DNA of 43,123 bases, taken from positions 9,628-52,750 of the forward strand of contig NATN01000001.1 of assembly GCA_002085355.1 (NCBI GenBank). The letters are read 5' to 3'. Shown piece by piece: positions 1 through 43,123 of this stretch. Source of the DNA: Candidatus Zhuqueibacterota bacterium 4484_87 (GTDB lineage Bacteria > Zhuqueibacterota > Zhuqueibacteria > Thermofontimicrobiales > Thermofontimicrobiaceae). Within the stretch, counting starts at the first letter, position 1. Each line of letters begins with the position of its first letter. The notes under the pieces were generated by a model. That model was given only the letters and a program-made list of their open reading frames with translations, was not told where the DNA came from and did not search any database. The position numbers and the translations under genes were made by a program.

Positions 1-1412
1 TGTGCACTATTTTTAATCCAATCGGCAAAAATAACACTTACTCCAAAGAAACTGAATCCTAATATGATCAATGAATTAATGTGGTGAATTCCAAAGATAA
101 TAAGCAGAACTGCAAAAGCAACAGAGACTCCGGTGTACAGCAATAATTTTTTGATAATTTCTTTTTTGGGGGTGTCCCGCCAAAGGAACAGCGGACAAAT
201 CGCAATTAACAACAACAGAATGATTCCGAACGGAATGGAAACTTTATTGAAAAATTGCTCTCCGAGCGTAATCTGATGCCCGACAAAAAGTTCGGTGAAA
301 GCCGGATACATTGTTCCCCAAAGAATAGTGACCATGAGCACAATCATAACACCGTTGAGCAGTAGAAATGTAAATTCCCGGCTGAGAAAACTGGAAATTT
401 TTTCACTGGACTTCAGAGCTGATCGACGGTACAGTACCAAGGCGAGAAAAATTACAGTGATCAGTGCCATGAAAAAGATGAAGAACATGCCCATATTAGA
501 TTTGCCAAAGGCGTGCACTGAGGAAATGATACCGCTGCGAGTGATGAAGGTCCCCAATATCGTCAGTAGAAATGTGAGCACTGCAAGCGTTACATTCCAG
601 CCTTTCATCATATTTCTTGCCTTTTGTGCCATGATGGAATGCACCAGAGCTGTTCCGGTGAGCCAGGGGAGCAGTGAAGCGTTTTCGACCGGATCCCAGG
701 CCCAATATCCACCCCAGCCGAGCTCGACGTACGCCCATTGGGCGCCTAACAAATTGCCGATTGTGAGAAAAATCCAGGCAAAAAGGCTCCAATTGCGGCT
801 TTCATTGAGCCACTTGTTGGACAGATCGCCTTTCATTAATGCAGCCAAAGCAAAGGCAAAGGGAATGGTAAAGCCAACAAAGCCAATAAACAAAGTTGGC
901 GGATGAAAAATCATGGCGAAATTTTGCAACAATGGATTCATGCCAAATCCGTCCGGCATTGGACGGGTGAGTTTTTCAAATGGATTTGTCGAGTAAATGA
1001 CCAGGCTGAGAAAGAATAGCGCCACAGCGCTTATTATAGCTATGACATAGGGATGTAATTCTTCAGAACGATGTCTGTTCTTGAAAACGAAAATAGCATT
1101 GAAAATTGTGAGCAACCAGGTCCAGAAAAGCAGAGAGCCTGCCTGCCCAGCCCATAATGCGGAAAAAGTGTAGAACAACGATAAGTTTCGATCCGTGTAT
1201 TCAGCCACGTAACGTAGCGAGAAATCACGCGTCAGCAGAGCATAGAGAAGCAGCAACACTGCAAGGGTTACGAATAATAGCTGTCCATAAATTGCAAAGC
1301 GGGCTTTTTGTACCAAGGATCCGTCTTTCAGACGAATACCGGAAGCGGAAGCCCAAATGGCAAAAGCGGTGGAAACAAACGCAATGAGCAGAGAAATATA
1401 TCCTAAATGCAA
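1..1412 (-). CDS. ccmF: Cytochrome c-type biogenesis protein CcmF (heme lyase), 5' part; the ORF runs off the left edge of the window
   Basis: My own translation of the minus strand (this ORF is absent from the ORF track because it is edge-truncated) gives a long hydrophobic ORF. It reads ...LHLGYISLLIAFVSTAFAIWAS...FSALWAGQAGSLLFW...FHPPTLFIGFVGFTIPFAFALA...LGAQWAYVELGWGGYWAWDPVENASLLPWLTGTALVHS..., containing the Trp-rich WWD heme-handling motif (about 663-719). The probable start is TTG at 1412-1410, preceded by GGGAGA. It lies directly downstream of ccmE. Confidence 0.85.
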   Translation of the reverse strand, partial: MHLGYISLLIAFVSTAFAIWASASGIRLKDGSLVQKARFAIYGQLLFVTLAVLLLLYALLTRDFSLRYVAEYTDRNLSLFYTFSALWAGQAGSLLFWTWLLTIFNAIFVFKNRHRSEELHPYVIAIISAVALFFLSLVIYSTNPFEKLTRPMPDGFGMNPLLQNFAMIFHPPTLFIGFVGFTIPFAFALAALMKGDLSNKWLNESRNWSLFAWIFLTIGNLLGAQWAYVELGWGGYWAWDPVENASLLPWLTGTALVHSIMAQKARNMMKGWNVTLAVLTFLLTILGTFITRSGIISSVHAFGKSNMGMFFIFFMALITVIFLALVLYRRSALKSSEKISSFLSREFTFLLLNGVMIVLMVTILWGTMYPAFTELFVGHQITLGEQFFNKVSIPFGIILLLLIAICPLFLWRDTPKKEIIKKLLLYTGVSVAFAVLLIIFGIHHINSLIILGFSFFGVSVIFADWIKNSA

Positions 1413-1509
1413 AAGTATTCTCCCAATAAATTAAAGGTGCTGTTTTATTCCCAAATTAAAACAGATAGAGTAAACCCGCAAAAAAATGCGGGCGTGTCGT
1501 GAAAATAAT

Positions 1510-1896
1510 TTATTGTTCTGTCTTTGCTTCGTATTTTGAAGGACATTTAGTCATGATTTGTGTCGCCTCAAAAACGCCGCCTGTGTATTTCCCTTCGACG
1601 ACAACAGATACCGCTTCAGAAAATGTATCCGGCGCAACCCCATGGTAACGCACGTCCATCACTTCTTTGCCGTCTGTAATCTGAAATGTCAAGATAAGAT
1701 TTTCTGCGTCAAATTTAATGGAATCAAGAACGAGGTCTCCGTTGACGCGAGTACCCTTGTTGGCTAACTCTTCCTGATGGGCATAAAATTCACCGACTGT
1801 ATGGAAGTAAACAGCCGAATCTTTCATTCCGGACCAGAAAAGATAGCCGACAACCAAGATGACAATTATTGTGCCGATCAAAATTTTCCTATTCAT
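1510..1896 (-). CDS. ccmE: Cytochrome c maturation heme chaperone CcmE, Cys (CxxxY) variant
   Basis: The product has an N-terminal TM anchor (KILIGTIIVILVVGYLFW) followed by an OB-fold-like body (RVNGDLV...VVVEGKY). The C-terminal heme-binding motif reads KCPSKYE rather than the usual HDENY. I place the start at ATG 1896 (AAGGA 7 nt upstream) rather than the upstream TTG at 1920 used by the ORF track. Confidence 0.88.
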   Translation of the reverse strand: MNRKILIGTIIVILVVGYLFWSGMKDSAVYFHTVGEFYAHQEELANKGTRVNGDLVLDSIKFDAENLILTFQITDGKEVMDVRYHGVAPDTFSEAVSVVVEGKYTGGVFEATQIMTKCPSKYEAKTEQ

Positions 1897-2009
1897 GGTA
1901 TTCCTTTTTCTATTTATCAAAATTATATTTTTTATGCGTTCAATTATTATCGAATATTTTTAAGCGAAGAGTTTTGGAAAATATTTGACAGTGTAAAGCA
2001 ATTTAACCA

Positions 2010-3147
<1,138 letters not shown>

Positions 3148-3241
3148 CAGTCCGTCCTTTTAGTTGTCATTTTTCAAATATCAGATAAAATAAAAGAATT
3201 TTTTCAAAATGTCAATGCAAAAATTGGAAGAAGTCGATTTT

Positions 3242-4642
3242 TTATCGCCCCTTCCCCGCAATCATGGTGTAGGCTGTGCGCATCATAATTTTTAAATCCA
3301 TGCGCAATGACATGTTTTCTAAATAATAGAGATCGTACTCTAATTTCTTTTTCACGTTTTTGATAGAATCATCGTACCCGCCTTTGATTTGCGCCCAGCC
3401 GGTAATTCCCGGCTTCATACGATGGCGACGCGAGTACAGAGGGATTTCATTTTTCAATCTTTTGACAAAATAGGGACGTTCAGGTCTGGGGCCGACAAGA
3501 CTCATGTCGTTGAATAAGATATTGATGAATTGGGGGATTTCATCAATGCGGGTTTTACGCAGAAATCGCCCAACAGCAGTGATTCTTGGGTCGTGTTCAC
3601 TCGCCCAGACAGGCCCTGTTTCCTTTTCTGCTTTATATTTCATGGAGCGAAATTTATAAATTTGGAAAATTTTTTCGTATTGTCCCACCCGTTTCTGTTT
3701 GAAAAAAACAGGCCCGCGCGAATCAAGTTTGATGGCTATTGCCACCAAAATCCAAATCGGCAAAAAACTAACGATGACAAACAATGAAACGATCACATCA
3801 ATTGCTCGTTTGACTCGCTTTTCCCATTCCGGCATGAATTGCGGCATAATTTCAATGAGCGGAATGCCGTAAATTTGATTGGTTCTGCCATAGCCCATAA
3901 CGATATCGTACAGATCAGGAACAATTTTTAAACTCACCGGCAAATTATCACAGCGGGAGATGATGTTAATTACCTGCTTGGGGGTAGCAGATTTTACGGC
4001 GATGATAAGCACTTCTACATTGTAACGGTGCACAAGTCGCGGCAAATCTTTGAGCGTACCAAGCACGCTTGCCTTTTCAAATTTCTCTCCCACATATTTT
4101 TTTGAATGACAAATGAATCCCACTACTTCATAGCCAAGGGCAGGGGCATTTTTTAGTTTTTGATAAATTTCATGCGATTTTGAATTCCATCCAATAATCA
4201 GCGTATTGCGGCGGCCGATGCCGTTTTCCAGCAATTTTCTTTGCACTGTTCGCAGCAGGATTCTCCCAGCACTTACCAGAACAGTCAGAATAAACCAATA
4301 GGAGATAATTATTATTCGGCTCCAGGAAGGAGGATTTTCCAAATCAACGGTAGGATCAAAAGTAATCAGGAAAATAATGATGGCTCCGATTGTGATTGTC
4401 TTGAGCACTGTCACCATTTCGTCAAACCGCGATTGCGCATACCAGGAACGATACATGCCAAAAAAGAAAAACAACAGCGCCCAAAAAAGGAACAGGACAA
4501 ACATCATAATGATATTTTGTCCCAATTCGGTTTCCACATAAAAACCAAGCTTCAGCCGAAAAGTGACCCACAAAATATAAGTTACGTTAATGGCAAGGAA
4601 ATCGCTTAAAAAGAGGAGGATTTTTTCAATGGTTTTTGGCAT
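3242..4642 (-). CDS. Undecaprenyl-phosphate sugar-1-phosphate transferase (WbaP/exopolysaccharide-initiating bacterial sugar transferase family)
   Basis: The 466-aa product has N-terminal multi-TM segments and a central Rossmann-like region (LIIGWNSKSHEIY). The C-terminal catalytic domain shows typical motifs FKQKRVG...KFRSM...DEIPQFINIL.GDMSLVGPRPERP...KPGITGWAQI. Confidence 0.88.
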   Translation of the reverse strand: MPKTIEKILLFLSDFLAINVTYILWVTFRLKLGFYVETELGQNIIMMFVLFLFWALLFFFFGMYRSWYAQSRFDEMVTVLKTITIGAIIIFLITFDPTVDLENPPSWSRIIIISYWFILTVLVSAGRILLRTVQRKLLENGIGRRNTLIIGWNSKSHEIYQKLKNAPALGYEVVGFICHSKKYVGEKFEKASVLGTLKDLPRLVHRYNVEVLIIAVKSATPKQVINIISRCDNLPVSLKIVPDLYDIVMGYGRTNQIYGIPLIEIMPQFMPEWEKRVKRAIDVIVSLFVIVSFLPIWILVAIAIKLDSRGPVFFKQKRVGQYEKIFQIYKFRSMKYKAEKETGPVWASEHDPRITAVGRFLRKTRIDEIPQFINILFNDMSLVGPRPERPYFVKRLKNEIPLYSRRHRMKPGITGWAQIKGGYDDSIKNVKKKLEYDLYYLENMSLRMDLKIMMRTAYTMIAGKGR

Positions 4643-4844
4643 AGGAGAAACAGATAATGTTTTTGCTATGGTTCAGTATTTTATTTTTAAAAATCTGCTT
4701 ACAAAATTATCGAAAATTAACGGACAAAATTCTCCACATTAAACTGATGGAAATCGTTTTTGTTCAATGCTCAAAAGTTAAAAAGTACTGTAAGTTTGCT
4801 GTTTTTCTGCTGCCCATTCGCTCGGGGTATTCCCTGAAAAATTC

Positions 4845-4874
4845 AACGGCGATACATCAAAATGCATCGCCGTT
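4845..4874 (-). terminator. Hairpin downstream of the dehydrogenase gene (possible intrinsic terminator or attenuator)
   Basis: aacggcgataca (4845-4856) pairs with tgcatcgccgtt (4863-4874), an 11/12 bp stem with a 6-nt loop. On the minus strand it is followed by GAATTTTT. Confidence 0.45.
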
Positions 4875-4907
4875 CAAATTTTAATCACTTGTAGTGTAAA
4901 AATAGTG

Positions 4908-6251
4908 CTATTTATCAATGTCAGTATAAAAGCCGCGCCCGGATCCCAATTTGACAACCTTGTTCAGTTCGTTTTTCGTGAATTTTGTCAAATTGCGGGT
5001 GTCAACAATTGCCCGTGCATGTTCAACGATAAATTTAGGGTCAAATGCTGAATGATCTGCTGTAATCACGACAACGTCATGTTCCTGCAGTGTCTCTTTT
5101 GTCAACGGGACGGATTTGAAAACTTTGTTGGCAACTTTCTTTTCAGGAACATACGGATCATGGTAGTTTAGTTCTTTGATGCCTCGTTGCATCAATAATT
5201 CCATAATTTTCAGCGCCGGAGAATTGCGCGTGTCATCCACGTCTTTTTTGAAGGAGATGCCTAACATCAATACTTTTCCGTGCTGAATTGAAGAATTAAC
5301 ATTTCCCAGTGCGCGACGAATATTGCCGATTACGTAGAAAGGCATTTCTTCGTTCGTCTCTGCTGCCAGCTCGATAAATTTCGTGTGAAAATCATATTCG
5401 CGCGCTTTCCATGCCAGGTAGTATGGATCGACCAAAATGCAGTGGCCGCCGATTCCGGGTCCCGGATAAAAAGGCATGAACCCGAACGGTTTCGTCGCAG
5501 CTGCGTCGATTACTTCCCAAATGTCAATGCCGCCCATGCGATCACAAAGTCGTGCCATTTCGTTCACCAGCGCGATATTGACGCTGCGGAAAATATTCTC
5601 CAACAACTTTTCCATTTCCGCGACTTTGGGATTGGAGACAACGTGCACGTGAGAAACAACTTGCGAAATGGCAAGTTCTGCAATTTCAGTGCACTTTTCC
5701 GTTACGCCGCCGACAACAATTGGGGTATTCTCGGTTGTGAATTGTTTGTTGCCCGGGTCAATTCGCTCCGGCGAAAAAGCAAGAAAAAAGTCTTTACCAA
5801 CTTTGAGTCCGGTTTTTTCCAGAATCGGAAGCACGACTTTTTCGGTAGTCTCAGGGAAAGTCGTGGATTTTAAAATGATCAACTGGTCCTTGCGCAAACC
5901 ATTAGCGATTCCCTCAGCGGAATCCACAATGTAATCAATTTTTGGATCTTTGTTGGGTGTGAACGGCGTCGGCACGCAAATGTAAATGACATCCAAATCC
6001 GGAATGTCATCGTAGGCCGTTGTTGCCGAAAAACGTCCGCTTTTCATTACGGCGTCCCACTTGTCAGGTGTAATGTCTTCGATGTAATTTTTGCCATTTT
6101 GAAGGGAGTTCTTTTTTCTTTCATCTACGTCGATGCCAATCACGTTAAAGCCCTTCAGCGCGTATTCTACTGCAAGAGGTAATCCCACATAACCAAGTCC
6201 GATGATGCCGATCTTTGCACTTCTGTCCTGAATTTTCTCTCGTAATCCCAT
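4908..6251 (-). CDS. Nucleotide-sugar 6-dehydrogenase (UDP-N-acetyl-hexosamine dehydrogenase; WbpA/TviB/WecC-like)
   Basis: The 447-aa product has the N-terminal NAD fold IGIIGLGYVGLPLA. It also shows the catalytic Cys region PGPGIGGHCILVDPYYL and the UDPG/GDP-mannose dehydrogenase C-terminal domain (LGISFKKDVDDTRNSP). Confidence 0.85.
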   Translation of the reverse strand: MGLREKIQDRSAKIGIIGLGYVGLPLAVEYALKGFNVIGIDVDERKKNSLQNGKNYIEDITPDKWDAVMKSGRFSATTAYDDIPDLDVIYICVPTPFTPNKDPKIDYIVDSAEGIANGLRKDQLIILKSTTFPETTEKVVLPILEKTGLKVGKDFFLAFSPERIDPGNKQFTTENTPIVVGGVTEKCTEIAELAISQVVSHVHVVSNPKVAEMEKLLENIFRSVNIALVNEMARLCDRMGGIDIWEVIDAAATKPFGFMPFYPGPGIGGHCILVDPYYLAWKAREYDFHTKFIELAAETNEEMPFYVIGNIRRALGNVNSSIQHGKVLMLGISFKKDVDDTRNSPALKIMELLMQRGIKELNYHDPYVPEKKVANKVFKSVPLTKETLQEHDVVVITADHSAFDPKFIVEHARAIVDTRNLTKFTKNELNKVVKLGSGRGFYTDIDK

Positions 6252-6291
6252 AGCTACTCCACATTTTAATTTACTACATCACGACTTTTTG

Positions 6292-6474
6292 TTTAGAGTT
6301 TTTAGTTTATAGTTCATAGTTCAAAGTTTTGAGTTTCGGGTTTCGAGTTTGATTGAGCTCGAGGGGCAATTTAATTAAAATCATTCATTTTAAAATTTCT
6401 ATGATCGCTAACGAAAATTCACTGACTGAAAATTACGAACTAAAAATTATAGACTCCAAACTTTGAACCAAAAT
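6292..6474. repeat. Two inverted arrays of degenerate 7-bp tandem repeats flanking an AT-rich core of about 70 nt
   Basis: Left array 6292-6354: tttagag tttttag tttatag ttcatag ttcaaag ttttgag tttcggg tttcgag tttgatt (consensus TTTNNAG). Right array 6426-6474: ctgaaaa ttacgaa ctaaaaa ttataga ctccaaa ctttgaa ccaaaat (consensus CTNNAAA, the reverse complement of the left consensus). Positions 6319-6336 are 16/18 complementary to 6451-6468. Confidence 0.7.
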
Positions 6475-6475
6475 T

Positions 6476-7480
6476 TCACCCTTCTATCTGATAATGTTGT
6501 TTATAATATTCAAGATATTCCCCGCTTTTTATTTTCTCCCACCATTCCCGGTTGTCTTTGTACCAATCAATGGTGAGTTTCATTGCTTCCTGAAATGAAT
6601 GTTTCGGCTGCCAGCCAAGTGCGTGCAATTTGCTGCAATCCACGGAATAGCGCCGATCATGTCCGGGGCGATCTTTGACAAAAGTCATCAGCTCTTTTGG
6701 TTTCTCAAGTTCAGAAAGAATAATTCCAGTGATTTCAAGGTTGTTGCGCTCATTTCCCGCGCCAATATTGTACACTTCGCCGTCATCGCCGTGATTCATG
6801 ACAAAATCGATCGCATCGCAGTGGTCCATGACATAAATCCAATCACGGACATTTTTCCCGTCGCCGTAAATCGGCAATTTTTTATCTTCAATGGCATTAG
6901 TTACAAATAGCGGGATTAATTTTTCTGGATACTGGTAAGGCCCATAATTATTAGAACAGCGCGTGACTATCACCGGCACTTTGTAGGTGACAAAATAAGA
7001 ATACGCCAACCGATCCGCCCCTGCTTTGGACGCTGAGTAGGGGCTGGAAGGCATCAGGGCGTCAGTTTCCCTGAAAGAACCGTCTTCGATACTGCCGTAA
7101 ACTTCATCCGTTGAAATTTGAATGAATTTTTTCACGCCGTATTTTCGTGCTGCTTCCAACAGCACGAATGTCCCGAAAATATCGGTCTTGATGAAATCGT
7201 CCGGTTCACCAATGGAACGATCCACATGGCTTTCTGCAGCAAAATTAACGACAAAATCTGCTTCTTTGACCAAAGGCTCTACAATTTCTGCGTCACAGAT
7301 ATCTCCTTTTACAAATCGATAGCCCGGATTATTCTCGATATTTTTCAGATTTTCAAGATTCCCAGCGTAGGTCAATTTATCTAAATTGATAACTTCAACG
7401 TCCGGATATTTTCCAAATAAATAGTGAATAAAATTACTGCCAATAAAACCTGCGCCACCTGTGACCAGAAATTTTGCCAT
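6476..7480 (-). CDS. rfbB: dTDP-glucose 4,6-dehydratase
   Basis: The 334-aa product has the SDR fold GGAGFIGSNF and the catalytic YSASKAGADRL (YxxxK). Typical RmlB segments are present (HVDRSI, STDEVYG, NNYGPYQYPEKLIP, DGKNVRDWIYV..H). Confidence 0.92.
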   Translation of the reverse strand: MAKFLVTGGAGFIGSNFIHYLFGKYPDVEVINLDKLTYAGNLENLKNIENNPGYRFVKGDICDAEIVEPLVKEADFVVNFAAESHVDRSIGEPDDFIKTDIFGTFVLLEAARKYGVKKFIQISTDEVYGSIEDGSFRETDALMPSSPYSASKAGADRLAYSYFVTYKVPVIVTRCSNNYGPYQYPEKLIPLFVTNAIEDKKLPIYGDGKNVRDWIYVMDHCDAIDFVMNHGDDGEVYNIGAGNERNNLEITGIILSELEKPKELMTFVKDRPGHDRRYSVDCSKLHALGWQPKHSFQEAMKLTIDWYKDNREWWEKIKSGEYLEYYKQHYQIEG

Positions 7481-7787
7481 GGTATTTTTCCTTAATTTTC
7501 AAAGGTTAACATACTGAAAAACAAGCTTGAATTTAAAAAAAAAATAATTAAAAGTCAATGATTTAATTGTCACAAAAATGATACAATTTACCCGTTAAGC
7601 TCTTCGGAAAAGCGGGAGCTTGAATTATGGGTAAATTGAACTAATAATACATGTTTTTCCCATAATTTGCAGAAGTCCACGCATGAAAATTCAGGAAAAT
7701 TCTTGCATTTTTGCAATAAATTCATTATTATGAAAACAAAATTATCAGCCTGAATAGAGTTAAACCAATTTTATTAAGGAGAACACG

Positions 7788-9209
7788 TTGGATACTTATG
7801 GCTGGATTTCCATTCTTCCTCCCTTATTAGCTATTTTACTGGCGATTATGACGAAGCAAGTTTATCCGTCCCTGTTTTTAGGAATTTGGCTCGGTTGGAC
7901 AGCAATGAACGGTTGGAATCCGCTGATAGGATTACGTGAGACTTTGGAAGCGGTCATCGATGTATTTAAGGATTCGGGAAATACGAAAGTTATTTTATTC
8001 AGCATGATGGTCGGAGCGTTGATTATTATGATGCAGCATTCCGGCGGCGTAACCGGTTTTATCAACTGGATTAGCCGTAAAGGGCTGGCAAGAAATCGGC
8101 GCACTTCCAGTTTGATGCTTTGGTTCATCGGAGTGATAATTTTTATCGAAAGTAATTTGATCAATCTGGTCATTGGCGCTATCGGCAGACCGATTTTTGA
8201 TCGATTCAAAGCTCCGCGGGAGAAATTAGCCTACATTGCCCATTCAACGTCTGCACCGGTATGTGTAATGATTCCCTTCAACGGCTGGGGGGCGGTACTC
8301 ACCGGGCTTTTAGTGGCACAACAAATTGATAATGCTTTTTTTACTGTGTTGAAAGCTGTGGCGACAAATTTTTACGCAATGTTCACTATTGCGCTTGTTT
8401 TGATTATAATTATTACGCAAAAGGATTTTGGTCCCATGGCAAGCGCTGAAAAGCGCGCACGGGAAACCGGGAAAGTCATTCGTGATGATGCCCAGCTGCT
8501 TGTATCGGAAGAGACGATCGCCATGCCGATCAAAGAAGGAGTAAAGCCGCGCGCTATCAACATGATTTTGCCGCTGGTGGCGATGGTGAGTATGGTTCCC
8601 ATCGGCTTGCTTGCCACAGGCAACGGCGATATTACTCACGGTTCCGGCTCCACTGCAGTTTTCTGGGCAGTACTGACGGGTATTGTTGTCGGCGGTGTGA
8701 TTTACAAAATCCAGGGTATCTTTAATTTGAAAGAATCCTTGGATCTGGTGATGAAAGGCATGGGTGGCTTAATCCCCATGGGATTACTGATGGTTTTCGC
8801 TTTTTCCATGGGCGCGACGTGCAAAGTTATGGGAACAGGCCCTTTTGTTTCAGCTTTAGCAACAGCTACAATACATCCGGTGTTGGTGATTCCGACTGTT
8901 TTTATTGTCGCTTGTATTATTTCATTTTCGACCGGCACCTCCTGGGGCACGTTCGCCATTATGATGCCGATTGCTGTGCCGTTGGCGCTGAATTTGGGAC
9001 TTAATTTGCCGATGATGGTCAGTGCTGTTATGGGAGGCGGTGTTTTCGGTGACCATAGTTCTCCGATTTCGGATACGACAATTATTTCATCCATGGCAAC
9101 GGCTTGTGATCCGATAGATCATGTCAGAACTCAATTGCCCTATGCGCTCACGGCGGCGAGTCTGGCGGTAGTAGTTTATACGGTAATTGGTTTCATAACA
9201 ATTGGCTGA
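7788..9209 (+). CDS. nhaC: Na+/H+ antiporter, NhaC family
   Basis: The 473-aa polytopic membrane protein (about 11-12 TM) has a C-terminal motif GGGVFGDHSSPISDTTIISS typical of the NhaC family. It has a TTG start with AAGGAG 7 nt upstream. Confidence 0.7.
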   Translation: MDTYGWISILPPLLAILLAIMTKQVYPSLFLGIWLGWTAMNGWNPLIGLRETLEAVIDVFKDSGNTKVILFSMMVGALIIMMQHSGGVTGFINWISRKGLARNRRTSSLMLWFIGVIIFIESNLINLVIGAIGRPIFDRFKAPREKLAYIAHSTSAPVCVMIPFNGWGAVLTGLLVAQQIDNAFFTVLKAVATNFYAMFTIALVLIIIITQKDFGPMASAEKRARETGKVIRDDAQLLVSEETIAMPIKEGVKPRAINMILPLVAMVSMVPIGLLATGNGDITHGSGSTAVFWAVLTGIVVGGVIYKIQGIFNLKESLDLVMKGMGGLIPMGLLMVFAFSMGATCKVMGTGPFVSALATATIHPVLVIPTVFIVACIISFSTGTSWGTFAIMMPIAVPLALNLGLNLPMMVSAVMGGGVFGDHSSPISDTTIISSMATACDPIDHVRTQLPYALTAASLAVVVYTVIGFITIG

Positions 9210-9368
9210 TCACTTGTTGAAAAATGGAATATCCCGGAACATAATTTATTTTCATTAGTTTTTTGTTCGCAAATAAAATTTCATTAATTGTTGCTGATAA
9301 AATATACAGAAAAATATCAAAAAAAATTAGCGCATTCACCTTTGGCGAGATAAAATAAAAATACAAAA

Positions 9369-10343
9369 ATGCAAGCAACAGCAATCGCTCACGCAAATAT
9401 CGCATTGGTAAAGTATTGGGGGAAACGGGACGTTCGGCTCAATTTACCGGCCGTTGGCTCGATTTCTGTGACGCTCAAAAATCTGTTCACGCGGACAAAA
9501 ATCATCTTTGATCCGAATTTTGATAAAGATGAATTAATAATTGATTCTGTGAAAGTCGAAGGGAAAGCCGGTAGCCGCGTTGCTCATTTTTTGTCCTTAT
9601 TTCGTCAGCGTGCACAGGTGGATTTTTTTGCTCATGTAGAAAGCGAAAACAATTTTCCCACCGGAGCGGGCCTGGCGTCTTCTGCATCGGGATTTGCGGC
9701 GCTAACAATTGCGGCAAATGCGGCGTTGAAATTAAATCTCTCGTCAAAGGAATTGTCCATTTTCGCGCGACAAGGATCGGGCTCGGCAGCACGTTCGGTT
9801 TTTGGTGGTTTTGTGGAAATGAAAAAAGGCGAAAAAAGGGACGGTTCTGACTCTTTTGCCGTAAAGCTGGCAGACGAAACTCACTGGGATTTGCACATGC
9901 TCATTGCCATCACGTCGGAAAAAGCAAAAAAAATGGGTTCTACTGACGGAATGGTCTTATCAGAAAAGACGTCACCGTATTACAGCGAATGGGTACGGAC
10001 GTCAGAAATTGATCTCACTGTCTGCCGTGAAGCGATTTTGAATAAAGATTTTTCACAATTAGCGGAAGTCGCCGAGTACAGTTGTCTCAAAATGCACGCG
10101 CTGGCAATGAGCTCGCAGCCGGGACTGATTTATTGGAACGGCGCGACGGTAGAGGTGCTTCACACAATTCGTGAACTGCGCAGGCAAGGTATTCCTGTTT
10201 TTTTTACAATTGACGCGGGCCCGCAGGTCAAAGCTATCTGCGAGCCGAAATATATTGAAACTGTTAAAAAAAATCTCGAGGAAATAAAAGGCGTCAAAAG
10301 GGTAATTCATACACCTTTAGGACCAGACGCGAAAATTATTTAA
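9369..10343 (+). CDS. mvaD: Diphosphomevalonate (mevalonate-5-diphosphate) decarboxylase
   Basis: The 324-aa product has the N-terminal signature AHANIALVKYWGKRD. It also has the GHMP motif FPTGAGLASSASGFAAL and GSGSAARS. Confidence 0.9.
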   Translation: MQATAIAHANIALVKYWGKRDVRLNLPAVGSISVTLKNLFTRTKIIFDPNFDKDELIIDSVKVEGKAGSRVAHFLSLFRQRAQVDFFAHVESENNFPTGAGLASSASGFAALTIAANAALKLNLSSKELSIFARQGSGSAARSVFGGFVEMKKGEKRDGSDSFAVKLADETHWDLHMLIAITSEKAKKMGSTDGMVLSEKTSPYYSEWVRTSEIDLTVCREAILNKDFSQLAEVAEYSCLKMHALAMSSQPGLIYWNGATVEVLHTIRELRRQGIPVFFTIDAGPQVKAICEPKYIETVKKNLEEIKGVKRVIHTPLGPDAKII

Positions 10344-10352
10344 GGAAAGAGG

Positions 10353-11456
10353 ATGAAAATTGTAGCCAAAGTTCCGGGGAAATTAATTCTTCTCGGAGAA
10401 TATGCTGTTTTGGAAGGTGGTTCATCTCTGGTGATGACTGTTGATCGATTTGCCAGAGTGGAAATCTCGTTTTCTGATCAAATGACTTTTACATTGCAAG
10501 CGCCATCTATCGGCATACGCAATTTGCAATTTTCTCTGGATAAGAGAGGGAAAATTCAGTTCCTATCTGAACTCTCTCCGCGGGTGGAGAAAAAACTCAA
10601 ATTCTTCATTTCTATTTTTGAATTTGGGTTTCGGCTTTTGAAAAAAAGCGCCAAAACATTGCCTCATTCAGAGATTTTGTTGGACACAGACGCATTTTTT
10701 CATAAAAATCGTTCTATTAAATTGGGGCTTGGCTCAAGCGCTGCACTGACTGTCGCTTTAGTCGCAGGTCTAATCGCCGGGTCGGGGCAGTCAGTGATTG
10801 AAAATGATCAGCTTTTCCGCGCAGCAATGCAGGCACACCGTGCAGCACAAGGAAACGTCGGCAGCGGGATTGACATTGCTGCTTCGATTTTTGGCGGCAT
10901 TTTGTCTTATCAAATTGATCCTCACGCAGAGAATTTGAATCCGCAGATCAAACAGCTTAAGATGCCGTCAAATTTATTCATGGTGCCAGTCTGGGTCGGC
11001 AAATGCTCTTCCACCAGCCAGTTCGTGAAATTATTTTATGATTTTAAAAATAAAGACAAACGGAAGTTTGCCAAATTGGTTACCGAAATGAAATTTGTTG
11101 CAGATGCCGGGAAACAGGCTTTTCGCAAGCAGGATATTTCTGGCTTTTTGGATAGCATCAACCAATATAATTTATTGATGAAGAAATTGGGCGAGGATAT
11201 CAATGCGCCAATTGTATCCGAAGAACATTTGCGCATGGCTAATTTGGCTTCGGAAATAGGTGTTGCTTATAAGCCCTCCGGCGCTGGCGGCGGAGATATT
11301 GGTCTTTGTTTTGCAGACTCGGAAGAAAAATTTTCTGATTTAAAAAAGGCAAGCAAAGCAGCGGGTTTTGAACCGCTTGATCTCAATTTTGAATCTTCTG
11401 GAATTCACATAAAATCAATCAAGGTGGAAGCAAGTGAAAACGTCGCGTATTCCTGA
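10353..11456 (+). CDS. mvaK2: Phosphomevalonate kinase (GHMP family, ERG8/MvaK2 type)
   Basis: The 367-aa product has N-terminal PGKLILLGEYAVLEGG, the GHMP motif KLGLGSSAALTVALVAG and a C-terminal KPSGAGGGDIG. It sits between mvaD and the HMGR-mevalonate kinase gene. Confidence 0.72.
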   Translation: MKIVAKVPGKLILLGEYAVLEGGSSLVMTVDRFARVEISFSDQMTFTLQAPSIGIRNLQFSLDKRGKIQFLSELSPRVEKKLKFFISIFEFGFRLLKKSAKTLPHSEILLDTDAFFHKNRSIKLGLGSSAALTVALVAGLIAGSGQSVIENDQLFRAAMQAHRAAQGNVGSGIDIAASIFGGILSYQIDPHAENLNPQIKQLKMPSNLFMVPVWVGKCSSTSQFVKLFYDFKNKDKRKFAKLVTEMKFVADAGKQAFRKQDISGFLDSINQYNLLMKKLGEDINAPIVSEEHLRMANLASEIGVAYKPSGAGGGDIGLCFADSEEKFSDLKKASKAAGFEPLDLNFESSGIHIKSIKVEASENVAYS

Positions 11457-13671
11457 TTTTTATCAATATTCAGTGACCGAGCGTCTTAAATTACTGAAAA
11501 AATACGGAATTCTTGATGATGATGAAGTGCGGGCTCTGGTGAATGGCAAGTATTGCATGAAACCGGATGAAGCTGATAAGATGATAGAGAATGTTGTCGG
11601 TGTCTTCAGTCTGCCCATGGGCTTGGGACTGAATTTTCTCATTAATGGCAAAGAATATATCGTTCCAATGGTCGTTGAAGAGCCATCGATTGTTGCTGCC
11701 GTCAGTTCAGCGGCAAAATTGGTGCGACAGGCAGGCGGTTTTGTGAGTAAAAGCACAGAACCGATTTTGATAGGCCAGATCCAGGTTGTTGAAATGGATA
11801 GTCCGGTGAAAGCTAAACAGTCAATCCTGCGGCAGAAAGAAGAAATTCTCAACCTGGCGAATGATCTGCATCCAAATTTGGTCGCGCGGGGTGGCGGTGC
11901 CCGAGACATCGAAGTCATTTTGCACTCAGCAACTTCCAGATTCGGTGAAATGTTGGTCGTTCATCTGCTGGTGGACACGCGCGATGCCATGGGCGCAAAT
12001 CTCGTGAATAGCATGTGCGAAGGGGTGGCGTCGCTCATTGAAAAAATTACTCGCGGAAAGGTTTTTTTGCGTATCCTCTCCAATTTAGCGGATCGCTCTT
12101 TAGTGCGGGCAAAGGCGGTGATTCGTCCAAAATTGCTGGCAGGGAACGGCTATTCTGGTGAAGAGGTGCGAGAAGGAATTATTCTGGCGAATCATTTCGC
12201 TGCGGTTGATCCTTATCGCGCTGCTACGCACAACAAAGGCATCATGAATGGCATTGATCCGGTTGCCATTGCCACAGGGAATGATTGGCGGGCTATTGAA
12301 TCCGGAGCTCACGCTTACGCCGCACGCGGTACTTCGTACACTTCTCTTACAAATTGGTTCAAAGATGACAAGGGGAATTTAGTTGGCACGATTGAAATTC
12401 CCATCAAAGTCGGTACAGTTGGCGGTCCGCTTCAGTCAAACCCAGCAGTGCAAATTGCCCATCGGATTTTAGGAATTGAATCCGCAAATGAGTTGGCAGA
12501 AGTTATGGGGGCAGTCGGCTTGGCGCAAAATTTTGCTGCATTGCGCGCGCTGGTTACCGAAGGTATTCAGCGCGGCCACATGACATTGCACGCTCGCAGC
12601 GTGGTCAAGGCTGCCAGCGTTCCAGAATATTTATTTGATGAAGTGGTAAATCGCGTTGTTGAAAGCGGAAATATTAAAATTTGGAAGGCGAAAGAGATTT
12701 GCGCTGAATTGGAGGGGAAAATAGGCAATAAAGTGTCGCTCGAAAAAAAGCAGCCATTACCTTCTGGTTACGGAAAGGTGATTTTGCTCGGTGAGCATGC
12801 GGTAGTTTATGGTAGTCATGCAATTGCTGCGCCGATTCCGCTCGCTATTCAGGCAAGAGTAGAAGATGCTGATGAAGGAATTTCTCTCATCATCCCACAA
12901 TGGGGAGTTGAGGAAAAAATTCAGCAGGGGAAGGATTACAGATATTCCATCTATAGATCCCTTCAGATGTTGCTGGAAACTCTGGATCTAATGGGACGCA
13001 ACATGCAACTGTTTTTGTTTCCACACATTCCGCGCGCCATGGGACTTGGCGGCTCCGCAGCGCTGGCAGTGGCGATCATTCGCGCACTTTCAGAACATTT
13101 CAGATTAGATTTGTCAGATGAAGAAGTGAATAAATTAGCCTACGAATCGGAAAAGATTGTTCACGGTACACCTTCCGGAATTGACAATACGATGGCTACT
13201 TACGGGAAATTTATTTTGTACCAAAAAAACACGCCTCCGAAATTACAGGAAATCAAAGTTCAAAAACCTTTACCCTTAGTCATTGGAATGAGCGGCGTTG
13301 AAGGTCTGACCCTGAAAATGGTACGTCAGGTACGTCAGGGCTGGGAAAAGAACCGCGTTTTGTACGATCAGATTTTCGATCAGATCGATGAAATAACCCA
13401 ACAGGCAGTCGAGGCGATCCAGACGTACGATTTGGAAAAATTAGGCTATTTGATGAATATCAACCAAGGCTTGCTCAACGCCATTCAGGTTTCCACTTGG
13501 GAATTGGAAGAATTAGTAGAAATCGCCCGTAAAAACGGCGCCCTGGGCGCAAAACTCACCGGCGGTGGTGGCGGCGGTGCAATTATTGCTCTCTGTCCGG
13601 AAAATGCGGAGCAGGTTGTGGATGCCATGCAGCGAGCCGGGTATAAGGCGATTGTGACGGAGGTGGGGTAA
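11434..13671 (+). CDS. Bifunctional fusion: class II (NAD(P)H, 'degradative-type') HMG-CoA reductase (aa 1 to about 425) fused to mevalonate kinase (aa about 444-745)
   Basis: The N-terminal domain is collinear with Pseudomonas mevalonii-type HMGR (PMVVEEPSIVAA, DTRDAMGANLVN, AATHNKGIMNGIDPVAIATGNDWRA.E.GAHAYA, EGIQRGHMTLHAR). A linker follows (KIGNKVSLEKKQPLPS). The remainder is a complete GHMP mevalonate kinase (GYGKVILLGEHAVVYG, MGLGGSAALAVAIIRAL, GTPSGIDN, KLTGGGGGGAIIAL). The start is GTG with AAGGTGGA upstream, overlapping the PMK stop by 23 nt. Confidence 0.85.
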   Translation: MKTSRIPDFYQYSVTERLKLLKKYGILDDDEVRALVNGKYCMKPDEADKMIENVVGVFSLPMGLGLNFLINGKEYIVPMVVEEPSIVAAVSSAAKLVRQAGGFVSKSTEPILIGQIQVVEMDSPVKAKQSILRQKEEILNLANDLHPNLVARGGGARDIEVILHSATSRFGEMLVVHLLVDTRDAMGANLVNSMCEGVASLIEKITRGKVFLRILSNLADRSLVRAKAVIRPKLLAGNGYSGEEVREGIILANHFAAVDPYRAATHNKGIMNGIDPVAIATGNDWRAIESGAHAYAARGTSYTSLTNWFKDDKGNLVGTIEIPIKVGTVGGPLQSNPAVQIAHRILGIESANELAEVMGAVGLAQNFAALRALVTEGIQRGHMTLHARSVVKAASVPEYLFDEVVNRVVESGNIKIWKAKEICAELEGKIGNKVSLEKKQPLPSGYGKVILLGEHAVVYGSHAIAAPIPLAIQARVEDADEGISLIIPQWGVEEKIQQGKDYRYSIYRSLQMLLETLDLMGRNMQLFLFPHIPRAMGLGGSAALAVAIIRALSEHFRLDLSDEEVNKLAYESEKIVHGTPSGIDNTMATYGKFILYQKNTPPKLQEIKVQKPLPLVIGMSGVEGLTLKMVRQVRQGWEKNRVLYDQIFDQIDEITQQAVEAIQTYDLEKLGYLMNINQGLLNAIQVSTWELEELVEIARKNGALGAKLTGGGGGGAIIALCPENAEQVVDAMQRAGYKAIVTEVG

Positions 13672-13728
13672 AAAATTATATCGCTAAAATCATAGTGAAG
13701 AAGAAATGCTCTAACGAGACATGGAAAA

Positions 13729-14694
13729 ATGGAAGAAGTAAAGTTACAAAAAAGAATTATTGGTATCAGTGACATTTTTTTATTGATATCCATTTTTTTG
13801 ATAGCACTGCTAATTTCCTGCGATCAAACGACTGCCCCGGTGTCCAATGATGAATTTATCGTAAAAGAATTCAATTTAATAAATCTCAATTTTAGAGATT
13901 TACCTTATGTAAGCTACTCTCCTAAGTATTTAGACCTTAACTATAAAACAGATAGTGCTGGTGTGCAGATATTTTACTATAACGGTAAATATTATTATCA
14001 CCCCGTTCAATTAGCTCAATGGATTATCATGTTTGTTGATAGTTATTATCTTGTAAAGAATGAAGAACATTTAAAAAAAGCAAAGTTGTTTACAGATAAG
14101 CTCATAGAGATTTCAACATTTGAAAAAGAAGCATTATTTTTTCCATATAATTTTGATTTTCCGTTGCATGGAAAGAGGGATCAGATGATGTTAGCTCCAT
14201 GGTATTCCTGCATGGCTCAAGGTCAGATCTTGTCTGCATTTGTTCGTCTTTACCGAGTTACTTCGATCGAAGCCTATTTAGCATATGCTAGAAAAATTTT
14301 TAGGAGTTTTACTGTTTTAAAAAATAATAACGAAATTTGGGTGAGTATGGTTGATGAAAATAAATATTTATGGTTTGAAGAATATCCAATGAATGATGAG
14401 CCTAATCATACTTTAAATGGATTTATTTTTGCGATTTACGGTCTATATGAATATTATTGGGTAACCAAAAGCACAGAATGCAAAAAATATCTTTTTGCAG
14501 CACTTGCCACTATTGAAGAGTACATAGATGATTTTCGTAATCCAGGGGATATAAGCTATTATTGTTTAAAACATAAAGAAAAAAACCGCGAATATCACAA
14601 AGTGCATACTGAACAATTAGAGTTTTTGTACAAATTTACAAAATATGAATATTTTAAATACATGCATGATTTATTTTATCTTGATTACCATTAG
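13729..14694 (+). CDS. Predicted lipoprotein with a D-glucuronyl C5-epimerase-like C-terminal domain
   Basis: The 321-aa product has a signal peptide with lipobox LLISC. The segments YYHPVQLAQW, LAPWYSCMAQGQILSAFVRLY and HTLNGFIFAIYGLYEYY match, from memory, signature blocks of the glucuronyl C5-epimerase C-terminal family (PF06662-like). Confidence 0.55.
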   Translation: MEEVKLQKRIIGISDIFLLISIFLIALLISCDQTTAPVSNDEFIVKEFNLINLNFRDLPYVSYSPKYLDLNYKTDSAGVQIFYYNGKYYYHPVQLAQWIIMFVDSYYLVKNEEHLKKAKLFTDKLIEISTFEKEALFFPYNFDFPLHGKRDQMMLAPWYSCMAQGQILSAFVRLYRVTSIEAYLAYARKIFRSFTVLKNNNEIWVSMVDENKYLWFEEYPMNDEPNHTLNGFIFAIYGLYEYYWVTKSTECKKYLFAALATIEEYIDDFRNPGDISYYCLKHKEKNREYHKVHTEQLEFLYKFTKYEYFKYMHDLFYLDYH

Positions 14695-14775
14695 TTTTTA
14701 GCATCCAGGTCGATGGATCGATTTTGAAAATTTTAATGATATTGGTGCCTAATCCAGTTATCTGTAATGCTGAAA

Positions 14776-15897
14776 TTAATTGCTTTTTCTCAAAAAATAT
14801 GTTTTTTCATTTGGCTTAAGTGAAATCATTCCGTTTTGATTGTCAAATTTTAGTGTTTTTGGATTTGAGTATCCTTGAGAAAGTTCAATGTTCTTGTTTA
14901 TCCAATTTTTCGGCACGTCGAACAAAACGGTTAATTCTTGATCATAATAACTGTTGTCAAGACCATCGGATAAAGTAATTTGAATTTCTTCAATTTCATT
15001 TTCGCAATTAAATTTAGCCCTTGCAATAGGAGCCACTTGTTGTCTCTCTTTAATGTAAAGCGTAATGTTGTCCATCGTTGCGTTCCAAAAATCGCGCTGC
15101 GTAATTGCCTCTAAATCTGCAACAAATTCATCCCAATCGTAATATCCCCAACCGTCGGGATACCCAATATTGTGATAGGTTAAAATAATCCAGGCATGTT
15201 TTTCTATTGCGCCGTCGAGAATGGGCACTAAATCGGTATTATCATTTACGCACTCGGCGCAGTCGCGAAAGTCGTAAGCCTCCATCACCAGCGACGGTAA
15301 TTCATACCAGTTCATTGCATCTTCTTCTCCGTCGGGAAGGATGTACGGGTTTACGGTGTCAAACCGGGAATGAAAACGGCCATTTAGAAAACCAACATTT
15401 TTCAAGGCGCGGTGCGTTTCTTCCTCAAATCCAAATCCGCCGGGATAAGCAAATGACACAGGTTTGAGCCCATATTTCATCATTATGTCCCATGTGAGTT
15501 TAATGGAGGTATAAGCCGAATCATAAGTTAGTTCATCATGATTGACGTGCTCATAACCATGCCCGAAATATCCGAAACCCAATGGAATTAGATAATCCTC
15601 AAAATAATCACGCATGTATGGTCTGTCTTCATAGTTCTTAGCCACTATTTCAAAGTCCATTCTTAAGCCATATTCCACAACTTTGTCCGTTACTTTTTTT
15701 TCTCTGTCAATGTACGGAGATCCAGTATCATAATTTAGTGTAATCGCTGCCGTATGATTCTCATACCATTTGGCAACTGATACTTCAAATTTGGATTCGT
15801 AAGGGGCGGTAATATTTTCTTTATTATCGCAATGAAAAGCAAGTGTTACCATAATAATGATGATAAAGAGACAGGGAAATTTGTTTTTGAATTTCAT
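14776..15897 (-). CDS. Predicted lipoprotein, polysaccharide deacetylase (NodB/CE4)-like
   Basis: The 373-aa product has the lipobox LAFHC. CE4-like motif order is present: AITLNYDTG (in place of TFDDG), GHGYEHVNH (HxxxH), FAYPGG and ILTYHNI. The C-terminal part is a beta-rich domain. Confidence 0.5.
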   Translation of the reverse strand: MKFKNKFPCLFIIIIMVTLAFHCDNKENITAPYESKFEVSVAKWYENHTAAITLNYDTGSPYIDREKKVTDKVVEYGLRMDFEIVAKNYEDRPYMRDYFEDYLIPLGFGYFGHGYEHVNHDELTYDSAYTSIKLTWDIMMKYGLKPVSFAYPGGFGFEEETHRALKNVGFLNGRFHSRFDTVNPYILPDGEEDAMNWYELPSLVMEAYDFRDCAECVNDNTDLVPILDGAIEKHAWIILTYHNIGYPDGWGYYDWDEFVADLEAITQRDFWNATMDNITLYIKERQQVAPIARAKFNCENEIEEIQITLSDGLDNSYYDQELTVLFDVPKNWINKNIELSQGYSNPKTLKFDNQNGMISLKPNEKTYFLRKSN

Positions 15898-15940
15898 AGC
15901 AGTTCTCCGTAATTTTTTATCAAAACTTCAAGGCTTCCAA

Positions 15941-16957
15941 TTAATCCCTTGAAACAAAAATCCCCACCAAAAAGCCGATCCCCCAACTTAAATGGATAAC
16001 AGGAAAAAGTATGGGCAAAATGAAAAAGTAGCGGAATCCTTTTTCCATACTGATTTGGAATGACGAAATTAAAGATAGAACCAGGTAAAGTCCCCAGATA
16101 ATAGCTAATGGTATCAGAAAAAGTGTTTTAAAAAATCCGGCGATAAGTAGCAAAATAGTGACAAGCGCAAACGCTGGAGGGATCAAGTGCATCAATTTTA
16201 TCGCGTTGAAATGCTTTTTGATAACGTTAACGCGCAGAATGCCATAACGAAAAAGCTGAACAATGAGTCGCTTGATAGTTTTTCTGGGGTAATAGTAAGA
16301 AACAATTTTCGGAGAATAGAAAATTTTATAGCCCGCCTGCCTGATGCGCCAGTTCAATTCAGCGTCTTCGGAAATGAATAAATCTTCATCAAAATAGCCC
16401 ACTTCGTCGAACAGTTCTTTCCTGTATGCAGCATAAACAACAGTGTCAACGAATTTTTCTCTTTTCCCGTAACGATAAGGCGCGCTCGCCAGACCGAACG
16501 GATGCCCCATGGCATAACCAATGGCGCGTTGCATAAAATTTTCGCCGACATTGATCTGAGTGCCGCCTACGCATTTGACATTTTTCTCTTTCATCAGTCG
16601 AATGTTTTGGCTGACAAAATCTTCTTTGATCTTTGTATGCGCGCCCAGAATAATTACGACTTCACCAGCAGCATTTTTTATTCCTATGTTCAGAGAAGAG
16701 GGCGTTTTCCTTTTAGGGTTGGTGAGCAGACGGATGTTGGGATAATTTTCTGCCAGTGACAGCACCTTCTCCCGGCTGCCGTCACTGGAATTTCCGTCAA
16801 CTACAATGATTTCGATTTTTCTCGCCGGATAATTCTGCTTCTGAATAGATGCAATACAACGCTCGACATTCCCAGCTTCATTGTACATGGGAATCACGAT
16901 TGACACAAGCGGTGGATTGTCATCTGTTAGTGTTTTTTTTCTGTTAGTTCTATCCAT
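15941..16957 (-). CDS. Family 2 glycosyltransferase with a C-terminal membrane domain
   Basis: The 338-aa product shows VSIVIPMYNEAGNVERCI, VVDGNSSDGS and EDAELNWR. About 3-4 TM helices lie in the last 90 aa or so. Confidence 0.85.
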   Translation of the reverse strand: MDRTNRKKTLTDDNPPLVSIVIPMYNEAGNVERCIASIQKQNYPARKIEIIVVDGNSSDGSREKVLSLAENYPNIRLLTNPKRKTPSSLNIGIKNAAGEVVIILGAHTKIKEDFVSQNIRLMKEKNVKCVGGTQINVGENFMQRAIGYAMGHPFGLASAPYRYGKREKFVDTVVYAAYRKELFDEVGYFDEDLFISEDAELNWRIRQAGYKIFYSPKIVSYYYPRKTIKRLIVQLFRYGILRVNVIKKHFNAIKLMHLIPPAFALVTILLLIAGFFKTLFLIPLAIIWGLYLVLSLISSFQISMEKGFRYFFILPILFPVIHLSWGIGFLVGIFVSRD

Positions 16958-18086
16958 GGATAATTTTCTTCAATGTGGAAACTACGTATTCAATTTCTTC
17001 TTTTGTTAATTCTGGAAACATAGGCAAAGACAGGAGTTGTTCTGCGTGTTTTTCTGTCACCGGAAAATCTCCTTTTTTGTACCCAAGGTGTTTGTAAGCA
17101 TTTTGCAGATGCAACGGAATCGGATAATGGAGTCCGGTACTGATGCCTTTTTCTGCTAATTTCTTCTGCACATCGTCGCGATTTTTCACTTTAATCACGT
17201 AGAGATGATAAACTCCCTTTGACCATTCTGGTTCCTGTGGGAAAATCACACCCTCGATATCTTTGAGCAATTGGCCGTAAAGTGCTGCATTTTGACGTCT
17301 GTTTTCGATCCATTCGGGAAGATATTTTAGCTTTAATTTTAAAATACCCGCCTGAATGGCATGCATCCTGCCGTTGAACCCTTCAAAATCGTGATAATAC
17401 TTTTGACTTTGACCATGGTCGCGGTACATTTTTGCTTTTTGCGCGAGATCTGCATTATTCGTAACAATAGCGCCACCTTCACCACAGGAGCCTAAATTTT
17501 TTCCGGGGTAAAAGCTAAAAGCCCCTGCCAGTCCCATTGAGCCGGCTTTGTGGGATTCGCCATTTTTTTGATACAATGCTCCGTGTGCCTGACAGGCATC
17601 TTCAATGACGAAGAGTCCGTATTTTTGAGCGATTTCCAGAATCGGGTCCATGTCCGCCATTTGTCCGTACAGATGAACAGGCAGAATTCCTTTCAAGCGA
17701 TTCGATGATTTGACGCGTTTTTCCACTTCAGTCGCTAATTTTTCCACATCAATATTGTCAGTTCTCTCGTCAATGTCAACAAAAACAATTTTCCCGCCTG
17801 CCTGACTGATAGCTTCGGTGGTTGCGATAAATGTGTTTGGAGTAGTAATCACTTCATCGCCCGGTTGCAAACCCGCTGCCAGCAGAGCAAATCGCAATGC
17901 ATCCGTGCCGCTGTTCACGGCTATTGCGTGCGACGTACCGCAAAATCGTGCAAAATCTTCCTCAAAACCGTTCACATTCTTTCCACCAACAAAAGCTGTG
18001 TTGTCAATCGCTTCACTCACAATGTCCATAATCTGGTCTTTTAACATTTGATGCTGGGGTTTGAGATTGAGAAATGGAATTTGCAT
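16950..18086 (-). CDS. DegT/DnrJ/EryC1/StrS-family PLP-dependent nucleotide-sugar aminotransferase
   Basis: The 378-aa product shows VNSGTDALRFAL, VIEDACQAHGA and the PLP-lysine region SFYPGKNLG. It overlaps the GT2 start by 8 nt. Confidence 0.9.
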   Translation of the reverse strand: MQIPFLNLKPQHQMLKDQIMDIVSEAIDNTAFVGGKNVNGFEEDFARFCGTSHAIAVNSGTDALRFALLAAGLQPGDEVITTPNTFIATTEAISQAGGKIVFVDIDERTDNIDVEKLATEVEKRVKSSNRLKGILPVHLYGQMADMDPILEIAQKYGLFVIEDACQAHGALYQKNGESHKAGSMGLAGAFSFYPGKNLGSCGEGGAIVTNNADLAQKAKMYRDHGQSQKYYHDFEGFNGRMHAIQAGILKLKLKYLPEWIENRRQNAALYGQLLKDIEGVIFPQEPEWSKGVYHLYVIKVKNRDDVQKKLAEKGISTGLHYPIPLHLQNAYKHLGYKKGDFPVTEKHAEQLLSLPMFPELTKEEIEYVVSTLKKIIHG

Positions 18087-18254
18087 GGAGTTGTCTCCTT
18101 AATGTTAAATCAATTTTTCACCTTTGATTGTACAGTTTATATTTAAGTAATCCTTTTATCCAATTTGCTATTACAAATTATGCTTTTAAGAGAAACTTAA
18201 ATAATGATTCGTAAAAATATTATCAATCACTGGCAATTTATGTAGTACAGGGTT

Positions 18255-19259
18255 TCATGCAATCTCCACAACCTGGCTATTATTGCGCAATGATTTCTCT
18301 GCCGCTTCCAGCGCTTTGATGACGCGCAAGCCGCTGCGCCCGTCGCTGATGGGTTTTTTCCCGTTCTGGCAACATTCGATGAAATGGTTCATTTCCCGGC
18401 GCAGTGGCTCAAAATTTTGAATGTACGGACTGATGATGTCGCCGGAACGATAGCTGAGCTGGTATTCGCCAAATGTCTCGGGATCTTTATACTCAACGCC
18501 TTTGTCATAGATTTTCACTTTTTCAATATTTTCAGTATCATCATAGACAAGCATTTTCTTGTTGCCGACAATAGCTGTACGACGCAGCTTGCTCGGTGCA
18601 AGCCAACTCACCTGCATGTTGGCAATGCATCCGTCGGGAAATTCTATGTTGATGAACGCTACGTCCGGAATATTTTTCTGCACGCAATCTTTGCCCATGG
18701 CAGAGATGCGTTTTGGTTGTTGATTCAGCCAATAAAAGAGCATAGAAAAATCATGCGGTGCCAGATCCCAAATTACGCTCACGTCTTTTTGATGCAGACC
18801 CAAATTGACGCGCGACATGCTGATATAATAAACATCCCCCAATTCCTTGCTGTCAATCAACTCTTTTATTTTTAAAACCGGCGGACTATATTCAAACGTA
18901 TGGCCGACCATGAGAACACGGTTATTTTTTTCTGCGGTTTCTACCAACTTTTCGGCTTCTTGGCTATTTTGCGTCATTGGTTTTTCCACAAAAACATGTT
19001 TTCCTGCTTCTAATAGAGCATGGGCAATGGGGAAATGTAGAGATACTGGTGTCGCGACAATGGCAGCATCGATATCATCACGACGAAGTAGCTTTTGATA
19101 GTCGCTTTCAATTTCAACTGTTGGATATTTTAATTTGATACGCTGCAATTTTGTCTCATCAAGGTCACAAGCAATTAATTTCTCTGTCGTTTGACTTTCA
19201 TAAAGATTCCTGAGCAAATTTGGGCCCCAATAACCTAAACCAATGACAGCGATATTCAT
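18255..19259 (-). CDS. Gfo/Idh/MocA-family NAD-dependent oxidoreductase (nucleotide-sugar 3-dehydrogenase candidate, WbpB-like)
   Basis: The 334-aa product has the N-terminal Rossmann motif NIAVIGLGYWGPNL and EKPM. It has the typical C-terminal alpha/beta domain and lies adjacent to the DegT aminotransferase. Confidence 0.8.
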   Translation of the reverse strand: MNIAVIGLGYWGPNLLRNLYESQTTEKLIACDLDETKLQRIKLKYPTVEIESDYQKLLRRDDIDAAIVATPVSLHFPIAHALLEAGKHVFVEKPMTQNSQEAEKLVETAEKNNRVLMVGHTFEYSPPVLKIKELIDSKELGDVYYISMSRVNLGLHQKDVSVIWDLAPHDFSMLFYWLNQQPKRISAMGKDCVQKNIPDVAFINIEFPDGCIANMQVSWLAPSKLRRTAIVGNKKMLVYDDTENIEKVKIYDKGVEYKDPETFGEYQLSYRSGDIISPYIQNFEPLRREMNHFIECCQNGKKPISDGRSGLRVIKALEAAEKSLRNNSQVVEIA

Positions 19260-19301
19260 AAGATTCCCTTTCTATAGATTAATCATTTCACAAAATGAGT
19301 G

Positions 19302-20513
19302 TTATTTTATTTTAAAATTATCGTATAGATTTGTTAATTCCCTTGCAGATAGTGACCAATTATATTTTTTGATGACAGCTTGCTTTCCGTTTTTGCCATA
19401 TTCTTTTGATGCATTTTTGATTGTCAGTACAGCGCGGGCAAAATCATCCGGTGAATGGGAGCGAAAGATTTCCCCGCATTTTGTCTCACGGACGATTCTT
19501 GCCATAGCTTTTGCGTCGGACACAATGACCGGTTTTCCCAGCGCCATGTACTGAAAAAGTTTATGCGGCACGCCGTTATCAATCAAATCATTGGATGGCT
19601 GGGGAATGATGCAGATATTTGCCGCTGCAATATAGGAAGGAGTTTTTTCAAAATCAACCCAGCCTGTGAATTCCACAAACTTTGAAATCCCCAAATTTTC
19701 TATCAACTTTTCCAGCTCTTCCCTGATACCGCCATCGCCGACGAGGATCATTTTTAAATTCGGAATCTGCGGCGCTAAAATTTTTACCCCCTGAATCGCA
19801 ACTTCCAGTTCACGTTCCGGACTGAAATTGCCCACATAGGTCAGGACAAAATTCTCTTGATATTTTTCAACTATTTCTGCATCGATTTTTAATTGGATAT
19901 ATTTATCCGTTTGCACAGTATTACCAACGATGTGTATCTTTTGCGGATTGATGCCAATAGAAGTGAGCATTTCTTTATGCTCTTCAATGACAACGATAAT
20001 TTTTTCGCACAATTTCAGGCTCATTTTTTCTAATTTTCTTGCAAATGCGGGGTTGCGAAATAAGCCGGGCAGAAATCCTTTTCTGCCCCAGACCTCCAGA
20101 GCCGCGGGATAGTTTTCGTGCATGTCAAAAACAGCGGGTAATCTAAAAAGTTTTCCGACGAAAATCGCACCCAGAGCCAACGGAAGATCGTGGACGTGAA
20201 TGAAATCGATTTTGTGAAGGCGACAGGCTTTTGCAATGTAGAAGAGCCAGATGGGATTGAAAGAAAGCGGCACGCCAAAAAGTGATTGCAGATTTTTCCT
20301 GCCAAGTCGAAAGCGAGGCAAGCGGATGATGTGAAAATTCCCGTTGATTGTTTCGAATCGCGGCAGATTTTTTTTATTATTGCAAAGCAAATAAACCTGA
20401 TACCCGTTTTGAGTGAGCGCGTCGATTTCCTTTTCCAGCCTAATGTCAGGTGGGAAATCGCTCTGGAGGACCATTAAAATATTTGCTTTGTAGGTTAGGG
20501 CGTCCTGCTTCAT
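19302..20513 (-). CDS. Family 4 (GT-B, group 1) glycosyltransferase
   Basis: The 403-aa product has a C-terminal GT1 motif region, FTGWV...ICIIPQPS...PHKLFQYMALGKPVIVSD. Confidence 0.8.
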   Translation of the reverse strand: MKQDALTYKANILMVLQSDFPPDIRLEKEIDALTQNGYQVYLLCNNKKNLPRFETINGNFHIIRLPRFRLGRKNLQSLFGVPLSFNPIWLFYIAKACRLHKIDFIHVHDLPLALGAIFVGKLFRLPAVFDMHENYPAALEVWGRKGFLPGLFRNPAFARKLEKMSLKLCEKIIVVIEEHKEMLTSIGINPQKIHIVGNTVQTDKYIQLKIDAEIVEKYQENFVLTYVGNFSPERELEVAIQGVKILAPQIPNLKMILVGDGGIREELEKLIENLGISKFVEFTGWVDFEKTPSYIAAANICIIPQPSNDLIDNGVPHKLFQYMALGKPVIVSDAKAMARIVRETKCGEIFRSHSPDDFARAVLTIKNASKEYGKNGKQAVIKKYNWSLSARELTNLYDNFKIK

Positions 20514-20726
20514 AAAATTTTTTGATTAGCAACGGTTTATCTTTTATTGTGAAATGTACACAAATATAAGAAAAAAGTTTACAAATTCAAATAAAATTTT
20601 ACATTTGTTGGGAATGTTGTTGTTTAAATTTTAGCAAATCGGTTGTCCGCACTGATAAACTGAAACAGTTATTAGAAATTTGCTTGTTGCACTTGGAACG
20701 TGACCTCAGAGTTCCCCTGTTGAAAT

Positions 20727-20764
20727 AAAAAAAGGCCAGCCGAAATTCTCGACTGACCTTTTTA
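20727..20764 (-). terminator. Intrinsic terminator after the eight-gene ExbBD/TPR operon
   Basis: The sequence aaaaaaaGGcCAGcCGAaattcTCGaCTGaCCttttt forms a GC-containing stem with symmetric bulges. It is flanked by an A-run and a T-run, and on the minus strand it is followed by TTTTTTTATTT. It lies 40 nt downstream of the stop at 20802. Confidence 0.55.
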
Positions 20765-20801
20765 ATAACGTCCTTCCGACTTTCGTCAGAATTGGCGACG
20801 T

Positions 20802-22175
20802 TTAATTTAACTTTGCAAACTGGAACGGGAAAATAAAGGTCACTGAGCCCGAATCAATGGGTTTAAACTTGAGCCGCTTGACCAAAGCCAAAATTTCACG
20901 CTCCATAGGTGGATAGTTCAGCGTAGATTCGATCACACGAGCGGAAGCGACATTACCATTTGCCGCGATCGTGAATTCGATGGACACTTTCCCGCGCAAT
21001 GTAGGTTTAATTTTCAGGTACTTATTGTAAATATAAGTAATCTGACCCTGACGCGAATTGACTGTCTGAAACACGGATTCTTCGGAGCGATAGCCCACTG
21101 CGTCGGTTGTGCCTCTCGTTGCCCGTGGTTTTACCAGATCAACAACCGTTCTCTTTTTCAACTTAACAGAGGGCACTGTCTCTGTTGCATCCATAGAAGA
21201 AAGAATATCATCAATACCGCCGCTGCCACCAGTGCCAATTAATTGATCCAGCGGATCTTCTGCATCTTTGGTATTGCTCTTCCCGACTTTCAGATTAGTC
21301 CCGCCGCCAAGGATGTTGTTCAAGTCTGCGACCAGACCTTTGTCCACCAGTGCATCGATGATGGAACTTGATTTGCCGGCAGCTCCGCCATTTGCACCGC
21401 CGATCACTGCCAATAAGCCCCGTGACGCAACGCGATTTCCTCTGCCTGATGATCGACGACCGGAACTTTTGCTGCCGGATTTGTTCGATTTACCGGATTT
21501 TTTATCGTTGGATTTTTTGTCACTTTCCGATGTACCAGTATTGGCGGCGACGCTCGAGGTGGCTTCGTTCAAAATTTCGTCCGGAGTTTTGGGGATGAAA
21601 CGAGCCAGTCGTTCGGGAATTTTGTCAATGTTGATCTCTTTCTTTTGGATAATCTGATAATCCTTCAAAGCGTAAAGAATGAGCGCATTCACAATGAGCA
21701 AAATTGTAAAAATGGATTTGAATAACAAGTCAGAGCCCAAACTTTTGATTGTCGCCCGTGTCCAAGAAAAAACCGGTGATTTGACTGCGACCGATTGCTT
21801 GGGTTGAATATATTGAAAAGAGAATTCTATTTTTGTGTCGCCGACAGTGACAACGCCCTGTTTTTCCGGCGTGAGTTTAATGAGATAGGAATCCCCCTGG
21901 CGTGGCAAAATATCGTGACGGATCAAATCCGAGATGTTCAGCGAAGAACTATCCAGCGAGATTTCCCCTTTGATAAACGGCTTGACGTTCAAGGTATAAT
22001 AGCCGTTCTGTTGATCAAACAATACGTGTTGCTTGGGATATTCTGTGCCATACAAAATCAGATTATTGTTCCCGCTTTGCCCAACAGTGAATTGTTTCCC
22101 CTTGGACAAAACATATTGTTTGGAGTGATTGGAACGGCTGACGTTTAAAACGAGATATTTATTTTTTCCTGCCAT
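20802..22175 (-). CDS. Bitopic inner-membrane protein: cytoplasmic FHA-like N-domain, one TM, S/K/G/R-rich linker, AgmX/PglI-type TonB_C-like C-terminal domain (GltG/PglI-like)
   Basis: The 457-aa product has an FHA-like region at aa about 25-120 (FTVGQSGNNNLILYG..PKQHVLFDQQNGYYTLNV...VTVGDTKIEFSF). A TM helix lies at aa about 150-170 (LLFKSIFTILLIVNALILYAL). A low-complexity linker follows (TSESDKKSNDKKSGKSNKSGSKSSGRRSSGRGNR). The C-terminus RGKVSIEFTIAANGNVASARVIES......ILALVKRLKFKPI is typical of TonB_C/AgmX-PglI domains. Confidence 0.6.
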   Translation of the reverse strand: MAGKNKYLVLNVSRSNHSKQYVLSKGKQFTVGQSGNNNLILYGTEYPKQHVLFDQQNGYYTLNVKPFIKGEISLDSSSLNISDLIRHDILPRQGDSYLIKLTPEKQGVVTVGDTKIEFSFQYIQPKQSVAVKSPVFSWTRATIKSLGSDLLFKSIFTILLIVNALILYALKDYQIIQKKEINIDKIPERLARFIPKTPDEILNEATSSVAANTGTSESDKKSNDKKSGKSNKSGSKSSGRRSSGRGNRVASRGLLAVIGGANGGAAGKSSSIIDALVDKGLVADLNNILGGGTNLKVGKSNTKDAEDPLDQLIGTGGSGGIDDILSSMDATETVPSVKLKKRTVVDLVKPRATRGTTDAVGYRSEESVFQTVNSRQGQITYIYNKYLKIKPTLRGKVSIEFTIAANGNVASARVIESTLNYPPMEREILALVKRLKFKPIDSGSVTFIFPFQFAKLN

Positions 22176-22217
22176 TGATTTCGTGTATTTTTAAGTTCAA
22201 ATAAAATTTCAGTCGAA

Positions 22218-22742
22218 TTAGTCCGGCTTGTTCACGGCTAACATGATGTCATTGAAGCCGACTCTGCCGCAGGTAAACATGATCTTTTTAATGATCAGAT
22301 AGGGCAATTCTTTATCAGCCTGAATGGAGATTTTTCCGGTGAAGCCGATATCTGTGTGAATTTCACCAATTTTTTCGCTGATGTGTCGTTTTGTTTTCAA
22401 ATCATTGAGCAAACCAGGAATGAGCAATTGATTTGATCTCATCACATCAGCAACTTTGGCAATAGGTTGTCCGTCCAATAGAATCATTTCGTCTGTGACG
22501 GCGATGATGGACGTGGTTTCCGGCACTTTTTGCGCGGTAGAATTTGGCAGTTTTAAGTCCGGAGCAACAGACATGATTTGGCCTTCTGCGGAATAACTTT
22601 TCAGCAAAAAGACCAATAAAATAGTGAACATGTCGATCATTGACGTTAGTTTCAAAGAGAAAGTCGTATCACGTTTTTTACGACGGCTGCTCACAACATG
22701 AAATGTAAAATCGTCTGGCGTTTGTTGAAAACTTTTCATCAT
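22218..22742 (-). CDS. ExbD/TolR-family biopolymer transport protein (TM Asp retained)
   Basis: The 174-aa product has the TM segment LTSMIDMFTILLVFLL with the conserved Asp (D37), followed by a periplasmic ExbD fold. Confidence 0.85.
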   Translation of the reverse strand: MMKSFQQTPDDFTFHVVSSRRKKRDTTFSLKLTSMIDMFTILLVFLLKSYSAEGQIMSVAPDLKLPNSTAQKVPETTSIIAVTDEMILLDGQPIAKVADVMRSNQLLIPGLLNDLKTKRHISEKIGEIHTDIGFTGKISIQADKELPYLIIKKIMFTCGRVGFNDIMLAVNKPD

Positions 22743-22768
22743 TTTTATTAACCATTCAAAATATGAGT

Positions 22769-23227
22769 TTAACCTGATAGAGATACATTTGGAAAACCAG
22801 TTTCGCGACAGCGATCCATGACCTGAATGATAATGTCGTATTTTACTCTGGCCTCTGGCGCGATGATGATATCCTCCGCATAGGGATATTTGCTTTTGAT
22901 TTGCTTGAGTTGTTGAACCAGCGGCGCGTAATTATACTTGTCGCCAATTCTGTTTACCGGATCAAATTTGAATCCCGGGCTTTTCACCTGAAAACCTTTT
23001 TCTTTGACAGCTAAAATTACCAGCACGAGTTTCTTTTGCTGCTGTACCTGTACCGCGCGGTTTTTACTCAACGTAGGCAATGAAAGCTCAATTACCGCGA
23101 TCTTAACAAAAGCTGCTGTCAGCAATAAAAATGGAATCAAAAGCAGAAAAATATTCATCACGGGAATAATATTGACATCGGCATCGTCAACGTGGCGATC
23201 TCTTCCCAGGGATCTTTTCAGATTCAT
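22769..23227 (-). CDS. ExbD/TolR-family biopolymer transport protein (TM Asp replaced by Asn)
   Basis: The 152-aa product has the TM segment DVNIIPVMNIFLLLIPFLL. The position equivalent to the proton-relay Asp is N25 (codon 23153-23155). Confidence 0.8.
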   Translation of the reverse strand: MNLKRSLGRDRHVDDADVNIIPVMNIFLLLIPFLLLTAAFVKIAVIELSLPTLSKNRAVQVQQQKKLVLVILAVKEKGFQVKSPGFKFDPVNRIGDKYNYAPLVQQLKQIKSKYPYAEDIIIAPEARVKYDIIIQVMDRCRETGFPNVSLSG

Positions 23228-23229
23228 CT

Positions 23230-23874
23230 TTATTTGCCCTTGCTGTTATTTTTCACCAAGATCAATTTGCTGTAAACGCGCGCTACATTTTGATTGATTT
23301 CGTCGATCAGTTCGTTGGTTTTTTCCTGAAGAACTGAATAGGCGATCATACAAGGAATAGCAGAAATCAATCCGAATGCAGTGGTGTTCATTGCCTGGGA
23401 AATACCACCGGATAACAACGTTGCTTTCATCGAAGCGTCGGCAGTTGCGACAGCCTCGAATGAAGTGATGAGACCGAAGATTGTACCCAACAATCCAAGC
23501 AGCGTAGAAACATTGGCAATTGTCGCCAGGTACGGAGTGCGTTTTTCCAGTTTGGGAATTTCTGCCAGTGCGGCTAATTCCAACGCATTCTGAATTTCAG
23601 CCGGGCTCTTGCCTGCTTCTTCAAGGCCGGCACGAAGTACTTTCGGTAGTGCGGCATTAGAGATGCTGCAAAATTCTACAGCGCTTCTGATATTTTTTTG
23701 CTGAATGAAATCGAGCAAACGGTGCATAAAGGCAGCCGTGTCGATTCGATTTCTTCCCAGAATAAAAATGGTGCGTTCAACCATAATGGCGATGCCCGAA
23801 ATTAATACCAGCAGAATAACGTACATGAACGGGCCCCCGGATCTGAAGGAACTTACGATGAAATCCAATTGCAA
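23230..23874 (-). CDS. MotA/TolQ/ExbB-family proton channel
   Basis: The 214-aa product has three TM segments. Its C-terminal signature is TLLGLLGTIFGLI.SF...GGISQAMNTTAFGLI.AIP. Confidence 0.9.
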   Translation of the reverse strand: MQLDFIVSSFRSGGPFMYVILLVLISGIAIMVERTIFILGRNRIDTAAFMHRLLDFIQQKNIRSAVEFCSISNAALPKVLRAGLEEAGKSPAEIQNALELAALAEIPKLEKRTPYLATIANVSTLLGLLGTIFGLITSFEAVATADASMKATLLSGGISQAMNTTAFGLISAIPCMIAYSVLQEKTNELIDEINQNVARVYSKLILVKNNSKGK

Positions 23875-23924
23875 AACCTCCTGTTAGAAAATTGCTAATT
23901 CCAGTTATATCTCGATTGACTTTG

Positions 23925-24326
23925 TTACCATTGAATGTAATCTTTATTTTTGAGTACGGATTTTTTTCTGTACCTGATATTTGTTTTTTCAACGTTGCGA
24001 AAGATAAGATCAAAAAACTGGCGTTCGATGCGAAGCCCGTCAACTTTGGGGTCGCTGCCAGGGACGATAAAAACAGCTTGCGGCTTGGCGATGGTGCCAT
24101 AAATTGTAAGCTGCTTTTGAATGAATTTTTTCACCTGCGTATTGGAGATGATGTTGCCGCTGCTTTTATGATCCTGCTTTTTCGTTTGAGGGTTTTCAGT
24201 AGCAAACTTTGCACCAGAGACTGGCTTGTGCTTAGCAAAACCAAACCTCACGTTGAAAGAAAAAACGAGACCTGTTACGATAACGAAATAGATTGCTCGC
24301 CGGAGCAGGTTTGTCTTATTTTTCAT
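23925..24326 (-). CDS. Small hypothetical membrane-anchored or secreted protein
   Basis: The 133-aa product has an N-terminal hydrophobic anchor (AIYFVIVTGLVFSF). It is translationally coupled (4-nt ATGA-type overlap) to the upstream TPR gene, and its operon position supports the minus-strand ORF over the antisense 204-aa ORF. I recognised no family. Confidence 0.5.
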   Translation of the reverse strand: MKNKTNLLRRAIYFVIVTGLVFSFNVRFGFAKHKPVSGAKFATENPQTKKQDHKSSGNIISNTQVKKFIQKQLTIYGTIAKPQAVFIVPGSDPKVDGLRIERQFFDLIFRNVEKTNIRYRKKSVLKNKDYIQW

Positions 24327-27292
24327 TGGTCATTCCTCTTGATTTGGTTTGTTGGCACAATTCTCTTGGGATTTGCTTCCTGTGAAAGCGCCGAATTTCC
24401 GCCCGACCCGATTTCCAATGAAAGCTTTTCCAGGTGTGCTTTTGTTTTGTCCACCCATTCGTTCTGGATGTTGTTTTTTATCGCATTTCCTAAATTTGCT
24501 TTATAAACATCAATTGCTTTCTTTTTTGCAGCAATGACTTGTTTCCCAATCGCATCCAGATATGCCTGTTTGTCTTCTTCGTTATTGTTGTATTCAGCGG
24601 GAAGCGGAGCGTTTTTGATTGATTCGGCTAATTCTTCAAATGTCATTCCTGTCTTGAACAGCGACGCAGTTGTCCATTCAGCAATTTGATACTTACCGGC
24701 TTCCACATAGTTTTTTATTGCTTCCTGCAAAAAAGTAGTTTTGCGTTTCATGGTTGCTTCAAGGGGTGGCACAATTTTGATCTGTTTGTATTTTTCAAAG
24801 ATAATTTCACCGATCATAAATTGAGCTTTTGCCGGTAAATAATCTTCGACGCTTTTTCTGCCTCTCTTAAATTCTTTGAATTTGTTCACTGTTGTCTGAA
24901 ATTCGGTCATTGCATTGGAAAAATCGTTTTGATTGTATGAAATTTCTCCAATTTTGTACAGCGCTTCAATGATCTGATCCGGATTCGCATTGGGAAATTG
25001 CTGGACAAATTGACGGTATGTATTCTTGCATTTGAACCACAGTTCCAATTGTTCATAACAATTGGCAGCGGCAAGCATCGCACGAGAAGCAAATTGTGAC
25101 GTTCGGCATTCATTCGCCACGCGCATATATTTTTCCGCCGCGTGAATCCAGTCCTGTTTCTTTTCATATAATAGTGCGGCTTTCATGAGCAGTTCATCTT
25201 TGAAACTTACATTGGGTTGTTCTTCCAGCATGCGTTCATAGGCGCGGATCGCCTTGGTAATGTCCTCCGCTTCTTCAAATTGTCCGCCCGCTTCAAAAAT
25301 TGCGGCTTTAGCGATTTGTTCGTCTTTCGTGCTGAACGCTAATTTCAGAAACTCGACAGCGGCGCGGGTGGCTTTACCCTGTTTTTTCAAAGTTTCCGCA
25401 TGTTTGAACTTTGCTGAAGCAACCAGCTTTTTTGATCTGGTGACGACATGGGCGGAATCAGGGAAAGCATCCGCCAGGTTGTTGAACCATTTTTCGGATT
25501 GCTGATATTTGCCCATTTTCAGGTAACACTGCGCGACCATTTTGATGCATTGGCCGTAGTAAGGCGACGTGCGGTATTTAGGCGCCACTGCTTTTTCGTA
25601 AAGTTTAACAGCTAAATCCCAGCGTTGCAAATTGTATAAAGTTTCAGCATATTTGATCATCACTTCCAGCAAGTTTTCACTTTGCGGCTGCTGACGAATA
25701 AAATCGTTACAAGCGCGCATGAGTTTAAACTGAGTTTCTGAAGTCACTTTAATGGGAATGATTGATTCTGTACCACCCCCGGCGAAATCCTCGATGTACA
25801 GAGTGATCGTATCCGAACTAACAGCTTGACGTTCTAAAATTTCGTAATAAGCAAGAATTCGATTAAACGCTGCCGTTTCGCGATATTCGTTATCGCCGTA
25901 AATATTCATCACTTTGTAGTACTCATCTGCTGCTTTATCAAATTCTTGAATTGCGTAATAACATTCTGCCAGATAAAAATTAACCCGCGGCGCCCGTTTG
26001 CTGTCGCGGAATTTTTTCAAATATTCTTCATATTTGTCAATTGCCTTGCGATATTCGCTGGTTTGGTTCTTTTGCTGGGCTTTTGTCTGGAATTCGGTTC
26101 CCAGGGAATACAACATCTCTTCTGACATATTTACTGCAGATTCACGGACGTTTTTTTCCTGATGTTTTTTGAGCCATTCGCTATCGGGCCCGTATCTTTC
26201 CACAAAAGCATTTTTTGCCTCTGTTGCCTGATCTTCATTCATATCCGCTTCATAACATTGGATGATCTCTTTTTGAATTTTCGGTGCATCCGGATAAAAA
26301 GGATAAAGATTTAGCAGCGTCTGATAAACACGGATAGCGTCCTGGTAAAAGTTACGTTTTTTATAGATTTCGCCCATTTTAAGCAGCACGTCCAGTGCAT
26401 AACTTTGAGTTTCGTCTTTACTCAGAATCTCTTCCAGCGATTTCGGCCCGTGGTATTCAGCGAGAGAATGCGCGATGTATTCGATAGCTTCATTGCGCAC
26501 ATCTGCTTTTGTTTTGCCCAACTGTTTGGTGTTCATTCTTTCCAGCAGAGAAATATCGCTGATCAGATAAATGAACGTGCTGATCGCGCTGGTAAAATCG
26601 TTAATGTTGTAATATGACCAACCTAATTTGTAAAGAGCATAGTTGAAATATGGATTATCCCAGCGATCGAGAAGGTGTTCGTATTCTTTGATCGCTTTGT
26701 CAAATTCCCTTTTGCTGAAATAATACTCTCCAAGCCGAAAATGAGCCTCAGCAACACGCGGGCTTTCCGGCGACTCAAAAACCAATTTTTGCAAATAGTC
26801 TTTGGCTTTTTCCTGGTTTCCTTCGTCGAGGTGAGAAATCGCCAGCCGGTACAAAATGCGGTCTTTGTAAGGCAAATTGGGGAATTTCTCCAATAATTGG
26901 TAGCAAAGATCAATGGTTTTCTGCAAATTGATGTGAGGCAAAATCGGTTCGGCGAAAATGTCGCCTTTGTCAAATTTGACGATCTCCTCGTCGTATTTTT
27001 TCATTTTTTGTTTGAATTCAAATTGCGCCTTGCTTGCATATAGCTCTGCCAATTCGAACATCAAATAAGAGATGAACGGCTGATTGGGATATTTTGCAAT
27101 CAACTGTTCATGGTGGGCAATTGTGGCGTTAATGCTCCCGATATCAATGCTTTCTGTTGTATCAGACGCGACATATTTTACCGGAAGTTGATCGATTTTA
27201 TCCGGATTGAATTGATTTTGCGCGATACTTGCTTTTGATATCCACAGACCTGCAAAAACTAAAAGAAAAATGATATACGATTTATTACGCAT
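24323..27292 (-). CDS. Large secreted TPR-repeat protein
   Basis: The 989-aa product has a signal peptide (IIFLLVFAGLWISKASIAQ). Many TPR/YbgF-like repeats run through its length (e.g. AEAHFRLGEYYFSKREFDKAIKEYEHLL, YALYKLGWSYYNINDF). Confidence 0.8.
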   Translation of the reverse strand: MRNKSYIIFLLVFAGLWISKASIAQNQFNPDKIDQLPVKYVASDTTESIDIGSINATIAHHEQLIAKYPNQPFISYLMFELAELYASKAQFEFKQKMKKYDEEIVKFDKGDIFAEPILPHINLQKTIDLCYQLLEKFPNLPYKDRILYRLAISHLDEGNQEKAKDYLQKLVFESPESPRVAEAHFRLGEYYFSKREFDKAIKEYEHLLDRWDNPYFNYALYKLGWSYYNINDFTSAISTFIYLISDISLLERMNTKQLGKTKADVRNEAIEYIAHSLAEYHGPKSLEEILSKDETQSYALDVLLKMGEIYKKRNFYQDAIRVYQTLLNLYPFYPDAPKIQKEIIQCYEADMNEDQATEAKNAFVERYGPDSEWLKKHQEKNVRESAVNMSEEMLYSLGTEFQTKAQQKNQTSEYRKAIDKYEEYLKKFRDSKRAPRVNFYLAECYYAIQEFDKAADEYYKVMNIYGDNEYRETAAFNRILAYYEILERQAVSSDTITLYIEDFAGGGTESIIPIKVTSETQFKLMRACNDFIRQQPQSENLLEVMIKYAETLYNLQRWDLAVKLYEKAVAPKYRTSPYYGQCIKMVAQCYLKMGKYQQSEKWFNNLADAFPDSAHVVTRSKKLVASAKFKHAETLKKQGKATRAAVEFLKLAFSTKDEQIAKAAIFEAGGQFEEAEDITKAIRAYERMLEEQPNVSFKDELLMKAALLYEKKQDWIHAAEKYMRVANECRTSQFASRAMLAAANCYEQLELWFKCKNTYRQFVQQFPNANPDQIIEALYKIGEISYNQNDFSNAMTEFQTTVNKFKEFKRGRKSVEDYLPAKAQFMIGEIIFEKYKQIKIVPPLEATMKRKTTFLQEAIKNYVEAGKYQIAEWTTASLFKTGMTFEELAESIKNAPLPAEYNNNEEDKQAYLDAIGKQVIAAKKKAIDVYKANLGNAIKNNIQNEWVDKTKAHLEKLSLEIGSGGNSALSQEANPKRIVPTNQIKRNDQ

Positions 27293-27310
27293 GACTATTT
27301 GTGCCCCATT

Positions 27311-28702
27311 TTATTTTCCTCTGCTGCTCCCCAATTCCTTCAAGAACAAAGCTCTGGAAACGCCGTATTCTGCATAGCCCCGCCAGTCTTTTCTTCTTTC
27401 CCGGCGTTCCACAAGTTTGTTCATTCGTGCGATTTCTTCCTGCATGTAAACAAGCTGATCCTTTTCAGCACGTAAATTTTCAATCATTTTTTTACGAACT
27501 TCCTGAAGCCGTTTCTTCTCGGTGAGAAGATACTCGGGAATCTTCTGGCCTTTTCCGTCTAACGGAAGCGCATCGAGCAACTTTGTCTCCTCGATGAGGA
27601 GCTTAACTTTCAAATTTTCAATGTGCTGCCGTTGTGATTTCAAATGATAATTAACCTTTTGAACCAAAGCCGGCAAATTCTGTTGATCAGGAAAAATTTC
27701 AAGTATTTTTTTATAAGAAGAAATCGCTTCGTCGTATTGGCCAAGTGCAATGTAGGATTGACCGAGTACGAAATAGGACTCTTCTGCATTTTCGCTGTTA
27801 GGATATTTTTTGACCAATTTATTTAAAACGCGGATTACTTTTTCGTATTCATTTAATTTCAGATAAGCCCAGCCAAGGCCTAACAACGCGTCTTGGTAAT
27901 TTTCATGTTCCTCGGCTATCGAGGAAAGTTGGTCTGCAGCGGCTTTGTATGCTTGTAGTTCATAATAAATGAGCCCAAGCGTCAAGCGCGCATTGTCAAC
28001 AATATTCCGTCGTTCCGGACTGATGACTGGCAGCGCGGTGATTTTTCGGAAGAAATCCACAGAGGCGGCGACATTCGATTTCTTCAGGTAACACAAAGCT
28101 GTCGTGTAAAGGGCATTGGCGTAAAACTCGCTGCGGTCGCCGATTTTCTTGAGCACGTTTATAGCCATGTCATAATTTTTCAGATTGTAATGACTCTGCC
28201 CCGCCAGGTAGCTGGCTTCATTCAGAACTTTTTGATCTCTGGTTTTTTTGATGAGCACATAATAAACGCGCAGCGCTTGTTTGTATTTTCTCTGAGCGTA
28301 ATAATTGTTTTCCAGACCCAACAGCGCTTCGGGGATCATCGGGCTGCGTCGGTATTTTTTTATAAGGAAGTTATATAGTCTGGTGGAGCCGGAATACAAT
28401 TCCTCCTGAAATAAACATTTGCCCAGATAGGTAACTACCTGATCCAATTGGCTGAATTTAGGATAATAATCCATGATAATGACCAATTCTTGAGCCGCTC
28501 TCCAGTACTCTCCCTGATTGTAAAGCTTAACTCCACTGCTAAAAATTTTGTTTGCCGCGCGCTCCATTTCTTTATCCGAACTGTTTTGCGGGAAGTCACT
28601 GGGCGTAGCAGCGTGCACAGCGGCTCCTGAAAAAGAACTGATCAGGATAAAAACTGACGTGACAAAAAGGAGTTTCAATAATATGTGTGAAATAGATTTC
28701 AT
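27311..28702 (-). CDS. Secreted TPR-repeat protein with a C-terminal coiled coil
   Basis: The 463-aa product has a signal peptide (LLFVTSVFILISSFSGAAVHA) and TPR repeats (ALLGLENNYYAQRKYKQALRVY, ALLGLGWAYLKLNEYEKVI, SYFVLGQSYIALGQYDEAISSYKKILE). Its tail is a heptad-rich charged segment. Confidence 0.8.
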   Translation of the reverse strand: MKSISHILLKLLFVTSVFILISSFSGAAVHAATPSDFPQNSSDKEMERAANKIFSSGVKLYNQGEYWRAAQELVIIMDYYPKFSQLDQVVTYLGKCLFQEELYSGSTRLYNFLIKKYRRSPMIPEALLGLENNYYAQRKYKQALRVYYVLIKKTRDQKVLNEASYLAGQSHYNLKNYDMAINVLKKIGDRSEFYANALYTTALCYLKKSNVAASVDFFRKITALPVISPERRNIVDNARLTLGLIYYELQAYKAAADQLSSIAEEHENYQDALLGLGWAYLKLNEYEKVIRVLNKLVKKYPNSENAEESYFVLGQSYIALGQYDEAISSYKKILEIFPDQQNLPALVQKVNYHLKSQRQHIENLKVKLLIEETKLLDALPLDGKGQKIPEYLLTEKKRLQEVRKKMIENLRAEKDQLVYMQEEIARMNKLVERRERRKDWRGYAEYGVSRALFLKELGSSRGK

Positions 28703-28720
28703 AAGCGAACGTTTACTGTC

Positions 28721-29731
28721 CTACTTTTTTTTCTTGCCATTTTCTTCGAGCGATTTTTTCATTTTTTCAAGGTCTTGTTTTACTTTTTCCCGTTTTCGCC
28801 TGATGGCTTCTAACTTTCTTCGCTCTTCTTCGTCTTTTTTGCGCTTTAATTTCGCGCTTTTATCAAAATATTTATAAACAGAAAAACGATGAGTGATGCC
28901 GGCACGTACCTGCCATTTGTAGTATTCTTTGTGGAAAATATCCGTTTCCTTCAGCGAATCGTATTGAGTCAGAGCAAAGTCAAAACTGATGTCGATGACA
29001 TTGTCCCACGGTCCCAGAAAACGAATGCCCTGGCTGATTCTGGACGAATTTTGGTTAAATGGCAAATCTTTTTTATTGAAAAAGATTTCCCCACTGTATT
29101 CAGTGTAGAATTGAACTGATCGAATGGGAAATTTAAATCCGGCACCTATGAACAATTGGTCTATTTCAGACGTGAAATAGGTGTCAGTGACGTCATGATC
29201 CATGTAGCCGAAGTTTAAGTTAATTTTCAACGGATGTCGCGGCATCATTTTCAAAAAGTCCAGCGTGATGATGCCTCTTGCACTCCAGGCAGCTTTATTA
29301 GTGAAAAACGTTTCAAACGGGACATTGCCTTTGCTGGCAGTTGGAATGATGAAACTCCCTGCCAATCCAAATTTAAAAAAGTCTGTTCGCAAGGGCGTTA
29401 AATATTTAATCCCAAGGAGAGTATTGCCGCGCATTCCCCAGAGATGTTCCTGATCGTCCTGATAGGGGATCCAGTTAAGATATGTTTCCAGATAGTGCGC
29501 CAATCCAAAAGTAGCGCTTAAATTTGAGCGATAGTATTTTGCCAGACTTGCTTTGCTTGCCTGTTTCATGTAGGTGGAAACATTCCATTGAACAATGATG
29601 TCCGCTGGCTTAACCGGATCTGCTGATAGCACCCGAAGCATTCCTTTTCCCCCGGTGAGACCAATTTGGCTGTGAACGATAGAATTGAATCCGAACAATA
29701 GAACCAGAATGAATAAGGGAAATTTTCTCAT
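28721..29731 (-). CDS. Putative outer-membrane beta-barrel protein with a highly charged C-terminal helical tail
   Basis: The 336-aa product has a signal peptide (FILVLLFGFNSIVHSQ). Alternating hydrophobic/aromatic strand patterns end in HRFSVYKYF. A K/E/R-rich extension of about 47 aa follows (KLKRKKDEEERRKLEAIRRKREKVKQDLEKMKKSLEENGKKKK). Confidence 0.5.
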   Translation of the reverse strand: MRKFPLFILVLLFGFNSIVHSQIGLTGGKGMLRVLSADPVKPADIIVQWNVSTYMKQASKASLAKYYRSNLSATFGLAHYLETYLNWIPYQDDQEHLWGMRGNTLLGIKYLTPLRTDFFKFGLAGSFIIPTASKGNVPFETFFTNKAAWSARGIITLDFLKMMPRHPLKINLNFGYMDHDVTDTYFTSEIDQLFIGAGFKFPIRSVQFYTEYSGEIFFNKKDLPFNQNSSRISQGIRFLGPWDNVIDISFDFALTQYDSLKETDIFHKEYYKWQVRAGITHRFSVYKYFDKSAKLKRKKDEEERRKLEAIRRKREKVKQDLEKMKKSLEENGKKKK

Positions 29732-29813
29732 ATTTTATTTCCGCCTTTAACTTAATGTCTGTTAGGCTAACTTTTATTTTCTCAACAGGTTATTTTTCAA
29801 AATGAAATAATTG

Positions 29814-29842
29814 AATTTAAAATATTGAATAAAAAATGTCAA
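29814..29842 (-). promoter_or_regulatory. Candidate sigma70-type promoter for the eight-gene operon
   Basis: The minus strand reads TTGACA (29842-29837), a 17-nt spacer, then TAAATT (29819-29814), about 83 nt upstream of the ATG at 29731. This is a by-eye match only. Confidence 0.3.
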
Positions 29843-30493
29843 GCATCTTGTGAAAAAAATTATTATCAGATAAAAAATGATATTTTTTAAAAAATTAGCT
29901 CGCTTTGTTGAGTTAATGTTTTGATGTAAATAAGGGTTGGTTACTGATAGACACTTATCAGTAAATTCAAAATAACTTTCAAAATTTAAGTGACTTGCAA
30001 CCGATTTGCCCCTGTGAAGGCAAAAAGAATAAAAAAATTACATCAATTATTATGCCAGAAAATTAACAAAATGAGAAAAGTCTTTGGCAGTTTAAGCTAT
30101 TGATTATTAGGCATATAAAAGACAGGTAAATAGATTAAAAATAGACAAATAAAAAAGTACAAAATTATAATTGATTGAAAATAAAGCAATAAGGATAAAT
30201 TAACCTCTTTGCTGGTCAAAAAGTGACCACCATCACATATAAATTTTATGTGATTACCCGAAAAAATGTCTCTGTTTGTGACAAACATGCTCCTACAAAT
30301 TTGTAACCATTTTTTCAGAAACACAAAACTTCATTGTTAGAAAAAAGGTTTCGTCTGATTTTTGCTGAGGCTCTTTTGCTGTTGCAAAAAATTTTATTAC
30401 CATTCAAGTGATTGTTTTTTATTACAAATTTATTAAACAAAATAAGCGGGGAAAAAGTTGCATGAAAAAATTCACTTTTGAAATTAAAAAAAT

Positions 30494-30522
30494 GCAAACC
30501 TTTTTTTTCACGAGTTGTCTAA
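30494..30522 (+). promoter_or_regulatory. Candidate autoregulated ECF-type promoter
   Basis: GCAAACC (AAC-type -35, 30494-30500), a 16-nt spacer, then GTCTAA (CGTC/GTCT-type -10, 30517-30522), about 29 nt upstream of the sigma-factor ATG. This is a by-eye match to the general ECF promoter pattern. Confidence 0.35.
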
Positions 30523-30550
30523 TTTGGTGAACTGATTTCAAGGACAAAAT

Positions 30551-31129
30551 ATGAATCATGATGAAGCGGTTTTGGTCCGCAAAGCGCAAAAAGGTCATGC
30601 ACCTTCATTTGAACAGTTAGTGCGCCGTTACGATGAAAATATCATGCGTTTGCTCTGTCATTTGCTCAATGACTCAGAAGATGCCAGGGATGTGTACCAG
30701 GAAGTTTTTTTCAAGGTGTACAAGTCCATTGCTTCGTTTAATTTTCGCAGTGAATTTTATACGTGGGTTTATCGTATCGCTTTAAACACGGCAATTAATT
30801 TTCGAAAGAAACGCAAGAAAAATTGGCGACTGGAAGGCGTGGAATATTTCGCTGCACAAAACGAATTGGATCACATAAAAATCGAAGACGCCGTAGCGAA
30901 TCCCGAACATAATTTTTTGAATTCCGAGCTTTCCCTGCAAATTGCCGATGCCGTTGATCAGCTTTCCCCGAAACAACGCGCTGTGTTTGTGTTGCGGCAT
31001 TATGAAGGAATGAAACTCAAGGAAATTGCAAAGATTCTTCAACTGAACGAAGGGACGGTTAAGAATTACCTGTTCCGCGCTTTGGAAAAAATGAGACGAA
31101 ATTTGCATGAATATAAATATTTTCAATAA
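30551..31129 (+). CDS. ECF (group 4) sigma-70 family RNA polymerase sigma factor
   Basis: The 192-aa product has region 2 (F.QLVRRYDENIMRL...DARDVYQEVFFKVYKS...F.TWVYRIALNTAINF.RK). Region 4 is also present (LSPKQRAVFVLRHYEGMKLKEIAKILQLNEGTVKNYLFRALEKMR). Confidence 0.92.
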   Translation: MNHDEAVLVRKAQKGHAPSFEQLVRRYDENIMRLLCHLLNDSEDARDVYQEVFFKVYKSIASFNFRSEFYTWVYRIALNTAINFRKKRKKNWRLEGVEYFAAQNELDHIKIEDAVANPEHNFLNSELSLQIADAVDQLSPKQRAVFVLRHYEGMKLKEIAKILQLNEGTVKNYLFRALEKMRRNLHEYKYFQ

Positions 31130-31140
31130 AGGAAACAGAG

Positions 31141-32088
31141 ATGGCGTGCACAAAAAAATATGAAAAATGGATTTGGCTTTCCATGTACGACGAATTGACC
31201 GCTGATGAGAATAAAGAATTGATGCAGCATCTACAATCGTGCGAACAATGTCGGCGCGAGTGGGAAAACGCCAAACAATTTGAAACAAAATTGTCGGAGA
31301 AGGAACCACTTCAGGTATCCGAAGAAATTTTGCAGCAAAGCCGGGATGCGTTGTTTCACCGCATTCGTATGGCGGAGCGTTATGGCACGAAACCGTTGTG
31401 GCTGGAAAAATTGCGCAGAATTGTCACATTGGATTTGCGTCCCCAATGGCGGCTGATGACAGCGCTGAGTATGCTAATCGTCGGGGTTTTTCTGGGCGCG
31501 AAATTTTTTCAACAGTCACCTTCATTGGATTCAGCACTTCTTCAGGATATATCTTTTCAAGCCGAATCTATCGACCGCATTGAGAATCTATCTTTTGATC
31601 CACAGAAAAATCAAGTGATGGTCCGCTTTCGTACTGTTCAGGAGCGTGATGTGCAAGGTCGTCCTGATGATCCGATGATTCAAAGACTATTGGCCCGAAC
31701 TTTGGTGAGCGATCCGCGGCCTAATTTACGGCTCCGCTCAGTGAATGCGTTGCGCGAAACAAAGAGCTATAGTCAGCAGGTTTTAGATGCATTGATTGAA
31801 GTGCTGGAAAAAGATGACAATTCCGGTGTGCGTTTGAAAGCGATCAAAATCTTAAATTCAATTCCTTGGAACGAAGCAGTGCAACCCATGCTGAGCCGCG
31901 TGTTCATCAAAGTCTTGCTGCAAGAAACGAATCCCGCCGTTCGTATTGAGGCTGTCAATGCATTAGGCAAAATATTGAGCAAAGATACGATTAACATTCT
32001 GAATAAAGCAGCAGAAAAGGACAGCAATGAATACATACGTAACAAAGCTGCAATTTTGCTGGAGAAGGTAAAAAACGCGCAATTTTAA
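31141..32088 (+). CDS. Anti-sigma factor (zf-HC2) with one TM and a C-terminal HEAT-repeat domain
   Basis: The 315-aa product has the zf-HC2 motif HLQSCEQC near the N-terminus and a TM helix LMTALSMLIVGVFLGA. HEAT-like repeats follow (NLRLRSVNALRE, SGVRLKAIKILNS, NPAVRIEAVNALGKI, EYIRNKAAILLE). It lies immediately downstream of the ECF sigma gene. Confidence 0.72.
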   Translation: MACTKKYEKWIWLSMYDELTADENKELMQHLQSCEQCRREWENAKQFETKLSEKEPLQVSEEILQQSRDALFHRIRMAERYGTKPLWLEKLRRIVTLDLRPQWRLMTALSMLIVGVFLGAKFFQQSPSLDSALLQDISFQAESIDRIENLSFDPQKNQVMVRFRTVQERDVQGRPDDPMIQRLLARTLVSDPRPNLRLRSVNALRETKSYSQQVLDALIEVLEKDDNSGVRLKAIKILNSIPWNEAVQPMLSRVFIKVLLQETNPAVRIEAVNALGKILSKDTINILNKAAEKDSNEYIRNKAAILLEKVKNAQF

Positions 32089-32118
32089 AAAAAGCAAACA
32101 ATAACTTTAGGAGGAATA

Positions 32119-33429
32119 ATGATGAAAAAAACAAAGACGATTTTTATTCTGGTTTTAGCTGCTTTGCTGCTGGTGGTGTCGATGAGTATTGCACAGCAGT
32201 TAAAGAAGCATGGGCGCTATTACATTGCTGATATTGAAAAAGAATTTAAAGTAGCCCCAGGTGGCATACTGGAAATTAAAGATGTCCGCGGCGATGTGCA
32301 AATTACCAGTTGGAGCAAAAATGTTGTTTACATTCACGAGCGCAGAAAAATGGATGTGTACACCAAGGAAGAAGCCGAAGCTGTACTTAAAGACCAAAAA
32401 TATCAGTATCAGAAAATCGGAAATAAAATTGTTGTGGGCATGAAAGGTAGCTATCGTTCATACATGAGCAGCTATTTTGATGTCAAATTGCCGAAAAAAT
32501 TCAATGCGACAGTGAGTACCGCGGGTGGTGATTTGAGAGTTTCCGATTTGGAAGGAGAGGTCAAGTTAGTGACTTCGGGCGGCGATATTGATGTGAGCAA
32601 AATTGATGGCATTGTAAAAGCCACAACATCTGGCGGAGATATCTCGGCTAATAAAATATCGAAAGAAGCTATCCTTACCACTTCCGGCGGTGATATTGAC
32701 ATGGATGATATCAAAGGAGATGTCAAAGCTGCGACTGCCGGTGGAGATCTTTCGCTGCGGGAAATAGCCGGGAATGTTCGCGCTTCAACTTCTGGCGGAG
32801 ATATCATCGTGGAGAAGAATACGGGCAATGTCTCGGTTCAAACATCAGGTGGAGATATTGAGTTATACGATGTCGGCGCTCAGGTGAAAGCAACCACTTC
32901 TGGCGGCGATGTCGTCGTGCGTCGTAGCAGCGGAGATGTGAAGGTCGTGACTTCTGGTGGTGATATCGATCTGACAGATATTCAAGGGAAAATAAGCGCT
33001 ACGACTTCCGGCGGAGATATTGAAGCGACAACGGTAATGAAGGGCATTAAAGTTACCACTGCCGGAGGAAATATTGAGCTGGTGGATATTCGCGGCTTTA
33101 TCGACGCGAAAACTTCCGGCGGGGATATGAAAGCAGAATTGACTTTGCAGGATTTTTCTAAAGATCATCATGTGACAATGAACACAGCCAGTGGTGATAT
33201 TGAGTTGAGAATTCCTGCCCAATTACCGGCGACAATAAAAGCCCGTTTGAAAGTTACCCCCCGGGCACGCGATGATTACGACATTATTTCTGACTTTCCT
33301 ATTTCAATTAAAAAGGAAAAAGAAGGGAGAAATGAAATCATCTCAGCGACAGGAGAAATTAATGGCGGCGGTGATGTGATTGAGTTGAAAACGACTAACG
33401 GGAATATTTCAATTATTAAAGCGAAATAG
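32119..33429 (+). CDS. Secreted DUF4097-like ('putative adhesin') repeat protein, predicted beta-helix
   Basis: The 436-aa product has a signal peptide (IFILVLAALLLVVSMSIAQ). It contains about 11 consecutive 18-aa units T(S/A)GGD(I/L)x(5-6)G.V.. (e.g. TSGGDIDVSKIDGIVKAT, TSGGDIELYDVGAQVKAT). These correspond to a 54-nt coding periodicity over about 32518-33140. Confidence 0.75.
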   Translation: MMKKTKTIFILVLAALLLVVSMSIAQQLKKHGRYYIADIEKEFKVAPGGILEIKDVRGDVQITSWSKNVVYIHERRKMDVYTKEEAEAVLKDQKYQYQKIGNKIVVGMKGSYRSYMSSYFDVKLPKKFNATVSTAGGDLRVSDLEGEVKLVTSGGDIDVSKIDGIVKATTSGGDISANKISKEAILTTSGGDIDMDDIKGDVKAATAGGDLSLREIAGNVRASTSGGDIIVEKNTGNVSVQTSGGDIELYDVGAQVKATTSGGDVVVRRSSGDVKVVTSGGDIDLTDIQGKISATTSGGDIEATTVMKGIKVTTAGGNIELVDIRGFIDAKTSGGDMKAELTLQDFSKDHHVTMNTASGDIELRIPAQLPATIKARLKVTPRARDDYDIISDFPISIKKEKEGRNEIISATGEINGGGDVIELKTTNGNISIIKAK

Positions 33430-33440
33430 ATTTTAAATGG

Positions 33441-33479
33441 AAAAGATGTACTCCACTTTTGAGGTGGAGTACATCTTTA
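33441..33479. terminator. Bidirectional intrinsic terminator between convergent genes
   Basis: A perfect 15-bp inverted repeat, aaagatgtactccac (33442-33456) and gtggagtacatcttt (33464-33478), has a 7-nt loop and is flanked by A/T runs. It sits between the DUF4097 stop (33429) and the RND pump stop (33488). Confidence 0.7.
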
Positions 33480-33487
33480 AATAGTTT

Positions 33488-36400
33488 TTATTTTTTCGCC
33501 AACCGTTTCTCGCGAAATTTTTCTGAGCGATTCTCCATGATGATGTAAATTACCGGAACGACAAATAGCGTGAGAAAAGTTGCCACGAATAAACCGCCGA
33601 TTACAGACCTTGCCAGCGGGGCCCAGTTTTCTCCGCTCTCGCCCAAACCTAATGCTAACGGAACCATTGCCAGTATTGTCGTCAACGCAGTCATCAGCAC
33701 TGGTCTCATTCTCGTTTCTCCGCCTTCCTGGACTGCTTCCATCAAACTTTTTCCTTTGGCGCGGAGCTGATTCATGTAATCGACGAGCACAATTCCGTTG
33801 TTCACCACGATACCGACTAACATAATAATTCCGATCAGTGCCATCACCGTGAGCGTAGTTCCGGTGAGGAACAAGAAAAGTGCCACGCCGATGAGGGACA
33901 TGGGAATGGTGAACAAAATGATGAACGGATCCAACAGAGACTCGAACTGCGAAGCCATAACCATATAAGTGAGCAAAATAGCAACCAACATGGCAATGCC
34001 CAAATACATGAACGATTCCTGCTGTTCTTCAGCCATACCACTGATTTCGAGCCGATAATCATTGGGGATAACTACTTTTTTCATGGCTTTTTGCACATCG
34101 AGAGTAACGCTGCGCAAATCTCTGCCCGAAACCATCATGGAAACTTTAACCACGCGTTCCTGGTCTTCGCGAGTGATTTCTGTCGGAGCTTTGCTGGTTA
34201 CTACGCGCGCTACGGATCGAAGCGGCACTCGCGCACCTGTCGGCGATACGATCAAAATATTTTCCAGGTCTGCCTTGGATTTGCGATATTTTTTATCCAG
34301 TTGGACACGAATGTCGTATTCTTCACCGCCTTCGCGAAAAGTGGAAGCAACTGTACCCAGAATATTTGAGCTTACTGTCTGCGAAACCGCTGCTGCTGAA
34401 ATTCCCAGATCAGCCAGACGATTTCTGTCCAGTTCTATTCTCAGCTCTGGCATGGCTTCTTCAAGACTGATTTTCACTTGTTCGGTACCGGGAATCTGTT
34501 TTACCAGATCTTGAATTTGTTCGGCTAATTCTTTTGATTTTGTCAAATCGTGCCCGAAAATTTCCACGACGATGTCGCCTTCGCCGAACATCTGACTGAT
34601 TCCCTGTTCCTGATAGCGAATTTCTGCGCCGGGGATTTCGGCAAATTTCTTTTTAAGAGCCGCATCAATCTCTTTTTGAGAGCGATGACGCTGGCTTTTG
34701 CGGACTAATTTTACATTGACTTCGCCTGCGTTTGAGGCGCCACCACCGAAGAGAGCCGTGAGACCTTCGCCCTGACCAAATTGTACGTGAATATTTTCTG
34801 CTTCCGGCACTTCTTTTTTGACAACGTCAGCAATTTTCATCATTGTTTTTTGCATTTCATCGAGACTGGTTCCGGGGGCAGTTTTTACCTGATAGACGAT
34901 AAATCCCTGATCGGAATGGGGGAAAAAATCACCGCCACGGGTTGCCAGAATCGCAATGGAAGTTGCAAAAAGCAAAGTGACCAAAATGAGCACAGTTTTT
35001 CTGTGGTTGATTGACCATCTCAGAGCTCTGCTGTATTGATTTCTTAATCCGATCAGAAAGGAAGTAATTCCTTTTTTTATGCGGCTGATAAACCCTTTGG
35101 ATGATCTATCTCGTGATTTAATTTTTTCACTAATGTCCAGAAATCGCGATGCCAGAAGCGGCACTAATGTGAGTGCGACAAATAACGAGGACAAAAGAGA
35201 AAAACAGATGGTAACAACCATGTCGTTGAACAACTCGCCGGCAATGCCAGGGACAAAAAGCACGGGCACAAAAACTGCTAATGTTGTCAATGTAGAGGCA
35301 GTGATTGCCATAGAGACTTCCGAGCCTCCCTTGTCAGCAGCATCTTCCATAGAATCACCCAATTGCCGCCGCCGGAATATATTTTCCAATACAACAATGG
35401 AGTTATCCACCAACATTCCCACTGCCAGTGCCAAACCAGCCATGGAAATCATATTCAGCGTCAAACCGGCCTGATCCATGACTGCAAAAGTGACCAACAT
35501 GGAAACCGGAATGGAAATGGCAACAATGAGCGAACTGCGGAAATTTAGCAAGAAAAATAACAGCACAAGAAACGCCAAACCGATAGCTTGCAATGCGGTG
35601 CTTCCCAGATTTGACATGGATCGCTGAATGAAGGTCGCCTGATCCCAGAAGTTGATAATCTCCACACCTCTGGGAATGGCTTGCTGAATATCATCCAATT
35701 GGCTTTTTATGCGCTTGACGACTTGCACAGTGTTCGCGTCCGATTGCTTGCTGACCATGAGCAGAACGCTTGGGTTACCGTCAATGTATTCGCGTTGTCT
35801 CTGTTCTTTGAAACCATCCACTACGCGTGCCACATCGCGAATTCTAACAGGTGTCCCCTGAATTGTGGCAATGGTTGTGTTTTTGATTTCATCTAAATTC
35901 TGATATTCCCCCATGGTTTGAACAGTGTATTCCTGCTCTTTATTTTCAATCCAGCCGCTGGGAATCTGCATGTTGTTCATTCGCAGTGCGTTCACAAGAT
36001 AATCAATGGAAAAATGATGCGCCTGCAAGCGATGGGGATCTGCGAGAATTTTAATTTCGCGGGATAAGCCTCCGGCAGTGAAAGCATTTGCCACGCCCGG
36101 AATACGTTCAATTCGCGGCTCGATCTCCCGTTCTGAAATTCTGCGCAATTCTGCAGTGCCGTATTGGCTTGATTGAACAGCCATGTACATGATTGGCTGC
36201 ATGGAAGGATCAAAAGCGAATACTACCGGATCTCTGATGTCATCAGGCAAATAGTCACGGATGAAGTCGATGTTTTTCCGCGTATCAATTTCCGCCTGAT
36301 CCATATCAGTACCCCAGTCAAATTCAAGCAACACCAGGGAAAGTCCCTGTTTGGAAGTGGAGCTGACTTTTTTAACGTTCTCCACAGAAGATACAATTTC

Positions 36401-36604
36401 TTCGAGAGGACGAGTTACAGAATTTTCAATATCGTAGGGATTGACTCCTGTGTATTGGGTGATGATCGCGATCACCGGAAAAGTTAAATCCGGGAACAGG
36501 TCTATTTTCAATCTTGCCAGAGAAAAGAGACCAAACCCGATCACAATCAAATATATCATGAAAAACGTGATGCCGCGTTTGATGGCTAATGTCGTGATTT
36601 TCAT
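33488..36604 (-). CDS. RND-family efflux transporter, inner-membrane permease (AcrB/HAE-type)
   Basis: The 1038-aa product has 12-TM RND topology with two large periplasmic loops. Typical N-terminus is present (AIKRGITFFMIYLIVIGFGLFS...LFPD..FPVI.I.T.Y.G), as is the TM4 region GLALAVGMLVDNSIVVLENI. Confidence 0.95.
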   Translation of the reverse strand: MKITTLAIKRGITFFMIYLIVIGFGLFSLARLKIDLFPDLTFPVIAIITQYTGVNPYDIENSVTRPLEEIVSSVENVKKVSSTSKQGLSLVLLEFDWGTDMDQAEIDTRKNIDFIRDYLPDDIRDPVVFAFDPSMQPIMYMAVQSSQYGTAELRRISEREIEPRIERIPGVANAFTAGGLSREIKILADPHRLQAHHFSIDYLVNALRMNNMQIPSGWIENKEQEYTVQTMGEYQNLDEIKNTTIATIQGTPVRIRDVARVVDGFKEQRQREYIDGNPSVLLMVSKQSDANTVQVVKRIKSQLDDIQQAIPRGVEIINFWDQATFIQRSMSNLGSTALQAIGLAFLVLLFFLLNFRSSLIVAISIPVSMLVTFAVMDQAGLTLNMISMAGLALAVGMLVDNSIVVLENIFRRRQLGDSMEDAADKGGSEVSMAITASTLTTLAVFVPVLFVPGIAGELFNDMVVTICFSLLSSLFVALTLVPLLASRFLDISEKIKSRDRSSKGFISRIKKGITSFLIGLRNQYSRALRWSINHRKTVLILVTLLFATSIAILATRGGDFFPHSDQGFIVYQVKTAPGTSLDEMQKTMMKIADVVKKEVPEAENIHVQFGQGEGLTALFGGGASNAGEVNVKLVRKSQRHRSQKEIDAALKKKFAEIPGAEIRYQEQGISQMFGEGDIVVEIFGHDLTKSKELAEQIQDLVKQIPGTEQVKISLEEAMPELRIELDRNRLADLGISAAAVSQTVSSNILGTVASTFREGGEEYDIRVQLDKKYRKSKADLENILIVSPTGARVPLRSVARVVTSKAPTEITREDQERVVKVSMMVSGRDLRSVTLDVQKAMKKVVIPNDYRLEISGMAEEQQESFMYLGIAMLVAILLTYMVMASQFESLLDPFIILFTIPMSLIGVALFLFLTGTTLTVMALIGIIMLVGIVVNNGIVLVDYMNQLRAKGKSLMEAVQEGGETRMRPVLMTALTTILAMVPLALGLGESGENWAPLARSVIGGLFVATFLTLFVVPVIYIIMENRSEKFREKRLAKK

Positions 36605-36605
36605 C

Positions 36606-39038
36606 TCAATTGTCTCCTTCGTTCAAAACCCTTACTCTTGAACCATCTTTTAAACTTTGCTGTCCAACGACTACGATTTGTTCTCCTTCTTCAAGCCCGG
36701 ATTTTACGACGGAAACCGTGCCATTGGTGTAGCTAATTTCTAATTTGCGCAAGTGAGCCACGCTATCCTGCACAACAAACACGTGGGAATTTACCACCGT
36801 CATATCTTCGCCATTGACGCGCTGCAATTCAGTTTTTTCAATCACTGCAAATTTAGGAATCGCGATGACATCTTTCAGCGTCTGAATGGAAATCTGCACT
36901 TCAGCGAACATGCCGGGTTTCAACTTTTTATCTTTGTTGTCCACGAGAATCTCAATCTTTCCCATGCGCGTCAGCGGGTCGAGAACCGGGCTAATTTTGA
37001 TAATTTTTCCCCAAAAAGTCTCGTCCGGATAGCTGCGAACTTTGACGACGCCGGATTGCCCGATTTTCAATTGGCCAAAATCTTGCTCAGGTGCTTTCAC
37101 AATCACCTTCACTCGATTCATCTGAACAACGGTTACAATGGGCATGGGACCCGTTGCCATGTCGCCCGCTTCATAATTGCGCGTACCAATAATGCCGGAA
37201 ATGGGCGCTGTAATGATTGCGTCTTTTAATTGACTTTCTGCCTGTATGAGCGCCGCTTCTGCCTGTTCAACCAAAGCTTTTGTCGCTTCAAATTGAGTTT
37301 TTGCTGCGTCGAATTGTTGTTCGCTGATTGCATTTTCCGCTTTTAATCTTTTGGCGCGCTCAAATTCAGCTTTCATATTAGCGAATTGCGCCCGTGCGCT
37401 TGCCAGACCAGCTTTTGCCTGAACTACGGCCTGTTCAATTTTTGTCGCTTCAATTTTCGCAATCACATCGCCTTTTCTTACATAGTCGCCTTCATCAACT
37501 TCAAATTTGACGATGCGATCAGGAATCTTGGAGAACACTTTCACTTCTATTTCCGCCTGAATGTCGCCGGTGTAAGTAACTTCTCTGGAAACATCTTTGC
37601 GAACTACCGGCATTGTTTGCACCGGAATGATCAGCGCATCTTCGTTCGATTTTGCTTTTTTGCCACAGCCTGTCAGTAAAAGTGAGTTCACATAATTCAT
37701 TCTCGCCTGCGTCAGAGCTAATTGAGAATTTAGTACGTCCAATTGTGTGTTTATTCCTTCTTTGTACATCATATTCGCCAAACGCAAAGCTTCTTTTGCC
37801 AGATCCACGGTCTTGACCGCAGACTGATATTTTTCCCTGGCTTCCTGCAGTTTATTGTACGCCACTTCAACTTCTGCAGCGATGCCGTCGCTGGCTTGTT
37901 TTTCAGTGTCCAACATGATGTGATAATCCAGCCGAGATTTCTGATATTGCGCTGCTGATTGGAAACCGTGGAACAGAGGAATTTGCAAACTGATCGCAGA
38001 TGTGAAACCTTTGCTGGCATTTTTATGGCTGAATTTGTAATTATTTCTCATGTCCATGAATGAATAGTCAGTTTGAAAAAATATTTTTGGGAGAAAATTA
38101 CTTCGGGCAATGGCAACTGTTTTACGCATTATCCGCTTTTGATCCTGGATCGCCAGAAACATCGGTCTTTTTTCCATGGCTAATTTCTGCAACTCTTCCA
38201 GGGGCATGTTGCAAAATTCATCTTCCACATATTTGAACTCGCCTTCCACATCGATGACAGCATCTCTTTCCAGACCGAGAATTGTCTTGAGCATGGTCAG
38301 CGCAGATCGATAGTTGTTTCTGGCAGCGATCACCGCTGGTCTCAAATTCGCGACATCCACCTCGGCGCGCATTTTGTCAAAACCGGATGCAGCGCCTGAT
38401 TCATATTTTTTTCTGACATTTTCGAAATTCGCTTCTGCCTGAGCCAATGCTTCTTCCTGAACTTTGACAAGTTCTTTCGTCAACAAGCATCCGTAAAATG
38501 CATTGGTTGTGTTGTAAATCAAGTCCTGTTTTTTCTCCATGAGATTCTTTTTTGCCGCCGATTTCGCAGCATTGGCAATTTGAATTCCGGAAATTCCAGC
38601 GCCTCCCAAGAATAATGGTTGTGTCAATGTGGCGCCATAACGGAGCGTATTTTCCAACCCAAAAGACATGCGCACATAATCAGGCATGTCTTCCAGCCCC
38701 GGAATGTACGGGCCCAGCGGCGCTAACATCGGTTTCAAAAAGTTGGGTATGGTTTGTTCCTGGATGCTCCAGGCATGTTGGAAATTGATCGAGCCGTCCA
38801 ATTTAGGCAAAATGTTCGACCAAGCTTCCACAACACCGGTTTTAGCTTTTGCGACTTCTTTTTCCGCCATTTGAATTGCCGGATTTTTCTGCAATGCCAG
38901 TTCCACGCTTCGGTCAAGAGTGAGCGTCACCTTTTTTTGCGAGAACCCAGTTAACGGCGAAAATAACAGCAGAAAAAATAAAATCAACTGTAATGTCCGC
39001 AGAATTTCTGTTGTTAAATTTTTCATATTTTCCCTCAC
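36606..39038 (-). CDS. Single ORF fusing a TolC-like outer-membrane factor (aa 1 to about 452) to an RND periplasmic adaptor/membrane-fusion protein (aa about 458-810)
   Basis: The N-terminal half is OMF-like: signal peptide, LTLDRSVELALQKNPAIQMAEKEV, and two repeat halves ending DVLNSQLALTQARMNYVNS. The sequence continues directly into LLLTGCGKKAKSNED (the tail of a lipoprotein signal peptide plus lipobox Cys, codon 37665-37667). An MFP follows (lipoyl-like VKFEVDEGDYVRKGDVIAKIE, coiled-coil hairpin, ITAPISGIIG, beta-barrel domains). No stop codon separates the two halves. Confidence 0.8.
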   Translation of the reverse strand: MRENMKNLTTEILRTLQLILFFLLLFSPLTGFSQKKVTLTLDRSVELALQKNPAIQMAEKEVAKAKTGVVEAWSNILPKLDGSINFQHAWSIQEQTIPNFLKPMLAPLGPYIPGLEDMPDYVRMSFGLENTLRYGATLTQPLFLGGAGISGIQIANAAKSAAKKNLMEKKQDLIYNTTNAFYGCLLTKELVKVQEEALAQAEANFENVRKKYESGAASGFDKMRAEVDVANLRPAVIAARNNYRSALTMLKTILGLERDAVIDVEGEFKYVEDEFCNMPLEELQKLAMEKRPMFLAIQDQKRIMRKTVAIARSNFLPKIFFQTDYSFMDMRNNYKFSHKNASKGFTSAISLQIPLFHGFQSAAQYQKSRLDYHIMLDTEKQASDGIAAEVEVAYNKLQEAREKYQSAVKTVDLAKEALRLANMMYKEGINTQLDVLNSQLALTQARMNYVNSLLLTGCGKKAKSNEDALIIPVQTMPVVRKDVSREVTYTGDIQAEIEVKVFSKIPDRIVKFEVDEGDYVRKGDVIAKIEATKIEQAVVQAKAGLASARAQFANMKAEFERAKRLKAENAISEQQFDAAKTQFEATKALVEQAEAALIQAESQLKDAIITAPISGIIGTRNYEAGDMATGPMPIVTVVQMNRVKVIVKAPEQDFGQLKIGQSGVVKVRSYPDETFWGKIIKISPVLDPLTRMGKIEILVDNKDKKLKPGMFAEVQISIQTLKDVIAIPKFAVIEKTELQRVNGEDMTVVNSHVFVVQDSVAHLRKLEISYTNGTVSVVKSGLEEGEQIVVVGQQSLKDGSRVRVLNEGDN

Positions 39039-39640
39039 TCATTCAATCCTTTGAATAAAAGTTCAACAATCTCTTCGGCTAATTTATCAGTTAAAATTTT
39101 TCGTTTCGATTTGATTTGCAAGCTAATGAAATGGCCTGTAACAGCGACAAACATTTCTGCTGCCAAATCAGGATTTGCCCCTGCGCCAAATTCACCGGAT
39201 GAAATGCCTTCCTTAAAAATGTTCAGCAATAATTTTTTGTGTGCGCGCACATGTTTTTTGAAATCTTCGACAAATGGCGTATGTTCTGATGTTAAAAAAA
39301 TCATCAGGAAAAATTTGGAAAATTCGGAATGTTCATAACTGATGCGAAATTGCTGCTGCATTATTTTCACTAATTTCATTTTTGCTGAAATATCTGTCTC
39401 GGCAATTTTTCGGGAAAATGCTACGCCGTATTCCATCCCGGTTTCCAATAATTCTCGGAAAATTCCCTCCTTGCTGCCAAAATAATAATAAATTGTCGGC
39501 TTTGACACATTCGATAGTTCAGAAATTTCGCGCATGGAAACGCCATTGTAGCCTTTCTCCGCGAACAGACGAGCTGCCGTCAAAAATATCTGAAGCTTGG
39601 TATCGTTTTCGCCTTTTAATTTTTTCTGAAAATTTTCCAT
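39035..39640 (-). CDS. TetR/AcrR-family transcriptional regulator
   Basis: The 201-aa product has an N-terminal HTH (IFLTAARLFAEKGYNGVSMREISELSNVSKPTIYYYFGSKEGIF). It is the first gene of the efflux operon, with a 4-nt overlap with the next ORF. Confidence 0.9.
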   Translation of the reverse strand: MENFQKKLKGENDTKLQIFLTAARLFAEKGYNGVSMREISELSNVSKPTIYYYFGSKEGIFRELLETGMEYGVAFSRKIAETDISAKMKLVKIMQQQFRISYEHSEFSKFFLMIFLTSEHTPFVEDFKKHVRAHKKLLLNIFKEGISSGEFGAGANPDLAAEMFVAVTGHFISLQIKSKRKILTDKLAEEIVELLFKGLNE

Positions 39641-39653
39641 TCTGCTCCCTTGC

Positions 39654-39667
39654 TGACCGTTCGGTCA
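39654..39667. promoter_or_regulatory. Perfect palindrome TGACCGTTCGGTCA immediately upstream of the tetR RBS (candidate operator)
   Basis: A 6-bp inverted repeat with a 2-bp centre lies 14-27 nt upstream of the tetR ATG (39640) and is followed by AGGGAG. Confidence 0.4.
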
Positions 39668-39726
39668 AAAGCTGATTTGTGAAATTGTACCAATTACGTC
39701 TTTTAAATTAAATAGTTTCAAAAAAA

Positions 39727-39758
39727 TTACCTATACTTACCGGTAGGTAAGTTGCCAA
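39727..39758 (-). promoter_or_regulatory. Nested palindromes inside a candidate sigma70 promoter spacer (second candidate operator)
   Basis: TTACCTAtacttaccggTAGGTAA contains nested CTTACCggtaGGTAAG (39727-39752). On the minus strand, TTGGCA (39758-39753), a 17-nt spacer, then TATAGG (39735-39730) places the palindrome in the -35/-10 spacer. Confidence 0.35.
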
Positions 39759-39843
39759 TTTCATCTTACGAGACGATGGATTAGAAGTTCCGTTTAAATT
39801 GTGCAAATTGTTGGAAATTATTTCCTGCGGGGAAAATGGGGAT

Positions 39844-39875
39844 AAAAAAACCAGCCACGTTTTGAATGTGGCTGG
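39844..39875 (-). terminator. Intrinsic terminator downstream of rhaA
   Basis: The stem ccagccac (39851-39858) / gtggctgg (39868-39875) has a 9-nt loop. On the minus strand it is followed by TTTTTTTTATC. Confidence 0.6.
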
Positions 39876-39929
39876 TATGAAAAATTTCAAGAAAACCTGT
39901 TTTGTAAAATCCGAAGAAAAATCCAGCGT

Positions 39930-41195
39930 TTAATTTCTTTTGGAAAGAACGTCTTTTTCGTAGTTGTGAATTTCATCAATTAATGAAGTACCAACGGGCA
40001 TATTGTTTTTCATGCAATAATAATCCCAAACTGCACCGAAAGGCATAGTTTTCAATTCTTCAAATAGAGCCAATCGCTCGAAAAAGTCGCCTTTTTCCTC
40101 AGCAGATTTCAACATGTCCCGAGGTTCAAGCAGTGCCAGAAGGAGCGCTTTCAGCGTGGCGCGCGTTCCCAAGACCCAGGCGCCGACACGGTTGAGCGTA
40201 GCGTCAAAGAAGTCGAGTGCGATGTGCACACGATCGAGGCTGTCAGCGCGTACAATTTCCTCTGCCACAGCTTTGACGTCGTCGTTGAGAATGACAGTGT
40301 GGTCGCTGTCCCAGCGGACACCACGGCTGACGTGGAGGAGCAACTCATCCACGAATAGTAAAGTCGAAGAAATTTTGTCAGCTATTGATTCCGTTGGGTG
40401 GAAATGACCTAAGTCAAAGCAGACGATTTTTTTGTTTTTCACAGCATACGAGAGATAAAATTCATGCGAACCCACAACAAACGATTCGCTGCCAATGCCG
40501 AAAAGCTTACTTTCCAGCGCGTCTTTCATCTCAAAAGCAGGAAAAGATTTTCGAAAAATTGTATCCAGCGATTCTTTGAGCAGTTTGCGATGTGTCAGGC
40601 GATCTGCCGGAATATCTTTCATGCCATCGGGAATCCAGATATTGTTGATGGCCGGGCTGCCAAGCTCTTTTCCCATGAAAGCAGCAATCTCCCGAGTGCG
40701 CTGGACATGTTCAATCCAGAAATCGCGAATACCTTTGTCTTTGCTGCTCAGCGTAAAACCATCGTTTGCTTTAGGATGCGAAAAACACGTGGGATTGAAA
40801 TCCAGTTTAATCCCCAGACTATTAGCCCAGTCAATCCAGCCTTTAAAATGATCAGGAGAAATTTCATCTCTATCCACGAATTTACCGCCGAATTCACCGT
40901 AGATTGCGTGCAGATTGAACCGATGTTTACCGGGAATGAGTGAGAAAGCCTTTTCCGCATCCTGTCGCAATTCAGCTACAGTGCGTGCTCTGCCCGGATA
41001 GTTGCCCGTCACCTGAATTCCGCCGCCTGAAAGTTCAGCGTCAGGAGTTTCAAAACCGGCAACATCGTCGCCCTGCCAGCAATGCAAAGAAATGCTGACT
41101 TTTTCAAGTTGCTCGAGAACTTTGTTTGTATCGATATCTAACTGAGCATATTTGTCTTTGGCTATTTCATAACTGCGCTCAATTTTTTTCTCCAT
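39930..41195 (-). CDS. rhaA: L-rhamnose isomerase
   Basis: The 421-aa product is collinear with E. coli RhaA. Matching blocks include SLHCWQGDDVAGFE, GGIQVTGNYPG.AR, NLHAIY, LDFNPTCFSHP, NIWIPDGMKD, ESKLFGIGSES, GHFHPTE, LLHVSRGVRWDSDH, LDFFDA..NR..AWV.GTRA..KALL.ALLEP. Confidence 0.95.
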   Translation of the reverse strand: MEKKIERSYEIAKDKYAQLDIDTNKVLEQLEKVSISLHCWQGDDVAGFETPDAELSGGGIQVTGNYPGRARTVAELRQDAEKAFSLIPGKHRFNLHAIYGEFGGKFVDRDEISPDHFKGWIDWANSLGIKLDFNPTCFSHPKANDGFTLSSKDKGIRDFWIEHVQRTREIAAFMGKELGSPAINNIWIPDGMKDIPADRLTHRKLLKESLDTIFRKSFPAFEMKDALESKLFGIGSESFVVGSHEFYLSYAVKNKKIVCFDLGHFHPTESIADKISSTLLFVDELLLHVSRGVRWDSDHTVILNDDVKAVAEEIVRADSLDRVHIALDFFDATLNRVGAWVLGTRATLKALLLALLEPRDMLKSAEEKGDFFERLALFEELKTMPFGAVWDYYCMKNNMPVGTSLIDEIHNYEKDVLSKRN

Positions 41196-41228
41196 GATTC
41201 GTCTCCTTGTTTTTCCGGATGCTCTATT

Positions 41229-41738
41229 TTACCATTTTTCGAAATGCACTTTTTTGGGATCAAAACGATTTGCCGGCGGTTTTTTTTCGTCGGGATGGCC
41301 GATGGCAACAACACCCATGGGCATGATGTGTTCTGGCAGATTCAGTAATCTTTTCAATTTTTCCACCCGATGCAAACGGGGAAAGATTCCCAGCCAAACA
41401 GCACCCAGTCCGAAAGAATGCGCTGCTAACAAAATATTTTCCATCGCTGCAGCAGCATCCTGAATACCGTAGCCGTCAGCAAGTTCGCTGTTTTTGTCCC
41501 AACAAACCGCGATCGCAGCAGCGGCTTGAATCAGCATTGTGGAATGGGGGTGAAATTCAGGGATTTTGTCCATGATATTGTGATCTGTCAAAACGACAAA
41601 ATGCCACGGTTGCCGATTCCCAGCCGATGGCGCTGCCATAGCCGCGCGTAATAACTCGTCGATGATCTCCTTTGAAACCGGTTGATCTTTAAATTGACGG
41701 ATGCTGCGTCGGGTCAGGATGGCTTCCATTAAATCCAT
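41229..41738 (-). CDS. Nitroreductase-family (FMN-dependent) protein
   Basis: The 169-aa product shows RRSIRQF, APSAGNRQPWHFVV and a GLGAVWLG-type core. Confidence 0.8.
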   Translation of the reverse strand: MDLMEAILTRRSIRQFKDQPVSKEIIDELLRAAMAAPSAGNRQPWHFVVLTDHNIMDKIPEFHPHSTMLIQAAAAIAVCWDKNSELADGYGIQDAAAAMENILLAAHSFGLGAVWLGIFPRLHRVEKLKRLLNLPEHIMPMGVVAIGHPDEKKPPANRFDPKKVHFEKW

Positions 41739-41850
41739 AAATTCGCCCTCATCTTTTTATTTATAATACTGGATTTTTTATTTAATTTCAAGAAGATAAT
41801 TTCAATATGCAAAAATAAACAAGATTGTTTTTAGCTCGTCAAAAAACAAA

Positions 41851-42990
41851 TCAATAATCACACCAGCGGAAGTATTCGTCCCACATTGCCATGTAATTGT
41901 CGTAGTTGCTACCTACGGCGACAGAATGGCTGATGCCCAAAATGAATCTTCCACCGGACTTGGCGCATTTCATGGAACGGCGGACGTCGTTGCGAACGTC
42001 TTCGGGTGTGCCGCTTTGAATATTTTCCAGATTCACGCCGCCCCAAAGCGTGATTTTGTCGCCGTAGCTTTGCTTGAGCTCGCAAATGTCCATGCCAGCC
42101 GAGGCTTGAATCGACTGGTAAGCGTCGTAGCCGATTTCAATGAACATGTCCATTAACGGCATCACATTGCCGCAACAGTGCTTGAGAATTTTGATGCCAA
42201 AATTGTCGTGCAGGTTTTTGGCCCGGGCTTTATTTGGTTCAAGAAAAAAGTCTCGAAACATTTTGGGGCTAATGAGAGGCCCGGATTGAAAACCAAAATC
42301 TGCACCCCAGAGAATTCCGTCAGCATCGGGATGAATGTAATATTTGTCCGCGGCATTCTGTTGTTTGACCAGATAGTCAGCCGCCGCTTTGACGACATCC
42401 GGGTTTTCCATCAATTCCATTAATCCGCGTTCCATGCCTCCGAGCATAACAATGCCCACTTCGCCGCTGTCCGGGCTGCAGATGAATTTTTTATCTTTGA
42501 ATTTTTCAATCACGCGCTCCACAATACCCCAGGAACGCGAATCAGGTCGGGGGATCTCAGGCTCGCGTTCAAATTCCTCGCGCGTGAAAATTTTCTGTTC
42601 CATTACTGGATCTTTAATGCAAGTGATGTCTGCTGTGATGGGTGAGTATTTGTAGATTCTGCCGTATTTATCCTCCCAGGTGTTGTCGTCTATTCTTTTG
42701 GGCGGCGGATCGTTAATTTCCGGCGGAATGTACCAGGTCGCCATGGGGAAAGTGATGATGTCCAGTTCCAATTTTTCGTGCAATTCGATGTGGTCGCGCT
42801 CGTAACTTTCTGCCACTTCGTCATGTCTGCCTTCCCAGAAAGCGATCTGGGATTTGGCTTTGGCGCGCAAATAGGTCTCGTGCCCCAATATTTTTTCCAC
42901 AGTGTCAAAGTCAACAGCGAATTCCGCGATAGGGACGCGGTCCGGAATTTCGCCGTTCAAAGTTGCCAATACGCGTTGTTTTGAGGTCAT
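41851..42990 (-). CDS. Uroporphyrinogen decarboxylase (URO-D) family protein, MtaA/CmuA-like methyltransferase or decarboxylase paralog
   Basis: The 379-aa product has the N-terminus SKQRVLATLNGEIPDRVPIAEF, typical of URO-D-like proteins, and a TIM-barrel-like length. It has no neighbouring heme-synthesis genes. Confidence 0.6.
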   Translation of the reverse strand: MTSKQRVLATLNGEIPDRVPIAEFAVDFDTVEKILGHETYLRAKAKSQIAFWEGRHDEVAESYERDHIELHEKLELDIITFPMATWYIPPEINDPPPKRIDDNTWEDKYGRIYKYSPITADITCIKDPVMEQKIFTREEFEREPEIPRPDSRSWGIVERVIEKFKDKKFICSPDSGEVGIVMLGGMERGLMELMENPDVVKAAADYLVKQQNAADKYYIHPDADGILWGADFGFQSGPLISPKMFRDFFLEPNKARAKNLHDNFGIKILKHCCGNVMPLMDMFIEIGYDAYQSIQASAGMDICELKQSYGDKITLWGGVNLENIQSGTPEDVRNDVRRSMKCAKSGGRFILGISHSVAVGSNYDNYMAMWDEYFRWCDY

Positions 42991-43123
42991 TTTTTATTTC
43001 CTAATTTTTTTGAGCCCAAAAGCCTTTTGAAACCACAAAGGTCTCAAAGTAGGCGCAAAGGGCACAAAGAATATCTCATTGAAAATAAATAAGTTAAACT
43101 CATAGGAATTCTTCGTGATTTTC

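Follow-up and report, generated by a model that had tools for sequence, protein, structure and literature searches.

Whether two consecutive enzymes of the mevalonate pathway can reside on one bacterial polypeptide is the question raised by an open reading frame of 745 aa with a GTG start (positions 11434..13671, + strand) on contig NATN01000001.1 of Candidatus Zhuqueibacterota bacterium 4484_87 (GCA_002085355.1). The window, here the whole stretch of 43,123 nucleotides that was analyzed, had been read earlier from its letters and open reading frames, and that earlier note proposed that this frame joins a complete class II HMG-CoA reductase (HMGR), a short linker and a complete mevalonate kinase (MK). 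Domain scores, catalytic residues, predicted folds and frame conservation all back this description, and with both halves above curated profile cut-offs the proposed joining of consecutive pathway steps holds as well. From sequence and structural models, we consider it very likely that the frame encodes a genuine bifunctional biosynthetic enzyme, a reductase with a flexibly tethered kinase, that would feed the PMK-like and MVD (diphosphomevalonate decarboxylase) steps encoded upstream.

Domain Architecture of the Fused Protein

The class II HMGR domain occupies residues 1-428 (11434..12717, + strand), C-terminal flap helices included. It matches the Pfam family HMG-CoA_red (PF00368) at residues 14-387 (E 1.5e-114, 383 bits, cut-off 27) and the NCBIfam model TIGR00532 at residues 1-387 (453.7 bits, cut-off 260), and is ~57% identical to the Pseudomonas mevalonii HMGR 1QAX over residues 4-422. 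Because the alignment to 1QAX covers residues 5-421 of 428, the flap is present in the reductase half, which bears out the view that this enzyme is complete through its C-terminus. The EEP, HNKG, GNDWR and RGHM motifs are all retained relative to 1QAX, and VVEEPSIVAA, HNKGIMNG, ATGNDWRA and GIQRGHMTLHARS are kept in the same alignment. The catalytic residues of class II HMGRs, which we take to be Glu83, Lys267, Asp283 and His381 (P. mevalonii numbering), can be followed through 22 fused proteins of 33-90% identity; all of them have E83, K268 and D284, and at least 90% keep H382. The AlphaFold model of this half matches P. mevalonii HMGR chains with TM-scores of 0.90-0.96.

The mevalonate kinase domain extends over residues 445-745 (12766..13668, + strand) and begins, as previously proposed, at GKVILLGEHAVVYG. 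Residues 447-720 match the NCBIfam mevalonate kinase model TIGR00549 (265.5 bits, cut-off 163), and Pfam places GHMP_kinases_N (PF00288) at residues 507-590 and GHMP_kinases_C (PF08544) at 659-737. GHMP kinases are characterized by motifs I, II and III together with a catalytic Lys and Asp; in the 22 fused proteins, K448, E454, H455, G539, S541, E573, D584, K707 and G710 are invariant. The best solved relatives of this half are the Leishmania major MK 2HFS (1e-52) and the Methanosarcina mazei MK 6MDE, and its AlphaFold model has TM-scores of 0.79-0.87 to 2HFS, 2HFU, 6MDE and 4HAC. The feedback classes of mevalonate kinases comprise enzymes that prenyl diphosphates inhibit, enzymes that diphosphomevalonate inhibits, and resistant ones.

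Between the two domains lies a linker at about residues 429-444 (KIGNKVSLEKKQPLPS; 12718..12765, + strand), which measures 15 aa between the profile ends (IGNKVSLEKKQPLPS), close to the figure of about 16 aa given before. Among 192 complete junctions the linker ranges from 5 to 63 aa (median 18.5) and is rich in E, A, K and P, with S and T also above average, and its sequence is unconserved. The AlphaFold model of the whole protein has a mean pLDDT of 85.8 and a pTM of 0.56, with pLDDT <50 at linker residues 430-439, and this model of the monomer predicts no fixed inter-domain packing, interface or tunnel. HMGR and MK are both dimer-forming enzymes. Neither the pTM nor the disordered linker points to a defined interface or channel; the predicted disorder supports tethering and does not support a channel. 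The suggestion in the earlier note that the fusion could channel mevalonate thus finds no structural support, either in the linker, which varies between proteins and is predicted to be disordered, or in the model, which predicts no fixed packing.

Cofactor Motif and Direction of the Reductase

The cofactor helix motif of the reductase half, H146-P-N-L-V-A-R152 (11869..11889, + strand), was compared with a rule published by Miller and Kung (2018) and cited in PMC13488460, in which (H/Y)xSxxxR denotes NADPH and Dx(V/L)xxxL denotes NADH. Measured against the rule in the form quoted there, H and R match and position 3 is N, not S, while the NADH motif is matched nowhere. Across the fused family, position 3 is N, K or R, and the H...R pattern occurs in 181 of 199 sequences. 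The helix resembles that of the NADPH-using Streptococcus pneumoniae HMGR (YPSIVKR); unlike it, the closest sequence relatives among solved HMGRs are all of the D...L type, and the Asp...Leu signature present in all four D...L-type structures aligned is absent from the fused protein. By the rule as quoted, the unfused HMGRs of the window's own phylum carry a helix of the NADH type (DPVLVEL). With N in place of the published S at position 3, NADPH use is a prediction; within the quoted rule, the helix suggests that the reductase half probably prefers NADPH. Databases name the fused protein after its first half only, as a 'degradative' reductase, and the prevalence of an NADPH-type helix in the fused clade argues against this label, which probably gives the wrong direction for the reductase.

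Operon and Pathway Context

The fused gene is the last of an operon with the order MVD - PMK-like - HMGR::MK. The MVD gene (9369..10343, + strand) scores 312.6 bits against TIGR01240 (cut-off 171) and contains the Pfam domains MVD-like_N and MDD_C. The PMK-like GHMP kinase (10353..11456, + strand) starts 9 nt past MVD and scores 152.8 bits against TIGR01220, slightly below the cut-off of 165.7. Its end overlaps the fused gene by 23 nt, and a Shine-Dalgarno-like AGGTGG (11422..11427, + strand) can be read directly in the sequence 6 nt 5' of the GTG start. A homologous GHMP kinase lies immediately upstream of HMGR::MK at most fused loci. In the 159-nt AT-rich gap 5' of the operon, a promoter-like site, TTGAAA-17-CATAAT (9217..9245, + strand), has 10/12 consensus matches; since promoter-like sites in the region are no more numerous than in shuffles, and the promoter and terminator scan returned nothing above chance, this site is weak evidence.

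A D-glucuronyl C5-epimerase-like gene (13729..14694, + strand; PF06662, 121.8 bits) follows 57 nt 3' of the fused-gene stop, and the scan found no terminator-like site in the gap between them; this gene probably lies outside the mevalonate pathway, and in a sibling strain it is truncated by an insertion element. A Na+/H+ antiporter gene and genes for polysaccharide synthesis flank the operon, and no isoprenoid-consuming genes, such as those for hopanoids, were found near it. A seryl-tRNA synthetase gene on this contig is disrupted.

The genome from which the window comes is 73% complete and contains DXS, DXR and IspH; DXR and IspH are also present in other carrier genomes (DXS was searched in the window's genome alone). 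With these genes present, use of the mevalonate route may depend on conditions, or the route may supply a special isoprenoid pool. A search for HMG-CoA synthase of types other than the archaeal found none in the 73%-complete genome, so that a supply of HMG-CoA is shown in relatives only.

Distribution and Evolutionary Origin

The fusion occurs in dozens of species from at least eight named phyla, with carriers in the Calditrichota, Pseudomonadota, Acidobacteriota, Actinomycetota, Balneolota, Ignavibacteriota, Myxococcota and Methylomirabilota. Three of the carriers, Cryobacterium psychrotolerans CGMCC 1.5382, Endozoicomonas sp. G2_2 and Litchfieldella qijiaojingensis, are cultured isolates. 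All of the best 120 database relatives have the same three-domain architecture, and approximately 55 of 80 genome loci encode HMGR and MK as a single ORF. Trees were built with FastTree and a quick run of IQ-TREE. In the HMGR tree a single clade (support 99) takes in 72 of the 79 fused rows, and the MK tree recovers the same fused clade with the same inner groupings. From these sequences, a single main origin followed by spread through horizontal transfer, in addition to a few independent fusions, is the most likely history. Loss of the stop codon that separated neighbouring HMGR and MK genes is the most likely route to the fusion: in two relatives from the window's phylum (G135 and G124), the two genes stand in the same frame, separated by one in-frame TAA.

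Several candidate variants were considered and rejected during this survey. The long tblastn spans in four genomes (L015, L020, L023 and L038), which had suggested a 1-kb insertion within the fused gene, proved to be matches that started in the upstream PMK-like kinase, with the fused ORF intact, and a putative second, long-linker fusion in G131 and G125 ('822/828-aa open frame') resolved into two separate genes in the ORF calls. Contamination as the source of the match in Litchfieldella qijiaojingensis is unlikely, because in the HMGR tree this sequence clusters with further fusions from Gammaproteobacteria.

Alternative Interpretations

Two alternatives concern the junction itself. The fusion would be an artefact of assembly or sequencing if a lost stop, or an indel in the run of seven A in the linker DNA, had joined two genes, and the disrupted seryl-tRNA synthetase gene indicates that local errors or pseudogenes do occur on this contig. 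Against this, the same 2,238 nt recur with 0 differences, and within the same operon, in two further ENA assemblies, a 97%-complete genome of the same genus carries the fusion at 90% identity, and the single frame is unbroken in 192 homologues with complete junctions (35-90% identity) from at least eight named phyla. The identical gene in other assemblies and the frame kept across these junctions show that the fusion is not an assembly artefact, an explanation to which we give practically no credence. Alternatively, one transcript could yield two proteins, through an internal translation start before the kinase half or proteolysis of the linker, in which case the fusion would be without consequence at the protein level. 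The linker is indeed predicted disordered and exposed, and a GGAGGGG string (12711-12717) precedes an in-frame GTG at 12733, but the 15-nt spacing between them exceeds the usual ribosome-binding distance. Moreover, the lack of linker conservation across clades implies that there is no conserved internal start or cleavage site, and a stop codon would be a simpler route to two proteins, one that some relatives use; the open frame is nonetheless kept at 35-90% identity. Collectively, these observations make separate products improbable.

Two further alternatives accept the single polypeptide and question its activity. One half could be catalytically dead or purely regulatory; the kinase-like part might, for instance, sense mevalonate and control the reductase. 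No positive point speaks for this; the catalytic and nucleotide-binding residues of both halves are invariant or nearly so in the 22 divergent fusions, both halves exceed curated equivalog cut-offs, and no other protein of the operon reaches the MK cut-off, the upstream kinase scoring 80.7 bits against TIGR00549 (cut-off 163), so we regard a dead half as quite improbable. Similarly, the reductase could run degradatively from mevalonate to HMG-CoA, as in P. mevalonii, whose catabolic enzyme is the closest solved relative at ~57% identity, and as the 'degradative' name of the best NCBIfam model implies. However, under the rule as quoted, the helix has the His...Arg pair of the S. pneumoniae NADPH enzyme in place of Asp...Leu, the gene is fused to MK, its operon also encodes MVD and a PMK-like kinase, and in catabolism MK would compete for the same substrate. 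No HMG-CoA lyase family match was found by Pfam among the operon genes and scanned flanking ORFs. We therefore hold a degradative role to be very improbable.

Proposed Function and Significance

The reading we favor, a tethered biosynthetic reductase-kinase, suggests the following route. The N-terminal class II HMGR would convert HMG-CoA to mevalonate, probably with NADPH, and the C-terminal MK, attached to the flap-domain end of the reductase by a flexible linker of ~15 residues, would convert mevalonate to mevalonate-5-phosphate, after which the PMK-like kinase and MVD from the two upstream genes would complete the route to isopentenyl diphosphate. Both activities are thus inferred to reside in one polypeptide. 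The benefit of the fusion may be not a physical tunnel but fixed 1:1 expression and co-localization of the two steps, an arrangement that would suit a gene cassette in transit between phyla. A wider reading, which we put forward as possible but rather unlikely, is that PMK-like - HMGR::MK (with MVD in this window's operon) forms a mobile, NADPH-driven mevalonate cassette that has spread into MEP-running bacteria of at least eight named phyla as a second, separately controlled precursor supply. Selection for the fusion would then have come from proximity channelling, in which mevalonate is handed over directly, within an oligomer, from the flap-covered reductase site to the tethered kinase, preventing loss of a diffusible intermediate.

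The naming of HMGR-MK proteins amounts to a systematic annotation error: with carriers labelled only as having a 'degradative' reductase, pathway surveys will score mevalonate kinase as missing. The relatives also provide a natural series, from separate genes, through genes separated by one in-frame stop and the fused gene, to a trifunctional HMGR-MK-IDI, which is useful for examining what drives consecutive enzymes to fuse, by which steps they do so, and how cassettes move between MEP-bearing phyla. For engineering, a compact and probably NADPH-dependent reductase-kinase with a natural linker could be a ready part for mevalonate-pathway constructs, and the existence of cultured carriers makes testing feasible.

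Comparison With Known Systems

Both enzymes are textbook proteins, and their fused form, though present in dozens of sequenced species, is without a description found in the searchable literature. The earlier note named no characterized HMGR-MK enzyme and weighed whether the architecture might be common and already characterized; common it has proved to be (dozens of species, at least eight named phyla), characterized it has not, with no paper describing the fused protein found in full-text searches. In the solved-structure library, no chain spans both halves.

The fused protein shares its whole reductase fold and the catalytic Glu, Lys, Asp and His with stand-alone class II HMGRs (P. mevalonii 1QAX and 4I4B; Delftia acidovorans 6DIO; Burkholderia cenocepacia 6P7K; S. 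pneumoniae 5WPJ), and differs in the 300-residue mevalonate kinase on its flap-domain end. Likewise, it shares the GHMP fold and catalytic Lys, Glu and Asp with the stand-alone MKs of L. major (2HFS) and M. mazei (6MDE/4HAC), and the motifs GKxILxGEHxVV, GLGxSAA and KLTGGGGGG are common to both; unlike these enzymes, the fused kinase lacks a free N-terminus and begins right after the linker. Unfused HMGR-MK pairs in Virgibacillus, Oceanobacillus, Myxococcus, Corallococcus and the window's phylum have the same HMGR-then-MK order, adjacent or overlapping, but are two polypeptides from clades distinct from the fused clade in both trees, and in the window's phylum the unfused HMGRs differ further in their cofactor helix, NADH-type by the quoted rule, as opposed to the NADPH-type of the fused clade.

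The only natural fusions named in a 2026 review of isoprenoid pathways in bacteria are MvaE and IspDF, MvaE being its sole HMGR fusion (PMC13001223). An MvaE-type thiolase-HMGR fusion was rejected for this locus, as the protein has no thiolase family match (Pfam, NCBIfam) and its reductase begins at residue 1. Like the fused protein, MvaE of Enterococcus faecalis (acetoacetyl-CoA thiolase and class II HMGR) is a natural bifunctional mevalonate-pathway protein containing a class II HMGR; in MvaE, however, the partner is a thiolase N-terminal of the reductase, and the pair do not catalyze successive steps, whereas in HMGR::MK the partner is the next enzyme of the pathway and is C-terminal.

Domain Organization of the Fused Protein and Its Operon

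HMGR::MK, the fused class II HMG-CoA reductase (HMGR) and mevalonate kinase (MK), is encoded on the plus strand by a single ORF of 745 aa (11434..13671), with a GTG start that sits 6 nt downstream of AGGTGG. It is the third and last of three closely packed genes, following a diphosphomevalonate decarboxylase (MVD; 9369..10343; TIGR01240, 312.6 bits) and a phosphomevalonate-kinase-like (PMK-like) GHMP kinase (10353..11456; TIGR01220, 152.8 bits, just under the cut-off of 165.7), which it overlaps by 23 nt. The earlier note had described a complete class II reductase, a short linker and a complete mevalonate kinase, and Pfam, NCBIfam and structure alignments all recover this organization. Pfam places HMG-CoA_red at residues 14-387 (E 1.5e-114), GHMP_kinases_N at 507-590 and GHMP_kinases_C at 659-737, while NCBIfam assigns residues 1-387 to TIGR00532 (453.7 bits, cut-off 260) and residues 447-720 to the mevalonate kinase model TIGR00549 (265.5 bits, cut-off 163). 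Against solved structures, the reductase half aligns to residues 5-421 of the 428 of Pseudomonas mevalonii HMGR, and thus includes the C-terminal flap; the kinase half aligns with mevalonate kinases from Leishmania major and Methanosarcina mazei. The linker, estimated earlier at about 16 residues, measures 15 between profile ends (IGNKVSLEKKQPLPS). Across 192 complete junctions its length ranges from 5 to 63 residues (median 18.5), and E, A, K and P are abundant in it, with S and T above average and few aromatics; its sequence differs from clade to clade without conservation.

Authenticity of the Fusion and State of the Two Halves

Local defects exist in this contig, since its seryl-tRNA synthetase gene (2010-3147, minus strand) is split into overlapping ORFs, one of 218 aa and one of 202 aa. 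Compared with the E. coli enzyme, the stretch between motifs GQLPKxE and FRxEAG seems to be shorter by about 65 codons, and the frame shifts; either the gene is a pseudogene or the assembly has collapsed locally. The fusion is independent of the window's single assembly: the same 745-aa protein is called within the same operon in ENA assemblies ERZ2433807 and ERZ23491052, whose contigs carry an identical 2,238-nt gene and show only two differences from the window across the 4.3-kb operon. In a search of 5.8 billion proteins, the three Pfam domains were common to all of the best 120 relatives (64-90% identity, 713-769 aa), and about 55 of the best 80 loci in one-genome-per-species collections have an uninterrupted ORF with both domains. 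We consider it highly improbable that the fusion is an artefact, and give little credence to an internal restart or cleavage that yields separate proteins; with both profiles above cut-off and an in-frame junction in 192 sequences, the single polypeptide proposed in the earlier note is supported.

A catalytically dead half is similarly hard to credit. The window reductase aligns to solved structures with all four catalytic residues of a class II HMGR in place (Glu, Lys, Asp and His; E83, K267, D283 and H381 in P. mevalonii numbering), and the motifs around them are kept (VVEEPSIVAA, HNKGIMNG, ATGNDWRA and GIQRGHMTLHARS). In an alignment of 22 fused proteins (33-90% identity), reductase residues E83, K268 and D284 are invariant and H382 nearly so, and kinase residues K448, E454, H455, S541, E573, D584 and K707 are invariant together with the glycine-rich loop. 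AlphaFold2 run on this alignment (mean pLDDT 85.8, pTM only 0.56, pLDDT <50 at linker residues 430-439) predicts two well-folded bodies whose relative placement carries no confidence. Foldseek matched the reductase half to PmHMGR chains (TM-score 0.90-0.96) and the kinase half to mevalonate kinases (TM-score 0.79-0.87), and found no PDB chain covering both halves. Taken alone, each half is typical of its family in profile match, catalytic motifs and fold.

The database name of the fused protein, "HMG-CoA reductase, degradative," speaks for a degradative role, which the cofactor helix and the operon leave very unlikely. The cofactor-helix rule of Miller and Kung for bacterial HMGRs, as restated in a 2026 Protein Science paper (PMC13488460), assigns Dx(V/L)xxxL to NADH and (H/Y)xSxxxR to NADPH. 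The helix reads HPNLVAR in the window protein and YPSIVKR in the NADPH-using S. pneumoniae HMGR, and the four closest solved enzymes have D...L. Among fused proteins, 181 of 199 combine H at position 1 with R at position 7, and N, K or R stands at position 3. Unfused HMGRs of the window's phylum have Asp first in all 11 cases and the exact NADH pattern in eight of them (e.g., DPVLVEL). Because of the cofactor helix together with the operon, the fused reductase appears to be anabolic and probably uses NADPH; the cofactor stays a prediction because position 3 deviates from the published motif.

Distribution and History of the Fusion

Single-ORF fusions occur in Calditrichaceae and one protein labelled KSB1, in many Gammaproteobacteria (Rhodanobacteraceae, Nevskia, Woeseiaceae, Salinisphaera, Pseudomonadales), and in Rhodospirillaceae, Acidobacteriota, Actinomycetota (Nakamurella, Cryobacterium), Balneolaceae, Ignavibacteriaceae, one Myxococcales MAG and one Methylomirabilota MAG. 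Among the carriers are three cultured isolates, Cryobacterium psychrotolerans CGMCC 1.5382, Endozoicomonas sp. G2_2 and Litchfieldella qijiaojingensis. The nearest named sequences are from Calditrichota MAGs, so the source organism may belong to that phylum or to a neighbouring one. Within the window's own phylum only 8 of 167 genomes have a fused orthologue, namely the window, a congener (90% identity), one further family member (66%) and five genomes from three other families (72-80%). In several close relatives a different HMGR (41-50% identity) adjoins a different MK (34-40%) instead, and most of the 167 genomes have no HMGR.

In a midpoint-rooted FastTree phylogeny of 198 HMGR domains, one clade (support 99) holds 72 of the 79 fused entries, and the unfused HMGRs of the window's phylum form a distant clade (support 100). 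Four non-fused entries fall within the main clade; three (L048, P0128 and P0140) are truncated but keep part of the kinase half, and the fourth (P0144, 432 aa) has no kinase match. The window groups with its congener, then with the genomes G003, G006 and G007, then with Calditrichaceae. A quick IQ-TREE phylogeny of 104 MK domains, also midpoint-rooted, repeats the main clade (73 of 76 entries) and its inner groupings, so the two halves have travelled together. Smaller fused lineages outside this clade comprise an Ignavibacteriaceae group and four proteins (P0135, P0137, P0145, P0253), and well-supported branches require at least six label changes in the HMGR tree and at least four in the MK tree. 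We read these trees as a single old fusion that horizontal transfer would have carried far, joined by a few fusions of independent origin, with the number of origins only approximate given the fast searches, the midpoint root and some long-branched entries.

Two relatives of the window's family and order, G135 (L090, 4435-6777) and G124 (L091, 3302-5638), encode MK in frame with HMGR and separated from it by a single TAA. Their HMGR is a different one, of NADH type, and ends with a charged low-complexity tail (...EEEKKEREKK). The arrangement suggests one way in which fusions can come about: it lies a single point mutation short of fusion, or is a fission product.

Fusions that involve class II HMGR are frequent. 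Representatives of 50%-identity clusters also include HMGR-MK-IDI type 1 (P0122 and P0125; TIGR02150, 151 bits), with P0125 grouping in both trees with a 944-aa Woeseiaceae ORF that has a C-terminal extension (L049, 5980-8811); the reverse order MK-HMGR (P0141); PMK-like-HMGR (P0154, P0171); HMGR-polyprenyl synthase-squalene/phytoene synthase (P0179, P0184); HMGR-SQS_PSY-epimerase (P0178); HMGR-epimerase (P0160); and HMGR with a squalene-hopene-cyclase-like domain (P0165).

Elsewhere in the window, an 810-aa ORF (36606-39038, minus strand) fuses an outer-membrane efflux protein (OEP, two repeats) with an HlyD-type membrane-fusion protein, parts that are usually separate proteins; its immediate downstream neighbour is an AcrB-family pump (33488-36604), and a TetR regulator lies upstream of it. 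Pfam gave no match for three window ORFs: 14776-15897 (minus strand, 373 aa), 28721-29731 (minus strand, 336 aa) and 32119-33429 (plus strand, 436 aa).

Pathway Context

A PMK-like GHMP kinase lies directly 5' of the fused gene in most fused loci. The window's operon is flanked by a Na+/H+ antiporter and polysaccharide-synthesis genes, with no isoprenoid-consuming gene among the flanking ORFs scanned. In a sibling strain whose fused gene is identical (L102, 4678-5975, ENA ERZ2433807), an insertion element with an rve integrase shortens the downstream C5-epimerase-like gene to 123 aa.

The window's genome, a 2.72-Mb MAG that is 73% complete, also encodes DXS (855 bits), DXR (499 bits) and IspH (229 bits), all above cut-offs, on contigs C121, C60 and C184. 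Of the five fusion-bearing genomes tested (this one, G120, G003, G007 and G129; DXS in the window's genome only), all have DXR and four have IspH; both routes to isoprenoids thus appear to be present in fusion-bearing lineages, a combination reported for 2.42% of surveyed species (2026 review, PMC13001223). HMG-CoA synthase (HMGS) was not found in the window's 73%-complete genome. The fusion-bearing relative G003 has, at locus L003 (contig C100, 210-2517), an archaeal-type HMGS (TIGR00748, 506 bits) adjoining an archaeal-type acetyl-CoA acetyltransferase (NF053570, 602 bits), and the 97%-complete genome of the window's congener has a match equal in size and score to this HMGS. By these assignments, G003 combines an upper pathway of archaeal kind with the bacterial fused cassette as its lower half.

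Proposed Function and Comparison With Known Systems

With two complete catalytic units in a conserved frame, a linker predicted to be disordered and a common history of its halves, HMGR::MK is best interpreted as a bifunctional biosynthetic enzyme, whose two activities, cofactor and advantage from being fused we infer. The N-terminal half would reduce HMG-CoA to mevalonate and the C-terminal half would phosphorylate it; a flexible tether would attach the kinase to the end of the flap, which closes over the active site of the reductase. The variable linker and low pTM argue against a fixed tunnel, and equal dosage with co-localization would be the economical explanation for the benefit. Both parent enzymes form dimers, so proximity effects within an oligomer are possible.

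The fusion is real, conserved, common and biochemically unstudied. The prospect raised in the earlier note, that the architecture might prove common and already characterized, held in its first part, as its occurrence in dozens of species from at least eight named phyla attests, and failed in its second: our full-text literature search found no description of a natural HMGR-MK fusion, as that note had supposed, and the only natural fusions named in a 2026 review are MvaE and IspDF (PMC13001223). The window protein is a further member of a widespread, undescribed bifunctional variant of two known enzymes. It differs from MvaE, the acetoacetyl-CoA thiolase-HMGR fusion of Enterococcus faecalis, in that it has no thiolase, its fusion partner sits on the opposite side of the reductase, and the two steps it joins are consecutive, unlike those of MvaE.

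Follow-up and report, generated by a model that had tools for sequence, protein, structure and literature searches.

We identified a cluster of eight genes on the minus strand, at 20802-29731 of a 43,123-nt stretch of DNA from Candidatus Zhuqueibacterota bacterium 4484_87 (the window), which is probably the form that the Agl-Glt/Nfs 'core complex' takes in KSB1/Zhuqueibacterota, a self-contained envelope-spanning machine powered by the proton motive force. We put the probability of this reading at roughly 0.7. The gene set, the folds, the conserved synteny and the homology of g3, g5-g7 and g8 to Glt, Nfs and core components are all results of this analysis. The core complex consists of gltC, gltD, gltE, gltG, aglR, aglQ and aglS plus one extra small gene, and its hosts are Gamma- and Betaproteobacteria, Geobacter and Fibrobacter (Luciano et al. 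2011). Its function is unknown in the literature that defines it (PMC3169522, PMC3858216), and it is what Myxococcus built its gliding and spore-coat machines from. The first-pass annotation of this DNA had already favoured a core-type system over a canonical Ton or Tol-Pal system and had cited the 2011 study, accurately, as reporting an ancestral core of unknown function in non-gliding lineages. The features of the locus are as follows.

29814..29842, minus strand: sigma-70-like promoter candidate, TTGACA-17-TAAATT, about 85 nt 5' of g1
28721..29731, minus strand: g1, predicted 12-strand outer-membrane beta-barrel, 336 aa (AlphaFold2 and Foldseek)
27311..28702, minus strand: g2, secreted TPR protein, 463 aa, with a C-terminal coiled-coil region (TPR families; GltC/NfsC-like by position and profile)
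24323..27292, minus strand: g3, secreted TPR scaffold, 989 aa, GltD/NfsD homologue (BLASTP)
23925..24326, minus strand: g4, small secreted protein, 133 aa, with the conserved motif IEIxGxIaKPQxVFIIPG (hhalign)
23230..23874, minus strand: g5, ExbB/TolQ/AglR-type stator channel subunit, 214 aa, TTG start (MotA_ExbB, 7e-31)
22769..23227, minus strand: g6, ExbD/TolR paralogue 1, 152 aa, Asn replacing the membrane Asp (ExbD, 2e-21)
22218..22742, minus strand: g7, ExbD/TolR paralogue 2, 174 aa, membrane Asp retained (ExbD, 1e-14)
20802..22175, minus strand: g8, GltG/NfsG-like transducer, 457 aa (NF033768, GltG model, AlphaFold2, Foldseek)
20729..20763, minus strand: intrinsic terminator, 16-bp stem and T-run, 39 nt past g8
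30551-31129, plus strand: ECF sigma factor, divergent from the operon (Pfam)
31141-32088, plus strand: anti-sigma factor with an HLQSCEQC motif and HEAT repeats (Pfam and sequence)
32119-33429, plus strand: secreted TSGGDI-repeat protein (sequence)

All eight ORFs were confirmed at these coordinates, with intergenic spacings from g1 to g8 of 18, 18, -4, 50, 2, 26 and 42 nt. They are bounded by a sigma-70-like promoter candidate of a conserved kind and by a strong terminator, in agreement with the tight minus-strand operon that had been proposed. Of 29 related loci scanned, 11 have a TTGCAAT-N17-TTAAATT motif that precedes the first gene by 60-170 nt, where shuffles gave an expectation of 0.7 and a maximum of 4; this pattern leaves the window's own TTGACA variant uncounted. 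For each gene there are dozens of homologues, 30-80% identical, and the full eight-gene order recurs in 30 species-level genomes. The neighbourhood survey that the first-pass annotation had suggested found the barrel and TPR genes syntenic with the motor genes. These genes form a real operon that is conserved across the uncultured KSB1/Zhuqueibacterota phylum. Pfam recovered TPR families in the 463-aa and 989-aa proteins, MotA_ExbB, ExbD twice and TonB_C, which bears out the earlier description of an ExbB/TolQ/MotA protein with two ExbD/TolR paralogues.

In g8, a cytoplasmic FHA-fold domain (residues 1-122), a membrane helix (about 138-169), a low-complexity stretch, a linker (246-335) and a TonB-CTD-like AgmX/PglI domain (343-455) follow one another. 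The protein scored 80.4 bits on the AgmX/PglI C-terminal domain model NF033768 of NCBIfam (cut-off 40) and 104.7 bits on the GltG model, where residues 21-454 aligned with model positions 218-646, taking in the central FHA domain, the membrane helix, the linker and the C-terminal domain. The C-terminal domain is 37% identical to that of NfsG. Foldseek searches with the AlphaFold2 model returned FHA domains (3gqs, TMt 0.67) and a TonB CTD (6sly), the same PDB neighbours reported for GltG/GltJ (PMC11761067). Both the FHA-like and the AgmX/PglI-type TonB_C domains had been predicted beforehand. The FHA-fold domain is degenerate and probably does not bind phosphothreonine. The linker is the most conserved region of the protein (0.71) despite a pLDDT below 50, which fits the published model (PMC11761067), where a segment of GltG is folded onto GltD.

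By BLASTP, g3 matched M. xanthus NfsD at 2.7e-37 (residues 57-719) and 1e-5 (664-957), and it matched the D-like genes of a Steroidobacteraceae cluster at 6e-50 and of a Syntrophotaleaceae cluster at 6e-39. By these alignments, g3 is homologous to NfsD across nearly its entire length, and the parallel drawn earlier with GltD holds. The parallel drawn between g2 and GltE does not. On NCBIfam models g2 scored 30 bits with GltC and had no match with GltE. Its family HMM detected NfsC (9e-10) as well as the TPR gene that comes first in proteobacterial cores (1e-10 to 7e-23), and hhalign favoured the C family (98.9%, E 1e-17, 293 columns) over the E family (E 1.4e-7, 103 columns). TPR-rich profiles, on which the g2-GltC link rests, align promiscuously, and g2 also aligned with g3 at 4e-20. 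These comparisons suggest that g2 resembles GltC rather than GltE, and NCBIfam profiles, family HMM searches and hhalign found no GltE homologue in the cluster. In one sublineage g2 is split into two ORFs.

Two claims about g4 also required revision. It had been called a small membrane protein; it probably is periplasmic or secreted instead, because g4 and its homologues (42 in related loci) share a cleavable-looking signal peptide. It had also been likened to gltF, yet the match to NfsF (hhalign E 0.002) covered only a short motif, and gltF, like gltA/B/H, lies outside the published core (Luciano et al. 2011). A moderate link (hhalign 80%, E 1.4e-5) to the proteobacterial small-gene family, which occupies the same place just upstream of ExbB, points to g4 as the KSB1 equivalent of the core complex's extra small gene.

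The motor genes g5, g6 and g7 are collinear and one-to-one with ExbB, ExbD1 and ExbD2 of the Steroidobacteraceae and Syntrophotaleaceae core clusters, where C-like, D-like and E-like TPR genes occur as well, along with a small gene and an AgmX/PglI protein. The g5 protein shares 41-43% identity with ExbB from proteobacterial core clusters, and its scores with these (116-164 bits) exceed those with the canonical ExbB paralogue found in related KSB1 genomes (76-87 bits). When g6 was aligned with 56 orthologues, other phyla included, 51 of the 57 sequences had Asn at the position of the canonical membrane Asp, while g7 and its relatives retain the Asp in all 60 sequences aligned. This difference between ExbD1 and ExbD2 is a new point, and it is specific to this type of motor; in the canonical ExbB-ExbD-ExbD-TonB set that adjoins the cluster in relatives, both ExbDs have Asp.

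AlphaFold2 modeled g1 as 12 strands with a helix at residues 291-335 (pLDDT 83.8, pTM 0.74), in support of its first annotation as an outer-membrane beta-barrel. Besides a signal peptide, the protein carries two conserved elements, the N-terminal segment GGKGLxRVLSA and a charged, 45-residue C-terminal helix predicted to be periplasmic. Searches of Pfam and NCBIfam with g1 gave no match. The barrel was found in 30 of the 32 related loci with enough upstream DNA and was missing at that position in the other 2. Distant relatives carry OmpA domains or the same C-terminal helix. Although g1 had been compared with GltA/B/H, family HMM searches and hhalign detected no sequence relation to them, and they are not part of the published core. 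In about 14 unrelated metagenome loci, a g1-type barrel also lies directly 5' of a TPR protein that is GltD-like and about 1200 aa long; this pairing in other lineages is new.

The sigma factor adjoins the cluster in 19 related loci, the anti-sigma factor does so in 18 and the repeat protein in 11, and the genes are arranged in two different ways. This recurring ECF sigma/anti-sigma module is likewise a new point, and linkage makes the three genes (30551..33429) a candidate regulatory module of the system. The window's five glycan genes (GT4, Gfo/Idh, DegT, GT2 and the ORF at 14776-15897) were present in 0 of about 45 related loci, and therefore their adjacency is coincidental.

From the published Agl-Glt AlphaFold model and from TolQRA and ExbBD-TonB we infer the stoichiometry and every protein contact of the following mechanism. 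The g5 protein would form an ExbB/TolQ-type pentameric channel in the inner membrane, holding an ExbD heterodimer of g6 and g7 in which only g7 would offer a protonatable Asp, g6 having Asn. Docking of g8 on this stator would involve its membrane helix and the adjacent FHA-fold domain, and its disordered, conserved linker and TonB-like C-terminal domain would cross the peptidoglycan and bind the GltD-like scaffold g3. The g4 protein and GltC-like g2 may bridge g3 to the barrel, contacting g1 probably through its charged periplasmic C-terminal helix. Proton flow would in this way be converted into force or movement on the outer-membrane anchor.

What the machine does may be read in several ways. 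It is possible, though not probable, that it is a functional Tol-Pal analogue, in which the motor, TolA-like g8, CpoB-like TPR proteins and an OmpA-family-derived barrel tether and pull the outer membrane for integrity or division; this is a reading of the machine's output and does not conflict with the core-complex assignment. Consistent with it, the top-scoring models were TolQ for g5 (85.5 bits) and TolR for g6 (43.8 bits), TolQ is also the best-scoring solved relative of g5 (8odt, 54.6 bits), the wider family of g1 takes in outer-membrane anchors ending in OmpA peptidoglycan-binding domains, and conservation is phylum-wide with a housekeeping-type promoter. The g2 and g3 proteins also exceed the cut-off of the YbgF/CpoB TPR model TIGR02795 (91 and 146 versus 90.1 bits). 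However, NfsD nearly reaches it too (86.8 bits), and therefore the match reflects repeat type, not orthology. Furthermore, Pfam and NCBIfam searches found no TolB or Pal in the cluster, and g3 is a homologue of NfsD and g8 of NfsG. An energised outer-membrane channel is unlikely. Here g8 would act on g1 as TonB does, opening it for import or export of a substrate, for example a secreted polypeptide or a hydrophobic compound. The TonB_C fold of g8, the strongly conserved N-terminal segment of g1 (a possible plug or docking strand) and the nearest solved folds of g1, the gated 12-strand polypeptide exporter FapF (5o67, E 5e-9) and the COG4313 channel 4rl8, would agree with this. Such similarity among 12-strand barrels is generic, however (TM 0.5-0.6, about 10% identity), the OmpA anchors among g1 relatives suggest a structural role, the cluster occurs without a nearby g1 in 2 loci, in Caldithrix and in Proteobacteria, and the TonB-like domain binds the TPR scaffold, not the barrel, in the published Glt model (PMC11761067).

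Surface-polysaccharide deposition as by Nfs, or gliding as by Agl-Glt, was the function first suggested, with the adjoining polysaccharide block taken as an echo of spore-coat deposition. We consider it quite unlikely. The homology of g3, g8 and the motor to Nfs, Glt and Agl components favours it, as do the glycan biosynthesis genes directly downstream in the window. Those genes, however, are separated from the cluster by the terminator and absent from the related loci, so that gene context lends no support to the analogy with Nfs spore-coat deposition. None of the genes that set the motility and sporulation machines apart from the core (GltA/B/H/K, GltI/J, CglB) had a match in profile, HMM or hhalign searches, and core genes alone do not support gliding (Luciano et al. 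2011). Very improbable is an ordinary TonB-ExbB-ExbD system energising TonB-dependent receptors encoded elsewhere. Homologues are annotated 'energy transducer TonB' in their sources and g8 just passes the Pfam TonB_C cut-off (27.1 versus 24.6 bits), but g8 belongs to the AgmX/PglI subfamily with an FHA domain, the motor is obligately linked to TPR and barrel genes, and in many relatives a separate canonical ExbB-ExbD-ExbD-TonB set (TonB about 215 aa), with Asp in both ExbDs, adjoins the cluster. No receptor gene was found in the annotated related loci L001-L004; the earlier statement that TonB-dependent receptor, TolB and Pal are all missing was borne out by Pfam and by these loci.

Compared with known systems, the KSB1 cluster shares with Tol-Pal a TolQ/TolR-like stator, a TolA-like g8 (a TonB/TolA-type C-terminal domain joined by a long linker to a single membrane helix), TPR proteins with CpoB-type repeats and an outer-membrane anchor, g1, with peptidoglycan-binding relatives. 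It differs in lacking the TolB beta-propeller and the Pal lipoprotein, in its two different TolR paralogues, one without Asp, in the cytoplasmic FHA domain of g8 and in its very large TPR scaffolds. The g1 barrel shares its fold with FapF/COG4313-type 12-strand barrels (Foldseek E 5e-9 to 4e-6), and FapF likewise has a periplasmic coiled coil in addition to its barrel; the helix is N-terminal in FapF and C-terminal in g1, which has no fap or phenol-degradation gene context.

With M. xanthus Nfs/Agl-Glt it has in common the homology of g3 and of the g8 C-terminal domain, an envelope-spanning layout terminating in outer-membrane barrels, a stator with two different TolR-like subunits as in AglR5-AglQ-AglS, and the FHA domain beside the membrane helix, which docks on the AglR pentamer in the published model (PMC11761067). 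The N-terminal FHA of GltG/NfsG is missing, as are GltE/NfsE, GltA/B/H-type barrels (TIGR04565, CglE), GltK, CglB, GltI and GltJ; the barrel comes from another family and the motor genes lie within the cluster, not at a separate locus. The proteobacterial core complex is likewise a single operon. A GltC-like TPR gene comes before a GltD homologue of about 1000 aa, a small secreted protein is encoded immediately ahead of the motor (a TolQ-like gene with two TolR-like genes), and an AgmX/PglI-type TonB-like membrane protein closes the operon; the KSB1 gene order is the same as in the Steroidobacteraceae and Syntrophotaleaceae clusters. Caldithrix abyssi has a shorter, six-gene form. In KSB1, unlike in Proteobacteria, there is no GltE-like gene, the operon opens with a dedicated 12-strand outer-membrane barrel, and the GltG-like protein has an FHA-fold cytoplasmic domain in place of a coiled-coil N-domain. 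KSB1/Zhuqueibacterota would be a new host phylum for the core complex.

Eight minus-strand open reading frames were found at exactly the positions that the first-pass annotation had given for the cluster (window 20802-29731), and from g1 to g8 they are separated by 18, 18, -4, 50, 2, 26 and 42 nt. Pfam and NCBIfam searches identified TPR families in the 463-aa and 989-aa proteins (g2 and g3), and Pfam placed MotA_ExbB in g5 (7e-31), ExbD in g6 and g7 (2e-21 and 1e-14) and TonB_C in the 457-aa g8. Neither the 336-aa g1 nor the 133-aa g4 was matched by either database. The promoter and terminator that had been proposed at about 29.8 kb and about 20.75 kb were located as follows:

29842-29814, minus strand: promoter candidate TTGACA-17-TAAATT, upstream of g1
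20763-20729, minus strand: terminator with a 16-bp stem, downstream of g8

Of 29 related loci that were scanned, 11 have a closely similar motif, TTGCAAT-N17-TTAAATT, 60-170 nt 5' of the first gene (mean 0.7, maximum 4 in shuffled sequences), and because of this recurrence the promoter call has comparative support. The conserved motif is of the housekeeping (sigma-70-like) type and not of the ECF type; an ECF-type promoter 5' of g1 was dropped.

Conservation was assessed in 67 loci from a scan of one genome per species, in which ORFs were called and compared with the eight proteins of the window. The full set of eight genes stands in one order and on one strand in 30 species-level loci, and the neighbourhood check proposed in the first-pass annotation thus came out in favour of synteny between the TPR and barrel genes and the motor. 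The other KSB1-type (Zhuqueibacterota) loci among the 67 are interrupted at contig ends, and g1 is present in 30 of the 32 loci with sufficient upstream DNA. Homologues of g8 and g1 came almost only from MAGs labelled candidate division KSB1, Zhuqueibacterota or, under coarser labels, Calditrichaeota. Zhuqueibacterota (KSB1) is an FCB-group phylum without a cultured member, and the KSB1 genome papers (PMC9012183, PMC11683472) do not mention the cluster.

Luciano et al. (PMC3169522) described a core complex of unknown function, made up of gltC, gltD, gltE, gltG, aglR, aglQ and aglS with one gene more, that forms a cluster in Gamma- and Betaproteobacteria, Geobacter and Fibrobacter; in their account gltA, gltB, gltF and gltH are later additions in Myxococcales and Bdellovibrionales. 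Wartel et al. regarded the core as a possible basal transport machinery (PMC3858216). The central reading of the first-pass annotation, that the window operon is of this Agl-Glt/Nfs core type, proved right on the evidence of g8, g3 and a motor that pairs one to one, while four details of that annotation turned out to be wrong. With order and strand held in 30 loci, tight spacing, a promoter and a terminator, the genes are also clustered and co-inherited, as expected of a core.

The motor comprises one TolQ/ExbB-like and two TolR/ExbD-like genes, as do aglR, aglQ and aglS, and in proteobacterial core clusters g5 matched the ExbB best, g6 the first ExbD and g7 the second. Against core ExbBs, g5 scored 116-164 bits for proteobacterial, Caldithrix and Myxococcales-labelled loci and 95-98 bits for Fibrobacterales; the canonical ExbB paralogue found in related KSB1 genomes gave 76-87 bits. 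PADLOC returned weak ZorA matches to g5 (at most 21.7 bits) and nothing else, and anti-phage defence of the Zorya or MotAB type was excluded. At the position of the membrane Asp, the first ExbD (g6, 22769-23227) has Asn in 51 of 57 aligned sequences, taken from the window and loci L001-L074 and belonging to several phyla, among them Syntrophotaleaceae (Desulfuromonadales), Burkholderiales and Caldithrix; the exceptions are Ala in Fibrobacterales and an Asp kept in four gammaproteobacterial sequences. The second ExbD (g7, 22218-22742) has Asp in 60/60 aligned sequences, and the canonical ExbB-ExbD-ExbD-TonB set of related KSB1 genomes has Asp in both ExbDs. From the Asn of the first paralogue and the Asp of the second we predict an asymmetric stator that would hold one protonatable and one non-protonatable subunit. 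The published AglR5-AglQ-AglS model is also heterodimeric (PMC11761067).

The putative transducer g8 scored 80.4 bits against NF033768, the model of the AgmX/PglI C-terminal domain (cut-off 40), and BLASTP aligned it with the NfsG C-terminal domain at 8e-16. Against the GltG equivalog model it reached 104.7 bits, so far under the cut-off of 650 that g8 is not a GltG equivalog. That alignment covers model positions 218-646 of 650 and spans the central FHA, membrane helix, linker and C-terminal domain, leaving out the N-terminal FHA of GltG. In the AlphaFold2 model residues 1-122 form a confident beta-sandwich, 138-169 a membrane helix and 343-455 a confident C-terminal domain, with a stretch of low confidence between the last two. 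Like the core protein, g8 combines a single membrane helix with a C-terminal domain of the AgmX/PglI (TonB-like) type. Foldseek matched residues 1-122 to the FHA domains of GarA, OdhI, Rv1747 and CT664 (3gqs), which agrees with the FHA-like domain suggested at first pass, and the last domain to TonB C-terminal domains (6sly); the PDB neighbours published for GltG and GltJ are the same (PMC11761067). Two MAGs labelled Myxococcales encode the single-FHA architecture of g8. The FHA-fold domain has Gln (VGQ) at the phosphate-binding Arg position and Pro (YPKQH) at the Ser position of the S-x-x-H motif, and its role is probably docking, not phosphothreonine recognition. Conservation within g8 peaks at residues 246-335 (mean column identity 0.71), where pLDDT is below 50, a pattern to be expected of a segment that folds on a partner. 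A GltG segment is proposed to wrap GltD in the published model (PMC11761067).

The large periplasmic TPR homologue of GltD is g3. NCBIfam has no GltD model; with NfsD of the Myxococcus xanthus nfsA-H locus (L007) as reference, BLASTP aligned g3 over residues 57-719 at 2.7e-37, with a further match over 664-957, and the D-like genes of two proteobacterial clusters gave 6e-50 and 6e-39. The other TPR protein, g2, had been read as GltE, and this assignment failed: no cluster protein, g2 included, matched the GltE model NF033758. Its match to the GltC model was weak (30 bits, cut-off 450). The g2 family HMM found NfsC (9e-10) and the first TPR gene of the proteobacterial cores and did not match NfsE, and hhalign aligned the g2 family with the C family at 98.9% over 293 columns and with the E family over 103 columns at 1.4e-7. 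Because TPR proteins cross-match (g2 against g3 gives 4e-20), g2 is likely, and not proven, to be GltC-like. The E-like genes of proteobacterial clusters matched NfsE at 8e-18 and 4e-13, and no NfsE-matching protein, and with it no GltE, was found in KSB1 clusters. In one KSB1 sublineage g2 consistently takes the form of two neighbouring ORFs, about 220 and 230 aa long:

L003, L026, L030, L032, L038-L040, L043-L045, L047, L048, L050, L052: loci with split g2

L048 and L052 also lack the barrel gene at the g1 position.

The small protein g4 has a signal peptide. Its HMM gave a single marginal match (E 0.008) in the non-KSB1 loci, so that linking it to the small gene of the core required profile-profile comparison, in which hhalign was run between the g4 family and a family made of the small genes of eight proteobacterial clusters and of the one in Caldithrix abyssi, and gave 80% and E 1.4e-5. 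The two have in common a place just upstream of ExbB and the motif I-x-G-x-x-E/A-L/K-P-K/Q-V-x-Y/F-I-V/I-P. NfsF has a similar short motif and matched g4 at just E 0.002, which speaks against the earlier equation of g4 with GltF. There is moderate support for g4 as the extra small gene of the core.

The first protein, g1, is predicted to form a 12-strand barrel followed by a 45-residue helix (pLDDT 83.8, pTM 0.74), and FapF and a COG4313 channel are the solved structures nearest to it in fold. It had been taken for a counterpart of the GltA/B/H barrels, but neither profile search nor hhalign detected a relation to NfsA, NfsB or NfsH, and the g1 profile had no homologue among the Nfs barrels or in the proteobacterial, Fibrobacter and Caldithrix loci. 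The sequence, profile and structure searches upheld NfsD for g3 and GltG/NfsG for g8, and yielded no GltE and no GltA/B/H-type barrel. On one KSB1 contig (L148), a distant barrel paralogue (10001-11113) lies 8 kb from the true g1-g2 start of the cluster (18843-21113).

A search of 1.84 billion representative proteins with the g1-family profile returned 268 relatives. Some, of 380-420 aa, have a charged C-terminal helix as in g1; others, of 500-1000 aa, continue from the barrel into repeat domains and an OmpA peptidoglycan-binding domain. The contexts of the shorter relatives were taken from a metagenome scan, and no motor genes lie within 10 kb of the barrel in these loci. About 14 of them encode, directly after the barrel, a TPR protein of about 1200 aa with 142-260 bits against the g3 family HMM:

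L121-L136 (for example L126, 6884-14860), in other lineages: barrel and GltD-like TPR pair

Upstream of this pair lie genes for a nucleotidyltransferase and for three secreted proteins (about 340, 245 and 170 aa) that form a conserved trio. The recurrence of the pairing speaks for a physical connection of barrel and GltD-like scaffold and suggests that the KSB1 operon joins two modules.

The polysaccharide block beside the cluster had been regarded as a meaningful neighbour. The window's five downstream glycan genes occur in none of about 45 related loci, and the polysaccharide link was rejected. Within the block GC drops to 0.30 (14001-15897), a 373-aa ORF (14776-15897) has no Pfam match, and a Na+/H+ antiporter gene and the mevalonate genes break up the run of glycan genes. 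The mevalonate-pathway cluster (9369-13671) includes a 745-aa ORF (11434-13671) that fuses HMG-CoA reductase with a GHMP-kinase domain. Many relatives have, at the downstream place occupied in the window by glycan biosynthesis genes, a canonical ExbB-ExbD-ExbD-TonB set with a TonB of about 215 aa:

L001, 11539-14248: canonical set, convergent, just downstream of the cluster
L009, L012-L016, L019, L020, L022, L028, L041: canonical set at the equivalent place

A further module adjoins the cluster:

Window 30551-33429: ECF sigma factor, anti-sigma factor and secreted repeat protein

The anti-sigma factor has an HLQSCEQC motif and HEAT repeats, and the repeat protein (436 aa) has TSGGDI repeats and no Pfam match. 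In related loci the cluster is adjoined by the ECF sigma factor 19 times, the anti-sigma factor 18 times and the TSGGDI-repeat protein 11 times, in either of two arrangements, divergent upstream or same-strand downstream. This recurrence in two arrangements suggests a functional link between module and cluster; since the conserved g1 promoter motif is sigma-70-like, regulation of the cluster by the adjoining ECF sigma factor remains inferred from linkage. Further out in the window, 33488-39640 is an efflux locus with AcrB (1038 aa), a TetR regulator and an 810-aa ORF that combines OEP outer-membrane-factor and HlyD membrane-fusion domains in one reading frame. Seryl-tRNA synthetase is present as two overlapping minus-strand ORFs (N-terminal domain 2491-3147, catalytic core 2010-2618), which could reflect a frameshift or an assembly error.

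A proton-driven, envelope-spanning, force-transducing machine would best explain the gene set, folds, homologies and synteny of the cluster. Force would pass from a stator (g5 pentamer plus g6/g7 dimer) to g8, on to the g3/g4/g2 scaffold and finally to the g1 barrel, with stoichiometry and contacts inferred from the TolQ5R2 and ExbB5D2 structures and the published Agl-Glt model (PMC11761067). The most plausible output is a Tol-Pal-like action on the outer membrane, to which the TolQ/TolR-like best matches, the OmpA anchors of g1 barrel relatives, the housekeeping-type promoter and the conservation across the phylum all point. Membership in Tol-Pal proper is a different matter, as that system encodes TolB and Pal with tolQRA, and domain searches found neither a TolB beta-propeller nor a Pal lipoprotein in the cluster or the annotated related loci L001-L004. 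Gating of the g1 barrel ranks second as an output. We do not favour polysaccharide deposition or gliding: the link to glycan genes is not conserved, and the cluster lacks the specialised components. An ordinary TonB role is unlikely given the Asn of g6 and the separate canonical Asp/Asp set with its 215-aa TonB near the cluster in relatives; L001-L004 also contain no TonB-dependent receptor gene, and the lack of TolB, Pal and receptor reported at first pass was thereby confirmed.

We put at roughly one in five the chance that the KSB1 operon is a complete, minimal, phylum-wide proton-driven machine that unites two older modules, has an asymmetric Asp/Asn stator and performs mechanical work on the outer membrane. 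One module would be an Agl-type stator with a GltG-like transducer and the other an OmpA-anchor-derived barrel plus giant TPR, and the work could be tethering, constriction or lateral transport of an anchor. If this is true, the machine would stand in for Tol-Pal or complement it, and would reveal what the machinery did ancestrally, before it was made into the Myxococcus gliding and spore-coat motors.

Since 2011 it has been an open question what the core complex underlying the gliding and spore-coat machines of Myxococcus does. Its conservation through a whole uncultured FCB-group phylum, with its own outer-membrane end-piece and a probable stator-docking FHA domain, provides the clearest compact parts list so far for modelling envelope-spanning assembly. 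Two of the results are concrete and open to testing: that the ExbD paralogues differ in a conserved Asn/Asp asymmetry, and that barrel and GltD-like TPR protein recurrently pair outside motor clusters. Core complexes of this kind were already known and functionally uncharacterised, and a further FCB-group phylum would not surprise a specialist; new here, and open to testing, are the barrel dedicated to this cluster, an FHA domain that has been retained, the Asn/Asp stator and the module of barrel and TPR protein. Direct experiments are limited because the KSB1 host is uncultured, and the cultured Caldithrix abyssi DSM 13497, with a six-gene form, is a possible experimental host.

The canonical TonB-ExbB-ExbD system has Asp in both ExbDs, whereas the cluster has Asn in g6. 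The cluster also differs from the Myxococcus gliding (Agl-Glt) and sporulation (Nfs) machines in being without their group A components: none of its eight proteins matched the NCBIfam models for GltA/B (TIGR04565), GltH/CglE, GltF/CglF, GltK, GltI, GltJ or CglB, and the group A models do recognise Nfs proteins. The Fibrobacterales loci L056 and L057, which have an ExbB, an ExbD pair and a GltG-like gene and lack any D-like TPR gene within 10 kb, were of no help in placing the KSB1 cluster. The Caldithrix abyssi genes (L074, 1641-10324) encode a D-like protein of 1790 aa, a small protein of 104 aa, ExbB, one ExbD with Asn and one with Asp, and a GltG-like protein of 362 aa that, unlike g8, has no FHA domain. 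Clusters of Syntrophotaleaceae and Steroidobacteraceae read C-like, D-like, E-like, small gene, ExbB, ExbD, ExbD and AgmX/PglI protein. The KSB1 operon keeps the gene order of these proteobacterial core clusters and departs from them in three ways: it has no E, it opens with a barrel gene, and the N-domain of g8 has the FHA fold, as in NfsG and GltG, where the proteobacterial core proteins have a coiled coil.

Follow-up and report, generated by a model that had tools for sequence, protein, structure and literature searches.

The canonical tripartite RND operon encodes a TetR regulator, an outer-membrane factor (OMF) of the TolC/OprM kind, a lipoprotein adaptor of the AcrA/MexA type (PAP/MFP) and an RND transporter, and the operon considered here agrees with it in gene order, domains and sequence. 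The difference lies between the two middle genes, where the assembly of the window (the whole 43,123-nt stretch of DNA that was analysed, which belongs to a MAG of Candidatus Zhuqueibacterota bacterium 4484_87) lacks 135 nt, so that the OMF and the adaptor appear as one merged ORF. Fusions of pump components have been made in the laboratory: Du et al. reportedly engineered AcrB-AcrA fusions in 2014 for structure work. Such constructs resemble the merged ORF in placing two components of a tripartite pump on one polypeptide, but they differ in being designed, in having complete partners connected by long, flexible linkers, and in attaching the adaptor to the inner-membrane component. A natural fusion between an OMF and an adaptor appears neither in the accessible part of a 2021 Chem Rev review (PMC8277102) nor in the database searches made for this work.

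The second precedent concerns the assemblies themselves. Chen et al. (2020; Genome Res 30:315; PMC7111523) described how unsupported local assembly errors in MAGs spread wrong protein sequences into databases. The present case is alike in that a consensus sequence disagrees with independent assemblies, in that apparently wrong proteins are public, and in that the MAG is fragmented and of low coverage. However, the defining test of those authors is the lack of perfect read support, whereas the present case rests on the comparison of assemblies; furthermore, the putative error here always takes the form of missing sequence, 114-224 nt long and not marked by Ns, apart from a ccmF site that holds 24 N. 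The MAG consists of 274 contigs and is 73% complete, and the SPAdes-style contig names in the independent assemblies give a coverage of 5-8x.

ORF calling and translation return the merged gene as a single ORF of 810 aa, which fills positions 36606-39038 of the window on the minus strand when it is read from the GTG at 39038. The alternative start, an ATG at 39026, gives a protein of 806 aa, and this shorter form corresponds to the database entry P0122, present in NCBI, nr and IMG. Pfam recognizes two OEP domains in the ORF (1.2e-56), followed by HlyD_D23 and HlyD_3. The gene is closely packed between its neighbours (Table 1): the stop codon of the TetR gene overlaps the start of the merged ORF, and a TetR gene of 201 aa is likewise found upstream in L014, L015, L016 and the same-genus genome G001; at the other end, the ATG of the RND transporter overlaps the stop codon of the merged ORF in the sequence ATGA at 36606-36603. 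The transporter matches positions 2-1020 of the 1021 in the ACR_tran profile and is 99.9% identical to its counterparts in L014 and L031.

Table 1. Features of the RND operon and the sites in the MAG at which sequence is missing
Feature	Position	Strand	Evidence or comparison
TetR-family regulator, operon gene 1	39035..39640	(-)	Pfam TetR_N 4.2e-18
TolC-family OMF portion, ORF residues 1-453	37680..39038	(-)	Pfam OEP
Junction CTT/TTA CTG ACA GGC TGT (L/LLTGC)	37665..37682	(-)	Alignment to near-identical assemblies
RND-type periplasmic adaptor (MFP/PAP) portion	36606..37679	(-)	Pfam HlyD_D23 3.2e-30, HlyD_3
RND inner-membrane transporter, 1038 aa, intact	33488..36604	(-)	Pfam ACR_tran 1.9e-268
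serS gap (gene 2010-3147)	2504..2505	(-)	131 nt missing vs L026 7139-7269; frameshift
ccmF gap, just upstream of window position 1	contig C15 9604-9627		24 N vs 152 nt in L026 (9774-9925)
Gap in nitroreductase gene	contig C133 ~24699		114 nt missing, in frame, vs ERZ23491052
Gap in Wzz/GNVR/ParA (Wzz/tyrosine-kinase-type) polysaccharide co-polymerase gene	contig C8 ~18104-18105		224 nt missing, frameshift, vs ERZ23491052

Three independent assemblies contain nearly the same DNA, namely ENA ERZ2433807 (NODE_1756, 36 kb), ENA ERZ23491060 and a Logan contig of SRR6301444, and all three hold two ordinary genes at this place, a 472-aa OMF and a 374-aa lipoprotein adaptor separated by a 12-nt spacer. 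Over 2.5-21 kb, their DNA matches the window with an identity of 99.8-99.9%, the 135-nt gap being the sole large difference, and the divergence of about 0.1% indicates that they may represent a sister strain, not the population from which the MAG was built. The intact OMF (P0123, 472 aa) is identical over its residues 1-449 to the OMF part of the window and then continues with YEYQISRYHLRKVVGLLKGILDK, while the intact adaptor (P0124, 374 aa) is identical to the adaptor part of the window from residue 23 onwards (GKKAKSNEDA...), with MARKIFSIFLISALAISLLTSC upstream of the shared part.

The alignment of the two versions defines the junction to the nucleotide. The OMF part of the window ends with the residues ...ARMNYVNSL, the last of which is encoded by CTT (37682-37680), and the next five codons (37679-37665) spell the lipobox LLTGC; the motif LLTGC-GKK spans 37679-37659, and the junction in the window reads CTT followed by TTACTGACAGG. 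The net loss of 135 nt, which is in frame, is made up of 23 OMF codons, the stop codon, the 12-nt spacer and the 17 signal-peptide codons for MARKIFSIFLISALAIS. As the two genes are in frame with each other and a loss of 135 nt leaves that frame unshifted, the result is one continuous ORF. The exchange itself is slightly larger, as 137 nt of L014 (7349-7485) are swapped in the window for 2 nt that align to neither flank, and any direct repeat at the breakpoints is at most 1 nt long. The missing segment was also sought on the other contigs of the MAG as an alternative assembly path, with nothing more than chance matches of 14-24 nt, and the MAG contains a single copy of the junction region.

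The sequence beside the junction has a peculiarity of its own, since it differs from that of the near-identical assemblies by four transitions within 12 nt (TTA CTG ACA GGC in the window vs CTG CTA ACA AGC). As a consequence, the lipobox reads LLTGC in the window and LLTSC in those assemblies, and LLTGC is also the form found in the same-genus G001. These 12 nt look like a real allelic variant and not like random error; because LLTGC is a valid lipobox, as in G001, some real strain variation at the junction is suggested, and such heterogeneity may have broken the assembly graph at this point. A separate observation concerns the JGI contig L013 (3300033141), whose 476-aa OMF (P0002) diverges markedly from that of the window in its N-terminal third: it is 99% identical to residues 300-454 of the 810-aa ORF, the overall DNA identity is 86% (window 37680-39038), and the pattern suggests an allele of mosaic or recombinant origin among strains that occur together.

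Members of the TolC/OprM family have two OEP repeats (PF02321), each of which supplies beta-strands and long helices of the channel. In the OMF half of the merged protein, the first OEP repeat is complete (profile positions 1-187 of 187), while the second is matched over positions 1-171 of 187 in the window vs 1-187 in the intact P0123, and thus the C-terminus of the OMF is truly truncated according to Pfam. A phmmer alignment places the break at about mature residue 390 (R390) of E. coli TolC, which in the TolC structure lies in the middle of helix H8. In that structure, reportedly determined by Koronakis et al. in 2000, H8 is said to be one of the twelve helices of the periplasmic barrel; the OMF part of the window is accordingly predicted to lack half of its last barrel helix, that is, a part of the alpha-barrel wall. 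At its N-terminus the OMF carries an export signal, MKNLTTEILRTLQLILFFLLLFSPLTGFSQ, with a charged n-region and a hydrophobic core as judged by eye. The core of the adaptor, with its barrel-sandwich, lipoyl, hairpin and beta-barrel parts, is complete from the lipobox onwards (HlyD_D23 profile positions 2-214 of 214; HlyD_3 5.1e-16), and of its own lipoprotein signal peptide LLTGC alone is left, the 17 preceding residues being gone. An internal Met (37700-37698) would yield MNYVNSLLLTGC, a peptide that lacks a charged n-region and whose h-region is too short.

These results agree with much of what the preliminary description of the locus had read from its letters. It had proposed that the OMF breaks off within its last helix and runs into a lipobox, on which the ORF, the Pfam search and the alignment to P0123 concur, and that about 100-150 nt had been deleted in frame with the loss of some 20 OMF residues, close to the 135 nt and 23 residues measured. 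The extent that it gave for the deletion, from the 3' end of the OMF gene across the spacer to the first codons of the adaptor, matches the intact assemblies; the profile check of the OMF C-terminus that it suggested returned a truncated end and not a complete one, and its view that the peptide from the internal ATG is poorly suited to export the adaptor is shared here, as judged from the sequence of that peptide.

If the merged ORF were a natural gene architecture, it would be expected in relatives, and it was not found in them. Direct ORF calling at orthologous loci, in organisms that share the genus or, at the most distant, only the class, gave separate genes for the OMF and the lipoprotein adaptor at 16 of 16 loci, and the fused orthologues that the preliminary description proposed to look for are hence absent from this set. 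The OMFs of these relatives are 463-501 aa long and share a tail of the form ...YEYQ.(S/A)RYQLRK..G.LKG.L, and their adaptors, of 368-397 aa, have their own lipoprotein signal peptide. In G001, from the same genus, the 476-aa OMF ends with ...NYVNSLYEYQISRYQLRKVIGLLKGILDK and is followed, after a spacer of again 12 nt, by a 374-aa adaptor that starts with MAKKIFSIFLISGLAIALLTGCGKK. No fused protein occurs among the 120 best protein matches to residues 300-620, all of which are OMFs only, of 447-483 aa, and the fusion is present in 0 of the 3 near-identical assemblies. The exact strings across the OMF/adaptor junction and across the serS junction had no match in JGI metagenome contigs and GTDB genome contigs, a scan that possibly did not reach the records of the window's own genome. 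With no recurrence in assemblies, orthologous loci or best matches, the ORF does not fall into a natural, conserved family of OMF-adaptor fusions.

Open frames of 840-980 aa across both genes were also noted in seven relatives (G001, G011, G015, G018, G019, G020 and G026) and were rejected as fusions, each of them containing a stop codon and two genes. Such long open frames are listed despite the stop between two genes in the same frame, and they are not evidence of fusion.

The comparison with near-identical assemblies was extended to about 68 kb, with positions 14098-22118 of the window left out, and it revealed five gaps of 114, 131, 135, 224 and ~128 nt, or about one per 14 kb; those on contigs C133 and C8 were covered by one independent assembly each. 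The MAG has the shorter sequence at five of the five gaps, and the only other indels are two of 1 nt. At serS there is no microhomology at the breakpoint, and an intact SerRS of 422 aa is encoded by the near-identical contigs L026 and L027. The ccmF gene of L026 encodes 655 aa; the ccmF ORF of the window lies at 3-1412 (-), and the run of N beside the latter may be another gap of ~128 nt or may simply stand for withheld bases. Microhomology- or repeat-mediated deletion was considered as a source of the gaps and ruled out, as the breakpoints share only 0-2 nt.

Substitutions provide a further view of the junctions. Their rate relative to the near-identical contigs is ~0.07%, and up to 200 nt from the junctions SNPs are about 7 times as dense as elsewhere, with 10 in 2 kb vs 44 in 61 kb (Poisson 3e-6), a count that omits the four transitions at the OMF/adaptor junction. 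A true end of a contig is available for comparison, namely that of C15, where 7 differences from L031 fall in the last 90 nt (window ~43030-43122). Because SNPs pile up at the junctions as they do at this true end, the junctions have the appearance of contig ends set directly against each other.

The OMF::adaptor ORF is thus best explained, with a probability of about 0.86, as an error of local assembly in a MAG that is fragmented and of low coverage, the consensus being in disagreement with independent assemblies and the same type of error recurring. Two contig ends flanking ~135 unassembled nt would have been joined directly, and the unassembled stretch would have comprised the 3' end of the OMF gene, the spacer and the signal-peptide codons of the adaptor; the exact assembler or scaffolder step behind this join is one that we infer. 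Losses of 110-230 nt only, at about one per 14 kb, with frameshifts that include the essential serS and with an identity to intact strains that is otherwise 99.9%, are not the pattern of spontaneous mutation, and they would deprive the cell of seryl-tRNA synthetase. Several points count against an artefact: as a rule, de Bruijn assemblers do not join sequences without some read or scaffolding evidence, the 12 nt beside the junction resemble a real allele with a valid lipobox, and the near-identical assemblies may come from a sister strain. The preliminary description had warned of an artefact and had tied the junction to the serS lesion, and both points were well placed, given the intact genes in near-identical assemblies and the gaps of 114-224 nt that recur in the MAG.

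An alternative explanation is that the 135-nt deletion is real in a strain or subpopulation, where it would have inactivated the pump and left a recent, in-frame, pseudogene-like fusion without function. The deposited sequence does read in this way, the LLTGC patch at the junction, shared with G001, suggests a real divergent allele, and the loss of an accessory efflux pump would be tolerable. However, this explanation is challenged by the similar gaps that the same MAG has in serS, in ccmF and in the Wzz-type gene, and because serS is both essential and frameshifted, a viable cell could hardly carry this set of gaps. Moreover, the gaps all go in one direction and are accompanied by almost no small indels, unlike a mutational spectrum, the SNPs are concentrated around the junctions in the way seen at a contig end, and the junction is present in no other assembly searched. 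A real deletion is for these reasons unlikely; if it did exist, its product would most likely be non-functional, because half of H8 is gone and the adaptor has lost its own signal for export and lipidation.

In the geometry of AcrAB-TolC, the N-terminus of the adaptor belongs next to the inner membrane. That the ORF encodes a real, functional 88-kDa covalent OMF-adaptor, exported by the OMF signal peptide and forming a pump of 3:3 stoichiometry with an unlipidated adaptor, a covalent chain which the preliminary description had put forward, is unsupported and very improbable: although no stop codon interrupts the reading frame, the downstream gene for the RND transporter is complete and the periplasmic location of both OMF termini means that the topology is not outright forbidden, the fusion recurs at none of the 16 orthologous loci and in none of the 120 best database matches, its OMF is cut in mid H8 and lacks the upper half of this last barrel helix, the adaptor N-terminus would probably lie ~100 Å or more from the OMF break with a linker of only ~15-20 residues between them, the 99.9% identity to strains with two genes gives no sign of adaptation to a fusion, and all of the evidence for an artefact applies here too.

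An assembly error, the reading preferred here, would have consequences for both the organism and the databases. The organism itself most likely has an ordinary operon of TetR, OMF, lipoprotein adaptor and RND transporter, and since such a four-gene operon is almost certain, the fusion would have no standing as a biological finding. As NCBI, nr and IMG already list the 806-aa protein, the error would have been propagated, and the fused entry could pass for a new domain architecture. Any gene of this MAG that is split, truncated or fused, including serS, needs to be compared with sister assemblies before conclusions are drawn from it; near-identical independent contigs offer a cheap test that separates real fusions from spurious ones.

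A control for this test is provided by another fusion in the window, that of a class II HMG-CoA reductase to a mevalonate kinase (11434-13671, (+), 745 aa). This gene has equal length in the independent contigs L028 (ERZ23491052) and L029 (ERZ2433807), and it is, unlike the OMF fusion, a real gene architecture in this lineage; because it is reproduced elsewhere, the sister-assembly test is able to confirm real fusions. A short distance downstream, at ~14053, L029 parts from the window and carries over its positions 4678-5975 an integrase of the rve family (IS element), together with a gene for a peptidase S8. The gene at this point has 123 aa in L029 vs 321 aa in the window (ORF 13729-14694, (+)), which could reflect the insertion of an IS at strain level or a further difference between the assemblies. 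As for the contig ends of this MAG, they are variant-rich; placed on the near-identical L014, those of C15 and C32 have ~158 nt in common, and these neighbouring contigs could be merged.
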